A stretch of 64,000 nucleotides of DNA, taken from positions 327,856,001-327,920,000 of the forward strand of contig NW_027362768.1 of assembly GCF_046119375.1 (NCBI RefSeq). The letters are read 5' to 3'. The position numbers and the translations under genes are program-made. Below the pieces are notes generated by a model. The model had not been told where the DNA came from and did no database searches. It saw nothing but the letters and a program-made list of their open reading frames with translations. Below, in pieces: positions 1 to 64,000 of the stretch. This DNA comes from Phyllobates terribilis. Taxonomy: Eukaryota. Position 1 is the first letter of the stretch. Every line of letters begins with the position of its first letter.

Positions 1-256
1 TACTTTGCATTAATTATATAAATATGTAAATTCTCCAAAGATAAATTGCATTACATATATGCAAATAATTTCCAGAAACACAGAAGAAATCATTTTCTGC
101 TGTCGATTAATTCCAGGGACTGGGAGCTGAGAACATGTATTGCTGATTTATTCAACTTGTGCAACTAATTTCCGTGACTGGTCTGTGTAATTCGCCTAAT
201 ATCTTTTGCTGCCTTGTTCGGCTCGTTGGACGTGATGTCATCTGTTCTTCCTTTAG

Positions 257-415
257 ATGACAGCAGGAGACGTTCCCAAGTTAAACTAGGGTCCACAGCC
301 GATTTCTTACTGGATATCAACGAGACCGATCTCAGCCTTCTGACGGCCAGCATTAAGGCCCCATCTGGTCACGATGAGCCTTGTCTTCTGAAGAGACTTC
401 CCAATAACCACATTG
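257..415 (+). CDS. FLNB: Filamin B internal coding exon (start of about Ig repeat 18; gene begins upstream of window)
   Basis: tttag|AT..CATTG|gtaag, 159 nt; [54 protein letters not shown] closely matches FLNB as recalled. Confidence 0.95.
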
Positions 416-896
416 GTAAGCACAAAATTATTGCCGCATTATGTGATTTTAGTTTTATTAGATTATTATATTCTTTGATGTATTTTCTTTTTTTTATTTT
501 AGTTAAGTTTATGCTGTTGTATAACATGAAATTTATTCTGTATATGGTGCAGTATTATTAATGGAGACGATGAGCTCCATGTGTTTTTCCAGGCAACCTT
601 CTTCTTTGATGGTCAGTAACATGAAGCATTCTTAGTCATGGTCTCCATACTGTTTAATCCTTGGATAAATTACCATCGGGATCCACCATGGATCCAATAA
701 ATGAATAGTATGGGCCTAAAGGTCTACATAATGATCTTTTTGCCAAATGTATGCAAGGCGTAAATGAACGTCATTGGGTCCTTTGACCATTTTCGCGTAT
801 GGAACTTAGATAATTTCTGATGGTGGACAATAGAAAAGATCAACTTTGTATTCTGTAGCAAATAATGTTATATTATTCTGATTTTGTTTTTTTCAG

Positions 897-1100
897 GTAT
901 CTCTTTCATCCCTCGGGAAGTAGGAGAACATTTGGTCAGCATCAAGAAGAATGGCCGCCATGTGCCAAACAGCCCAATTTCCATCATGGTTTATCAATCT
1001 GAGATAGGAGATGCCAGCAAGGTGAAAGTTTATGGACCTGGGTTGACAGATGGTCGTACCTATGAGATGTCGGATTTTGTGGTGGACACGAGAGAAGCTG
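897..1100 (+). CDS. FLNB: Filamin B coding exon
   Basis: ttcag|GT..GCTG|gttag, 204 nt; [29 protein letters not shown] filamin repeat. Confidence 0.95.
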
Positions 1101-1194
1101 GTTAGTACTCGGTCTGTGATGCTACTTAAAATAAGTTTTTGGTTTTTTTTTTAGAGGGTGTTAATCGCTTTTGCTTTCATGTAATTACTTTCAG

Positions 1195-1347
1195 GATATG
1201 GTGGACTCTCGTTAGCAGTTGAAGGACCCAGCAAAGTTGATATACAAACTGAAGATTTGGATGATGGCACCTGCCAGGTGTCTTATTGTCCAACAGAACC
1301 AGGAATTTACATCATATCAATCAAATTTGCAGATGAGCATGTCCCAG
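1195..1347 (+). CDS. FLNB: Filamin B coding exon
   Basis: ttcag|GA..CCAG|gtaag, 153 nt; [42 protein letters not shown]; not in ORF track. Confidence 0.95.
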
Positions 1348-1527
1348 GTAAGACCGGCCTGGACTTTTGAACCTAAATCTTTGACCTAAAACCACAACGT
1401 GATTTCAATAATGTCAAGCTGCACTGTCTATTCTCCATTGATGGTGCCAAATCTGTAGGGTTAAAATTGAACGTGCATGGTCCTCTTTAGCTACTTTATA
1501 TTGAAAAATAGACTTACAGGAATTCTG

Positions 1528-1832
1528 TACACCGGGGGGGAAGGGGCGAGGGGCCGGATGTCATACACCGGGGGGGGGGGGCGAGGGGCCGGATGTCATA
1601 CACCGGGGGGGTGGCTTGCGAGGGGCCGGATGTCATACACCGGGGCTAGCGAGGGGCCGGATGTCATACACCGGGGGGGGGGGCTTGCGAGGGGCCGGAT
1701 GTCATACACCGGGGCTTGCGAGGGGCCAGATGTCATACACCGGGGGGGGGGGGGGGGGCGAGGGACCGGATGCCATACACCGGGGGGGGGGGGGAGGGGG
1801 TCGAGGGGCTGGATGTCATACACCAGGGGGCA
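1528..1832. repeat. G-rich minisatellite, about 8 units of GAGGGGCCGGATGTCATACACC(G)n
   Basis: visible tandem units with variable poly-G tracts. Confidence 0.9.
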
Positions 1833-1973
1833 ATGGGGCTGAACGAAAAATTTGAATCCAGTGATTAAGACGTGTGCCTCAATACTTTTCTCTCTATAGT
1901 GTGTCATATAATATTCAGTATAATTATATTGCTGGACTTTTTTAAAATTATTTATTTTTTTATATGATTTCAG

Positions 1974-2096
1974 GAAGCCCCTACACAGCCAAAGTAACTG
2001 GAGAAGGAAGAGTGAAGGAGAGCATTACACGGCGGAGAAAGGCACCGTCTGTTGCTACAGTGGGGGGCATCTGTGAGCTTAATCTAAAAATACCAG
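1974..2096 (+). CDS. FLNB: Filamin B coding exon (123 nt, 41 aa; matches the segment skipped in filamin var-1 isoforms)
   Basis: ttcag|GA..CCAG|gtgag; [40 protein letters not shown]. Confidence 0.93.
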
Positions 2097-3795
2097 GTGA
2101 GATTACCAATTAATCTGCAGCTTCTCCTTTTACTTGTCAAATATCTTCAGTGATCTGATTTACTGAATTACAAGTGCAAACTCATGTCAAGCAATAATCT
2201 AGACAGAGCCATGAGTCTAAAAGGATTAGCATACTGCAGCCGGTTTACATACAGTAACACGAGTCCCCAGGATTTCTCAACATGGCAATTATTTTTGACG
2301 TCACATTGTCTCACCAAGATTAAAAAAAAGTGATATACAGATGATAAAGGTTTGGTTGATTGGGAGCTAATTTTAGAGAGGGGTCCAACAACAAGAAAAA
2401 TTGTGGCAGGCTCGGAGAAACATTGCCTTCCATATTGGCAGTACGCGTACTTATAGCTCCATAGTAGAGGGCCGCAAGGACTTCATGTGGCTTCATACAG
2501 CCTCTGCCTTCTAAGGACTAAAACTCATACTTGCAAACTTTTAGAAAACTTTCATACACATAAATAAATGTTGGCTGTGCCCACCAATATTTGCGGAAGT
2601 AACCGACCATCTGATGTGTATGGGATGGCTCTGGTAGAGGAGTCTCTAACTTCTTCTGCGCTTCTGACCACCATTTGCCCTCATTGATACCTCTCTATAC
2701 ATTTGCTATTTGTATACTATCTTGTTCTAATGTGTCCTATGCTTTTATAGTTACATGGTTCCTATTGGCATTGGCACGAGAGGCTCTTTCGCAAACTCTG
2801 CCTTTTGCGTCATCTTCCGGACTGAAGCAGACTCATCAATCTACTCCCTATACTCCGCTGACCAGGGCAGCTAAGGCGTTAGGGTTGGAGGAGGGTGTGT
2901 GGTGTGTCACATTGAGCATGACTAGGAATTTAGCTTGTTGACTAGCTGGACAAACCGCATGCAGGGGGAAATATTGTTAAAGGGTTATTTCCCCTCAAAC
3001 TATTTATCCCCTATCATTTTGATAACTTGCTGACAACTAAGTGTTAAACCACTGGAACCCCCCAACGATTTCCCAGCCCTGTCTTTACTGAAGCAGAGAT
3101 GAGCATTTCTTGACCCCGCTCCATTCATTGTCCATTGGACTGTCGGAGAAAGCAGAGTACAAACAGGGCTTGGCTTTTTTCGCCAGTCCTATAAATAATG
3201 AATGAAGTTTATCTTTTACGCACCTCTGTAGCCATGTCCTGAATGGAGCAAGTTATCCCCACTCCTATGGAAAGGAGATAACTTTGTTTTGGGGAATGAC
3301 CCTTTAATATGATGAAAAAACTAAGTTCTAAAACATTTAAATTCATTGCATTATCCATAGCAATTGGTTTTGCTCATGTTCTAAATGCTTCAATTCCATA
3401 GCGCTTTATATATGAATTTCGGATACCACTAGGAATTGAAAAGACCATGCTAAACATTTTTCAGGAATTTTTTTTTTCCTAATACGGATGTAGTATGCAT
3501 GTGACAAAACTTTTACAAAATTGCATCAGAACACATTAAAGAGTCTTAAAGGGGTTATATATATATATTTGCAAGAAGATAGGAAGACCTTCAGGCACAG
3601 ATTTTTTTTTTTTTAAAAAAAGTCTAAAAATAATACTAATTGTATAACTGAAAAAATCTAATGTAAAAAAATACTAAGACTTTTTTTTTTCAATGATATG
3701 AATGCATTTCATGTGGACTCATATATTAATGCGTCCATATCACAGCATATAAATGTTAGTTTGAATCCACGTGAATTTTGGAGACGGATCTAGCG

Positions 3796-3904
3796 CCCTG
3801 CCTCGTGCGGTGTGCCGGCCCCTGCCTCGTGCGGTGTGCCGGCCCCTGCCTCGTGCGGTGTGCCGGCCCCTGCCTCGTGCGGTGTGCCGGCCCCTGCCTC
3901 GTGC
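3796..3904. repeat. 24-bp tandem repeat, about 4.5 copies
   Basis: CCCTGCCTCGTGCGGTGTGCCGGC units. Confidence 0.9.
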
Positions 3905-4341
3905 TCCGAATAGATATAGGAATGAATGTAGCTATATTTTCTATTATCATTGGTCACGTATCACTTCCTTGGGTATAGCCCTATTTTCTTGATTGCAATC
4001 CTAAATGCAGCTCAGGGACAAGAGTTGATGTGTTTATAGTATAAATAAAAACGCAGACCCTCTTTTTTTTTTTTTTTAATCCCCGACAACCCCTTTAAGG
4101 TTACAATACAATTTTCAGTAATATAGACGTGTAAAAATATAAACCGTCCACATTCAACCTTTCAAGTACAAGCCACTGAAGCATGAAGCATGCGGGCTGC
4201 GCGCAGGATAATTCTCCATCTGCCCAGTATTGTACGCTATGGTCTGCTGGTTTGCTGATTACATCCATTTTCTGTGCTCGGACATTGCTGGCGATATTCC
4301 TGGTGACGTGACAGTAAGTCATCTCCACTTGTTCTTCCCAG

Positions 4342-4608
4342 AAATCGATATGCGAGAACTGTCTGCTGAAGTCACCAGCCCCTCGGGAAGAACAGATGAC
4401 GCCGAAATCGTTGACCTTGGCCACAACACCTGTTGCGTGCGCTTCATACCACAAGAGATGGGAGTGCACACCGTGAGCGTAAAGTACAGAGGGGAGCACG
4501 TACCGGGAAGTCCTTTCCAGTTTACAGTGGGACCACTGGGAGAAGGAGGAGCCGAGAAAGTCAAGGCCGGAGGTCCTGGTCTGGAGAGGGCAGAAACTGG
4601 AATTCCAG
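4342..4608 (+). CDS. FLNB: Filamin B coding exon
   Basis: cccag|AA..CCAG|gtagg, 267 nt; [39 protein letters not shown]. Confidence 0.95.
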
Positions 4609-4754
4609 GTAGGAGACCTATCCGACAATGGTATCCATATTATCCACCATGAATGGGATATTTCAAAGGGTAAAATTATCATATGGGATCTTATGACAGT
4701 GTGAAGTAGAGAATGAATAACTTACATGGACACTGCTCTCTTGCATCTCGGTAG

Positions 4755-4892
4755 CTGAATTCAGCATATGGACACGGGAAGCAGGTGCCGGTGGACTTTC
4801 CATAGCTGTCGAAGGGCCAAGCAAAGCTGAGATTTCCTTTGAGGACAGAAAGGATGGATCCTGTGGGGTTTCCTATGTTGTTCAAGAGCCTG
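4755..4892 (+). CDS. FLNB: Filamin B coding exon
   Basis: ggtag|CT..CCTG|gtatg, 138 nt; [47 protein letters not shown]; not in ORF track. Confidence 0.95.
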
Positions 4893-5169
4893 GTATGTTT
4901 TTTTTTCATAACCAAGTACTGTGATGAATGAACTAAATGCATCTATATAGTTTGCATTGTTGTATAATTGGGGAGATACATGAGGACATCAGAGCAGCTC
5001 ACACTTGACTAGTCTTCAGGGTTTGACTAGTCAGAATTACCTTCAGTGGAGAGAGCAGTTTATGCATTGTGGGTAGGGTTAGAATGGGCCATGTGGGTAC
5101 CTTGAATATTCACTCTATGGACATAAGTATTGTGCCTCATCCACAGTAAATCTTCATATTTAGAATGGG

Positions 5170-6010
5170 AGGTCATAAAAATTCCTGACGTCAGTCTCCC
5201 ATTTGCAGCCATAACATCTCCTGCTCTTCTGGGAAGTCTTTCTACAAGGCTTTGGAGTGGGAATTGTTCCCCCTTCTTCCTGAAGAGCATTAGTGAGGTC
5301 AGGCCCTGATGTTGGAGCAGAGGCCGGGGTCACAATCTCCATTCTAGATCACTTCATGTACCAAAAGTTTGAGGTCCGGGTTCTGTTCGGCCAGTCATGT
5401 TCCTCCACTCCAAACTCCCCCCAGCCATGTCTGTATGGACCTTGTGTCATGGGGAGGCCTGTTCCCAGAAAGTTGGAAACAATAATTCTCCACAATGTCT
5501 TGTGCTAAAGCATTAAGATTTCCCTTCACCGGAACTAAATGGCTGTGACCGACCACTGAAAAACAAGCCCATAGTATTATCCATTCTCCACCAAGCTATA
5601 CAGCGGGCACAATGCAGTAAGGTGGGTAACGTTCTCCTGACATTCACCAAACCCAGACTCGTCCATCAGACACCAGATGGAGCAGTGTGATCCATCACTG
5701 CACAGGACATGTTTCCTCCAGAGTCCAGTGGTGGTGGCTTCACACCACTCCATCTGACGCTCAGTATTGTGCTTGGTGATGTACGGCTGTATGCAGCTGC
5801 TCAGCCATGAAGCTGTCGTAGAGGGCGCAGTGTTTGTGCTAATGTTAATACCAGAGGAGGTCTGGAGTCAGCAGATCATTGGTGACTCTTCTGCCCTCTG
5901 CTCCTCAGCACTCTGTGACCCCGCTCTGTAACGTTATGGAGTCTCCACTTTGTGGCTGAGTTGCTGTGGTTCCTTCCACTTCTCAATAATATCACTCACA
6001 GGTAATGGGG
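5170..6010 (-). mobile_element. Degenerate Tc1-like transposase remnant in FLNB intron
   Basis: minus-strand fragments FGVEEHDW, PDLTNALQE, LQSLVERLPRR..VMAANG typical of Tc1 C-termini; many indels; boundaries approximate. Confidence 0.7.
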
Positions 6011-6083
6011 AAGATTTAGGAGAGAAAGGGAGTAATGCATAAACTAATATGGAGAATAATCATCCTGTTTTCCCTTATTTCAG

Positions 6084-6199
6084 GTGACTACGAAGTGATC
6101 ATCAAGTTCAACGATGAACATATCCCACAGAGCCCGTTCATGGTTCCGATCATCGCGCCCTCTGATGACGCCCGCCGGCTCACTGTCTCTAGTCTTCAG
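6084..6199 (+). CDS. FLNB: Filamin B coding exon
   Basis: ttcag|GT..CAG|gtgag, 116 nt; [38 protein letters not shown]. Confidence 0.95.
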
Positions 6200-9100
6200 G
6201 TGAGGCACAAGGAAACATCTCTTCTGGCTGCCACCTAGTGACCCATTAAGTCCTTGTTCTCAAATCTAGCATGGGCCAACATACACCTGGTGGAGGCAAA
6301 AGTTTCCTCTTCGCCCCAAACAGGCCGATGGTTTTTCCAAAAAAAAATTTCTTGCTTTATCCAAAATAAAACGTGATGCCCGTATCGGCCATGGGTCTCC
6401 TGACCCAAACTCAACAACCTCATATATATATATTTTTTTTAAAACTGCATATTTTTATTAAAGATTTTTACATTTAGGTTTACAACACAGATATCAGAAG
6501 ATTAATAATACATTTTATATTATTGTGTCTGCTTTGTATCACCTTATTAAATAAATTAAAAGAACATACTTTTTTTTATATCTACAAAGCAAAAATAAAC
6601 ATTTTTATTATTTTTCTCCTGTGCAATTGTGAGATCACCAAACTCATATATGCCTGTGAGTGTTGGATGTGCGAAACCGGGCTTATTATGGGGTCTATCG
6701 GGTTTCGCCATGTTTGTAATTTTCAGGGGGTAGCGTTGCATTGCATGCTGCAGTTTTTTCCCATCCAATATGGCAAAAAATGCAAAATGACCTCAAATGG
6801 AAGTGTGAACAGACCCACAATCTTTTTTTTTACCTTTTCCTCTCCCCCTAGGCTATTCACAGGGTCATTAATTGGTCACGGTGGCATTATGGTGTTCTTC
6901 TTGTGTTTCATTTAAAGACCTTTGACAGGATTTCTCTCTACAATGCGGTTACCTGCTAAAGAGGGAGACCAAATGTGATTACGTTGTCACATCTGTACAG
7001 AGGAATCCCTGTGCAGCGCTGCAAAGCTCCGTCCCTCTTTAGCATCTAGCTGGAAACTGACGGTTTGTTGAGAAGTATCTGCTATGGGGAGACTTCAGAT
7101 GTCTTTATCACCTGTTTCATCTTTGTTCCTCTAACAGGCATTGATCAAAGAAGGTGCGCATAAACAGACATTACTTTACTTACCAGAGATGGCGCCATCA
7201 CTGGCCTTAATATTCAATAAGCTGCAATACTGGAAACGGACATTGGGCTACAGTGGCGCTGCTTTTTAGATAAAAAGCATTGTGCAGCTTTAAGTACAAG
7301 AAGATCATATTCTTAGAGGGCTTTTCCAGTTTCAGGAAGGCTTTGTACCCCGGCCGTAATTTGCTTTGGAAAAAAAAAGAACTTTACTCCCCCCTCCTCT
7401 GGTCCAGCATGAGTCTCCGCCGCTGATCCTGATGTCAGTTATGGTCTCCAGTGCTGACATCACATCGACGGCACCGCAGCCAATCACTGATTGGCCACAG
7501 CAATGTCAGTGTCAACACTGCAGACAATAACAGGCACTGGAAGCAGCGGCAGAGACTCCGTGCTGGACCTGGGGAGGACGAGTAAAGCACAGTTTGTTTT
7601 AAACCAACCACAGCCGGGGCAAAGGTTTTCTGAAAAAGGAAAACTACGTTAAATATACCATGCTATAACCTTGAGATTCTGTTGAAGGGATGTGGTTGCA
7701 TTCAGTAAAGTACTATAAGCGAGTCACATGGTGACAAGTTCTCCTCCTTTTAAAGGGGTTTTACAGCTTTAGGCTACAAGGCTGCAGTCAGTCTACATGA
7801 CTGTAGACTTGTGAACACTTGCAACGCGCGCTCTGTGAGGATTTTCCAGTGCCGGGAACCGGCGGTCATGTGACTACAAGTATGTGATTTGCGTACTACC
7901 GGCCACATTCTGACTAGACTTGTCTGGCCTCACTCAATACACTTGTATCGAACGAAGCCACACACATCTAGTTGGCACATAACCGCATATATGCAAATCG
8001 CATACTTGTGATCACACCCGGAGAATCGCGCAGTGCAGACTTGTAAATTTCTGTTTCTATGGGGAATCCACTTTACTGCTCGTATGAAAATTTTTTGATC
8101 TTTTTTTTTGTAATGGTTTTAAAAAAGAAAAGTAAAAAACCCCAAAATTTTCCGTAAAAGGAACATTTCCTGAAGCAGTTTCCTCTTGAAAAAACATTTA
8201 TTTATTTATTTTTTTTTAACACCTCCAAAAGCTCTGTGTGAACATAGACTTAGTGTTTTTTTTCAATGCTGTCTGTTCTCTGTCAATTTGCAACAGCAAA
8301 CTTAGAGATATAAACATCAGAGTCAGAAGTGATAGGAGCACCACACTTTGATTAGTGCTTGACGGGGGTCATGAGCATAGACTCCCACCCATAACAGCTC
8401 TATACTTGTTTAAGGGCAAACTTTCCCTTTTAAAGAAGATCTCTGTTTTAGAAATTCCTTATCTGTCGAAAGGACCCCTTAAAAATAAACTTCTCACAAG
8501 GTTTCCCCCTTGCAGGGACCTATAGTGAACAATGATCAATGATGATTCAACTCAGTGATACCTGAGTGGAATCCTAGCAGCAGTTAAATTTTCCTGCTGC
8601 GCCACCACAGGTGGAATAAAGTATTACACAGTGCAGGTCCTCCAGAGTGTGAGACACTCTTTGTAACCACTTTCTGCTCTATCCATGTGATTAGGGTACA
8701 TAGCAGAGGACCCCTTTTATAAATGCCCTAATTGGGTATATGAAAATGGAAATTCTCATATCGGCAACTTCATTGAGGCCTTCATTATGTAATAGGAAAT
8801 CTCCAGCATTATGGCCGCGATATATCCATATCCAAGAAAACATTTTGTGATAATTTTTGGCTTCTAGTCCTCAAAAACTTAAACCAACTCTTACAAAATT
8901 AATTTTGCTGAGGGCTTCCCAAAACTAGACAATTCCTTTAAAATTTTTGTTTTAAGAAAATGCTCAAAATAATAAAAAATATAATAATAATTATGGAAGC
9001 AAAACTCCTTACATATTCCCCCTACCACTCCCGATCCAATTCTTCACAGTTCCTTAACCAGACTCTCTATTTTATGGTCTGAATGGATGGTCATGTGACC

Positions 9101-11150
9101 GCTGCCGCCAATCTGGGATTGACTGCAGCAATTACACATCTATCCAGACTTAGAGACTAGTGGGGAACCCAGGAAGCATTGGATTGGGGAGAGGAGTATA
9201 GAACTACTTTTATTATTTTATATCGTTCTGAGCAGTTTTACTGCTCGTCTTCATCAGTAATAACCACTTATATGTAAAATTACTGAACTGGAAGCAGTTT
9301 CCTTGGCAGCAACATTTTTTCTCTGTTGCCTGAAATGCTTAAAGATAGTTGGTTACGTAAGAAATTTTCTTCATGATTTGTTTAAAGGAGTATTTCGGAT
9401 TTCATGAAAGGATTTTCCAATACTATAAATAGTTGTCCAGGGTTAGAAAAGCATGACTTCTTTTTTTTTTTTTCTTTAAAAATTTATTGCAACTCAGCCC
9501 CATTGAAGTTAATAAACACTTTTTTTTTTTTTTTTTTTTTTAATTTTGCAGTTCATTTATTATTTCTATATGGTACATGGTGAGAAAATAAATAAATTAG
9601 AGACATAATTTAATATTCATTAATCATTTCTTCAGCACGGTGCAAAAAACTAAAATAAATAAATGAATTAGAGACATTAGTCAGTGAATTAATTATATGG
9701 CACCAATCAATAGTACAACTCGTACTGCCGAAAATCAGACCCTCAGCAACTTCAACAGAAATAATAATAAAAAAAATAAAAATGGGTCTGTGAATGGGAA
9801 AAAAAGTAACTTTTAAGACTCTGTGAGATGTTTTTTCACATGCAACAATGCTGAATCTTACAAAATGTATATAAATGCTGTTGCCATGTTATTTTTACTG
9901 GACAGTAAACCTAAAAAAGTGCACAGGGAAAAAAAAAACCTCTGGAATCCCTTTTTTTTTTTTTTTTTTTGCATTTCCTGCTAAATAATTAGATTATGTT
10001 AATAACAATTAATAGGTTATATGAACCCCAAAGTAGTGCCATTACAAAATGCAACTCTTCTGGGAAATAAATTTGCACTTATATTGCTATACCAATGCAT
10101 ATAAAGTTTCCTAGGCTCTTTAGAGGTTTGCACCAAGTATGGAAGTTATCCCTTCTTCCTAGGATAGGGAATAATTTCTTGATCTCTGGGGGTCCAACCA
10201 CCAAGACCCCCACTGATTCCAAATAGAGGGTTCTGCATTCCAAATGGAACTGCGATCGAGTGCTGTATTCTGTCTCTATGAGACTTTGCCCGGGGTGGTC
10301 GAGTACAGCGCTTGCTCGACTATCTCTGGCAGTCCTATAGAGGATGAATTGACCTCCACTCCATTTTAGGCAGGGCTCTGATATGACAAAATATAGATTC
10401 TTATGTAGCCAACGATGTCTAGAGATTAAATAAAATAAAACATTATTAACACAAGTTGTCAATCAAACTTTGAGAGGGGCCATGAATTTTCTTAACTGCA
10501 GTGCCACCATAACTATAGGGGGGAAACCAGCACATTATGGTTGGAGTAAACTATTGCTGGTTTTACATCGTGGCCCATGATCTTCAAGTCATGACTCTGC
10601 CGATCTGACTCCCCTACTCACTAAACACAGGTGGCATTGAAAATGTGAAAAAGGAGCAATCATCTCACCTGTCCGGGTGCACGGCAAAATACTCCAGTAA
10701 TAGCAACAGTCCAAACGATGGCCGACGCGCATATCTTCTTATAAGAATTGCTTTATTGATCCTGAAGGTATAAAAGGCACAAAAATTAGTTGAAAACGGC
10801 ACAAAAATTCAAAGGCAGAAAAGAAATATCCACTGTGCTCACAGGCAACATGTTTCAGACCTGCATGATCCTCTGTCAAGTCAATGCAGGTCTGAAACAT
10901 GTTGCCTTGGAGCTCAGCGGATATTTCTTTTCTGCCTTTTCAATTTTTGTGCAGTTGTTTTCAACCATTTTTTGTGTCTTTTATACTACTGGATCCATAC
11001 AACAATTCTTTTAAGAAGGATGTGAGTGCTGGCTATTATTTGGACTTTTAAAGGTGGCATTGAGCTACTGTTTGGTCCAGTAATGTTGTATAAGCTTCAC
11101 ATTAAATTTTTAAGTTTTCTTAGATCTCTAACATAGATTGAAATTTTCAG

Positions 11151-11283
11151 GAGTCTGGCCTGAAGGTCAATCAGCCGGTGTCATTCGCCATCAGACTAAA
11201 TGGTGCAAAGGGCAAGATTGATGCCAAGGTGCATAGTCCTTCAGGAGCTGTGGAGGAATGCCATGTTTCTGAGCTGGAACCAG
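11151..11283 (+). CDS. FLNB: Filamin B coding exon
   Basis: ttcag|GAG..CCAG|gtgag, 133 nt; [44 protein letters not shown]. Confidence 0.95.
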
Positions 11284-11417
11284 GTGAGGACATATTAGTA
11301 AAATTTATGAAGAATTCACATAATAGATGAATATTTGCAAGGTCTGTCATTGGGGGTCAGAGATTCCCTTTAAAAGGTCCGTGTCCACTACAACATTGTA
11401 TATTTTTGTTTTTGCAG

Positions 11418-11594
11418 ACAAGTATGCAGTGCGTTTCATTCCCCGGGAAAACGGTATACACACCATTGATGTGAAGTTTAATGGAAGCCATGTACCTGGC
11501 AGCCCTTTCAAGGTGAGGGTAGGAGAACCAGGACAGGAGGGTGATCCAGCTCTTGTGACGGCTTATGGTGCTGGACTGGAGAAAGGTGTTACAG
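11418..11594 (+). CDS. FLNB: Filamin B coding exon
   Basis: tgcag|AC..ACAG|gtatg, 177 nt; [43 protein letters not shown]. Confidence 0.95.
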
Positions 11595-12352
11595 GTATGA
11601 GTGCTATAACCAAGTCGTCACACATCAGTTTAATTCTTCTTCTGCTAAGCAGTCAGCAATTTTATATTAAAATTAATAATTTGTAGTCGAACGGCGTACG
11701 TAGGCATAGAGTTTTGCACTCTTAAGCTGGCCATACCCCAAATTTAGGCAGGATCATTAGAAGAACTAATGTGTTTTGCTTATCATGACATACATTTTTG
11801 TCAATGTGATTTTGCAGTTATTGTTAATGCACTGACACAATTGTGGGGATTGGAGAGAACTCCGATCCTGGTGGTATCACCTTTTAGGCATTATTGTCAA
11901 TATTGGCTGCAGTATCCAAGTCATTCAAAAGAATAGGGGCTTCCGTTTTGCCCCTGCAAACTGATTGCAGGTATGCATGGGTTACTATGGTAGTCATGGA
12001 CATAAACTAACACCCCCAAAACTGTTACCAGTATCTAGCAGCAATTTAATCTCCTCTACCCTCATGGGAAACTCCATTAGGTAAAAGGAGATCACTAAGC
12101 GCTCTAGCCCTTTAAGAAACGGAGACTGGATTCGATCTCTCCACTGACTCGCTATTGCGTCACTATCTTCACAGGTTTGTGAGGCTTCCTGTATCTGAGC
12201 TGTGTTAACAGTAGAGAGAGTCTCAGAAAAACCCTTTATATTCAGTTCTTTCCTCTTGTAGTAGATTAGCCGTTGAGATGCAGCCATGTCCTCTTCTTTT
12301 TGATTAACTATTTAGAATGTGCTGTATCCTCCTCTTTTGTATGGGGTGTATA

Positions 12353-13426
12353 TGACGCGCCCAGGGGATGGGGACAACTCGGCGCCCGGGCCTTGTTGCC
12401 TTGGGGATGTCGCGGTAGTCGGCTCCCTGGCCCGTACCCTGGGCCTCTCTTTAAAAAGGTGGATAATTATGTGAAAGTTCATGACGCCACCTGTGGTGTC
12501 TGGCGAGGATCACCAGCGCTGCAGCAGCCCACTGAGGCCGGTGTTAAGGCAGCTTGGGTGGTATAGCTCCCCACAGGTGGAGCTAGGCCTCAGGGCAGCG
12601 TGGATGGAGGGATGCAGGACAAGGGGAACCCAGCCGGGTCTGAAGAAGGATAGGCAAACACACAGTTCACTTCAGTACCTTTTACTGATGGAAGTTCAGG
12701 CACATTCCGGAGCACTGTAGGGTGAAGGGTGCATATCAGGATTCTCCCCAGTGAGCGGGTATAGGGCCTCCTGTTTCTTGCCTTTGTGTGGTAAGTTTCT
12801 GACCTGCCTGGAGCTAGGCCTAACTTTGTCTCTGTCCTGCATCGGCTGACTTTGTGGTAGGGCCTTCTTTTGGAGTACACGCTCCCAGCTTGCGGGGCCT
12901 CCGTGACTCCTGGCTCTGGTACGTATCAGCTCTCGGGTGAGCCCGGGACCTGAAGTCTTCCAGGGGTCTCCGGTTGTCTCTACAAGGGGGGGTATACGGC
13001 CCTGTAGACGCGGACCTGGTGTCCAGTATATGTTTTCTGGGGTGAGCTCCTCTGCCCCCAATGCTACTCACTCCTCTAGCCTTCGGCCTCGCTCGAGGCC
13101 CTCACTAGGCTATACGCACTGCGCTTCACCGCTCTTATGGCATCGGCACGCCTTGGGCTTTAACTGAACTCCCTGAGTCTAGCTTGCTGGAGCCTCATGC
13201 TCCACTGCTGAACTACTAGCTGAGTTCTCTCGACTAGACTGGACTAGACTCTCCAGAGGAACTGACTGCCTGGCTCCACCTTCCCTATTTATATCCCTAA
13301 CGGGCTCCCTCTGGTGGTCTGAGGTGGAAGGTGGAGGTGTGTGTATGCTGTGGGGGCCTCTTGTGGAGGAATCCATCCATGCACCCCTCTAGGATCTGTG
13401 GCACTAATGCACAGCAGGGCGCCACA
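12353..13426 (-). mobile_element. Solo LTR of the same family in an FLNB intron (antisense)
   Basis: plus strand TGACGCGCCC..GGGCGCCACA, TSD TATA both sides; minus-strand TATAAATA and AGTAAA; terminal similarity to E1/E2 LTRs. Confidence 0.85.
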
Positions 13427-14196
13427 TATAATACGCAGGGGAATGTTGTTACTGTCACATGCTGTGTTTCACTTTTGCCCAGATTTTCCCTATTATGCCA
13501 GTAGGGTTGGGTACGTTGACAAATGTTTGGCGACTTCTTCAGTTCATACCGTGTCACTGCACTTCTCATTAGATGCCATTTCTATTCACTCTCCTTTTCA
13601 CAATGCTCATCATGTAAACCTAGAAAGATATCAGTTCTGAGCAGACAGCACGGCTTTCTGGCTGAGGAGAGATGTGCTGACAGTTTGATGGTCTGGAAAT
13701 GATGCAGTCCCCATGATGCTGTCGGCCTGTCCAGCTCTGATAAGCTGCGCAGGGTATTCAGTGCAGGGTTTTGTTCTCGTGTCCTTCGGCTATGCCAGCT
13801 CATTATTACAAAGCAGATGTTCCCCTATTCATACATTCCATTAAAAATGAACCATTGCGTCTGTGATGAGTCCGACGCGCAGAACAATACTCCAGATAAT
13901 GTTGTGTTACAGGTCTGGAAATATTTTTTTTACTTTATGTATAGGTTTTATCTAGAAATTACACAATTAAGATCATCTCACAAAGATAATTTGGCATATG
14001 GGCATCAAAAAGACTTCCCTGAATAAGATATAGGGGAGAGCTGTAAATAATAGCAGCTTATATTTTGGCAGACCCATCCTGCCAATGTATCACATGGGTG
14101 ACCGCTGCCACTGAACGGCTCAGCAGAACTTCTCCTGGCGTCAATAGCTAATTCCTGGTATATGATATCAATGGCATATACCTTTTAGTGTAGTCA

Positions 14197-16388
14197 GCGC
14201 CCTACTAAAACTGTGCCCCCCCCCCCCCGAGCGCCCTACTAAAACTGTGCCCCCCCCGAGCGCCCTACTAAAACTGTGCCCCCCCCCCCCCGAGCGCCCT
14301 ACTAAAACGGTGCCCCCCCCCCCCAAGGGCCCTACTAAAACTGTGCCCCCCCCCCAAGGGCCCTACTAAAACTGTGTCCCCCGAGGGCTCCGCTAAAACA
14401 GTGTCCCGCTAAAACTGTGTCGTCGTCCCCAACCCCCCCGAGGGACCCGCTAAAACTGTGTCCCCCCCCCCCCCGGCCCCGCTAAAACTGTGTCATCGTC
14501 CCCCCAGAGGGCCCTGCTAAAACTGTGTGCCCCCCCCCCGAGGGCCCCGCTAAAACTGTGTCCCCCTGAGGGTCCCGCTAAAACTGTGTCCCCCTGAGGG
14601 TCCCGCTAAAACTGTGTCCCCCTGAGGGTCCCGCTAAAACTGTGTCCCCCTGAGGGTCCCGCTAAAACTGTGTCCCCCTGAGGGTCCCGCTAAAACTGTG
14701 TCCCCCTGAGGGTCCCGCTAAAACTGTGTCCCCCTGAGGGTCCCGCTAAAACTGTGTCCCCCCCCAAACTGTGTCGTCGTCCCCCACCCCCCCGAGGGCC
14801 CCGCTAAAACTGTGTCCCCCCCCGGCCCCGCTAAAACTGTGTCGTCGTCACCCCAGAGGGCCCCGCTAAAACTGTGTGGTCCCCCCGAGGGCCCCGCTAA
14901 AGCTGTGTCCCCCCCCTCCGAGGGCCCCGCTAAAGCTGTGTCCCCCCCCTCCGAGGGCCCCGCTAAAACTGTGTCCCCCCCCCCCTCGGGCCCCGCTAAA
15001 ACTGTGTCCCCCCCCCCCCTCCGAGGGCCCCGCTAAAACTGTGTCCCCCCCCTCCGAGGGCCCCGCTAAAACTGTGTGCCCCCCCCCTCCGAGGGCCCCG
15101 CTAAAACTGTGCCCCCCCCCCTCCGAGGGCCCCGCTAAAACTGTGTCCCCCCCCTGAGGGCCCCGCTAAAACTGTGTCCCCCCCCTGAGGGCCCCGCTAA
15201 AACTGTGTCCCCCTGAGGGTCCCGCTAAAACTGTGTCCCCCTGAGGGTCCCGCTAAAACTGTGTCCCCCTGAGGGTCCCGCTAAAACTGTGTCCCCCTGA
15301 GGGTCCCGCTAAAACTGTGTCCCCCTGAGGGTCCCGCTAAAACTGTGTCCCCCTGAGGGTCCCGCTAAAACTGTGTCCCCCTGAGGGTCCCGCTAAAACT
15401 GTGTCCCCCTGAGGGTCCCGCTAAAACTGTGTCGTCGTCCCCCACCCCCCCGAGGGCCCCGCTAAAACTGTGTCCCCCTGAGGGTCCCGCTAAAACTGTG
15501 TCGTCGTCCCCCACCCCCCTGAGGGCCCCGCTAAAACTGTGTCGTCGTCCCCCACCCCCCCGAGGGCCCCGCTAAAACTGTGTCGTCCCCCCCCCCGGCC
15601 CCGCTAAAACTGTGTGCCCCCCCCCCGAGGGCCCCGCTAAAACTGTGTCGTCCCCCCCGAGGGCCCCGCTAAAACTGTGTCGTCCGCCCCGAGGGCCCCG
15701 CTAAAACTGTGTCCCCCCGAGGGTCCCGCTAAAACTGTGTCCCCCCGAGGGTCCCGCTAAAACTGTGTCCCCCCGAGGGTCCCGCTAAAACTGTGTCCCC
15801 CCGAGGGTCCCGCTAAAACTGTGTCCCCCCGAGGGTCCCGCTAAAACTGTGTCCCCCCGAGGGTCCCGCTAAAACTGTGTCCCCCCGAGGGTCCCGCTAA
15901 AACTGTGTCCCCCCGAGGGTCCCGCTAAAACTGTGTCCCCCCGAGGGTCCCGCTAAAACTGTGTCCCCCCGAGGGTCCCGCTAAAACTGTGTCCCCCCGA
16001 GGGTCCCGCTAAAACTGTGTCCCCCCGAGGGTCCCGCTAAAACTGTGTCCCCCCGAGGGTCCCGCTAAAACTGTGTCCCCCCGAGGGTCCCGCTAAAACT
16101 GTGTCCGTCCCCCCCCCCGAGGGTCCCGCTAAAACTGTGTCCGTCCCCCCCCCCGAGGGTCCCGCTAAAACTGTGTCCGTCCCCCCCCCGAGGGTCCCGC
16201 TAAAACTGTGTCCCCCCGAGGGTCCCGCTAAAACTGTGTCCGTCCCCCCCCCGAGGGTCCCGCTAAAACTGTGTCCGTCCCCCCCCCGAGGGTCCCGCTA
16301 AAACTGTGTCCGTCCCCCCCCCGAGGGTCCCGCTAAAACTGTGTGTGTGTCCCCCCCCGAGGGCCCCGCTAAAACTGTGTCGCCCCCT
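14197..16388. repeat. 28-bp C-rich minisatellite, about 2.2 kb, in FLNB intron
   Basis: CCCGCTAAAACTGTGTCCCCC(C/T)GAGGGT; 28-bp spacing checked at 15725, 15753, 15781. Confidence 0.95.
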
Positions 16389-17038
16389 TTAAAAATTAAT
16401 AATGCCAACTTTGTTTCACCTCCTGCAAAAAAAATAGTTTGTCGCCCAAATTAAGGGCACATAGTCTATCCCTGTGCACAGATTGGGCTGGCAAAGATGT
16501 CGCAATGAAGTGACGTCATTACCGGAGATCAAGGACACCTGGATAGATGTCCAAACATGCCCTGCCCTGGATTTTTGCTCTAGTGACTCCATTTTTTAGG
16601 GATGGAAAATTAAAAAAAAAAATTTTTTACCCCTAAGAAAATTGCACTCAGGGCAATTGCCCATGTGCCCCCCATCTCTACTCTACACCCCTGATGAGTC
16701 TAACGGTGCACTATCACCATTACATGAACAGATTTGACCTAAACACCATCTGTATCTGATGACCTCTATAAACTGGTAATGAACAGCAGTGCCAGACCTT
16801 CTACATGTTGGGGACCGGCCGCACCCTACTGACCCCATATACTCATGGGATTCCTCAGGTCTCCATCATGGACCCAGCATTTTACAGTACAAAATAGCAC
16901 TTTATCTGATATTTTTGTTCGGATCTTCGATTGAGGCTCTGAGTTATGATGTTTCTGTACAGGACTTCATCCTACGCCAGGATATCATCTTCTGTGTAGT
17001 GTGACGTCTCCTAATATTAAAGCATCTTTCTTTGGCAG

Positions 17039-17257
17039 GTAAACAGTCCGAATTCACAATCAACACCACTAAAGCAGGACCTGGGGCTCTGTCTGTCACC
17101 ATCGAAGGTCCCTCAAAGGTGACCATGGAATGTAAAGAGTGTCCAGAAGGCTACAGAGTGCTGTATACACCGATGGCACCAGGAAACTACACCATTGGGG
17201 TGAAATATGGAGGCCCCAATCACATCCTCGGCAGCCCATTCAAAGCGAAAGTTACAG
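17039..17257 (+). CDS. FLNB: Filamin B coding exon
   Basis: ggcag|GT..ACAG|gtgat, 219 nt; [36 protein letters not shown]. Confidence 0.95.
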
Positions 17258-18281
17258 GTGATTATTCTGTTGTGTCTTGGTTTAAATTGGGGATCAGTCT
17301 GTTCCCGAATTTAGCTACTTTCTCTGATTACATCAAGAGAGTAATTCCAATATGAAAGCAGAAAGAAACTATGAATAATAATGGTTCAACGGGGTGCAAA
17401 GGGCCCACCAGAAATATTGACTCTGGTGGCCCACTGTTCAGCTACATGAAAATATTATATTACCCTCATTTACAAATTTACTTACGGTATATTAATTAAT
17501 AATGCACTAGATAATTTGAATGAATCATGAAATGCTGTTTTTGTCTGTACACAGTGAATCAAATGTATTGGGCCAAATACTGCTCATGTTGGGGCGTAAG
17601 TGGCTGATTCTTGCAGAGGGGCCCACCGGGGAATTCCCCTGTTCTCCTGTGGGCCAGTCCAAGCCTGTCCTTGGGAATAACCAAAGTGGTTTTCCTTTAT
17701 ATTCAAACTGAGAACGTGGATGACTAAGTCTACTATACATGTGGATTAGGTTGTACCCAGTTGTACAATACTTGCTTAAAGGGGATCTGACAGTTGCTGT
17801 ATATCAGTATTTTCTTTTTACCTGGTGTAAATGTCACCGTTCTCCTGAATCTGGAGCTGTTTTTCTTTCGTTCCTGCGCCTCTCCGTTCCTGAGATAATG
17901 GCCCCCTGTTCCAACTGGGAGGGGGTCATCAACTCTTCTCTATGGGAGTCTTCGTGAGGACCAAGCCCAAATTAGAAGAGGGCAAAAAAACATGAACGGA
18001 GCAGAACAAAAGAAAAACAATACCAAATTTTTACACCAGCTAAATAAAAAATACATATTTATGCAAAGTGACAGGTCCAGTATAATGGTTATATTCACCA
18101 ATGAATGTATATATAATTTTTTACATTTATATATAGATATAAAGTACATAAAAAGTTGTGCATCTTTGGTAAATACTTAGTTACCGATTTAAAGCCAGCA
18201 TTATAATCCAGAGCTGCATTCATGATTCTGCTGCTTACTTTTGGAAACTGTTGAGAAACCTGTCGACAGGCACATCCCTGA

Positions 18282-18787
18282 GGCTATGTTCACACGCTGC
18301 ATTTTTGCAGCGTTTTTTTTTTTCTGCAGCCAACACCTGCCGTCTCGGCTGCGTTTTTTTTTTTTATTTTAAATGTGTTTTTTTTTTTGCGTTCTGAAAA
18401 TCCTATATGCTGCATTTTTGCACTTTTTCATTGCTTTTTATGGGTGACAAAATGCTGCAGAAATGCTGAAAGAATTCACATGCTGCAGATTTCTAAAATG
18501 TTGCAGTTCTTAAATTCACTCCTTATTTGCATTAAAAAATGCTGCTTGTGAACATAGTTCAAGGTCCGTACTACAGTAGAGTGGGAATTTTTTTTTTTCT
18601 TCTTATATCAGATTACCGTACGGAAAAAAAACTCTGCAAGAGAATTTGAGAGATTTCAGCTCTGAAGTCTGTAGAATTGTTAATTGTGGACTAAAATGCG
18701 AACTAAGTTTGCTTTTTGAACGGAGCGTTTTTGCCGCCAAGAGAGCAGTTTTTGGCTGCAGAAAAAAATTTGAGTGTGAACGTAGCC
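18282..18787. mobile_element. Harbinger/Tourist-like MITE (possibly composite)
   Basis: GGCTATGTTCACAC..GTGTGAACGTAGCC inverted termini. Confidence 0.55.
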
Positions 18788-19130
18788 ATAGGGTTTCAAG
18801 GCTGCTTAAAAATGTGCTGGAAAATTCTGTAATGGAGCTGTGAATACGTTTGTTATTTAGGTCCTTTACCCCCTTTATGGCACGAAGGGAAGGAGGTGCA
18901 AAGTGTTTCGCTTCAGGAAGGTAATCCAGAACTAGGATCGGTGTTGTAAAAAGTGTTAATCCGTCTTCCGTGTCGCTGTAATGTCAGAATATACATTCCC
19001 CAGTGTGACCGTCTAACCAGTGCTGCCAATAAGCCTGTGCCCTGTACATTGTCATGTGGTTAACACACAGGAGTATCCATCTTTGCTGTACAGACACTTC
19101 GATTTTATGTTTTACAGTCTCTTGATTTAA

Positions 19131-19477
19131 AGGGGTATTCCCATCTCCCAGATTCTAATAGATGTGCTAGTAATAATAATATTAGAAAATACCTTCAATT
19201 AGAAATTTAGTATAGTTCTTCTGATTCGCTATGTCTCTTACCCCATGTGTAGGGCTTTGCAGTAGCTTAGGGTATCCATGGTTTCGTCCACTAACTGTCA
19301 CTATTTGAGACTTCGTAACCATGGATACCTAAGCTACTGCAATGCCCTGCACATGGGGTAAGTGACATAGCGAATCAGAAGAACTATTATACATTTCTAA
19401 TTGAAAGTATTTGTTATTATTATTATTATTACACCTACTACATATTGGGATAGGATCTTGCAGATGGGAATACCCCT
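19131..19477. mobile_element. T2/Kolobok-type MITE
   Basis: TTAA|AGGGGTATTCCCATCT..AGATGGGAATACCCCT|TTAA; near-perfect palindrome. Confidence 0.85.
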
Positions 19478-19545
19478 TTAATCGTTTCATGTATCTTCAT
19501 TTTTCCCCTTATGACGTGTCCTAACGGTACAATCTGGTCCCTTAG

Positions 19546-19749
19546 GTCAGCGGCTGGTCAGCGTTGGCGGTGTCAGCGAGACGTCCTCTATAATAGTGCA
19601 GTCTGTGACTCGTGCATCCACAGAGACCGTATATAGCGCACTGCCCAGGTTTGCGTCAGACGCTAGCAAAGTCACGTCCAAAGGAGCGGGTCTGTCAAAA
19701 GCGTACCTGGGACAGAAGAGCAGCTTCACTGTGGACTGCAGCAAAGCAG
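19546..19749 (+). CDS. FLNB: Filamin B coding exon (hinge 2 and start of repeat 24)
   Basis: cttag|GT..GCAG|gtacg, 204 nt; QRLVSVGGVSETSSIIVQSVTRASTETVYSALPRFASDASKVTSKGAGLSKA. Confidence 0.93.
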
Positions 19750-20361
19750 GTACGAGTCTGCACATATTTTTATCCTTGGGAATCCCATAGTGGTGTAACT
19801 TGGAACTCGTTGGGCCCGATGCAAAATCTCCAACTTTCGTAGGTCTGTGTATATTATTCTTGGACTTTTTGCCCCCTCCCTACCACACTAGTCTGCAACC
19901 CCTGCACCCACTATAGTTGCATCCCTGAACTGGATCCTAAAAATCTCCCAAATCCATTCCCTGTACAGATACTTTCCAGATTTGTTAAACCCAAAGTGAA
20001 AAAACAAAATTAGTATCTTGATGTGGAATTTGCCGGTGACTAGATCAACACTCATCTGCAGCAAATCGGCCGCTGGGGAACATGTCCTCCTGTCATATTC
20101 AGGAGGACAATGGCGTCTTGAGCTAAGTTCACACGTCCAGTAATCATCCATTTAAAAAGGATCCAGTAAGCAAAAAAAAGATCAATTTCAGAGTTCTTGT
20201 CCTCTTCCTCTCTGAAGAGACAATTTGCATATTTAATTTCCCAGAGGAGCATGCATGGCTTATAAGTCTCCTCCCTCTGACATGCCAGGCTTGGGTTGTC
20301 ACTCTCCACAAGGAGAAACGTTAACCCTTAGACCCCAGTCAAGAGTTTCTCACTTTAAAAA

Positions 20362-20434
20362 AATCAGATCTCATACTTTGCACTGATGAGGAACAACACC
20401 CCGAAACACCTGTCTGCAAATTGAGATTCTGGTT
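20362..20434 (+). ncRNA. Type I hammerhead-ribozyme-like motif (Penelope/retrozyme type), degenerate
   Basis: TTTGCA-CTGATGA-stem II-GAAAC-ACCT-GTC-TGCAAA; stem I extends ATCTCA/TGAGAT; stem II only 2 bp. Confidence 0.65.
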
Positions 20435-21235
20435 TGGCTTACATACCATAGCAATGGGATAGGTTATCAATATGAGATTCGTGGGGATCGAACACCAGAC
20501 ACCCCCACTGATCAGCTGATGGGAGATAAACTGCAGTACTCAGCCACTAAACAACGTAGTGATCGATCTGCGCTCTTCCACCCAATACACTGCTTACATC
20601 CGGCTGATATCTGCCGAGTAGTTGGGGGTGCTGAGTGTTGGACGCTTGCTGATCTTTATCAACATATAAATCCTGGACAACCCCATTAACTGCATTCATG
20701 TGTCTCTATGCATGATACAATTCTTCTACTTGCTTGATGTCCATTGAGGAGATCATGACTTTTTGGGCAGAGCCATGGTCCTTACTGATGGGAGCACCAA
20801 ATGTTGTCCCGCTCCCTCTACTTCAACCGATGGCAGAGCGAGCCCACAGAAAGTGACCTCGTGGCCTAGTTTCATTTGTTGGGTCATTTTATTTGGGTGC
20901 TCTGGTTCACCACAAGGTACAGGGAACCCTCCAACCTAAGGGTATGTGCCTTTTTGCTAAGGTTTTGGAGCAAAAAGAAATTTTTGAGGAGTTTTAATGG
21001 AGGATTTGGAGAATTCACGCTCAGTTTCTGCTCCACAAAGCTCCTAAAAACATAAATCAATAAATAAAAATCATTGTGCATATACCCTTAGATAGACCAT
21101 GGCCAATTTTAGCTTGGCAAGAACAGGCAATTGGAGAGATCAAATATATTCCCAAAATTGGTATTAATGACTTCCATTATGGTCAGTTTTCACCATTTGA
21201 ACCTAAACTTCATCTGTACCTTTTTTCTCTCCCAG

Positions 21236-21423
21236 GTTCTAACATGTTACTAGTTGGTGTACATGGGCCGACAATACCCTGCGAGGAAGTCTCTGTAAAA
21301 CATCTCGGAAATAAGCAATATAATGTCAATTACCACGTCAAGGAGAAAGGAGATTACACCCTGGTGGTAAAATGGGGAGAGGAACACATCCCCGGCAGTC
21401 CCTTCCGTGTCACCGTCCCATAA
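21236..21423 (+). CDS. FLNB: Filamin B last coding exon (dimerisation repeat 24), stop TAA
   Basis: cccag|GT; GSNMLLVGVHGPTIPCEEVSVKHLGNKQYNV..KWGEEHIPGSPFRVTVP*; closer to FLNB C-terminus than to FLNA or FLNC. Confidence 0.95.
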
Positions 21424-23209
21424 AATGTATAGAACCTTCTGCAACAAAAAGAAAAGATCTTTATTATTTGGAGCAGATTGTATCAAGAGGAAAAAAAACA
21501 AAAACATTCAACGTAATTTTATATGTGACTTTTTTATGCTAGAGAATTGAAAAAAATTTATGTATGTTTTAGATGTCCATTTTGGTAATTTAATAGCAAA
21601 ATCTCTACGGCTGGAAGGGCTTATTTATACTTGATATTGCTTAACTTCTCGGATGCCAACTTTGTCCTGATCAATCTGATTAATCGCGTAAGAAGGGGAC
21701 CAATGACATTGTCTAAAGGATCGATATGAAATAAAACTGGAAAGATTTCCTCACTATTAGATTTGTAACGGAACTACTGATAATCCCAATTTGTAGTCCT
21801 CAGTTCGATCTGGGAAAGTAGTGAGAATTCTGGTACTTTGTTTTTTAGGTTAGCGCCTATCGCTCACTGTCTAGTCATCGGGATATTATATAAAAAAAAA
21901 AAATCACACTCACTACCACTGAAGTTTCTTGATAACACAAAATTATATTCCAGATTAATCTCTACTGTTTACACTTTACAGGAATGTATATCTTTGTTCT
22001 TGAACTAAAAACAACAATTTACTTTCATCACTTTTTATTAAAATAGAATAAATCAGCACTTAAATAAGAAATGCTCATACATATGTCTGTTATACGGCTC
22101 CATACAGGCTCCAAGATGTACTGAACCATAATATTGTGCCCGTAGATGTCTATGGGGCCATAACATATATCCCTTTCTCCTATGTCATATGTGGCATGCT
22201 CCATCTTAATGCAATATTTTTTTCTAGGAGAGAAGATCTCTTTAATACTGTCCTTTTATAGGGTCAACATTTGTCCGTCTAACAATATAGTCTATGTATT
22301 TACAACCCTGCGTGTGCAGCATCTCAGTGGTGTTTTGAGGGTTTGTGGGGTTTTTTTTTTTTTCAAAATGCTATTTTTGTCCTGTAAGCTTTTCTGTAGC
22401 ATATTAAAAAAAAAAAAAATACAAAAGTAGTAACATAAAAAACACCACCAAAAAACATTTGTAAAAAACCTGAGTTTCAAGTAGTTTTTTAATGGATTTT
22501 TTTGAAGACACTGAAAAAAAAAGTGGGCATCAAGAAATATATTGACCTAATGTAGAATAAAAAATATGGCCGTGTGAAAATACCCATTGATTGAAATAAA
22601 ATTATTTGATGAAACACCTCAAACACTTCCAAATTAAATAGTTACCTCAATACCATATTGCCTGTGATGCTTGATTTATTTAGTTTTTTTGTAGTATTAA
22701 AAGATCATGTTGATGACTGTTTGTATCAAGCAAAGCAATTTCTTCTACATGTCTTACTGCATATAGCGATCTCTTGAATTCACTAATTGTATATCAGATA
22801 TGGCCACCTCATAATGAGATTTTTTTAATTGTCACTGAGGGGCTTAAATCATGTTTTTAGGCTATGCTATAAACTATTTTGATGGCTGAAAAGTGGAGAA
22901 AACTATGTTAACCTAATCACTAAACTAAAATATCAAAAACACTAGTTTGTAATATGATTATTCTAAGTATAAAGTGGCTGCACCATTTATTTGTACAAAT
23001 AGAAAGAAAAACTAGGTTACTTTAGGTGCTTGCATTCTGTGGGTGCCCATGGCGGTTCCTAAATATTTAATTCATGTAGCCAAACAGCACAAGATCACAC
23101 AGTAAACTTTTTCATAGGAGGTTTACAGTGGTAAAAAAACAAGTCATTTTATAACTAAATGTATTTTGTTTTCTATATGAAATGTCGTTTTAACTAAATG
23201 TTTCCATGT

Positions 23210-23215
23210 AATAAA
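23210..23215 (+). terminator. Candidate FLNB poly(A) signal AATAAA (other candidates at 21730 and 22047)
   Basis: AATAAA at the end of AT-rich 3' UTR-like sequence; which site is used cannot be determined here. Confidence 0.4.
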
Positions 23216-23639
23216 CTTTTCTAGAAAATTCTGTACGTTTTAAAATACTATTTTGGAAATTCTATCAAGCAGAACCAGATATCAGAAGCTTTTTACTGTG
23301 CATTGTGCCTCACTGTGAAACTCACTACTTTGTACACCTCAAACAGAGAAACCAATAAACTGGAATAAATTGTTTAGTATCTGATGCCAAATGCTTGGTT
23401 GTATGTTTTTGTTTGACAATTAAACTGTGTGTGTTTAACAGAACGATCCATGGTAGCACAAAAGAAAGCTTTTTAAGGGAAATTCCAGTGAAACACAGAT
23501 TTTTCATTGTTTGCTATTAGGGCATTTTTGAGGAAGTTTTTCTCATGTGGTTTCCGATCCATGGATAAGTGAATACAAGAGAGAAGTTTTATTCTTCCCT
23601 TTATACATTCCCCTTTTTTGTTTACTACTGTATTTGGCT

Positions 23640-24420
23640 CTAAAAAAAAATGCATCAAAAACTGCATGTTTGATTTGAGCCCTACGAGACTGTCTTAGCC
23701 AGGTTTTCCTCGAGTCCATAAGAGCCAATGCCTGTCAGTGCTATCACAGTGGACATTACTATGATTGTTTTTCCAGAAGGGCATTGTTCACAATGAAGTG
23801 GTCATCCGTGTGGGATGTGGCCAAAGGACGTCCATGTCTCTGCCTTTCTATGACTCTTCCAGAATATCTGCATTTCTGATGACTCTGTGACTCTCTAAGC
23901 TCAGTGGCCACTTCCGTCTGAGAACATCCTGCCTGAAGCCTCGCAATGGCTGGTACTGGGGATCAATTCTTAGGTGTCGTCTTGGTCTCACGATGTCAAA
24001 ATGTGAACAGCATGATGAGGAGGACTGTTTAATACTAGTGTTGAGCGAGTATGTTCAGTTAACCCTTTCGTTGAGTATGCTCGGGTGAGCACCGAGTAGT
24101 TACAGCGTGCTCGGTGTTGTGTAAATCACTCCCGTGTGCATGATTTGCGACTGTTTGACAGCTTTATTACATGTGAGGAATGTCTGCTTCTTACAGATTC
24201 CTCACATGTATTAAAGCTGTCAAACAGTCGCAAATCATGCATACGGGAATGATTTAAACATAACACCGAGCAGCTGTAACTACTCGGTGCTCGCCCGAGC
24301 ATGCTCGGCGAAAGGGTTAACAGAACTTACTTGCTCAACACTATTTAATACCAATTCTAATTGAGCCACAAAATGTATTGAGTGATTCAGGGATCAAACA
24401 CCTGTTGTGAATTTTGCCAT
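23640..24420 (-). mobile_element. Degenerate Tc1 5' portion (HTH region), interrupted by a hAT MITE
   Basis: from 23991: RPRRHL..IARLQAGCSQTEVATELR..GRPLATSHTDDHFIV; boundaries approximate. Confidence 0.7.
24036..24343. mobile_element. hAT-type palindromic MITE
   Basis: TAGTGTTGAGCG..GCTCAACACTA termini; perfect 8-bp TSD TTTAATAC. Confidence 0.85.
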
Positions 24421-25308
24421 AAAAGGAAACCCGTCAGGTCCCTCATACCCCCAGGACCACCAGCAGTTAGGCAGGGTCTTTATGTATGTAGACCTAACAG
24501 TCCCTGTATTACATTACACACACAAATAGAGCTTTAGAAAAAGTATTTCTAAAGTCAGTTTATGATACGTAAATGAAGCCTTTGACTAGTGGAGGGGGCG
24601 TTAGTATCCCCAGACTAGTCAGCCCACTTAGCATGACCGGAAGTGCAGAAGACTTCCGATTTAAAAAAAAAAAAAAAAGTGATTGCACTCAGACCATTGT
24701 TACTGTATACTATGGGACAGTGCAGATCTGTGTATCTTTTCTCAGCTTTTCTCGACGTGAGAAAAAAAATTGCGGTATGCTGTGATTTCACTCCGAAATC
24801 TGATGGGTGCGAGAAAAAAATCGGATGCCATGTGGACTATGAGTGGCATCTGTTTTTATGGATACATTGCAATTCTGTAACATGGGAAACTGTAAATTGT
24901 CTTGTTTGATATAATTTTTTATTTTAACATTTAAAATACATTCACCCAACCGGATTCCAAAGCCTGGAACTAAATAAGGTTCTCGGAAAAAGAAAAAAAA
25001 CATGACTGGCATAATACACTAATAATAACCCATAGAGCCAAAAAAAGGAAAATGGATGAATACTAACTACCCTTAGTGTGATATCAGATGAAAGAGTTGT
25101 TAGAGGTGCAATGCACAAGTATACAAAACTATCCTAAATTCAGTATAAAAAAAAAAAACTTAAGTGAGCAATAACACTGATCAATAAAGGACCATGTGCA
25201 TAGTCTCCATAGTCCTCGTTGCAAATTGGCTGAAGGTGGAAGGAGCCCACCACTATTGACATGTGGTGCCTTCCTCAGGGATGAAGGATTTTCTTTTTTT
25301 AAACTGAA

Positions 25309-25708
25309 AGGAACCTGTCACCTTACCGAAAGTAGAAAATGAACTTATTTCAGCAATGGGGGTGTACACGGAGCGATTACAGTCCACGCTCACGGCTCCA
25401 CCAACTATACTGTGTGCAGTGACTGTAAGCACGACCCGGCACTTTAACTGACAGCCTGCTCTGAGCAGATACACTGCAGAGCTGGCTGTCAATCAAAGTG
25501 CTTACAGTCACTGCTTACAGTATAGTTAGCGGAGCCGTGAGCGTGGACTGTTATCGCTCCGTGTACACCCCCATTGCTGAAATAAGTTCATTTTCGACTG
25601 GTAGCCGCATTTTCAGTATGGTGGTCAGGCAGAATTGGAATGCAATTTGCCTACAAATTAACCCAATATCTGCAGGTAAATAGTATTTTACAAGATGACC
25701 AGTTCCCT
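25309..25708. mobile_element. T2/Kolobok-type MITE
   Basis: AGGAACCTGTCA..TGACCAGTTCCCT|TTAA with internal inverted repeat. Confidence 0.7.
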
Positions 25709-26614
25709 TTAATGTGAGTTTCATATAATGGTGTATTACACCTCTTTTTCTTTTTATTCATCTGATATCGCACTATAGGTAGTTTTATAGTCCTTTTCAT
25801 TTTGTCTACTCTATATGTATTTGGCTTAATTGATTGTTATGCCAGTAATGATTTTTGAGGGGGGATTGACATTTTGTGCACTTTAATATTTTTAATTTAA
25901 TTTTTTTTTTTGCAATAATAAAGAATTATTTAGTTAAACTTTCAGAAGTGCAACCAATTTTTTTTTTGTACTTGTTTATCCTCTTTGTCTTTGGATGGTA
26001 TATGCCTTTCATGCACATTGATTTACACCATAATTATACTGCTGCTGCCCAATCTTTTGGGTATTCGGCTTAAAAAGTTTTGACAATTTTAGGAAATAAT
26101 ATTGGTCTTAAAAAGTAAGCCAATCAAGAGGTGGCATAAAGAAGAGAAAAGTGGCTGTCTAAATTTGACCATAGTAATGAATCTTCCAATGTAATTCATA
26201 AATTTGGCCTAGGGGTATCATGCAGTACAACCTTTACTTTAATATATTTTGTAGGTCTTTTTAATTGTGCTTCTAATTAGATGAAAGGAACAATATAAAA
26301 ATATTAGAAAAGTTAACTGTAACTTGGAATTTGCTACTTGTTCTTCGAGACCCTTTGAGCCGTCCACTCATTAGTATTGGAATTCTTGTACTTCTTCATT
26401 ATTCATGTCTTGTTTTTTGAGTTGCCGTGTTCATTGCTTGTTCACACAACCCCTCCCTGCCCAGTCCCTCTGTAGGACTGTCTCCCTGGAGATGTCAGTA
26501 AACTCTGACTGAGCCACTGATCACATTTCCCAGGCCTGGCTGCTGGTGTCCTCCTCTTATTGGATCTTCTCCACGGCCCTTCGTAAAAACCTGATTACTT
26601 AATAACTCCTCAAC

Positions 26615-27038
26615 ATGAAAGACCTGCTGACAACCAGGAACCAAAACAGCTGGAAGGAACTTATTGAGAAGGAAACATTAACCCGGATGACCTGGAAGAT
26701 GAAATATAATGAAGAGCACCCAACACAGCCCCAACTGGAGACCACCAGGAAGAGGAGAGAGGTCTTCATTCCTAAGGCTGTGACCAGTCTTCCTCCTCTG
26801 ATTAAGACCCCTCCAGCCCTGGTGAGCAGGACAGAAGAAAGTGATCATGACCAATTAGATATACTGAACTTAGCTGAAATGAGGCCAGTCACACCGCACA
26901 GCTCCCATGTGCTTTATGATGGGTTTTCCAAGGAGGGAAAGGGAAGGTCCTTGTATCTGCAAATGAGAAAAAGGTTGGGGCCAGAAGAGAAGTATCTGCA
27001 CCCCTTATTGTCCTCCTGGGATTATGGCTGGAGGCTAG
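26615..27038 (+). CDS. SPMIP1/ATP6V1FNB-like (DUF4555-type) protein, exon 1
   Basis: MKDLLTTRNQNSWKELIEKE..LYDGFSKEGKGRSLYL..PEEKYLHPLLSSWDYGWRL; resembles the SPMIP1 motifs LLYEGIS..GR..YL and PITTSFTYGW; donor CTAG|gtaag. Confidence 0.8.
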
Positions 27039-28023
27039 GTAAGAGGACTGGTATAAAATTAGTTACCGTATATGTTCCTAATTTAGGGTACATATCTGTG
27101 AGGATATAAATACAAAACCTGCATCATTTTTATAATTTTGCTGCTATAGACCTGTATCTTAATACTCTGGCTCTCGGGGCTACTTATGTCACCCATACTC
27201 CACGGCATAGGACCTGCTAGGACCTGAATGGACACTACAAGTCCCTATTACAACTCTGATGTCTTATAAATGGAGTTTAACGGAGAATGACCCAACTCTA
27301 GTAACAGCATAACGCTTGCATGGTCAAATATTTCCAATGTCTTGACCGAAAAGCGTAAGTATAGTATTACAAATTTAGATAAATTGGCACCGATGTAATA
27401 AATGGAAGGAGCAGGTTCCTCAAAGTGAAAAGTGTTTGCAGCAACTCTCTGCTCTGGTTCAAATGTCAGTGATTTTCTTGTATGAGAAAATTGGTTCGAG
27501 TTTCATCAGTGTTTTTTTTTATCCGAGTTTGAACAGTGTGTCAGTCTTTAGCATCTGAGTTTCATAAGTTTTTCTTGGATGAGAGACGACAAAAAAGTTT
27601 CTTTATCTTTTCTTATCTAGCAGTCTGTGAAAAACGAACAGCGCATGGATGACATCCGAGTGATGTCCAATTTTTTTTTTTTTATGACCCCATAGACTTG
27701 ATTTGTTGATTTTGATCTGACACTCAGATCAAAATCAAATAGGTTTGTTCGTTCCACAAAAAGTAATGGACATCTACTAGTATAATAGGTAAGAGTGCTA
27801 TCCATGAAAAACCTGTACGCAAGAAAATGGACGTCTGAATGAGCCCTAAGAGAGAGAGATCCTGAATAGTGAGCAGTCCCCTCTATGACATCTATATGTG
27901 CATAAAAAGTTTATGGAAAGGAACCGGTGTGAGCTTAAATTTTTCCATACATATAAGACCTACCATATGAAATAATATAGTGCCATATGGAAATTATATA
28001 CAAAATATAATTTCCATATGACA

Positions 28024-28024
<1 letters not shown>

Positions 28025-28056
<32 letters not shown>
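28025..28056. repeat. (TA)n microsatellite
   Basis: pure TA run. Confidence 0.9.
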
Positions 28057-28059
<3 letters not shown>

Positions 28060-28674
28060 CATATGACCGTATATTATTTCATATGGTTAGTTTGTGTCTT
28101 TACACCTCATCCCCATCGCCTGAAGCTTAAAAGGTCAGCATTAGGGGCGAACATACCATTAGTGCAACCTGGGCGGCGGCACAGGGGCCCGAAAAGGTAA
28201 GGGGGCCACTACCATCTCCAAAACAGGTGGAATTGTGCAAAATGATGAAGCTATTGGACTGCAAAGGTCCAAGGTTATTGTTCTTGCACAGTGGCCCCTT
28301 TAGTCTGTGTCAGCACCCGTGTCCTCCTCTGAGTGTTTTTCTGCTGCTTCACTCAGGGGAGACAGGTGCAAACCCATCACTGCCATCATCTGTACTCCAA
28401 AGGAACACATTCTGATATCAATGCAGGTGAAGTCAGGCAAATAGACTGAAGAAAAGCCAGGGTTTGGAAGCCACTTACATACATTTTTTTTTTTACAGAA
28501 AGACAAATCTCCTAATAAAGTGATTTGCAAAATGTCATACCTATCCAAGCGAAACCAAATGAATAAAAACTAAAGTTTAGTTACTCTGATATATTGATCT
28601 CAGTATGTTGATGAGTGTTAAAGTAGCACAGTGAAATTTGGTACAACATTCACCGTCCAATATCTGCATTTCAG

Positions 28675-28793
28675 GGGATGTCGTGAATGAATTTCAAACT
28701 CCGATCCACGGAAGATCCCGAATTGTGAAGGACACGTTCTACAGCAGGAACGGAATCCTGTCTATACCGTCCAGCAGTGACCGGATGCTGTGA
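28675..28793 (+). CDS. SPMIP1/ATP6V1FNB-like protein, exon 2 (not in ORF track)
   Basis: tttcag|GG; GDVVNEFQTPIHGRSRIVKDTFYSRNGILSIPSSSDRML*; phase matches exon 1 (424+119=543 nt, 180 aa); AATAAA at 29018 and 29098. Confidence 0.8.
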
Positions 28794-29222
28794 CACCTCT
28801 ATATGTGATATGGGTGCACTTTAACCTCTGTGTTACTGCTGCAATGGCTGGACTCCTTCTAAGGTTTTGCGGTGATCTTATTTCGGTTTGCTAGAAGGTC
28901 CAGGTCTTGTGGCACTAGTTCAGACACAACAATGAACCTTCTGACACTGGCCTGTTTCTGCTGTGTATAGTTTGTCATCCTTCTGATGTTTTCACTGCTT
29001 GAAACCGGCATTCAGATAATAAAAGGCAGAGTGTTACATGACACTGCAGTTAACATCGGCATACATTGTTATTTTTTGTGCATTGTATCGTCACCATAAT
29101 AACCATTTAGGAGCTGCCTTATTTCTGAGAAGTTACTAGGCAGCAGCAATACAGCCTGGATTATCACTAGTTTGCAAGTAAACCGGTTCCACCAGAGCAG
29201 AAGATTTGGCATTGTACTTTAA

Positions 29223-29676
29223 AGGAAACCTTAAATGCTATTAACCTGCGTATATAGGGTTAATCTGCAGGTTATTGATGCACGGAAGCTTTACTGAAAG
29301 TGTCTACCAGGAGGAAATTAACTTTATCCCTACTGGGAGCTGCCGGCTTTCAGTCATAGTGGCGTGCCCACAGCAGCTAGTCACTGCTCACAGCACGCCC
29401 TGGTGTGATTGACAGCTCTCTCTGTATAGATACACAGCAGAGCAGGCTGTTAAAGTGCCAGGGCGTTGCTTATCGCCGCCGCTAACTTGTACTGAGCGGT
29501 GATTGAAGCTGCTCTGTACACGCCCCATGACTGAAAGCTGCCGGCTCACAGAAGGAAAAAAGTTAATTTCCTCCCGGTGCACTTTCGGTAAGGCGGCTGA
29601 GCAACATTGTAACCTGCCGATTAACCCTATAACAACAGGGCAGGTTAAGAGCGATTGGGGATATCACAGGTTCCTT
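29223..29676. mobile_element. T2/Kolobok-type MITE
   Basis: TTAA|AGGAAACC..CAGGTTCCTT|TTAA, palindromic arms. Confidence 0.65.
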
Positions 29677-29878
29677 TTAAGACCGAACACCCTTCTAACA
29701 TACATGTTGAGGTGTTGGATAAGCTCACTGGATTTTTGACAAGCAAGAGTATTCCAAAAGGAGGTGCTTAGAGAAGAGCAATATACTGGTTAGGAGGCCA
29801 ATGCATTAGAAGATCAGAGGACTTCTGATAGAGGCACATCCAAAATATTGTAAAATAATTTAATTAGATCACAATTAA

Positions 29879-30284
29879 ACAGTTGTCCAGGACTTTAATA
29901 TTGATGATTTATCCTTAGGATAGGTCATCAATATCTGATCGTGGGGGGTGCGACACCCGGCATCCCCGCCAATCAGCTGTTCCCTATGCCGATGGCGGCC
30001 AGATGTGTTGAGTTGCGGAGATGCACAGCTAAGTCAAATACATAGTGGCCGCGGCTGAGTACTGTGCATCTGCCCCCTATTGATCTGAATAGGAGTGGAT
30101 CTGCAGTACCCGGCCGCGGCCACTATTCCATTGAAGGAGCTGTGCAGCTCCACAACTCAGCACATCCAGCCACCAGCTGCAACAGCGGATCGGTGGGATG
30201 CCAAGTGTCATACCCCCCACTGATCAGATATTGATGACCTATCCTAAGGCTAGACCATCAATATAAAAGTCCTGGACAACCCCT
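29879..30284. mobile_element. T2/Kolobok-type MITE
   Basis: TTAA|ACAGTTGTCCAGGACT..AGTCCTGGACAACCCCT; long inverted arms. Confidence 0.75.
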
Positions 30285-31815
30285 TCAATGCATTTTGAAA
30301 CCCTTTGTGGGCACTAAATCACAACAACCATGAAGAACCAGGTTGTCAGTTTGTGTACCCCATGTTTCTAATAATTTTCAGAATAAAGACTTTTTACCCC
30401 GTGAGGATCTTCTTCACATTGTATTTAAAGCCTACTGTATATCATATGGGGAAATATGGGACTCAAAAATAGATCTCCTGGAAAATCTTCATTGCAGTGC
30501 ATAGAAATTTTCACTAGTGGCCAATCCCTTCTATGTCCCCCATGAAAACACATTTAGATGCTGCGGCTCTATCCAATTCTATGTGAACACGGAGTCTTTT
30601 TGCAAAGTTTTCGGAGCAGAGCCTCAAACTTTTTGAGGAGTTTCGACTTTTTGAGGAGGATTTGGAGAGTTTACACTCATGTGCACATAGTCTAAAGAGA
30701 TCAGGGTCAGAAAACCTGTCCAAAAAAGTCTTTGCAGGATGGATTAGGTGGCGCTGTAGTCCGGGACATCTACCCTTTTTCCAGGAACCCACTAGATCAG
30801 TGTTTCCCAAACTCCAGTCCTCACGGCCCCCCACACGTCATGTTTTCAGGATTTCCTTAGTATTGCCCAGGTGATAGAAGTATTATTAAGGCATCAGAAA
30901 CTGCCACAGGTTCTCTCACCTGTGCAATACTAAGGAGATCCTGAAAACATGATGCGTTGGGGTCCGTGAGGAGAGGGTTTGGGACACACTTCACTAGATC
31001 TTCTGGGAGAATTGGCATGTATAAGTGATAGATTTATAAGCTAATCAAAGTCACGTGGTGGTAATTACTATACAAGGGTATTCTCATAGGCTGAAAATTA
31101 CAGTACTATGTATGTTAATGGGGTTTTGCAAAATATTACAGATTTTTTTTATAGATTTTAAATTGATTTTATCTATTTATATACATAGACAGTGAATAAA
31201 GCAGTGCTCACCCATGCACACTACCGCAACATTCCTACAGGGGACCTCAGTCTCATGATTATTGGAGTCCCAGCGGATGGACCCTCGGCGATCATACATT
31301 TATTCGGTGGATTCCTTTAATTGGATGCCTTACTTTAGTCAGTTCATGGATAAAATCTGTACTAAGTGAAGACAGACTTTCTCATTACTGAGATGACAGT
31401 TGGTGCTTTAAAAATTCCATGGAGGAGGGAGGAGCTAGAGGCAGACACAGACGTTTAGCTGCAAGTTCTCCTTACATGGAGAGAGGAGCTGGTGACAGAC
31501 ACTGACATTCTGTTGCAAGTTCTCCTTAAACGACAGTTACAGTTCTCCATAGAACTTTATAAGCACCAACTGTCATTTCCTATCTCAGTAATGGGAATAT
31601 CTGTTTTCACTGATTTTACCCATGGATTAAGAATTTTGAGAATGAAAGATCAGTCCAGGGGGAGAAAGAAAAATCCACTCTAAAAAGTTATTTTTTGAAA
31701 GAATAAATTAAAAGGACAGCTACTCTTTAACCTAGTGAATTCCAGCTCAAAGTCTCATTGTGTGATCACATTCATTAGTTGTTCTTTCGCTCAATTTACT
31801 TTTATGAGAAAAAGT

Positions 31816-31821
31816 TTTATT
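31816..31821 (-). terminator. Candidate DNASE1L3 poly(A) signal
   Basis: AATAAA on - strand (plus TTTATT) about 100 nt after the stop codon. Confidence 0.55.
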
Positions 31822-31921
31822 TAGTTTAGTAATTATTATTAATAATTAATATTAATGACACTTATCAATAAAAGTATCAAAATAAAAACGAGATATAGAA
31901 AACGATCCCTTCGCGACACCT

Positions 31922-32005
31922 TCATCTTGTAACCACGGACGGCTTCTTCTTACGCATGTGGGTCAACTGGAATTCCACAGGGTAGTGGTCGCTTACTTCC
32001 AGAGC
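31922..32005 (-). CDS. DNASE1L3: DNASE1L3 exon 8, stop TGA
   Basis: ttacag|GCT; ALEVSDHYPVEFQLTHMRKKKPSVVTR*; SDH catalytic motif; spliced CDS 867 nt in frame. Confidence 0.93.
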   Translation of the reverse strand, partial: ALEVSDHYPVEFQLTHMRKKKPSVVTR

Positions 32006-32092
32006 CTGTAAATATAACAGAGGATCCATTTTGCAAGCAATGACAAAAAAAATCTTTGATCAACAATGTCTGAATGATGGTGAACCACCAAC

Positions 32093-32189
32093 CTCTGCTT
32101 CTGTCAGTCCGTAGGCCTTCATGAAATCAAACACAGTTGCCGAGCCTGGCACTACATAGTTGACTAGCCTCTTGCCAAAGAGGACGATT
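32093..32189 (-). CDS. DNASE1L3: DNASE1L3 exon 7
   Basis: ttgcag|A..GAG|gttgg, 97 nt; IVLFGKRLVNYVVPGSATVFDFMKAYGLTEAE. Confidence 0.93.
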
Positions 32190-33313
32190 CTGCAATGACC
32201 AGTCAAAAATGTGGTTATAAAGCATAAGAGATTTTTTTTAATAAATATATGAAGGTGAACTGAAAAAAAGAGGCGAGTGATTGACTTTGAAGTCATCCCC
32301 TGTGCTGTTCAGCCATCTCTTTAGGGCTTACAGATATTACTAGGACATACAGATAATGTCTTAATTGTATTATTGTGCTTGTTAAAGTCTTTGCTGTCCT
32401 TTGCTGCCATCTACTGACCATGGTTATTATATGTTCTTATGTATTGCTGAAGTAATCTCCCATCATGCCCCTCTCCCTCCGTAACTCCTCCCATCTTTTT
32501 CCTCCCATCGTTTTCTTTTTGGTCAGTGCCATCTTCACAGAATCACCCATCAGAGATGGAAAGACTCTGATCACATGCACAGGAAATATTCCATACAGAT
32601 TTTTAGTACAGCTACAGAAAAAAAAAAGAGTTATCCAAAAAAATGTTGCATGTTACTTATTTTATACCCATTCTTCTTGTGAAAGCCTAGGATTACTGCC
32701 ATTGAATGAAAATAGGGCTAATCCTCATCCAGATTTATGGCAGAGCAACCTGCACATCTACAATGGAAATCTGAGAGTTACCCTTGGATTTCTGACACAG
32801 AGAACGGGAAGAGAGACCTTCAGTCATGGCCGACCGGAAGATTCTCTGCTAGGTTGAAGGAGTATTCTTAAATTGTCTCTTGAGCAGCTCACAGATGTGT
32901 GAGGTGGCTGAGATCTATGGAGTTAACTAATCTCCTGGAATGTAACTCCTGTGCACACTCGGCCGAACTCTTTGTAAACTAGCTGTACACTATGGAAGAT
33001 AAAAGCTCTCACAGAAAGAGAAAGTCAGCAGATAAAATAGCAAGTCTATTAGCCCCTTTTATGTAATAATTAGATAAAAATCAATGGGGCCAGCTATGGT
33101 TAGCCTGTGGATGGGTGGATCTGAACATTCATCTAAATGATCAAACTAGCTAGGAAGAAGCAGCACATCCTGTTGATATTTCTGGTATGAGATGCCCTGT
33201 ATACTTTACAAGCCTCTGTGAAATAATTATATATCAAAGGGATGTCATTATGTCTATTCCAACCAGTAATCCAACTGAGTGTCTGTCCGTCTGTTCCCAA
33301 CATTCCGCATTAC

Positions 33314-33471
33314 CTGTCGTAGGCACAGTTCGTGCTGCTTTTTACTGTCGTATCCACATTGTCCTCAATCAGCCAAATAAACTCTTGATTGGTCCTCAGG
33401 CGAATGTTCTTCCAATACTTCTTGGGGACATAACTACAGTCAGCGTTAAAGTCACCCATAAAGATAAAGTT
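33314..33471 (-). CDS. DNASE1L3: DNASE1L3 exon 6
   Basis: tatag|AAC..AG|gtaat, 158 nt; NFIFMGDFNADCSYVPKKYWKNIRLRT..STNCAYDR. Confidence 0.95.
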
Positions 33472-34392
33472 CTATATAAAGAAAGAAATCAGGAAATTAA
33501 GAGTCCGGAAGCCCCACATTTTTAGACATCTGCACAGTTTACATGGCTACCAAAAGGAGAAAGCATCCCCAAAAAAGAGAAAAAACACATTAGTGTTTGT
33601 GCAATGTGGAATTGAGCAAAATTTTTGCGACTTTTGGTGCTTTCACGCCTATTTTGCAGAACTGGGGTGGAACGGGAAGGGGGAACAATACCACATCTCA
33701 TCTAATTTATGATGAGCTGTGGTGTTCCTTACACTAGAAAGCTCACTCCAGTCTCTGACTGGAGTGAGATTTCTGGCGTTGCGCACAGAGGTGCACGCCA
33801 CTCGTCAGACGTTCTTGATTCATTCATAGGAGTGCACTTCTTAATGAATCCGGAGCGTCTGACGCCGACACACCCTGACATAAACATCACTGGTCTTAAT
33901 GAATCGGGCCATTGCTTCCCCCCATTTGTTGATGTGACTAGAATGGGCTAACAGAAGAGTAAGAATCTGAGCTAATAAGGCTATATCAATAAATTACGTG
34001 AGTGCCCCATGTAGTATAAAGGATTCATTACTCTCAGGATCCATAACTCAGCACATTATGAGGTAAAGAAACAGAAAACCTGAAATGTGTCAGCCGTTTA
34101 CTTCCTCCCTGCTGAGAGCGGGAAGCAGAGCTGGAACGACTGAATGTTATGCTAAATTTGTAAGTTACACACTCTCTGGCTAATCAAGGCCTACTTCACA
34201 GAAACATAGACACAGCACCAAGAAGGCCATCTTTACACCATAATAGGAGTATGGAAGATGGACAACCAGGCACCAGAATAATGGGAGTAGAAGGCTCGTA
34301 GAGACAGTGACCGGTGACCGGGCTGCAGCTCCACTGTATCTGTAACATGGTTAACAATGTTCTGTTAGGGCACAGACAGCTGGCTATATATA

Positions 34393-34660
34393 CAGTTAAG
34401 TCCATATATATTTGGACAGAGACAACATTTTTCTAATTTTGGTTCTAGACATTACCACAATGAATTTTAAACAAAACAATTCAGATGCAGTTGAAGTTCA
34501 GACTTTCAGCTTTCATTTGAGGGTATCCATATTAAAATTGGATGAAGGGTTTAGGAGTTTCAGCTCTGAACTTCAATTGTTTTGTTTAAAATTCATTGTG
34601 GTAATGTCTAGAACCAAAATTAGAAAAATGTTGTCTCTGTCCAAATATATATGGACCTAA

Positions 34661-34663
<3 letters not shown>
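34393..34663. mobile_element. Palindromic Tc1/mariner-type MITE followed by (TA)n
   Basis: CAGTTAAGTCCATATATATTTGGACAGAGAC..GTCTCTGTCCAAATATATATGGACCTAACTG, TA flanks; (TA)n at 34664-34710. Confidence 0.8.
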
Positions 34664-34716
<53 letters not shown>

Positions 34717-35547
34717 CATTCTGAGAATGGAACATAGTGCACGGACTGGCCGGCGGCTCTCCCGACCAAGTGTGACCGCTGCATAGAAATATATGTAGCT
34801 GTCACACTCAGGTCAGGAGAGCTGCCGGCCAGTCCATGCACTGCGATCCGATCTCTGTCCGATTTATACGGCCGTCTGACTCTTCACTTAGAGAAATAAG
34901 AAGTAGATGACTAAGGGCTCTTTCACACATCATCAGTTTTTTGGTAGATGTGCCATCAATTATTTTTAGTGGTAGGTCACACAGACATTACAAGCAGTGT
35001 GCTTATCACATTCCCTTTTTAGAAAACTGATTGTCAGCAACATGCTCAGACTGGCCCACAGGGGAACAGGAGAGTCCTCCGGTAGGCCGCCCCTGTGAAG
35101 GAGTGCTGATGAGCAGTGCTATTACACTTTATTCACAATTTGCAGAGAAGGTATAATCTAATCATTCATTAAACAAGCTAGCCATACTAATATTACATAG
35201 AAGAGTAAATTTGTGTACTAGGTTCAGCTGAACAGTGGGCCACAAGAATCCATGTTATTGGTGGGCCTTTGCCAACCCAATCTGACACTGGTCTGCAAAG
35301 AAAAGAAGTGGAGTCATGTCCGACTTTGATCAGTCAAAGTACTCGTCGGTGCAAGCTAACGTCCCTGTGGAAGAAAATCGGAGAGCGCACGCATGCCATC
35401 CATGTGTTGCCAGTATTTTACAGTTTAATGGATAAGAGAAACTAAGATTTTTTCTTCACGCAAAAAAACACTACATGCAACAAGGATTGTAAAATTTGGC
35501 ACATGGACCAAAAAATGAGTCCAGCACACTGAAAAAAATACTAAATA

Positions 35548-37118
35548 CACTGCTCAAAAAATAAAGGGAACACTTAAACCACAGAATATAACTCCAAGTA
35601 AATCAAACTGCTGTGAAATCAAACTGTCCACTTAGGAAGCAACACTGATTGACAATCAATTTCACATGCTGTTGTGCAAATGGAATAGACAATAGATGGA
35701 AATTATTGGCAATTATCAAGACACCCTCAATAAAGGAGTGGTTCCGCTGGTGGGGACCACAGACCACATCTCAGTACCAATGCTTTCTGGCTGATGTCTT
35801 GGTCACTTTTGAATGTTGGTTGTGCTTTCACACTCGTGGTAGCATGACACGGACTCTACAACCCACAGAAGTTGCTCAGGTAGTGCAGCTCATCCAGGAT
35901 GGCACATCAATGCGAGCTGTGGCAAGAAGGTTTGCTGTGTCTGTCAGTGCAGTGTCCAGAGGCTGGAGGCACTACCAGGAGACAGGCCAGTACACCAGGA
36001 GACGTGGAGGGGGCCATAGGAGGGCAACAACCCAGCAGCAGGACTGCTACCTCCGCCTTTGTGCAAGGAGGAACAGGAGGAGCACTGCCAGAGCCCTGCA
36101 AAATTACCTCCAGCAGGCCACAAATGTGAATGTGTCTGCACAAACGGTTAGAAACTGACTCCATGAGGGTGGTATGAGGGCCCGACGTACACAGATGAGG
36201 TTTGTGCTCACAGCCCAACACCATGCAGGACGCTTGGCATTTTCCACAGAACACCAGGATTGGCAAAGTCACCACTGGTGCCCTGTGCTCTTCACAGATG
36301 AAAGCAGGTTCACACTGAGCACATGTGACAGAGTCTGGAGACGCCGTGGAGAGCGATCTGCTGCCTGCAACATCCTTCAGCATGACCGGTTTGGCAATGG
36401 GTCAGTAGTGGTCTGGGGTGGCATTTCTTTGGAGGGCCTCACAGCCCTCCATGTGCTTGCCAGAGGTAGCCTGACTGCCATTAGGTACCCAGATGAGATC
36501 CTCAGACCCCTTGTGAGACCATATGCTGGTGCGGTTGGCCCTGGGTTCCTCCTAATGCAGGACAATGCCAGACCTCATGTGGCTGGAGTGTGTCAGCAGT
36601 TCCTGCAAGATAAAGGCATTGAAGCTATGGACTGGCCCGCCCGTTCCCCAGACCTGAATCCGATTGAGCACATCTGGGACATCATGTCTCGCTCCATCCA
36701 CCAACATCACGTTGCACCACAGACTGTCCAGGAGTTGGCGGATGCTTTAGTCCAGGTCTGGGAGGAGATCCCACAGAAGACCATCCACAACCTCATCAGG
36801 AGCATGCCCAGGCGTTGTAGGGAAGTCATACAGGCACGTGGAGGCCACACACAATACTCAGCCTCATTTTGACTTGTTTTAAGGACATTACATCAAAGTT
36901 GGATCAGCCTGTAGTGTGTTTTTCCACTTTAATTTTGGGGGTGACTCCAAATCCAGGCCTCCATTGGTTAATAAATGTGATTTCCATTGATGATTTTTGT
37001 GTGATTTTGTTGTCAGCACATTCAACTTTGTACAGAACAAAGTATTCAATGAGAATATTTCATTCATTCAGATCTAGGATGTGTTATTTGAGTGTTCCCT
37101 AGATTTTTTTGAGCAGTG
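35548..37118 (+). mobile_element. Tc1-family DNA transposon (DD34E), full length, 1571 bp, in DNASE1L3 intron 5
   Basis: TIRs CACTGCTCAAAAAA..GGGAACACT, TA TSD; FTDESRF, MQDNARPH, SPDLNPIE with 34 residues between D and E. Confidence 0.95.
35844..36872 (+). pseudogene. Tc1 transposase with in-frame stop at 36156-36158
   Basis: HTH N-terminus ([20 protein letters not shown]..) and DDE domain share one frame, separated only by TGA. Confidence 0.9.
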
Positions 37119-37376
37119 TATTTTTCAAGTACAAGAAAAATAACCTGACATGTAAAACTGTTTTAAAGCGAAGACAGATGAGCTTAGAAGGGAAATAATC
37201 TACCAGAGATGTACAGTGCATTAGGCTTCATTCACATGGCCATATTATGATCCATAATGTGGAGTCCACAGGGTGCAATAGGAACCTCCGACTTTATATG
37301 GTCAATAGAGATTTATAAACAGAAATTTGTATTCTCCAACTAACGTTCATGTTTTATAATTTTTCAGCCTAATTAA

Positions 37377-37758
37377 AGAAGTTGTCCACTACTTTTTTAT
37401 TGACGCCCCATCCTTAGGATAAGGCATCAATGTCTGATCGGTTGGGGTCCCACACCCGGGAAGCCCAGAGATCAGCTGTTCTCAGTGTCAGCTGCTGGAA
37501 CTGCTCGGTTATGGAGCTGCTCCATCTTCTGATAGTGGCCGCGGCAGGGTACTGCACATCCGCCTCCTATTAATTTGAATAGGATGCAGACGTGTAGTAC
37601 CCGGCCACTATCAGAAGATGGAGCAGCTCCACAATCGAGCAGTTCCGGCTGGCGGCCACCGACACCTATAACAGCTGATCGGCAGGGGTGCCGGGTGTTG
37701 GACATTGATGACCAATCCTAAGGATAGGTCAGCAATGAAAAAGTAGTGGACAACCTCT
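37377..37758. mobile_element. T2/Kolobok-type MITE
   Basis: TTAA|AGAAGTTGTCCACTACTT..AAGTAGTGGACAACCTCT|TTAA. Confidence 0.8.
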
Positions 37759-38148
37759 TTAAATCAAACATGCAAGTAGAGGTGTTTTCACCTCTACTTT
37801 CGGTAGCTTGACAAATACTTATGGTGTGTAGTGGACACACTGATGGGATTTGGCTCTGCTAGGCGGTTCGAGCACTCATCACGTGACCACGAGTATGCAA
37901 TTTGCATGTTCTGTCTAGCTTCTCATCTCCTTCTCTCAATGACCTATGCGAATCACATACGTGTGGTCATGTCATGACCTCCCCTAACCAGCTAACAGAG
38001 CCAAATCCTAACAGTGTGCACATTACACAATGATCATATTCAACAAGCTTAGGGGTGGAAGACCCCTTAAATGTGACTTGCAGAGACAATTATACTGGTT
38101 ATTATCATTATAACATTGTGTAATGACAGGATATTGTCCCAGACAAAC

Positions 38149-38252
38149 CTCAGCGTTCCATTTCTGCCTGACATCAAGATATACATCATAAAGTTCATCA
38201 ATTTCACGGACGGCAGCCTCGGGTGTTGTATGCTGAGGGATGATCACAAATT
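38149..38252 (-). CDS. DNASE1L3: DNASE1L3 exon 5 (catalytic His; acceptor position inferred)
   Basis: ccccaaag|AA..GAG|gtttg, 104 nt; EFVIIPQHTTPEAAVREIDELYDVYLDVRQKWNAE. Confidence 0.85.
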
Positions 38253-39341
38253 CTTTGGGGAGAAATATGGAATAAATGAATCACATTAAAGTTTTATATA
38301 TGCATCTGACGTACAAGGTGACTCGCATGTCCATAGTTTATTGCACCAGGAGCGGACAGACAGAAGAGGACCCCTGCGCAAAAACATTCTATGGGCACTT
38401 TGCAGTTAAAAATGTGTCTGTGACAGATGCTACTTTAGAGGTGAAAGTGGGCCTTTTATTTTCCCCTGGATTTCATGCCCCCATCATTGGGCATCCAGTG
38501 TGCACACTTCACGTCCAGCTCTTGACACATAGTGCGCATGCACCGGATTGGGCTTACTGACAAGGTACTAAATTTACTAAATCAGGGCACAGTCAGCCTT
38601 ATAAATCAGATCGACATCGAACTGCAATTCTCGGACTGGCCAGCGGCTCTACCAACTCAAGCATGACAGCTTTATGTATTTCTATGCAACTGTTATCCTC
38701 TGGTCGGGAGAGCCGCCGGCCAGTCCGAGCATTGTGATCTGATCTCTGTCCATGTCATGTCCCATGATTTGGGAACCATACAGACAATGTTGTATTGTCA
38801 TTGTGTTATGTTGCTACGCAATAAGGTTTGCCTCTGTTTGGAAGTTTGTCCTTCCTATCTCTCCCTTTAGCTCTGAAGTCAGCAACCCCTCCCTTCTTCC
38901 TCATTCTTCTTCCTCATTCACTGTCTGTCAGCCATCTTAGAAGCCCATGTGTTTTCAGCGCTGGTTCATTAAGGTCTTTACCTACTGTAATTGTGCATAT
39001 CTACAAGAATTCAGCTGGAAAATGAACCTTCTTCTGGAATCTTCATATGTGCCTCCTGCAGTCGAGTTCAAGCTATCTGATGATATATCTTCTCGTGAGT
39101 AATGGTTCAAGGAGACCAACGGTGTCTCAAGCGCCCTACACGCTGAGCTTAGTTATGGAGTCAGAATAGTCCAATTTATATGGCCATCTGACTTGCGCCC
39201 TCATAGTAGGATGGACCACACCTTAAAATATGTCGGCAAGTGCCTTTGGACATCAAAAATACAGAAGAGATACAAGAATAATACTGATACTTCCATGAAG
39301 AGTTCACTCTTCATACCTGTTATAATGATGACGGATCTTAC

Positions 39342-39454
39342 CGTTTTTATAAGTTTTGAACCAGACAACAAAAGGTTCTCTAGAAAAGGCATCGATATCT
39401 CCAACCTGATGGTCATGATACTGGTAAACGTCTTTCACTAAGACCTGATGCTTC
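39342..39454 (-). CDS. DNASE1L3: DNASE1L3 exon 4
   Basis: ttgcag|G..G|gtaag, 113 nt; KHQVLVKDVYQYHDHQVGDIDAFSREPFVVWFKTYKN. Confidence 0.93.
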
Positions 39455-39612
39455 CTGCAATGTACATAATATTTTGGGAAATTTTATCAAAGATGGAATA
39501 TTAGTTTCAGCAGATGCCGCTTTTTGTGACTTACTGAAGTCATGTCTACTAGTCACAAAGTTTTGAATTAGCATTGACAAGATGGCGGCCATAGTGTCCA
39601 TAACCCACTTAC

Positions 39613-39702
39613 CTATAAATAAAGGCATACTGCTCTTTGTAGGTCTTGCGTCCGAGTCGCTGGCTAATAATTAAGCGAAATTCATCTTCCATATCTGGCT
39701 GG
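39613..39702 (-). CDS. DNASE1L3: DNASE1L3 exon 3
   Basis: ttgcag|C..AG|gtaag, 90 nt; QPDMEDEFRLIISQRLGRKTYKEQYAFIY. Confidence 0.93.
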
Positions 39703-39882
39703 CTGCAAGGAAATAGAAAAATTTGTACTTTCCTGAGATCAAGTCTATGACAAAGTCTCCGTTCTCCCTATGAGGCCTTGGCTTGAGCTTGAGCTCTTGG
39801 GTGATAATTGTTATGTCGCCAGTATAATGCCTATATGGCTTACCACCCAGCGTACTACTCGAGTCTGCCAGACAGTCCTTGT

Positions 39883-39927
39883 TCTGCACTGATGAGCGGC
39901 AAGTACCCCAAAACAGCTGTCTGTAGA
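39883..39927 (+). ncRNA. Type I hammerhead-like motif with mutated core
   Basis: TCTGCA-CTGATGA-GCGGcaagtaCCCC-AAAAC-AGCT-GTC-TGTAGA; palindromic stem III ACAGCTGT; GAAA changed to AAAA. Confidence 0.6.
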
Positions 39928-40189
39928 TGAATGCCTGAATTGTCTAGTATCTCGATTTCCTGGCTTACTAAATGGTTGGATATTGACATAAAGGGTAGCA
40001 GCAATCTCCGACCGTGGCAATAGTGAGATCATTTTCAGTCCTTCCAGGAGAGAGCCCATTTTTATTTTATTCCCATGGGACAATGCCACTAAGCCTCCAT
40101 ATTGAGCTGGGCAGCTTTAAGGGATTGTCCTGGACTATCAGCCTTGTCCTAGTTAACACTTTCTCCTGAGCTACTGAGAAGATTCCTGT

Positions 40190-40416
40190 AATGATGTTAG
40201 CAGGTCATTTTGTAGCCGGGCTGAAGTGGAAACGTGGTGTTTGTGATTAAGTTAATTTTCATGGCAAGGAATAACTTTGCACTTTTTTGCAATTCATCTG
40301 ATCACTCTTCATAACAATCAACAGTTAATACAAATTGCCGCTATAACAAAAAACTAAAGCAGCAAACTGCGAAAATCAAAATTTGTGTCAATCTCAAAAC
40401 TTACGGCCACGACTGC
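40190..40416. mobile_element. Tc1-like terminal remnant
   Basis: ends ..TCTCAAAACTTACGGCCACGACTG, resembling a CAGTCGTGGCC-type Tc1 TIR; no partner end found. Confidence 0.45.
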
Positions 40417-41154
40417 ACATTTTATAGAGAAAAATCATTAGAAAGAAATTGTTAGGTCTGAGTAGGTGTGATTGACAGTCCTGTAGGGGTAAGACTGACG
40501 GAGCTATAGGAACATGATTCACATATCTGTATCAGTACTGCACAAGAAGAACCTGAAGCAAGATTTAACATTTTTTAACAAAATATTCAGTGTACAGCAT
40601 GTGGATGCCTCTGAGTCTTAACTGGATTTTCAGCACATATTTAGAGCTAAGGATTTTATGCATGTATGTATGTATGTATTGCTTTTACACTGCCAATTCT
40701 GTAGCTACAAGGAAACGCTGAGCTCTATTTTTGCACATCTAATGTCTCTAAAAGCAATATGTATGCTATATATGGGATTGGGTTAGGGTTAGGGCTAGGT
40801 TAGAGTTAGGGCTAGATTAGAGTTAGGTTATGTCTAGGTTAGGTTAGGGCTAGGTTAGGTTATGGCTAGGTTAGGTTAGGTTATGGCTAGGTTAGGTTAG
40901 GGCTAGGTTAGGGCTAGGGCTAGGTTAGGTTAGGGCTAGATTAGGGTTAGGGCTAGGTTAGGGCTAAGTTAGGGTTAATGCTAGGTTAGGGTTAGGGCTA
41001 AGTTATGGCTAGGTTAGAGCTAGGTTAGGGCTAGGTTAGGTTACGGATAGGTTAAGTTAAGTTATGGCTAGGTTAGGTTAGGTTATGGCTAGGTTAGGGT
41101 TAGGGCTAGGTTAGGGCTAAGTTAGGGTTAGAGCTAGGTTAGGGTTAGGGCTAA

Positions 41155-42376
41155 TGTAGCACCCCGAGGACTCGGCTGCTACAGGGGTATTGCACCTCAA
41201 ACCAGAGGTGTGGTATTCCACTCCCGGGTAAGGATGGAGTGTGGGACTGGGCTCAGATAGCTGCATGCACTACACTCACCCCATTTCCGGGGGACAGAAC
41301 AACGGTACTCCCACCAAATAGTTGTGCAGGTACGACAGCGTCTGTCCCTGGGTGGAGTGGGGAGGGGGGAGGAACATCCCAGTAGTGTAGGGGCAGATAG
41401 GGGAGGGGCTCTGGGCATAGAGGTAGGAGCCCATTGGGTGCTAGTCACCTGGGCTCACACATAGAGGGAGTATATATGGTGGGCACCATCTAGAGACAGG
41501 GTGAGTTCTGAGGGAGAGTTCAGCCAGGAGGGCTGACGGGGAGCTGTGGCTCCGTCTGGGCCCAGCTCCAGAGCCAGGCCTGAAGCAGAGAGAGGAAGAA
41601 AAGGGAACACAAGGAAAGGCCCAGAGACGCAAGCAGAGGGAACCCTGAGATCCCACGAGTGAACCAAAACGGGTGAAGGATTGGCAGAAAAGGGTACCGG
41701 AGCCCAAACTGGCAGAGGCAAAATATCCTTAGCCAGGAACCGGAGGTCGTGGTCAAGCTTTGGCACGACCCTCACCACATCCACCAGGAAGGCATACCAC
41801 GAATAGGGTCAGGAAAGCCAGGAAAGGTTTTGCCACCAAGAGGCCCGAGGGAGCCGGACAAAGGTGGGTCCCTGGTGGGGACGGCCAGTAGGAAGAAAGA
41901 GAGAGGGGAGCTCAGGACCACGCTCTGGAACTGCCCGGGAGTTGACCGAGTCCCGCACCTGGTGGACGCAGCACGGCCCGGGTGGTCACCCTTGGCCGAA
42001 GTGACCGGAGCAACACCTGTGAGTAAAAACCCTGAAACTGCATCACACGTCTCTGAGCTTCCTTGCCGCACCATCACTACCACCATCATTTACGTCTGCT
42101 GCCCTGAGGCCATACCCCTCCCGTTGGGGGTTATACCATCTACGCTGCACAACCATATCACCGGCCTCAGCGGACTGTCCTGCAGCGGCAGCTCCATAGC
42201 TGCATTCAACGGGTGGCGTAGTCGTCCAACATCTACCGTTCAAAACACTGCCGTCCAGCTTGACTCCCTGGGCACGGACCGGGTCACCGCCACGAGACTA
42301 CTACTCCCATCGGATCCGGCTCCGGGTAAGCCCCCTTGCGCGCGATGCCGCGCGACGAAGGCCCAGGGGCGCGTCA
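41155..42376 (+). repeat. 5' LTR of E1
   Basis: TGTAGCACCCC..GGGGCGCGTCA; TATATAT at 41471; AGTAAA at 42022. Confidence 0.93.
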
Positions 42377-42380
42377 GCTT

Positions 42381-42398
42381 TGGCGTAGTCGGCAGGAT
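42381..42398 (+). other. Primer binding site of E1, complementary to tRNA-Ser 3' end
   Basis: TGGCGTAGTCGGCAGGAT, 4 nt after the LTR; reverse complement of tRNA-Ser 3' end ATCCTGCCGACTACGCCA. Confidence 0.9.
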
Positions 42399-42632
42399 TT
42401 CGTGCCCGCAACTACCGGGTACTGCGTGCCTGAAGAAAAGTTTATATGTACCGTCAGAAGAAGTCTCCCGCCAATTCCAGAGGGTCCCCGCCATCGGACG
42501 CCATCTCGGGTCGTTTCCCGCCGTTTGCCCGCCATCTGCAGCCTTTTCCCGCCATCCACGGAGTTTCCCGCCATTAGGAGACGATTCCCGCCATCTGAGA
42601 CGATTTCCCGCCCTGGCAGAGCGGACGCCATT

Positions 42633-44240
42633 ATGGGCGTGCCAGAGGGTGGCAAGAGACCACCTCCCATCGTGGGCCTGGTCCCAGAAGAGCGCCAAAA
42701 GCGGAGACCGCCCCCACCAGCAGAGACTGCAATGATAGAGATGTCCATCAGAGCGAGGGGTCTGCCCCTGGAACTGACAATCACCAAGTGGCCCCGGGAC
42801 CACCCTCAGTATGGGCGGATCAAGAACAAAAGAGAGAAGATGGGTGGGGCCTGGAGGAGTCTGGAAAGATCGCACCCGGAGATGGAGGGAGAGTCAGGCA
42901 GCACCGACCCTCTGGTCAGGAGCCTGTTGCAGGCCGCCACCCCAGAAGGCCTGGTGGAGATCCTGGCACAGCTCCCCAAAGATCGGGAGCATGCACAGAC
43001 CGCACTGGAGGGCTTGGCTCGGAAGATGGCCCGAGTGCAGCAAGAAGTGCTGGCCGAGTGGAGCAGAGAAATGGCCCTGCAGGCTGGAACCCGCCAGCAA
43101 AGGACGCCACCCGGGACGAGGAGCCTGTCTGCCTCTGAGGATGGTGCAGGAGGGACGAAGGCCGGAGACGACGCCGTGGAAGGAGCTGAAGAGATGGAAG
43201 CAGGTAAAGGGGACGTCACCACCTCAGGCCTAGTAGCCGTGAGCCTGCCCCAGCTCCCCGTCGCAGAGCCCAAAATCCCCCTTACCGTGCCCGATGCTGC
43301 ACCGCCACCGCTCCAAACTAGGCCTCAAGCGGCAGGAGCCGCGGCCACGCCCCCTGTGACGTCACGCGCCTCAACCCTGAGCGCGGCCAAGCAGGAAACG
43401 CCACCGGCCTGGTTGCAAGGCCGAGTACCCCCGGGCGCCGCCGTTTCCACAGTGCCCTTCACCTTCAGAGTGCCACCGGCCTGGTCGCAAGGCCTGGTGA
43501 ATCCGGGCGCCGATGCCCCCACCGCGCCCTCGACCTCCACAGTGCTGCCCCTGGGTGAAGATCTGTTTGCGCAGCATACTTGCCCGGATGGGCAGTCCTT
43601 TGTGTGGCCACCGGAGTACGTCAATCCCCGACTCCGGAAGGAATGGCCCCTGTGTGAGCCCCTGACCCCGGCTCCGGCGCCCGCCAAGATCACCCCACTC
43701 CCGTTGGAGGAGGCTCAGTTCGCATGGGACCCCACCGGTGAAAACCTCATGGGGTTCACCCAAGAGACCCGGGCGGCCGCAGCCCAGCGTGTGGAGTGCT
43801 GCCGACAACAACTAGAGGTCTTCAACAAAGAACGGCAAGAGAGGCGGGTCCGCGAGGAGCGGCTGCAGGTACAGAGCGCGGAGCAGAAACGCCGGACCCG
43901 GCGATACCCCCGTGCAGCCCACGGTCCCCGCGCCACCGGGACCGTAATCAAGTTCCAACTGGAGCACGGTTGGGGCTTTATCCGGGATCACAGAACCCCC
44001 GGCGATGTCTTTGTCACCCGCAGGGATGTCGAGTCTCACCTGCCGGAGGGACACCGAGGACGTGACCTTTACCTGGGTGATGAGGTCACCTTCACCCGGC
44101 ATCAGTGTGCCAAAGGACCGTACGCCCTTCACGTGTACCGATTGATGGAGGAAGAGCTGCGGTATGAGGAGGAACAAGAGGACCCGGACGTGTTTGAAGA
44201 TTACCCTCCGGAAGGAAAAGGAGGGCATAGTTATCACTGA
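42633..44240 (+). CDS. E1 ORF, 535 aa: helical/coiled-coil N-terminus, Pro/Ala-rich linker, C-terminal cold-shock domain (43929-44144)
   Basis: uninterrupted frame; start inferred from DAIM homology with E2; CSD motifs G-TVIKF, GWGFI (RNP1-like), DVFV (RNP2-like), L..GDEV.F, KG..A. Confidence 0.85.
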   Translation: MGVPEGGKRPPPIVGLVPEERQKRRPPPPAETAMIEMSIRARGLPLELTITKWPRDHPQYGRIKNKREKMGGAWRSLERSHPEMEGESGSTDPLVRSLLQAATPEGLVEILAQLPKDREHAQTALEGLARKMARVQQEVLAEWSREMALQAGTRQQRTPPGTRSLSASEDGAGGTKAGDDAVEGAEEMEAGKGDVTTSGLVAVSLPQLPVAEPKIPLTVPDAAPPPLQTRPQAAGAAATPPVTSRASTLSAAKQETPPAWLQGRVPPGAAVSTVPFTFRVPPAWSQGLVNPGADAPTAPSTSTVLPLGEDLFAQHTCPDGQSFVWPPEYVNPRLRKEWPLCEPLTPAPAPAKITPLPLEEAQFAWDPTGENLMGFTQETRAAAAQRVECCRQQLEVFNKERQERRVREERLQVQSAEQKRRTRRYPRAAHGPRATGTVIKFQLEHGWGFIRDHRTPGDVFVTRRDVESHLPEGHRGRDLYLGDEVTFTRHQCAKGPYALHVYRLMEEELRYEEEQEDPDVFEDYPPEGKGGHSYH

Positions 44241-44734
44241 ACGGTAAAGTTACCCGTCGGGGTACAAGAACTGTTGCCAATTTAAGTGGTCCCCGTTGGG
44301 ACTAGTGTGAATTGTTTCCCGTGTGTCCCTATCCCTAACCAGGCTGAGGACTGTGAGCAGCCATTCCTAATCCCCACTGGCCGAGGACTGAGAGCGGCCA
44401 TATCCTGTAAATAGTTGCGCTTCCTAAGGCGCCCCCTACCGGTTTTATAAGGAACTGTTTTTCTACTAGTGACTGTTGCACTTTACCTGGTCACAAGTTG
44501 CACCGCGGCCAGAAGATCAAGGGCGTTTTATATGAAAAAGTTTTATATCAAAAGTTTATGCTGCTAAAATTATAATATGAAAAGTTACCTGTAAAGATGA
44601 AGGAGAAAAGTACCTCCCATAAAGGGATGAGTTCTTAGTTAATGTTTTATATGTGAGTGTACACTTTAAAATTTTGTATGTTTTGTTTTGCTCTTTTCCA
44701 GCCCGAGGACGTGCTGTGGTTTACCAGGGGGGAA

Positions 44735-45956
44735 TGTAGCACCCCGAGGACTCGGCTGCTACAGGGGTATTGCACCTCAAACCAGAGGTGTGGTATTCCA
44801 CTCCCGGGTAAGGATGGAGTGTGGGACTGGGCTCAGATAGCTGCATGCACTACACTCACCCCATTTCCGGGGGACAGAACAACGGTACTCCCACCAAATA
44901 GTTGTGCAGGTACGACAGCGTCTGTCCCTGGCTGGAGTGGGGAGGGGGGAGGAACATCCCAGTAGTGTAGGGGCAGATAGGGGAGGGGCTCTGGGCATAG
45001 AGGTAGGAGCCCATTGGGTGCTAGTCATCTGGTCTCACACATAGAGGGAGTATATATGGTGGGCACCATCTAGAGACAGGGTGAGTTCTGAGGGAGAGTT
45101 CAGCCAGGAGGGCTGACGGGGAGCTGTGGCTCCGTCTGGGCCCAGCTCCAGAGCCAGGCCTGAAGCAGAGAGAGGAAGAAAAGGGAACACAAGGAAAGGC
45201 CCAGAGACGCAAGCAGAGGGAACCCTGAGATCCCACGAGTGAACCAAAACGGGTGAAGGGTTGGCAGAAAAGGGTACCGGAGCCCAAACTGGCAGAGGCA
45301 AAATATCCTTAGCCAGGAACCGGAGGTCGTGGTCAAGCTTTGGCACGACCCTCACCACATCCACCAGGAAGGCATACCACGAATAGGGTCAGGAAAGCCA
45401 GGAAAGGTTTTGCCACCAAGAGGCCCGAGGGAGCCGGACAAAGGTGGGTCCCTGGTGGGGACGGCCAGTAGGAAGAAAGAGAGAGGGGAGCTCAGGACCA
45501 CGCTCTGGAACTGCCCGGGAGTTGACCGAGTCCCGCACCTGGTGGACGCAGCACGGCCCGGGTGGTCACCCTTGGCCGAAGTGACCGGAGCAACACCTGT
45601 GAGTAAAAACCCTGAAACTGCATCACACGTCTCTGAGCTTCCTTGCCGCACCATCACTACCACCATCATTTAGGTCTGCTGCCCTGAGGCCATACCCCTC
45701 CCGTTGGGGGTTATACCATCTACGCTGCACAACCATATCACCGGCCTCAGCGGACTGTCCTGCAGCGGCAGCTCCATAGCTGCATTCAACGGGTGGCGTA
45801 GTCGTCCAACATCTACCGTTCAAAACACTGCCGTCCAGCTTGACTCCCTGGGCACGGACCGGGTCACCGCCACGAGACTACTACTCCCATCGGATCCGGC
45901 TCCGGGTAAGCCCCCGTGCGCGCGATGCCGCGCGACGAAGGCCCAGGGGCGCGTCA
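44735..45956 (+). repeat. 3' LTR of E1
   Basis: direct repeat of 41155-42376 at a constant 3580-bp offset; preceded by PPT AGGGGGGAA. Confidence 0.93.
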
Positions 45957-47402
45957 CTAAGTTAGGGTTAGAGCTAGGTTAGGGTTAGGGCTAAGTTACA
46001 GCTAGGTTAGGTTAGGGTTTCGGGCTAGGTTAGGGTTAGGGCTAAGTTAGGGCTAGGTTAGGGTTAGGGCTAAGTTATGGCTAGGTTAGGTTAGGGTTTC
46101 GGGCTAGGTTAGGGTTAGTTTAGGGTTAGGGCTAGGTTAGGGTAAAGTTAGGGCTAGGGTAAGATCTATACCTTATCATTTATACTGCATAGCAATTCTG
46201 CTCACAACAGAGATATTTTAGAGTTAGAGTTTGGATGTGCAGGTGTATTTTAGGGTACTCTCATATTGGCATTCAGTGTTACGCTTTTCTTTTCCATTAT
46301 CGGAACAGAAAACTGGAACTTCCGCAAAAAAAACAAAAAATGCATCCATGCTATTAAAAGGATCCCAGGGGTTGATGTCTTTTGCAGCAAACACAAACAG
46401 CAGTGAAACAGGATCCTGTGTGTTAGCGCTTCCTCACACATCTTCCTCTGTGACCACTTGCAGTTAGATAACAATACACACATACAATTCGGAAAACCAC
46501 AGACAGAATGAGTCACTATGGTGTGCAAAAATAAATTTTAGTTTACTGGAAAAAATGATTAACATTATATATATTTGGTAGCAGGTACATGACTTAGCAG
46601 AGGTTCAGACATTGCGTTTGCATCAGTTACATGATACAACTGTTTTGGACCTTCCATTTCAGATGAGTAAATTGTTTTGCAGGACCCTGGTCCAACAGCC
46701 AGGTTGGAATTCCCTGGTCGCCGGACGGGAGTCTGTGAACCAACTCCTACCAGCCATTAAACACCAGCGCCCCTCTTTGATTAGTATGCACCTCGCCACG
46801 TCATCGTTGACCTCAAACCTTGGACAGCTAATCGGAAGAGGGGCTGGGAGACTGGGAGTTAGGAGGCGGTACACAGGTCTCTTGAATGGCCGCTTGACCA
46901 GGGACCTGCGAATCCATTCGCTCATCTCTACTCTCAAAACTTCAAGGATTTCTTTATTCTGCCTACTGTTCTTGTCCGTAAAATAGATGAGAATAGTGCA
47001 CACTGCGTACTTGGCCACACAGACCTGAGGTCCGCGTAGAAAACTGGTCAAGTGCAGACCATTGGTCCTTGTGCTGTCAATGTGCAGTCTGTTTTGCACA
47101 TGGATTGAACCAAGCCTAAATGTTTTTGCGATGGGAAGTGGCCAACAAATCATCATCAATCATCTTAAAGGGGTACTATCATCCTAGATATTTATGGAAT
47201 ATTCACAAGATATGATCTAATTGTTAGGAAGTTCCATATTTACTGGCTCAAAACAGGCCTTTTCCAACGGCAAAATCTGCAATTCAAGCCCCCTTTGAAT
47301 CAGCAAACAGATATTATGCATCATCATACATTTACATCATATGCTATGGATATGGTATAAATGCTCTAGATGGAAAACATAAGTGGGGTCAGCTCGTTTT
47401 AA

Positions 47403-47793
47403 AGAGGACCCTTTACTGGATTTTTTAATTTAACCTGATTATCTCCTCCAATTTCTGTTGCTGCACTGATTCTGGAACAGTTTTTTCTTGTTTTTTTCTG
47501 AGTCCTTCCTTTCTGAAGCTATGTGGCCCCGGTAATAATAATGCAACTTTTCCCTTCAGCCAACTGGGCGTATATACAACAGAGCTTCTTTGTGGGCGTT
47601 TGCTTCTTCTCCTCTATGACAGAAGTTCTGTGATATACGTCCAATTGGTTGATGGAAAATTTGCACCTTTATTACCAAAGGGTATAACTTTAGAAAGGAG
47701 GGGCACAGAAAAAAAACCTGTTCCAGAATGAGTAAAACAGTGGCAATTGGAGGAGGTACCCCATTTAAAAAAAAATCCAGTGAAAGGTCCACT
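47403..47793. mobile_element. T2/Kolobok-type MITE
   Basis: TTAA|AGAGGACCCTTTACTGGATTTTTT..AAAAAATCCAGTGAAAGGTCCACT|TTAA. Confidence 0.75.
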
Positions 47794-48359
47794 TTAAGGT
47801 TTGGTGGGGTCCTTTAAAGGTCTTTTCTGAAAAAATCTCTTCAATTTAGGCCACAGCCCCAGCCAAAATTAGAAATATAAGACTATTTGACTATATGTTG
47901 ACAATCCCTCCTCCAAGGGGATAATAAATGAGAGAACCAATACCCTACTCTGCACTGATGAGGGACAAGAGTCAGCGGTCTATGGATGGATGTCTATTCC
48001 TTTTGAAGAAGACTATGGTTTGGTGAAATATCCCAAGTTAGATGGTGGGAATACTCGTTCAAGGATCGGACATTGACCTATAGTGTAACTTCCACTACTA
48101 AGTGGCATTAGATGGATCACTTTTATTCTACTTGGTAAGAAAAGTCAAGTTTCAATAAAGTATTTTGGTTAAAATAAAAGGAATTCACTGGTGATCTCTT
48201 GGTTTCCCCTATGTCAGTACTGACAATGTTTTTAAGCAGCTGTCCAGCGCCACAACTTGCACCACTCCATATTGAGCTTCTTTCGGGTTTTGCTGGAGTG
48301 TGAATAACCCAAAATCTGTGGACTCAACACCTCCACAAATAAAGTTGACGACACCTTAC

Positions 48360-48448
48360 CTGTTTAGTTTTGCCATTAGTGAGTTAATCACTTTGTCCGT
48401 GCTGTCTTTGATCTCCATCAATAGCATTATGTCACAGCGAGATACAAC
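48360..48448 (-). CDS. DNASE1L3: DNASE1L3 exon 2
   Basis: attag|GTT..AG|gtaag, 89 nt; VVSRCDIMLLMEIKDSTDKVINSLMAKLN. Confidence 0.93.
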
Positions 48449-48632
48449 CTAATGATAAGAAACATCAGAATAAGCATTAATTAATCTTGCAATTTTCATA
48501 CTGGCCACTGAGGATATTTTAGATACCTACTTCCTGTCCTTTTAAGAAGAGTTTTCAGCAGGCACATTATCATCAGAGGCAGGAATACAAGGACACACCT
48601 TTTTAGCTGGCGGATAATGGATAGGTGGCAAC

Positions 48633-48943
48633 TAGTGATGAGCGAGTGTGCTCGTTTAACCCTTTCACCGAGCACGCTCAGGTGTTTACTGAGTATCTTC
48701 GGCGTGCTCGTATTTTATGTTCGAGTCCCTGCATCTGCGTTATTTACGGCTGTTAGACAGCCTCAACACATGCAGGGATTGCTTATTTGTTAGGGAACCT
48801 CACATGAGTTCAGGCTGTCTTACCAGCCATAAATCATTCAGACGCTGGGACTCGAACATAATATACGAGCACGCGCAAGATACTCGTTAAGCACCCGGGC
48901 ATGCTTGGTGAAAGAGTTAAACGAACATGCTTGCTCATCACTA
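48633..48943. mobile_element. hAT-type palindromic MITE, same family
   Basis: TAGTGATGAGCG..GCTCATCACTA; TSD GTGGCAAC/GTGGCAAA (7 of 8). Confidence 0.8.
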
Positions 48944-49931
48944 GTGGCAAACTTCTTTTTGAAGTCACACACCCCTCTATGCCCATTACCCCCAATCCTC
49001 AGCTCAAGGAATAAAGATTCCTCCCAAAATAACAGTTTTCCAAAAGGCAAATTTGTCAGGGCTAGGGAAATTTGCTGACTTTTCTGGAAGTCTAGGAGGT
49101 CTCCCCTTATTCTGGGAGCCTCATACATTTCAGGAGAGCTGGCAAGTATGATATGTGAGCTATCTATATAAGCAACAAAGGAGCCACTGTGTCCCGTCAG
49201 ACATTAGGGCACTGGTGCACCGTTGCTCTCCCTATAGTCGCGCCCCTGCATCTCTGTAGAGAAAAGAGATTTAGTGGAAAATCCGGATTATCCAGATTGC
49301 TGACAATATTCCAAACCTGAGCAGATGAAAGTACAAATACACAGACTAGGATTCCGACTAACAGAACGTGGCAAGAGACTTACGCTCTATCTCCAATATG
49401 CTGTCTAAACTTCACCACCTCGATAAATCACTCACTTCTCATTTATATACATTACATTTGCGAGTGTCTTTTCTTCCTTAAAAAGCTCACAATTAACCCG
49501 TGTTACCACCAATGCCCATCCCCGGCCATGATACATCCTCCCTTACTGATACTACACTGCACAAGTACATGACTATGCAAAGTAGGAATATGGGAAAAAT
49601 AAATTACGGCATTTATAATTGCCTAAAAATTATACAATTAGAAAATATTATTCTTTGCCCAGATTTGAGCAAAAATATCTGCGGCACAAGCAGAAAGTCT
49701 GCAAAGGGCAAATATATTAGAGGTCATAACATTGCCCATCATTAAGGCAGGTGCAAACGAGTGTATCTTCAGTCCGAATGCGATCCGACAAAACATCGGA
49801 TCGCGCTCAGACCAATGTTATGCTATGGGGCCGTGCACAAGTCCGTTTGGATGCAGAAACGTTATATGTGAACATGCCTTAATAATGCAAGGATATATTC
49901 CGACTATGTAAATTTCATGATGGTTCGTTAT

Positions 49932-50240
49932 TAGTGATGAGCGAGTATGTTTTGTTAACCCTGTCGCCGAGTATACTCGGGCGAGCACCGAGTATTTACA
50001 GCTGCTTGGTGATATGCTTGAATCACTCCCGTGTGCATGATTTGCGACTGTTTGACAGCTTTAATACATGTGAGGAATGTCTGCTTCTTACACATTCCTC
50101 ACATCTATTAAAGCTGTCAAACAGTCGCAAATCATGCACACAGGAGTGATTCAAACATATCACTGAGCAGTTGTAAATACTCTGTGCTTGTCCGAGCATA
50201 CTCGGCGAAAGGGTTAAAAGAACATACTCGCTCATCACTA
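49932..50240. mobile_element. hAT-type palindromic MITE, same family, in DNASE1L3 intron 1
   Basis: TAGTGATGAGCG..CGCTCATCACTA; TSD TTCGTTAT/TTCATTAT (7 of 8). Confidence 0.8.
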
Positions 50241-50323
50241 TTCATTATACAATAGCCCTACTCTGCAATACCCATAGTACGGTGATACAATATCGAAACA
50301 GTGCCAAGATCAGGAGGACTCAC

Positions 50324-50455
50324 CTTCACAATGACATTCATCACTTCTGGCTTGGCACTTTTTGCCTCTCCGAAAGACTGGATGTTAAAAGAACAAATTC
50401 GAAAGGCGGCAGCATCGATGAAGCAGAGGGTGAACAGCAGAGCAACAAACATCAT
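50324..50455 (-). CDS. DNASE1L3: DNASE1L3 exon 1 (signal peptide and mature N-terminus)
   Basis: MMFVALLFTLCFIDAAAFRICSFNIQSFGEAKSAKPEVMNVIVK|gtgagt; 132 nt. Confidence 0.93.
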
Positions 50456-50525
50456 GGTTCAGGATCAGACAAGTTGTGTATACAGCTCCCCGTCCCTACT
50501 AAACTGTGGTGTCAACAGGAACTAC

Positions 50526-50550
50526 AAGTTCCTCAACTTTCACTCATTTT
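50526..50550 (-). promoter_or_regulatory. Adjacent IRF/PRDM1-like and PU.1/ETS-like motifs upstream of DNASE1L3
   Basis: minus strand AAAATGAGTGAAAGT-T-GAGGAACTT, 70-95 nt upstream of the ATG; motif match only. Confidence 0.4.
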
Positions 50551-51582
50551 AAAAGTAACTTGTTTTGTTTGGCAGTTCCCCCTGTCCCCATCAGTGAGCT
50601 AAGATCTCATATATGTCCGGAGAGATTTATTAACTGATGAGTCTGGAATATATCTCCTAAATATGGAGAAAGTTATTAAAATTCATTGGCTTCAGTGTAA
50701 TGCAGGAAATGGACATTGAGCCGTGTGTCTCCATGAAGGAAAGAGCAATGTGTGGAAAATGGGGGAGATTTAATAAGAAAAATTAGCCGCAATTCATTAA
50801 CAACTTGCACAAAAAAATGTAGTATGTTTATTACGTGTTGTAAAAGTTTTTTAATAGCGTCTCACTAGAGGCTAAAAAGTGTAAAAATAAAGTAGTAAGG
50901 ATAAGTCATATTTGCCAAAGCTCCGGGAACATCTGTGAGGATCCCGGAGTAAGGAAAGACCTCCTGGACACTTGAAAGAGTCAGCAAATTAACCTGCCCC
51001 CTGTCTGAAAACTTCCAGAAATAAGTTATAGAGGGAGGTTTCCTCATTCATGGAGGTGGTGAACATGGTGGAACACAGCAGAACCACCATCAAATACTTA
51101 TTTTCCCCACTGTATATGTCCCCCACCCTGATTATATATATAATGCCTGCCGCTGTTCTTTAATGTATAGAAAAAAAATAAAACATTATACTCACCAGGG
51201 GCTAACATAGAAGTCATGGGGCCCCATAGCAGAAGTATAATGCACTCCCAATAGTCCTCCATATAGTATAATGCACCCCCATAGTCCTCCATGTAGTATA
51301 ATGTACAGTCCATAGTCATATATGTAGTATAATGCACTCCTCATAGTCATATATGTAATATAATGCACAGCCCATAGTCATCCATGTAGTATAATGCACA
51401 GCTCATAGTCCTCCATATAATATATTGGACCTCCGATAGTCATACATGTAATATAATGCACATCCCATAGTCCTCCATATAATATAATGCACAGCCCATA
51501 GTCCTCCATGTAGTATAATGCACAGCCCATAGTCATATATGTAATATAATGCACAGCCCATAGTCATCCATGTAGTATAATG

Positions 51583-54500
51583 TGTGACGCCCTCCCTGAG
51601 CAGATGGGGGATACTCGGAGCCGGGCCTTGCAGATGTTGTGGGGATGAAGTCGTGGCCTTGACCCGTTCCGTGCCCAGGGCTGTCACAGTAAAAATGGGC
51701 TTTTTGGATGAGTGGTTAATGTTCGACTACGCCACCTGTGGTTTCTGGTGAAGGCCACCAGCGCTGCGACAGTCCTCTGAGGCTCATGTTCTGGCAGCTT
51801 GGTTGGTACTACTCCCCACAGGCGGAGTAGGCCTCAGGGCAGTGTTTGATGAACTGTGTGGAGGTATGGTGGGTGCAGTGCCGCGCAGGAACAAACAAGC
51901 GGAGGCGGTAAATGAAGTCATCCAGGCCTTTACTCACTTTAGATGCACTTTCAGCCGCAAAGCTTCTCTCTGCTACAAACGGCATACTGCGGCCACCAGG
52001 AAGGGGGCTCAGCACTTCCCAGGTAGATCAGGAGCACCTGTCAAGACCCCATTGGTGTGTTCCTCTCCTTCTTATCTCCTCCCGCTTGTGTTCCTCCCTG
52101 GGATCCAGTAAGCCGCTGGGCTGTTCCAACAGTGACGTGAAGTACACAGTCAGATATCGGGGGCCAGTCACCCCTCTTGCGGCAGGAGTCCCTCTGGCAA
52201 GGCCAGAGTGAAGAATACAGGTGGCGACTCCGCTCCGTCCGTATCCCCCTGGGATCCTTTCGCCTGTGGAGCCTATCTCCTCTGCTCCCCTCCAAGGCCT
52301 TCTTAGAACGGGACCCTGACCGGGCAGAGACTCTTGTTAACTCTGACCCGCTCCTCATCTCAAGGCCAGAGAACGAGGACCGTGAATCTTCAGCCAGCTA
52401 CAGATTCTTGCTGGACCCTGACAGAGGACCACAATCAAATGACCCTGAACTTAAGATGGCCATGTATTATATATGATTCTATAAGTGCTTCCTGTAAGTG
52501 TTTCCTCCATCCTTACCCACTACTTGGTTCCCCCTGTCCTTGGTTCCCCCCATCTCCTCTATCCCGGACCGGGGCAGCACCCTGGTGCTATCTGGCCCCC
52601 TACAGGATGGGAGAGGTGTAGTGTTGAGTGTGAAGTGGGGTCCTGTGTGATGCTCCATCCTTACCTGGAAGAGGAGATACCACACCTCATCTGAGGTGCA
52701 GTACCCCTGTGGCGACTGAACCCTTCAGGGGCGCCACATTCCTCCCTGGTGAAACACAGCACGTCTGCGGGCTGCAATAGAGCAAAAGATTGGTACATCT
52801 CAGACATTCAAAAGAAAATTTTTAAATGCTTTGTAAACAATAAACAATCTTCCCTTTATGGGAGGCTCAAATACTTTAACGTTACAGGATATATGGTATA
52901 AATATATGAAACATTAAAGAGACATTATGCATGTAGAAAAATACTGTAGAAAAGTGCTAGTTCAGCAGCATGAGGGACCTGTCTAAAACCCTCAACGTAG
53001 GCCCTGGGGTGGCGGCAGGGCATGGAGATCCTGAGTTGGACCTCCAGTAGAGCCACGACCAGACAGGTTTTGCTTCTGAGGTCAGAGGTAGTGGTTTTGC
53101 ATAAAACCAATAGGGGGCACCTAAATAGGTGCAAACTATGTACAAAGTTAGTCTGTCGACTGCTCAGAGTCCGCAGGGACAAATGTTTGTAGATAACCAT
53201 AAAGAAAAACAAATGATAGTTCAACAAAAGGGAGGTTCAGCCTCCGGGGCTGCATCAGCAATGGTATCCCCAACGGGGAAATGACTCATGCTTGCCGATG
53301 GAGCCTGACCGGTCCTCTGTGGCTAGGTGCGTGGGGGCATCTTCTTTAAACACCCTGTAGACATCCAGGGCATACCACCCACGCTCCCCGTAGTGGCGGG
53401 TGTAGGACACTAGATCACCCGGGTAGAGGTTCCGGCCAGGGTGGCCCTGCTCTAGCCGCGGCTCGACGTCCCGCCGTTTGACGAAGACGTCCCGGTTGAA
53501 CTGTGGGCTACGGATGAAGCCCCATCCTGCCTCCTGGTGGAAGCGCACGATAAGGCCTTCTTCCCGTGGGCTTGGACGGGTGGCCTCCTCCTGACGGGCC
53601 TGTGATTTAGCAGCCTTGACGCGCACCTCCAGGCGCTCACAGTGGATCCTCCTCTCTCGCCGCTCCTTCTTGAGCTGAGGAGCTCCTTACGGCAGAACTC
53701 CTCCCGCCTCCGCGCTTCGGACTGGGTCTCCCGGGGGAAGCCCATCAGGTCACCCCACTGGTTGTCCCAGCCAAACTCTTCTGCCAACGGGCAGGCGACC
53801 GGAGGTGCGGGCAGCGGCAATAGCAGGGGTCGTTGCGGGCCCTCTATTGGTGCGGACCGGTCCCGGTTGGGGCAGGTGTACACCCAGGAGAGTGCAGGGT
53901 TCTCTGGATCGGGAGTCGAGAGGAATAGCAGGCTTCTGGGAGCGGCGGTGGCTTGGGCCTCGGCCTCTGGAGCCAGGAGTTGCTCCCACACGATGGCGCC
54001 CGGGGACAGGGGTGACGGCAGGAGTTCTAGGAGGGCTTCGGTGCGTCCCGCGCCCGGGATAGGGGTTTCGACCTTACCCGCTCTTGGGCTGCACAGGGCC
54101 TCCTGGGTTTCCTCCGCCTGGGCTGAGGCCTCAGTAGTCAGGCGCGACGAGCTCCGGCAGCAGGCCTCAATCTTCCGCAGCACCTCTTCCCTCCATTCAG
54201 CAGCGGCCAGTCGTTGGGCCTCTTCGACCCTCCGGGTCAGATCCTGCGCTTCACCGCGGAGGAACTCGGCCTCCTCCGTGGTCAGGTACATTCCCTCCAT
54301 AGTGAGGGAGGTGGCAGCTGGTGGGCCAACGACGGAGGGCATCTCCTTGGCTGCGTCCATCTCTGCTGTAGGGTGCGGTCTCTCTGGACTTGTTGCGGCC
54401 GCACCCTGTCTCGATCTTCTTCCCCTCCTCCTTTTGGGGCGGCTCCAGGATGGCTGGCTGACTGGCACTCCTTGGGACGTCCCATCCGGACACTACTATG

Positions 54501-55894
54501 CGGACGGTCTCTGCTGGAGGGGGTGGTTGGCACTTTTGGCGCCATTGGGGAGCCAGGCCCACGATGGGAGGTCTTAGGTTGCTGTTGTTTTTGCACATAA
54601 TGGCGTCCGTTCTTCTTGGGCGGGCGCCACATTGAGTGTGTAAAAACAGTCTTTTGCGAAAGGCGCACAGTACCCGGCGGCAATGGGGATTAACTTCTTC
54701 TGTTGCTGCGGGCACGCATCCTGCCGACTACGCCAGTTCTGTGACGCCCTCCCTGAGCAGATGGGGGATACTCGGAGCCGGGCCTTGCAGATGTTGTGGG
54801 GATGCAGTCGTGGCCTTGACCCGTTCCGTGCCCAGGGCTGTCACAGTAAAAATGGGCTTTTTGGATGAGTGGTTAATGTTCGATTACGCCACCTGTGGTT
54901 TCTGGTGAAGGCCACCAGCGCTGCAACAGTCCTCTGAGGCTCATGTTCTGGCAGCTTGGTTGATACTACTCCCCACAGGCGGAGTAGGCCTCAGGGCAGT
55001 GTTTGTTGAACTGTGTGGAGGTATGGTGGGTGCAGTGCCGCGCAGGAACAAACAAGCGGAGGCGGTAAATTAAGTCATCCAGGTCTTTACTCACTTTAGA
55101 TGCACTTTCAGCCGCAAAGCTTCTCTCTGCTACACACGGCGTACTGCGGCCACCAGGAAGGGGGCTCAGCACTTCCCAGGTAGATCAGGAGCACCTGTCA
55201 AGACCCCGTTGGTGTGTTCCTCTCCTTCTTATCTCCTCCCGCTTGTGTTCCTCCCTGGGATCCACTAAGCCGCTGGGCTGTTCCAACAGTGACGTGAAGT
55301 ACACAGTCAGATATCGGGGGCCGGTCACCCCTATTGCGGCAGGAATCCCTCTGACTAGGCCAGAGTGAAGAATACAGGTGGCGACTCCGCTCCGTCCGTA
55401 TCCCCCTGGGATCCTTTCGCTTGTGGAGCCTATCTCCTCTGCTCCCCTCCAAGGCCTTCTTAGAACGGGACCCTGACCGGGCAGAGACACTTGTTAACTC
55501 TGACCCGCTCCTCGTCTCAAGGCCAGAGAACGAGGACCGTGAATCTTCAGCCAGCTACAGACTCTTGCTGGACCCTGACAGAGGACCACAATCAAAGGAC
55601 CCTGAACTTAAGATGGCCATATATTATATATGATTCTATAAGTGCTTCTTGTAAGTGTTTCCTCCACCCTCACCCACTACTTGCTTTCCCCTGTCCTTGG
55701 TTCCTCCCATCTCCTCTATCCCGGACCGGGGCAGCACCCTGGTGCTATCTGGCCCCCTACAGGACGGGAGAGGTGTAGTGTTGAGTGTGAAGTGGGGTCC
55801 TGTGTGATGCTCCATCCTTACCTGGAAGAGGAGATACCACACCTCATCTGAGGGGCAGTACCCCTGTGGCGACTGAACCCTCAGGGGCACCACA
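51583..55894 (-). mobile_element. Second, older full-length element of the same family; element E2
   Basis: LTRs 51583-52738 and 54740-55894 (about 30 differences, ~2.8%), TSD AATG, PBS 54718-54735 (tRNA-Ser), PPT ACCAGGGAGGAA next to 52738. Confidence 0.92.
53255..54598 (-). pseudogene. E2 CSD-protein ORF with two inferred frameshifts (about 54470 and 53676); CSD at 53351-53566
   Basis: three track ORFs align in order with E1: DAIM..PPIVGL..PPPPAET; ..AEW..WD..LMGF..ET; GWGFIR..DVFVKRRDVE..YALDVYR. Confidence 0.85.
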
Positions 55895-58800
55895 AATGCA
55901 CAGCCCATAGTCCTCCATATAATATAATGTACCCCCATAGTCCTCCATGTAGTATAATGCACAGCCCATAGTCATATATGTAATATAATGCACAGCCCAT
56001 AGTCCTCCATGTAGTATAATGCACAGCCCATAGTCCTCCATATTATATAATGCACAGCCCATAGTCCTCCATATAATATAATCAACCTTCCATAGTCATC
56101 CATGTCGTATAATGCACAGCTCATAGTCATACATATAGTATAATGCACAGCCAATAGTCATGCATGTAATATAATGCACTCCCCATAGTCATATATGTAA
56201 TATAATGCACAGCCCATAGGTACATGTAGTATAATGCACAGCCCATAGTCATACATGTAGTATAATGCACAGCCCATAGTCATCCATGTAGTATAATGTA
56301 CAGCCAATAGTCATACATGTAATATAATGCACTCCTCATAGTCATATATGTAATATAATGCACAGCCCATAGGTACATGTAGTATAATGCACAGCTCATA
56401 GTCCTCCATATAGTATAATGCACAGCCCATAACCATCCATGTAGTATAATGCACAGCCCATAGTTATACATGTAGTATAATGCACAGCCCATAGTCATCC
56501 ATGTATTATAATGCATAGCCCATAGTCATCCATGTATCCATGTAGTATAGTGCACAGCCCATAGTTATACATGTAGTATAGTGCACAGCCCATAGTTATA
56601 CATGTAGTATAGTGCACAGCCCATAGTTATACATGTAGTATAATGCACAGCCCATAGTTATACATGTAGTATAATGCACAGCCCATAGTTATACATGTAG
56701 TATAGTGCACAGCCCATCAGCCCATAGTCCTCCATGTAGTATAATGCTAAGCCCATAATCATCCATGTAGTATAATGCACAGCCCATAGTTATCCATGTA
56801 GTATAATGCACAGCCCATAGTCATCCATGTAGTATAATGCACAGCACATAGGTACATGTAGTATAATGCACAGCTCATAGTCCTCCATATAGTATAATGC
56901 ACAGCCCATAGTCATCCATGTAGTATAATGCACAGCCCATAGTTATACACGTAGTATAATGCACAGCCCATAGTCCTCCATCTAGTATAATGCTCAGCCC
57001 ATAATCATATATGTAGTATATTGCACAGCCAATAGTCATACATGTAATATAATGCACTCCCCATAGTCATATATGTAATATAATGCACAGCCCATAGGTA
57101 CATGTAGTATAATGCACAGCTCATAGTCCTCCATATAGTATAATGCACAGCCCATAGTCATCCATGTAGTATAATGCACAGCCCATAGTTATACACGTAG
57201 TATAATGCACGCCCATAGTCATCCATCTAGTATAATGCTCAGCCCATAATCATACATGTAGCATAATGCACAGCCCATAGCTATACATGTAGTATAATGC
57301 ATAGCCCATAGTCATCCATGTAGTATAATGCACAGCCCATAGTCATCCATGTAGCATAATGCACAGCCCATAGTCATCCATGTAGTATAATGCACAGCCT
57401 ATAGTCATACATGTAGTATAATGCTCAGCCTATAGTCATCCATGTAGTATAATGCTCAGCCCATAATCATACATGTAGCATAATGCACAGCCCATAGCTA
57501 TACATGTAGTATAATGCATAGCCCATAGTCATCCATGTAGTATAATGCACAGCCCATAGTCATCCATGTAGCATAATGCACAGCCCATAGTCATCCATGT
57601 AGTATAATGCACAGCCTATAGTCATACATGTAGCATAATGCACAGCCCATAGCTATACATGTAGTATAATGCATAGCCCATAGTCATCCATGTAGTATAA
57701 TGCACAGCCCATAGTCATCCATGTAGCATAATGCACAGCCCATAGTCATCCATGTAGTATAATGCACAGCCTATAGTCATACATGTAGTATAATGCTCAG
57801 CCTATAGTCATCCATGTAGTATAATGCACAGCCCATAGTCATCCATGTAGTATAATGCACAGCCCATAGTTATACATGTAGTATAATGCTCAGCCTATAG
57901 TCATCCATGTAGTATAATGCACAGCCCATAGTCATCCATGTAGTATAATGCACAGCCCATAGTTATACATGTAGTATAATGCACAGCACATAGTCATCCA
58001 TGTAGTATAATGCACAGCCCATAGTCATCCATGTAGTATAATACACAGCCCATAGTTATACATGTAGTATAGTGCACAGCCCGTAGTCATCCATGTAGTA
58101 TAATGCACAGCCCATAGTCCTCCATGTAGTATAATGCTCAGCCCATAATCATACACGTAGTATAATGCACAGCCCATAGCTATACATGTAGTATAATGCA
58201 CAGCCCATAGTCATCCATGTAGTATAATGCACAGCCCATAGTCATCCATGTAGTATAATGCACAGCCCATAGTCATCCATGTAGTATAATGCACAGCACA
58301 CAGTCATCCATGTAGTATAATGCATAGCCCATAGTCCTCTATGTAGTATAATGCATAGCCCATAGTCCTCCATGCAGTATAATGCACAACCCATAGTCAT
58401 CCATTTAGTATAATGCACAGCCCAAAATTATCCATGTAGTATAATGCACAGCCCATAGTCATCCATGTAGTATAATGCACAGCCCATAGTCATCCATGTA
58501 GTATAATGCACAGCCTATAGTCATCCATGTAGTATAATGCATAGCCCATAGTCATCCATGTAGTATAATGCACAGCCCATAGTCATCCATGTAGTATAAT
58601 GCATAGCCCATAGTCATCCATGTAGAATAATGCACAGCCCATAGTTCTCCATATAGTATAATGCACAGCCCATAGTCATCCATGTAGTATAATGCACATC
58701 CCATAGTCATCCATGTAGTATAATGCTCCATATAGTATAATGCACAGCCCATAGTCCTCCATGTAATATAATGCACAGCCCATAGTCATCCATGTAGTAT

Positions 58801-59425
58801 AATGCACAGCCCATAGTCATCCATGTAGTATAATGCACAGCCCATAGTTATCCATTTAGTATAATGCATAGCCCATAGTCATCCATGTAGTATAATGCAC
58901 AGCCCATAGTCATCCATGTAGTATAAAGCTCCATGTAGTATAATGCACAGCCCATAGTCCTCCATGTAATATAATGCACAGCCCATAGTCATCCATGTAG
59001 CATAATGCACAGCCCATAGTCCTCCATGTAGTATAATGCACAGCCCATAGTCCTCCATGTAGTATAATGCACAGCCAATAGTCATCCATGTAGCATAATG
59101 CACAGCCCATAGTCATCCATGTAGCATAATGCACGTCTCATAGTCCTCCATGTAGTAGAATGCACAGCCCATAGTCATCCATGTAGTATAATGCACAGCC
59201 CATAGTCCTCCATGTAGTATAATGCACAGCCCATAGTCATCCATGTAGTATAATGCATAGCCCATAGTCATCCATGTAGTATAATGCACAGCACATAGTC
59301 ATCCATGTAGTATAATGCATAGCCCATAGTCATCCATGTAGTATAATGCACAGCCCATGGGTACATGTAGTATAATGCACAGCCCATAGTCCTCCATGTA
59401 GTATAATGCATAGCCCATAGTCATC

Positions 59426-60445
59426 TGTGGCACCCCAGGGGTCTGGGTTCCACAGTAATAGCAATATTATGTCTGAGAGCAGGTGGGAGGTCTCTTGGTC
59501 AGGAATCCTATGCATGCCACACCTCCTGCCCAGTCCTGGGAGGGGAAGGACTTCCCCTATATAAAACTGGGGCTGAGGCAGGGTTAGAGAGAAGAGAAGA
59601 AGAGGAGTCCCAGACAGAGACATAGTCTGGTCTGGAGAGGAGCAGCTATAGGAAAGAGAGATCAGGAGCTCTGGGGAAGTCGCGCTAAAAGGAATCAGGG
59701 GCTGGCAGCTGTAGAGCTCGCCCTGATTGAAGAATTATCACCGGACCCGGAGTCCGAGGCTGTGGGGACTAATCCTTACCCAGCAGCAGAAACCGACCGG
59801 CAGGGGATTTCAGGTCCTCTGGCCAAGAAACCCGAAGGTACGGTCACACGCGTGGGACCAGCACCGCCGTCGTGGAGCGGAAGCCACTAGAAGGCCCCGA
59901 GTCACCGGCCATACGGGTAAGCACCACACGGTACACTCAGGGACGTGGGCTACTTTTACCCGCCTCTAGCAAGGTAGCCAGAAGAGTACAATTAGTTGGG
60001 GAGGCCTACAACTCCGCCTGGCCAGGGGAAATCCCATCTGCTCAAAGACTGACCAGGCCCCGATCGCTAGCCAGTACTCCGGGAGTGTCTATCTTTATCA
60101 CCAGTAAAGACCCTGAACTACACCGCATCGTCTCTGAGTGGTTCCTGCTACCCCCATCATCCACGTCGGCTGCCCTGAGGCCATACCCCTCCCGTTGGGG
60201 GTTATACCATCTACGCTGCACAATCGTACCACCGGCCTCAGCGGTCTGCCCTGCAGCGGCAGCTCCATAGCTGCATTCAACGGGTGGCGTAGTCGTCCAA
60301 CATCTACTGCTAATACTCAGCCACACAGTTTGACTCCCTGGGCACGGACCGGGTCACCGCCACGAGACTACTACCCCCAACAGGCCCGGCTCCGGGTAGT
60401 CCCCGCGTGCGCAACGCTACACCAAGCAGGCCCAGGGGCGCGTCA
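59426..60445 (+). mobile_element. Solo LTR of the same family in the 31-bp satellite
   Basis: TGTGGCACCCC..GGGGCGCGTCA, TSD CATC; last ~280 bp highly similar to the E1 LTR 3' end; TATATAAA and AGTAAA. Confidence 0.9.
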
Positions 60446-62349
60446 CATCCATGTAGCATAATGCACAGCACATAGTCATCCATGTAGTATAATGCATAGC
60501 CCATAGTCATCCATGTAGTATAATGCACAGCCCATAGTCATCCATGCAGTATAATGCACAGCCCATAGTCATCCATGTAGTATAATGCACAGCCCATAGT
60601 CATCCATGTAGTATAATGCACAGCCCATAGGTACATGTAGTATAATGCACAGCACATAGTCATCCATGTAGTATAATGCACAGCCCATAGTCATACATGT
60701 AGTATAATGCACAGCACATAGTCATCCATGTAGTATAATGCATAGCCTATAGTCATCCATGTAGTATAATGTATAGCCTATAGTCATACATGTAGTAGTA
60801 TTGCTACGGGCACCATGTACTCACTGATTTAAAAAAAAAAATACTCACCTTCCCTGCGCTCCCCACCGTGCGGTGTCCACTTCTGAAGCCGACAGCTGAC
60901 TTTAGCGTCACTTAGACGTCACTTCCATGCGTTCCCGTGCACGCTGACGTCAGCTGCTGGCCTCTGATGGGCATATATTGCGGCGCACGGATCCTATGGG
61001 TCTGTGTGCTGCAGAACACTTCAGCTGAATGTTCATCCAACAATGCATATCCAGCTGAACTATTAACTGGCGTTGGCGGACCCCTGATGTCATTACGCCT
61101 CTGAATAAATTAATGCCACTCTCTGGACTCTCAGCACAAAAAATGACCCTCACACTGCCCCTCTAGTGATACATGGCCTTCACACTATCCCCTCCTATAA
61201 ATGATTGCCTCTACACTGTACCACTCATATAATATGACCATCACACCATTCCTCACTTAAGAACCATAATGCCGCACCATCCCACCTTATGAATTATAAC
61301 CATCACACTGTCCCCTCCCCCCTTTAATTATGGCAGCCATACTGTCCTTCTTCCTTATGAACAATAACAGTCACTTCCCCCTGTTATAAAATGGTCTGTA
61401 CGCTGTCCCATCTCCACACTGTTTCTACGTTATGACCTTCACACTGCCCCTTCTCCATGCTGTCCCCTTACACTCTCCCTCCTTCTGTAAACGGCCCCCC
61501 ATACTGTGCCTTAACACCTGTCCCTCCTTCTATATACTGTTCCCCTCCGGCATTGTGCCCTCACACTATCCCTCCCTCTGTATACTCACCTCCTAAACTG
61601 TGCTCTCACACTAGCCCTGTTTCTGTATACTGTCCCCCATACTACGCTCTTATACAATCCCTTTCTGCTATATAAAAATGTAAAGGTTTATTGTTTTTTT
61701 TTTATACTAGCGACTCCTTTGTTATTTTGTTGCACTAGGCACCTGACCTCCATTACATAGTGGCAAATACAGCCCGGCACATCTGCCATGTTTGTATACC
61801 TGTGACTGGCGTCATAAGTGATAAGTGTACAATATATTCCAGTGTATTATAAAATGACAAAGTGGTGTCGGCACTGGCTCTCCTGGGGCTCCTGTGACAT
61901 TATTATGTCATGCAATCCCTGCGGCCAATCCGCACTTGCTTCACTCTCCCCTCCTTCAGACAATTCACCGACTTGTATATCCGGAGAAAGTGAGAGAGCA
62001 GCTGCAAAGATCGCCATCCCCGGGAGGAGCATTGCCGACACCGCCAGAATGGCACAGGCACCGGAGGCAAGTACAGGTGTTATTATTTTACAAAGGGGAA
62101 ACATAGGGATTTAGAAGTGGTTGTCCGAGTAGTGGACAATCCCTTTAAATATAATGCAAAAAATAAAAAAATTAACTCTGAAACAAAAAAGTACATTGCA
62201 GTTGCAGAGTCGCTGTTTTACCCCCCCCCCCCCCAAAAAAAAAGAGAATAAAAAGGAACCAGAAAATCATGTAGGCCCCAAAGTGGTAATGATATAAACT
62301 GCAGCGCATTCCGAAAAAAAACAACTCTACAGATCAAAAACATAAAGTA

Positions 62350-62645
62350 AAAAAGGTGCATAGGAAAAATAAAATAATAAAATGCATAGTAAAAATAAAA
62401 TAAAAAGATATATAGGAAAAAATAAAATAATAAAATGCATAGAAAAAAATAAAATAAAAAAGGTGCATAGGAAAAATAAAAAATGTATAGGAAAAATAAA
62501 ATAAATAAAATAAAAAAGAGGCATAGAAAAAATAAAATAATAAAATGCATAGTAAAAATAAAATAAAAAGATATATAGGAAAAAATAAAATAATAAAATG
62601 CATAGAATAAAAATAAAATAAAAAAGGTGCATAGGAAAAATAAAA
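62350..62645. repeat. AT-rich low-complexity tandem repeat
   Basis: AAAATAAAATAATAAAATGCATAG-type units. Confidence 0.8.
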
Positions 62646-64000
62646 TTAAAAAAGTTATGGCTCTTGGAAGGTGCATAGGAAAAATTAAAAGCGAAAAGGA
62701 ACCTACTAGGACCCTGGAGGCTGCCATTTATATAATTATTTACATGCATACAATAAAAGCATGCTCCCCCATACAGCATATTCAGCTCTGCTACACTGTG
62801 TGAGGATGCCCAGCCTGTCTAGTCTGGATGATGTGAGCCTGCATCCTATATACAGCCCAGGCTCCTATAGGACCGGACAGAGGCATCAGCGCCGGTTCCC
62901 GCAGTGTCACTGCCATCTAGTGGCGGTCAGTGGTAAATTCGGTCGGCGCACTCGCTGCTGTCGCTGCTCGTCTGATCTGATCCATCGCCTTTAATGAGAG
63001 TGCGGCAGTTCCGGGTCTGATCCCGCAGTGAGATCCCGGCAGTGAGATCCCGGCACCAGCTGGAGGATCCTCCGAAGCCAGGGCCGGGTAGGTGATCGGC
63101 TGCCTCCGCTGTCCGCCTCAGTCCTGGCCGTGTAGGAGGCGGTGATCGCTGGGTGTCACTTTGTATCCTGTCAGTGTCACATTGTGCTCCATTGTATCAC
63201 TGCTCCACCATCATCACCACGTCCCATCTGCTGCCCCACTTCTCAGCCTTCCTGCTGGGTTATTGGGGTACATGTCACCCTGTGTCGCTATGGCATTGTG
63301 TAAGACCTCTGCTATCCGGCTGTCGCTTCTCTGAATCCGTGTCGTGTCCTTGTACGGATCCAGTCCCCCGTTCATGATCGCCGCTATTTCCCCCAAAAGG
63401 AACCTTTTTATTTTGCATCTCATGCGCTCATCTATCCGCAGCCAAAAAATAAGGAGAAATGTCTGAACTTTTGGTCAAAAATTGGCGCCAGTTTTGGTGG
63501 AATATTGAGCGCAGATTTTTTTAATTTATTTTTTCCTATTTTATATTTATGATAAATTTCTGATTTCGGCTCCATGGTCTAAAATGGGGAAAACACAGTT
63601 CATGGATCTGACATTGGACCCGCAGGCGATCCGACGAGCCGGCTAGAGCGGACCTTTATTTCTTCATTACAGATTATTATTATACAGCTTGTATTGTGCG
63701 TCCGGTCATATCCCCCCCCCCTATCATGTGGCCCCCGGTATATATATTCTGGGCCGCCTCCAGGGCCCCTTTCTATTTCTATCTTTTTTATTTTTTGGTC
63801 TATGTTGTTGTTTTTTTTGTAGTTTTTAATCATCATTTTGAGGTCCATACGACTTTCTGATCCCTTTTTAATATTTTTTTTTTGGACTGGGAGGGGGGGG
63901 GGTGATGTGACTTAATAATAGTAATGCTGCTATTTTCATTTTTATTTACCGTATGGAATAATATTCTAATATTTTAATAGTTTGGACAGTTACTCTCGGG

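Follow-up and report, generated by a model that had tools for sequence, protein, structure and literature searches.

Element A, a long terminal repeat (LTR) element in a 64,000-nucleotide stretch of the Phyllobates terribilis genome (the window), is probably a recently inserted member of a dendrobatoid family of non-autonomous LTR elements that are copied by a helper and encode their own putative nucleic-acid-binding protein. An earlier sequence-only reading had proposed a young non-autonomous LTR retroelement whose sole gene encodes a cold-shock-domain (CSD) protein, and our analyses supported this proposal. As far as the literature goes, with Dfam and Repbase outside the scope of the comparison, both CSD-only LTR elements and the family of element A, which is present in several related frog species, appear to be so far undescribed.

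Element A showed the structural hallmarks of LTR retroelements, namely direct LTRs with TG..CA ends, a target-site duplication (TSD), a tRNA primer site and a polypurine tract (Table 1), and it keeps every cis signal required for a retroviral-type replication cycle. The two LTRs, with the termini TGTAGC...GCGTCA, had been read as differing at about six positions, and exactly six mismatches were found (41352, 41448, 41453, 41680, 42093 and 42336). One TTAGGG-like tandem array runs through both flanks with CTAA doubled, as expected for a true duplication in a continuous array. The tRNA-Ser primer site, previously given as 18 nt, extended over 19 nt: TGGCGTAGTCGGCAGGATT is the reverse complement of the last 19 nt (including CCA) of tRNA-Ser-AGA-1-1 and tRNA-Ser-TGA-2-1 (PMC10359600), which are mammalian tRNAs with the frog sequence assumed to be the same. 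The tRNA-Ser sequences used for this comparison are printed in PMC10359600 and PMC3299991. The previously noted TSD and polypurine tract were likewise confirmed. The interior (42377–44734), estimated earlier at 2.36 kb, measured 2358 bp, of which the single intact open reading frame (ORF) takes 1608 bases; a leader of 256 bp precedes the ORF, and an AT-rich region of 494 bp follows it on the 3' side. Six of the eight YCCCGCCR matches in the whole window fell inside the leader array, which has no counterpart in element B. The leader RNA showed no excess of structure compared with shuffled sequence.

Table 1 Features of the CSD-only LTR elements and the solo LTR in the window.
Feature	Position	Strand	Description
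Element A, 5' LTR	41155..42376	+	1222 bp, TG..CA; starts with the family motif TGTAGCACCCC
Element A, 3' LTR	44735..45956	+	1222 bp, 99.5% identical to the 5' LTR
Element A, TSD, 5' copy	41151..41154	+	CTAA, 4 bp
Element A, TSD, 3' copy	45957..45960	+	CTAA, 4 bp
Element A, primer binding site	42381..42399	+	TGGCGTAGTCGGCAGGATT, 19 nt, complementary to the tRNA-Ser (AGA/TGA) 3' end
Element A, leader array	42466..42612	+	degenerate 20-nt repeat TTTCCCGCCAT(C); YCCCGCCR matches
Element A, sole ORF	42633..44240	+	535 aa, intact
Element A, CSD of the ORF	43929..44141	+	residues 433-503; Pfam, AlphaFold2, Foldseek
Element A, polypurine tract	44726..44734	+	AGGGGGGAA, directly 5' of the 3' LTR
Element B, older CSD-only LTR element	51583..55894	-	frameshifted; TSD CATT; within a 31-bp satellite
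Element B, C-terminal ORF piece with CSD	53255..53626	-	out of frame relative to the upstream piece
Element B, N-terminal/middle ORF piece	53452..54468	-	homology to A covers the N-terminal helix and W-D..L-M-G-F motif
Solo LTR C, same superfamily	59426..60445	+	1020 bp, TG..CA, TSD CATC; same 31-bp satellite as B

The frame of the element A ORF is open already from 42336, within the LTR, and its start codon is therefore putative. A Phyllobates homologue is annotated with its start at the residue equivalent to M132 of ORF A, and the ATG context GGACGCCATTATG is common to the ORFs of elements A and B. In the AlphaFold2 model, which like that of the homologue below was built on an alignment of only eight rows, ORF A comprised an N-terminal helix, a disordered Pro/Ala-rich linker, a 45-residue helix, the CSD and an acidic tail. 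The model of the Anomaloglossus homologue P0003 had the same order of helix, disorder, helix and CSD. The long helix preceding the CSD is basic in the product of the family gene. That the ORF ends in a CSD/OB fold, as suggested earlier, was borne out by three approaches. Pfam assigned residues 435–503 to the CSD family PF00313 (E = 4.7e-8), the score of 33.2 bits exceeding the cut-off of 27; AlphaFold2 predicted a five-stranded barrel (strands 433–442, 447–452, 458–462, 484–492 and 495–503, pLDDT about 90); and Foldseek matched the domain to E. coli CspA (1mjc, TM 0.87, rmsd 1.9 Å) and the YBX1 CSD (6ktc, TM 0.81).

No other protein family accompanied the CSD. The Pfam scan of ORF A up to E = 10 and the scan of eight family sequences found no family besides CSD; PF00313 matched seven of the eight at E up to 1, with a best value of 3.3e-9, and missed only the N-terminal piece of element B, which is without the C-terminal region. 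When 1.84 billion representative proteins were scanned in full with HMMER, the hits were CSD proteins only, with no Gag, Pol or Env. In agreement with the earlier description, no reverse transcriptase/RNase H, integrase or protease was found in element A by Pfam (up to E = 10) or the representative-protein search. Neither of the two AlphaFold2 models contained a capsid-sized folded region, and Foldseek searches against the PDB and BFVD returned CSD and OB folds alone and no capsid fold; the BFVD matches were limited to CSDs of phages and giant viruses, none of them retroviral. The N-terminal part thus contained no recognisable Gag and no fold of capsid size.

Among solved structures, the family profile was closest to Y-box CSDs (YB-1 4.3e-7, YBX2 1.1e-6), followed by CspA (2.5e-6), CARHSP1 (0.012) and LIN28 (0.1), the margin of Y-box over bacterial CSDs being small (32.7 vs 30.2 bits). 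The loop between beta3 and beta4 has the long eukaryotic length, with a 1-residue gap relative to YB-1 and a 5-residue gap relative to bacterial Csp, and the RNP1 (G-[WY]-G-F-I) and RNP2 (V-F-V) motifs of Y-box proteins (YBX1, YBX2/FRGY2) are retained. Identity to these proteins is only about 30%, however, and the family lacks both their Ala/Pro-rich N-terminus directly before the CSD and their long alternating-charge C-terminal domain. In the frog protein, the CSD instead lies at the C-terminus behind a long helix, about 30 acidic residues follow the domain in ORF A, the N-terminal 430 residues of ORF A have no YBX counterpart, and the gene is intronless and LTR-borne. In YB-1, alanine replacement of any one of Trp65, Phe74, Phe85 and His87 disrupts binding of RNA oligonucleotides (PMC7226217). 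Residues aligned with Phe74 and Phe85 were invariant in the family, while Trp65 was replaced by K/A/D/S/R and His87 by T/A/N/K. Nucleic-acid binding by the family CSD is therefore plausible from its sequence but not assured, because only two of the four residues with which YB-1 stacks on bases are kept.

The window also contained an older, decayed relative, element B, and a solo LTR of the same superfamily, C; neither appeared in the sequence-only reading, and the same is true of the BHIKHARI-1/2 and ENS-1/ERNI precedents discussed below. The LTRs of element B (51583–52738 and 54740–55894, about 1156 bp) were 97.2% identical. Element B resembled A in its tRNA-Ser primer site (54718–54735, 18 nt), 4-bp duplication, LTR terminus and CSD-only interior. 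Its DNA aligned with A in BLASTN over no more than a few short patches; its C-terminal piece was 46% identical to ORF A over 119 aa, and its CSD scored 27.3 bits in Pfam against the cut-off of 27. The final 300 bp of solo LTR C were 87.7% identical to LTR A. The LTR-start motif TGTRGYRCCCC occurred five times in the window compared with 0.3 expected, every time at an LTR start.

Homologues were identified in four dendrobatoid species, Phyllobates terribilis, Ranitomeya variabilis, R. imitator and Anomaloglossus baeobatrachus, five of them annotated in databases. The two loci with DNA examined, L002 and L003, were both LTR elements sharing the LTR terminus of the family. At L003, the CSD ORF lay between 1.15-kb LTRs that were 99.8% identical, with a TAAA duplication and a polypurine tract, and this copy had been struck by another retroelement; at L002, a polypurine tract was followed by the family LTR start. 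Apart from the 4-bp duplication, flanks were continuous at all four insertions (A, CTAA; B, CATT; C, CATC; L003, TAAA). The same architecture was found in at least six divergent lineages across the four species and the window, and the copies are not simple pol deletions, as the divergent B, L002 and L003 are equally CSD-only.

The paired LTRs had diverged by 0.49% in A, by 2.8% in B and by 0.17% in L003. Between A and B, dN in the CSD region was 0.38–0.52 and dS was saturated (at least 1.9), and dN/dS came to 0.27 for the 119 codons compared and to 0.14 for the CSD core. This substitution pattern indicates that the family gene is held under purifying selection. Identity among the CSDs was star-like, at about 50–60%, and equally low within one genome and between frog families. 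Several deeply diverged lineages of the family survive, and it was still mobile within the last million years or so.

The earlier reading had called the element gypsy-like. Because element A is without pol, its class is not assignable and this label is not established; a 4-bp duplication and a primer site for tRNA-Ser are no guide to whether an element belongs to Ty3/gypsy or to the class I or spuma-like endogenous retroviruses (ERVs), and together with the 1.0–1.2-kb LTRs they suit an endogenous retrovirus no less well than Ty3/gypsy.

Since reverse transcriptase, integrase, protease and capsid are all missing from element A, it almost certainly has to be copied by the machinery of an autonomous element. 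No autonomous helper was found in the window; an endogenous retrovirus or autonomous LTR element located elsewhere would supply the enzymes and particles. A single retained gene stands in place of gag-pol-env, with a predicted product of N-terminal helix, linker, helix and Y-box-like CSD. This protein would bind single-stranded nucleic acid and coat or chaperone the element's own transcript, in a role analogous to retroviral nucleocapsid or LINE-1 ORF1p, and the coated RNA would compete better for helper particles or survive in germ cells. The roles suggested in the sequence-only reading, as a chaperone, in biased packaging or in RNA masking, are likewise putative. The CSD was probably derived from a captured host Y-box-type mRNA. 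More tentatively, the captured Y-box-like protein may have replaced gag-pol-env and act in cis, as a nucleocapsid substitute that would give the parasite preferred access to helper particles, or as a mimic of oocyte masking by YBX2/FRGY2 whereby the transcript would be stored and shielded in germ cells. If true, either version would make it the first CSD protein encoded by a retroelement and would reveal a new 'parasite of a parasite' strategy lasting across the poison-frog radiation.

The C-terminal place of the nucleic-acid-binding domain, as of nucleocapsid in Gag, and the long, confidently predicted helices at the N-terminus and before the CSD would also suit a highly derived Gag that kept its N-terminal coiled coil, lost a recognisable capsid, exchanged nucleocapsid for a CSD, and either co-assembles with helper Gag or forms its own ribonucleoprotein. 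Zebrafish BHIKHARI, also non-autonomous with a single ORF, offers a parallel: its Gag has a coiled coil at the N-terminus and a nucleic-acid-binding patch at the C-terminus (PMC12067270). We nevertheless consider this unlikely: no similarity to any Gag emerged in Pfam, the 1.84 billion representatives or the PDB, BFVD gave no retroviral match, and the proline-rich segment between the helices varies in length from 60 to 230 residues, with disorder predicted in two members. This segment leaves no room for a capsid fold.

Intact intronless homologues are annotated by NCBI as genes in four species, and conservation of the CSD is predicted equally by host function. With ENS-1/ERNI and BHIKHARI as precedents, the family or some of its copies could thus be a domesticated host gene with LTR promoters, whose product works for the frog, perhaps in germ cells or the embryo, and not for the element. 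However, the copies are transposon-like: TSDs are present, LTR pairs from two species are very young, element B has decayed and another retroelement has struck L003. The star-like CSD identity also fits old co-existing transposon lineages, not orthologues, so that domestication appears rather improbable. Retroviruses can transduce host sequences, and the closest relatives of the domain are of the host Y-box type, as would be expected if the ORF were a neutral passenger, a host mRNA fragment with no function of its own. Yet ORFs are normally lost from non-coding non-autonomous elements, whereas this one has been retained at dN/dS of 0.14–0.27 while synonymous sites became saturated and the DNA ceased to be alignable, with one architecture throughout at least six divergent lineages; a neutral passenger is very improbable.

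A helper-copied family with its own protein has partial parallels among known elements. LARD/TRIM and VL30/ETn-type elements likewise have LTRs but no pol and depend on helpers for copying. They are not known to have conserved coding capacity, whereas the ORF of the frog family is held under purifying selection. LINE-1 ORF1p and retroviral nucleocapsid combine an oligomerising helix with a module that binds single-stranded nucleic acid. The analogy to the frog protein would be functional; the folds differ, being RRM plus CTD in ORF1p and CCHC zinc knuckles in nucleocapsid, and no homology to either was detected. The closest precedents are BHIKHARI and ENS-1/ERNI, the latter residing in Soprano LTRs of about 1.2 kb. 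Like the frog family, the zebrafish non-autonomous endogenous lokiretroviruses BHIKHARI-1 and -2 have a single long ORF flanked by LTRs without pol or env, have been recently active, have solo LTRs (many in BHIKHARI) and are mobilised in trans, which for the frog family is deduced (PMC12067270). Their ORF, however, is a structurally recognisable Gag with a coiled coil, a capsid domain and a glycine-rich patch (PMC12067270). The frog family shares the single ORF between LTRs of gag-only ERVs but has no capsid fold or Gag similarity, and its nucleic-acid-binding module is a CSD. ENS-1/ERNI of chicken resembles it as a lineage-restricted LTR element; it has an N-terminal coiled coil and occurs as many copies and solo LTRs. 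ERNI lacks a CSD, however, and the current argument is that it represents the Gag of an ERV-L-like virus (PMC13320278, PMC12067270). ENS-1/ERNI has also been proposed to be a host gene using LTR promoters. An autonomous relative is known for ENS-1/ERNI (ENS-3), and none for the frog family.

The family bears on the cause of LTR-element inflation in poison-frog genomes. Non-autonomous LTR elements are usually regarded as non-coding hitch-hikers or gag-only derivatives. A host-type RNA-binding domain kept without gag, pol and env would point to an unrecognised route to helper competition or evasion of germline control, and the CSD would join the short list of nucleic-acid chaperones of mobile elements (zinc knuckle, RRM and glycine-arginine boxes), as a tractable subject for testing cis-preference. 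On the practical side, new frog assemblies annotate these ORFs as ordinary genes.

Element A, the young LTR element on the forward strand, was bounded by direct repeats with exactly six mismatches, which began with TGTAGC and ended with GCGTCA. CTAA lay directly outside each end, and because the flanks continued a single TTAGGG-like tandem array, it was a genuine target-site duplication. The primer site TGGCGTAGTCGGCAGGATT was located 4 bases past the 5' LTR and matched exactly, as reverse complement, the 3'-terminal 19 nt (with CCA) of tRNA-Ser-AGA-1-1 and tRNA-Ser-TGA-2-1 (PMC10359600; sequences also in PMC3299991), the tRNAs compared being mammalian and frog tRNA-Ser being assumed identical. 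The polypurine tract AGGGGGGAA directly adjoined the 3' LTR. The 2358-bp interior comprised a 256-bp leader, the sole gene (ORF A), and an AT-rich 494-bp 3' region. The sequence-only reading had described 1222-bp LTRs with about six differences, a CTAA duplication, an 18-nt tRNA-Ser primer site, a polypurine tract, and a 2.36-kb interior with one intact 535-aa ORF, and this architecture was confirmed, with the primer match one nucleotide longer than claimed. An exact look-up with nine alternative start positions found no match to ORF A in the protein collection, indicating that it is unannotated. The leader carried a C/U-rich 20-nt repeat array (repeat UUUCCCGCCAU) that was missing from the second element in the window, element B, and is a weak hint to mechanism. 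Since the leader RNA was no more structured than shuffled sequence (z = +1.2), no structured packaging signal is claimed. The tRNA and Rfam scans of the window returned no matches.

Coordinates of the insertions and neighbouring features (window positions unless a locus is named; L002, Ranitomeya variabilis; L003, Anomaloglossus)
Feature	Position	Strand	Remarks
Element A	41155-45956	+	LTRs 41155-42376 and 44735-45956, 1222 bp each
ORF A	42633-44240	+	535 aa
Element B	51583-55894	-	LTRs 1156 bp, 97.2% identical; TG..CA ends; CATT duplication
Solo LTR (LTR C)	59426-60445		same 31-bp satellite as B; CATC duplication; last 300 bp 87.7% identical to LTR of A
66-nt block	A 42662-42727; B 54507-54572(-)		83.6% identical; just inside ORF start
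LTR-start hairpins	41155-41188; 44735-44768; 52703-52738(-); 55860-55894(-); 59426-59459; L002:12946-12979; L003:12332-12366		first ~32 nt of LTR
T-rich/CAG/CCCGAGGACGTGCTG block	A 44686-44725; B 52749-52790(-); L003:12290-12320		~30 nt upstream of polypurine tract
Primer site of L003	L003:4736-4753		TGGCGTCACGAACAGGAT
Insertion in L003	L003:5367-9983		4.6 kb; bounded by 263-bp perfect duplication
Distant CSD ORF	L001:384-1436		Logan contig
Tandem arrays	40781-41153; 45963-46143; 51234-51582; 55895-59425; 60446-60797		surround all three insertions
Host genes	4230-21420; 26615-27109	+	upstream of elements
Minisatellite	14422-16146		28 bp, GC-rich, ~60 copies
Transposase remnant	35649-36872	+	Tc1/mariner type; two ORFs

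The only Pfam family found in ORF A up to E = 10 was the cold-shock domain (CSD; PF00313, 33.2 bits against a cut-off of 27, residues 435-503). An AlphaFold2 model built on an eight-row family alignment was confident at two helices (118-154 and 380-424) and at a five-stranded barrel (433-503), with the remainder predicted to be disordered. In Foldseek searches the barrel superposed on E. coli CspA (TM 0.87, rmsd 1.9 Å) and also matched LIN28, CRHSP-24, and the CSDs of YBX1 and YBX2, while matches in the viral structure library were limited to CSD proteins of phages and giant viruses and included no retroviral protein. The model of P0003, an Anomaloglossus homologue, had an identical layout. 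The segment between the helices was proline-rich, variable, and poorly aligned (60-230 residues), and as modelled, a capsid fold would not fit in any family member. Scanned in full with HMMER, a set of 1.84 billion representative proteins yielded 35 matches, all of them CSD proteins and none Gag, Pol, or Env. The CSD/OB fold placed at the end of the ORF by the sequence-only reading, and the lack of recognizable Pol or Gag domains, were thus both borne out. A PPEY motif in ORF A was considered as a late domain and rejected, as it was not conserved in the homologues.

The best solved relatives of the family profile were the CSDs of YB-1 and YBX2 (4e-7), with CspA slightly behind (2.5e-6) and CARHSP1 and LIN28 well behind, and the beta3-beta4 loop was long, as in eukaryotic CSDs. 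The CSD of the family may stem from a captured Y-box mRNA. In YB-1, Trp65, Phe74, Phe85, and His87 stack on RNA bases, and replacement of any one by alanine disrupts binding of RNA oligonucleotides (PMC7226217). Of these four residues, the family retains only the two phenylalanines.

Outside the window, the family was found in four species: Phyllobates terribilis, Ranitomeya variabilis, R. imitator, and Anomaloglossus baeobatrachus (two proteins). It came to light through the full HMMER scan; three word-indexed searches of proteins, with the whole ORF, the profile of the family, and the C-terminal region as queries, found the Phyllobates protein alone. Low-complexity words swamped the whole-ORF and profile searches, in which scoring was confined to the 8000 candidates with most words in common. 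The Phyllobates homologue showed 63% identity overall and 86% in the CSD. Gene-model extent could be set against protein length in three cases, all of them intronless. DNA was compared at two loci outside the window. At L003, LTRs of 1.15 kb (99.8% identical) flanked the CSD ORF, and both a polypurine tract and a TAAA duplication were present; at L002 the ORF lay within a decayed LTR pair whose 3' LTR opened with the family terminus after a polypurine tract. Every family LTR started with TGTRGYRCCCC; the window contained five occurrences (0.3 expected), all of them at LTR starts. CSD identities between lineages were star-like (~50-60%) and equally low within one genome and between frog families, a pattern that, judged from these sequences, is that of old, co-existing transposon lineages. 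The CSD-only content of the family is ancestral.

The acceptor-stem part of the L003 primer site was unlike those of A and B, showing that family lineages use different tRNA isodecoders. The site may correspond to the 3' end of a tRNA-Ser(CGA) isodecoder; a string search of the literature gave no confirmation of a matching tRNA. A distant anuran CSD group (P0025, P0036) was represented by Bufo bufo 'Y-box-binding protein 2-A-like' (P0025) and by the Logan contig; in this group the CSD was near the N-terminus or mid-protein, and an R-R-[SD]-V...L motif after RNP2 was common to its members.

Two further insertions, the older element B and a solo LTR, were present in the window beyond the one reported by the sequence-only reading. 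Element B had the same 18-nt tRNA-Ser primer site as A and a polypurine tract, and the sole coding region of its 2.0-kb interior was a CSD ORF split by frameshifts. BLASTN aligned A with B over just a handful of short stretches, located at the LTR start, the primer site, and the ATG context, in the 66-nt block at the ORF start, and ahead of the polypurine tract. Indels interrupted the sequence that the two shared from the ORF's ATG (42633) onward, and the 66-nt block is a candidate cis-acting signal for packaging or dimerisation overlapping the first codons. The two proteins shared an N-terminal helix motif, a W-D...L-M-G-F motif, a basic helix, and the CSD, and were 46% identical across 119 residues. 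Over the same codons, dN was 0.52 and dS was at least 1.9 (saturated), and dN/dS was 0.27 overall and 0.14 in the CSD core. The finding gains strength over the first report, since the family is under selection and spans several lineages and species; the earlier interpretation was largely right.

The insertion of element A was recent. LTR divergence was 0.49% for A, 2.8% for B, and 0.17% for L003, corresponding to ~1, ~5.5, and ~0.35 million years, respectively, at the rate of 2.5e-9 per site per year used for Dendrobates (PMC11152451). Element A contained all cis signals for LTR-type replication and none of the replication enzymes, which upheld the proposal of a non-autonomous element; its assignment as gypsy-like was not established. 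We strongly infer that reverse transcription, integration, and particles would be supplied in trans by an autonomous helper, which would prime with tRNA-Ser and make 4-bp duplications. The Dendrobates study (PMC11152451) reports that, among the LTR classes of a poison frog, ERV1 is the youngest, which is compatible with an ERV helper and proves nothing. A 1142-aa ORF containing reverse transcriptase (RT) motifs at L003 was considered as the autonomous form and rejected, as it belonged to an unrelated insertion that later interrupted the CSD ORF. This RT-like ORF shared its frame with the CSD gene's first ~197 codons, and the insertion thus left the annotated protein (P0005) without its true N-terminus. 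The RT-like ORF showed YIDD, DKG, and GIY-YIG-like motifs by eye and had no match in Pfam or PDB; the insertion is probably a Penelope-like element.

The 1.2-kb LTRs and single ORF had at first suggested chicken ENS-1/ERNI, an identity we rejected because the close homologues are frog proteins only and the ORF carries a CSD. ENS-1/ERNI, in the Soprano LTR (PMC13320278), and zebrafish BHIKHARI-1/-2 (PMC12067270) are nevertheless the closest precedents as single-ORF non-autonomous ERV families. The ORF in each of these families is a Gag with a capsid fold or is now argued to be one; ORF A is not such a protein. The conserved CSD protein is proposed as a putative single-strand nucleic-acid binder on the element's own RNA. 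Its role would resemble that of LINE-1 ORF1p or nucleocapsid, and it could form RNPs, act as a chaperone, or help the RNA compete for packaging. The sequence-only reading knew of no description of CSD-only LTR elements; consistent with this, our literature searches found no paper linking a cold-shock domain to a retroelement-encoded protein, and the poison-frog transposon papers checked mentioned no CSD retroelement. The family may already be catalogued in Dfam or Repbase as an unclassified LTR consensus.

The 17-bp array around element A resembled an interstitial telomere-like repeat, and element B and the solo LTR lay within a single 31-bp satellite of more than 100 copies. Insertion in arrays could reflect target preference or mere survival in satellite DNA. 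Every LTR began with a short hairpin (TGTRGCR...YGCYACA), in which three base pairs were preserved via two-sided changes among six sequences, a small sample; it may function as an att site for integrase or in plus-strand priming. Ahead of the polypurine tract, a T-rich tract followed by CAG and then CCCGAGGACGTGCTG was common to A, B, and L003, an arrangement resembling a retroviral U-box or a splice acceptor.

Four ORFs upstream of the elements had filamin repeats and are taken to be exons of one filamin gene, and a separate ORF matched SPMIP1 (Pfam, 100.6 bits). Their order presumably recalls the FLNC - ATP6V1F - SPMIP1 neighbourhood of other vertebrates. A local 64% GC peak was due to the minisatellite, and the transposase remnant encoded HTH domains followed by DDE_3.

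Follow-up and report, generated by a model that had tools for sequence, protein, structure and literature searches.

Mammalian MaLR elements are high-copy LTR elements with one open reading frame (ORF) and no pol that depend on a helper; their ORF is held to be gag-like and their helper to be ERVL. The frog elements described here are built like plant TR-GAG and other ORF-bearing non-autonomous LTR elements, which have LTRs, a primer-binding site, a polypurine tract, one ORF and no enzymes, and are moved in trans (PMC13570524). They also resemble LARDs, in which foreign DNA lies between two LTRs in place of the coding region and which are likewise moved in trans (PMC6431247), and the ORF3s of bdelloid LTR retrotransposons, which are acquired non-env ORFs found across diverse retroelement lineages (PMC5408684). 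A non-autonomous element would be expected to manage without any protein. The elements described here keep a cold-shock domain (CSD), a host-type RNA-binding domain, under purifying selection in three families or more, including one that has only the primer site in common with the others.

The window, a 64,000-nt stretch of the Phyllobates terribilis genome, comes from a 10.6-Gb assembly; filamin and SPMIP1 exons adjoin. The element under study, E2, has the following parts:

51579-51582 and 55895-55898: 4-bp target duplication, AATG
51583..55894, minus strand: E2, a non-autonomous LTR element within a 31-bp satellite
54740..55894, minus strand: 5′ LTR (TG..CA)
54718..54735, minus strand: primer-binding site, complementary to the tRNA-Ser(AGA/TGA) 3′ end
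53255..54598, minus strand: CSD ORF, with frame-changing indels near 54488 and 53677
53351..53566, minus strand: CSD, 72 codons, open
52739..52747, minus strand: polypurine tract
51583..52738, minus strand: 3′ LTR

The same window holds E1, from a sister subfamily, and a solo LTR of another family:

41155..45956, plus strand: E1, a young element inserted in a telomere-like repeat and flanked by a 4-bp target duplication, CTAA
41155-42376 and 44735-45956, plus strand: E1 LTRs, differing at 6 of 1222 columns (0.5%)
42381-42398, plus strand: E1 primer site
42633..44240, plus strand: open E1 ORF of 535 aa, with a predicted helix at about residues 118-154, a Pro/Ala-rich linker, a long charged helix at 380-424 and an acidic tail
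43929-44144, plus strand: E1 CSD, residues 433-504
59426..60445, plus strand: solo LTR of a gag-pol family (the likely helper), 94% identical to the LTR of its member L234, with target duplication CATC

E2 belongs to a family of non-autonomous LTR retrotransposons and is one of its old, broken members. As a first-pass annotation of the sequence had proposed, its ORF runs from an ATG at 54598 to a stop at 53255; its LTRs (51583-52738 versus 54740-55894) differ at 32 of 1156 columns, or about 2.8%; and two indels, near 54488 and 53677, break the frame in each of three comparisons, made with natural copies of the E2 family whose ORF is open. The age of the insertion can be read from this LTR divergence and from the two breaks in the ORF. 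The homology to E1 that the annotation had seen was recovered by tblastn, in which the E1 query matched E2 in three frame segments (−2, −3 and −2) covering DAIM..PPIVGL..PPPPAET (E 1e-10), WD..LMGF..ET (4e-12) and the coil plus CSD (3e-28). The CSDs align gap-free over 72 aa with 39/72 identities, and the DNA of the two elements aligns in short patches only, both as annotated.

Paired TG..CA LTRs and target duplications, the hallmarks of an LTR retrotransposon, are present in E1, E2 and many further copies; E1 and E2 each have a polypurine tract, a 4-bp duplication and an identical 18-nt primer site. The 3′ end of tRNA-Ser complements this site: five of eight fetched stretches, drawn from 74 pattern matches, were tRNA-Ser(AGA/TGA) genes, and six more loci from the same search were not called tRNA-Ser, one of which, when read, proved to be another element's primer site. 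Neither element is an autonomous Ty3/Gypsy retrotransposon, as Pfam finds the CSD alone in the E1 and E2 frames, with no gag or pol, and the interior between the LTRs of CSD elements is about 2.0-2.4 kb. Rfam, run over 41100-56000, gave four sub-threshold matches to miRNA models, on inverted repeats outside both elements.

The CSD ORF is a feature of the family as a whole. An exact LTR-end-plus-primer pattern had 36,437 matches in the genome and its reversed control had none; CSD searches gave 33,000-37,000 first-look candidates each, figures that are not copy numbers. We read the first 60 of the 36,437 junctions, in position order along one chromosome (C1), and found 32 elements with a CSD, 4 with the ORF and no CSD, 21 of gag type and 3 others; the frame from helix to CSD was open in 26 of the 32 and broken in 6. 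The CSD was thus kept in 32 of 36 ORF-type elements in this position-ordered sample, in agreement with the proposal that it is an ancestral family feature, which would have failed had most members lacked it. Copies picked by LTR and primer DNA gave similar counts, with a CSD in 34 of 39 E2-type copies and in all 20 E1-type copies read (20 of 39 matches, with tandem clusters and unplaced contigs skipped). The four CSD-less copies have four different breakpoints, with short microhomology at two. Splicing was rejected as their source, all four junctions being different and none being GT-AG. Three of them are young (LTR identity 99.1-99.8%; the fourth gave no LTR pair), and an individual insertion may thus be able to do without the domain.

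Elements with the CSD were commoner than the likely helper in this sample (32 versus 21 of 60), and a rough extrapolation from one chromosome end puts one junction type at about 19,000 copies, or about 90 Mb. CSD elements may have had a part in making some frog genomes very large. The E2 subfamily is the older and smaller one, because E2's own junction has only 19 exact matches and most of its full-length LTR pairs are 93-98% identical, against 98-100% for E1. Clustering of 132 CSDs at 86% DNA identity gave 14 clusters; these CSDs were pre-selected as gap-free and provide no test of gap-freeness.

Searching with a divergent CSD uncovered a third family, F, which has 1.03-kb LTRs, an interior of about 2.6 kb and the same primer site. 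It has 553 exact junctions, and F-type ORF sequence was present in 30 of 30 read. The F CSD is 31% identical to that of E1, and the primer region alone is common to F and to E1, E2 and the likely helper. A further divergent, low-copy cluster of three CSDs lies at G000:C4, about 791.48-791.52 Mb; the CSD frame is open in two of the three, the RNP2 His is retained, and neither an LTR pair nor a primer site was found within the stretches read.

Several lines of evidence show that the CSD is selected as protein. All dN/dS values come from a modified NG86 method with a fixed kappa of 2 and no CpG model, pairs are non-independent, and variants were counted by column and not on a tree.

First, between the CSDs of E1 and E2 (72 codons), dN/dS is 0.30 (95% bootstrap 0.10-0.57; dN 0.43, and dS 1.45, which is near saturation), and differences by codon position are 25/21/44. 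This is well below the value near 1 that would have spoken against the purifying selection across subfamilies that the annotation had proposed.

Second, among 14 cluster representatives the coding frame has a dN/dS of 0.22, whereas four other frames give 1.57-2.25 and the antisense shadow frame gives 0.36.

Third, the comparison of CSD with linker that the annotation had called for gave between-subfamily values of 0.11-0.35 for the CSD and 0.44-1.13 for the linker; the helix preceding the CSD (the coil) has 0.15-0.51 and the first helix 0.22-0.73.

Fourth, variants shared by at least four copies have lower dN/dS than private ones in samples chosen by LTR or primer and not by protein: 0.15 versus 0.67 in the E2 family (Fisher p 0.005; 36 copies, leaving aside 2 of low identity and 2 in which the primer site was not located), 0.02 versus 0.33 in the E1 family (p 0.002; 20 copies, the private value, from only 15 changes, being low as well) and 0.18 versus 0.74 in family F (28 copies, with 2 tandem repeats set aside). 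Once inserted, then, copies decay, and the lineages that spread kept the protein: post-insertion decay is near-neutral, and the CSD and its preceding helix are selected in spreading lineages. Lengths indivisible by three were seen in three indels common to E1 copies and in 2 of 6 common to E2 copies.

The conservation of the ORF's N-terminal region is of a different kind. The N-terminal motifs listed in the first-pass annotation are indeed similar between E1 and E2, and their reading as a product of protein selection does not stand: dN/dS there is 0.75-0.96, with low dS, and the excess of differences at third codon positions is weak (0.19/0.18/0.25 by position, compared with 0.26/0.22/0.51 for the CSD). 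DAIM is encoded by a DNA word that resembles a YY1 site and recurs in the gag-pol family, within the untranslated leader. By these patterns the N-terminal motifs are conserved as DNA and not as protein, and the first 80 codons look DNA-constrained. Such DNA-level conservation, with the large in-frame indels that the linker tolerates, is what would be expected if only an open frame or an RNA structure were selected, for instance by avoidance of nonsense-mediated decay, and the amino acids were irrelevant. Within the CSD, however, dS is free (0.9-1.5) at a dN of 0.10-0.47 and the predicted fold is kept, so that this reading is largely refuted for CSD and coil and hardly credible for the ORF as a whole, and may hold for the first 80 codons.

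The low-copy C4 cluster, with its retained RNP2 His and no LTR pair or primer site found, is the kind of locus from which selection at the level of the host might act, a few domesticated or master loci making a useful CSD protein and the LTR copies being their passive offspring. We regard this as improbable: at least 14 CSD clusters and family F, many with paired young LTRs, have the same pattern, and the variants that came up while LTR-flanked copies were amplifying bear the mark of purifying selection.

Having no enzymes, these elements need a helper, and one can be traced through cis sequences that E1 has in common with the gag-pol family. The gag-type elements of this family (L231-L241) are Ty3/Gypsy elements of about 7.9 kb, with a weakly PNMA-like gag that ends in a zinc knuckle and is followed by protease, reverse transcriptase, RNase H and integrase. 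E1 is 77-79% identical to L231, L234 and L241 over U5, primer site and leader (73% to L233), E2 is about 70% identical to the family over about 200 nt of U5, and family F has the primer site alone in common with it. From this shared sequence, the gag-pol family is the likely helper, traced for the E1 clade only. A search for PNMA-family loci was a false route to it (none of 30 loci contained the primer site or matched E1 or E2); the junction pattern found it. A Gag origin of the CSD ORF was also rejected, with an hhalign probability of 0.1% against the helper Gag and no match to a Gag Pfam family.

Eleven gag-type elements, all of one family and each read over 10 kb, were found to lack a CSD. 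This count bears on the suggestion that the selection signal was inherited from an unseen autonomous ancestor with a CSD ORF beside gag-pol, the short elements doing nothing but decay. That only one family was read at such length, and that no helper turned up for E2 or F, leaves room for such an ancestor; its probability is nevertheless small, given the 0 of 11 and the low dN/dS within families that are mostly 2.0-2.6 kb inside, with no pol seen in sampled members.

The domain itself matches the Pfam CSD profile (PF00313; cut-off 27) with 32.8 bits in E1, 26.9 in E2 and 27.8 in F. AlphaFold models of 18 natural copies have a mean pLDDT of 51 and are confident for the long helix and the CSD (blocks 66-93). 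The predicted CSD is a five-stranded OB barrel like that of CspA and YBX, matching structures of CspA, YBX1/2 and Lin28 (rmsd 1.6-2.7 Å in the top five fold matches; TM 0.88-0.89 to CspA); the whole protein had nothing above 0.76 in the ESM Atlas. CSDs are described as carrying an RNP1 motif, [YF]-G-F-I, and an RNP2 motif ending in His (PMC7825780). The element domains depart from both, with W-G-F-I in E1 and E2 and Y-G-F-L in F for RNP1 and with the RNP2 His replaced, as is the YBX Trp next to strand 1; binding may therefore differ from, or be weaker than, that of a canonical CSD.

In a tree of 48 rows and 78 columns, the 25 CSDs of element type all group in a single clade (98/98). Bacterial Csp, multi-CSD proteins, CSDE1 and a decayed YBX-like copy fall outside it. 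A profile of 13 sequences scored YBX1/2 at 50-52 bits, bacterial Csp at 39 at most and CSDE1 at 20, with Lin28 unlisted; the assignment of the donor rests on this score, because the tree, at only 78 columns, includes no row for an intact YBX. The first-pass annotation had set an ancestral feature against a one-off gene capture, a false alternative, since one clade and a best score to YBX1/YBX2 fit one old capture followed by retention. By these measures the CSD was likely captured once from a host Y-box gene, long ago. The ORFs are not themselves host Y-box genes, being about 30% identical to them, intronless and present in many LTR-flanked copies.

A full-library protein search gave 145 matches, mostly multi-CSD proteins. 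Related proteins carry the labels Ranitomeya variabilis, R. imitator and Anomaloglossus baeobatrachus, and Bufo bufo on an F-like branch, which suggests that some frog database entries named 'Y-box-binding protein 2-A-like' or 'uncharacterized' may be element ORFs. No fish or reptile label occurred among 15 proteins looked up; as repeat ORFs tend to be masked, this carries little weight. The word-indexed protein searches returned P0001 and P0126 only, and P0001, which may come from this very assembly, is not counted as a second species.

Our preferred reading, which we hold to be probable by a modest measure, is that the single gene of the E2 family ends in a selected CSD that was probably acquired in one capture from a host Y-box gene, and that its protein likely binds the element's RNA and aids copying by a gag-pol helper. 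The element would be transcribed from its own LTR in the germ line, and its RNA packaged and reverse-transcribed by helper proteins with tRNA-Ser as primer. The CSD protein would act chiefly in cis on its own element's RNA, stabilising or chaperoning it in the manner of Y-box mRNP coating, or may instead hand the element RNA to the helper's particle, and copies with a working protein would out-copy those without. Selection on the ORF of a helper-dependent element suggests that the benefit goes to the copy that encodes it, and the pattern speaks for an accessory protein that acts in cis and whose target can be tested. Germ-line Y-box proteins are reported to coat stored mRNA (PMC7825780), and Gypsy elements to be expressed in poison-frog ova (PMC6278860). 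Among sequencing runs recorded as RNA, none was found to contain the element, which counts against this reading. In runs of unrecorded kind, some labelled as two other organisms, short contigs cover 30/30 bins of E1 and 26-30/30 of E2; we take these as no evidence of expression.

The main rival is a CSD protein that serves not as a packaging chaperone and instead counters silencing or boosts transcription, by binding single-stranded DNA or RNA at the LTR or by blocking host Y-box or piRNA handling; host domestication and an unseen ancestor with both CSD and pol are less likely. The same selection data would fit this main rival, as would the carriage of the CSD by families with unrelated LTRs, an altered RNP2 that suggests changed specificity, and the masking of mRNAs by FRGY2 described in frog oocytes (PMC7825780). 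Yet a diffusible suppressor would help broken copies too and so weaken selection per lineage, whereas shared-variant dN/dS is 0.02-0.18, and no result here favours such a role directly; we therefore judge it rather unlikely.

A bolder version of the preferred, RNA-binding reading can be offered as a tentative scenario, somewhat doubtful as a whole: a retrotransposon parasite lineage of long standing in frogs may have captured a Y-box CSD ahead of the split between poison frogs and toads, lost gag and pol, coated its own RNA in cis like masked maternal mRNA, moved between unrelated LTRs, come to outnumber its helper and helped to inflate a 10-Gb genome.

A functional analogue may be LINE-1 ORF1p, a protein with cis preference but with a different fold and from a different class of element, to which we claim no homology. 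Like the protein proposed here, it combines a helical region with a nucleic-acid-binding domain serving its own RNA (PMC9410894). In titles and the opening lines of abstracts we found no report of a CSD in an LTR element, and the main text of two poison-frog genome papers (PMC11152451, PMC6278860) makes no mention of a CSD-bearing one; an entry in a library such as Repbase or Dfam may exist. The Y-box proteins YBX1, YBX2 and FRGY2 (PDB 6a6j, 6ktc, 7f3i; PMC7825780) give the best profile match to the CSD and have the OB fold and a similarly long loop between strands 3 and 4. Unlike these Y-box proteins, to which it is about 30% identical, the element protein has the Trp and the RNP2 His replaced, carries its CSD at the C terminus behind a long helix and is encoded by a mobile element. 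The ORF is a CSD ORF and the likely helper is of Ty3/Gypsy type, unlike in MaLR. The ORF3s of bdelloids, a GDSL esterase or DEDDy exonuclease, are extras beside gag and pol (PMC5408684), whereas the CSD ORF is the sole ORF and the sampled gag-pol family is without a CSD. Unlike TR-GAG, whose single ORF is Gag (PMC13570524), the frog elements have an ORF without Gag homology that ends in a CSD, and unlike in LARDs (PMC6431247), the cargo between their LTRs is an ORF under codon-level purifying selection in many subfamilies.

The U5 regions of E1 (the young non-autonomous LTR element), of E2 (its older, decayed sister-subfamily copy) and of the helper (the Ty3/Gypsy gag-pol family likely to mobilise them) contain a second primer-site-like word, ~150–170 nt upstream of the primer site, and this word within the LTR is kept across all aligned subfamilies. 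In some elements (L393, L401, L402 and L405), the primer site matches the tRNA-Ser 3′ end over a far longer stretch, up to ~35 nt, as if extra tRNA sequence had been copied in. A young copy, L237 (G000:C1, ~3.99 Mb; LTRs 99.6% identical), is a recombinant type, joining the helper leader to only the tail end of the cold-shock domain (CSD) ORF.

Within the window, the LTR elements adjoin the host genes filamin and SPMIP1 and lie among other repeats:

4212–21423 and 26606–27109, plus strand: filamin-repeat exons and an SPMIP1 exon
35649–36872: Tc1-type transposase (HTH and DDE_3), its frame broken by one stop
59426–60445: solo LTR belonging to the gag-pol family; its target duplication reads CATC

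Telomere-like repeat surrounds E1 (40770–41154 and 45957–46180), and a 31-bp satellite (51180–59425) hosts both E2 and the solo LTR. Tandem repeats also house several other element copies, and this pattern may reflect targeting or survival bias.

Family F (L271–L290, L303–L332), with 553 exact junctions, is a third non-autonomous LTR family, itself young, whose ORF encodes a distant CSD; some of its copies form tandem arrays with LTRs in common.

Three divergent CSD ORFs lie in tandem on G000:C4 at ~791.48–791.52 Mb (L181:4227–5123, minus strand; L279; L280). The trio falls inside the element CSD clade and retains the RNP2 histidine, and the CSD frame is open in two of the three; neither an LTR pair nor a primer site was found in the nearby sequence. 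These ORFs are possibly domesticated or very old copies.

Separately, the CSDE1-like copies L061–L066 (G000:C1, ~734.44 Mb) lack introns, show partial duplication and are split by a LINE-like sequence; they are likely processed pseudogenes. Among related database proteins, the frog gene model P0126 combines an astacin/CUB protease with an element-type CSD; gene prediction probably fused the two.
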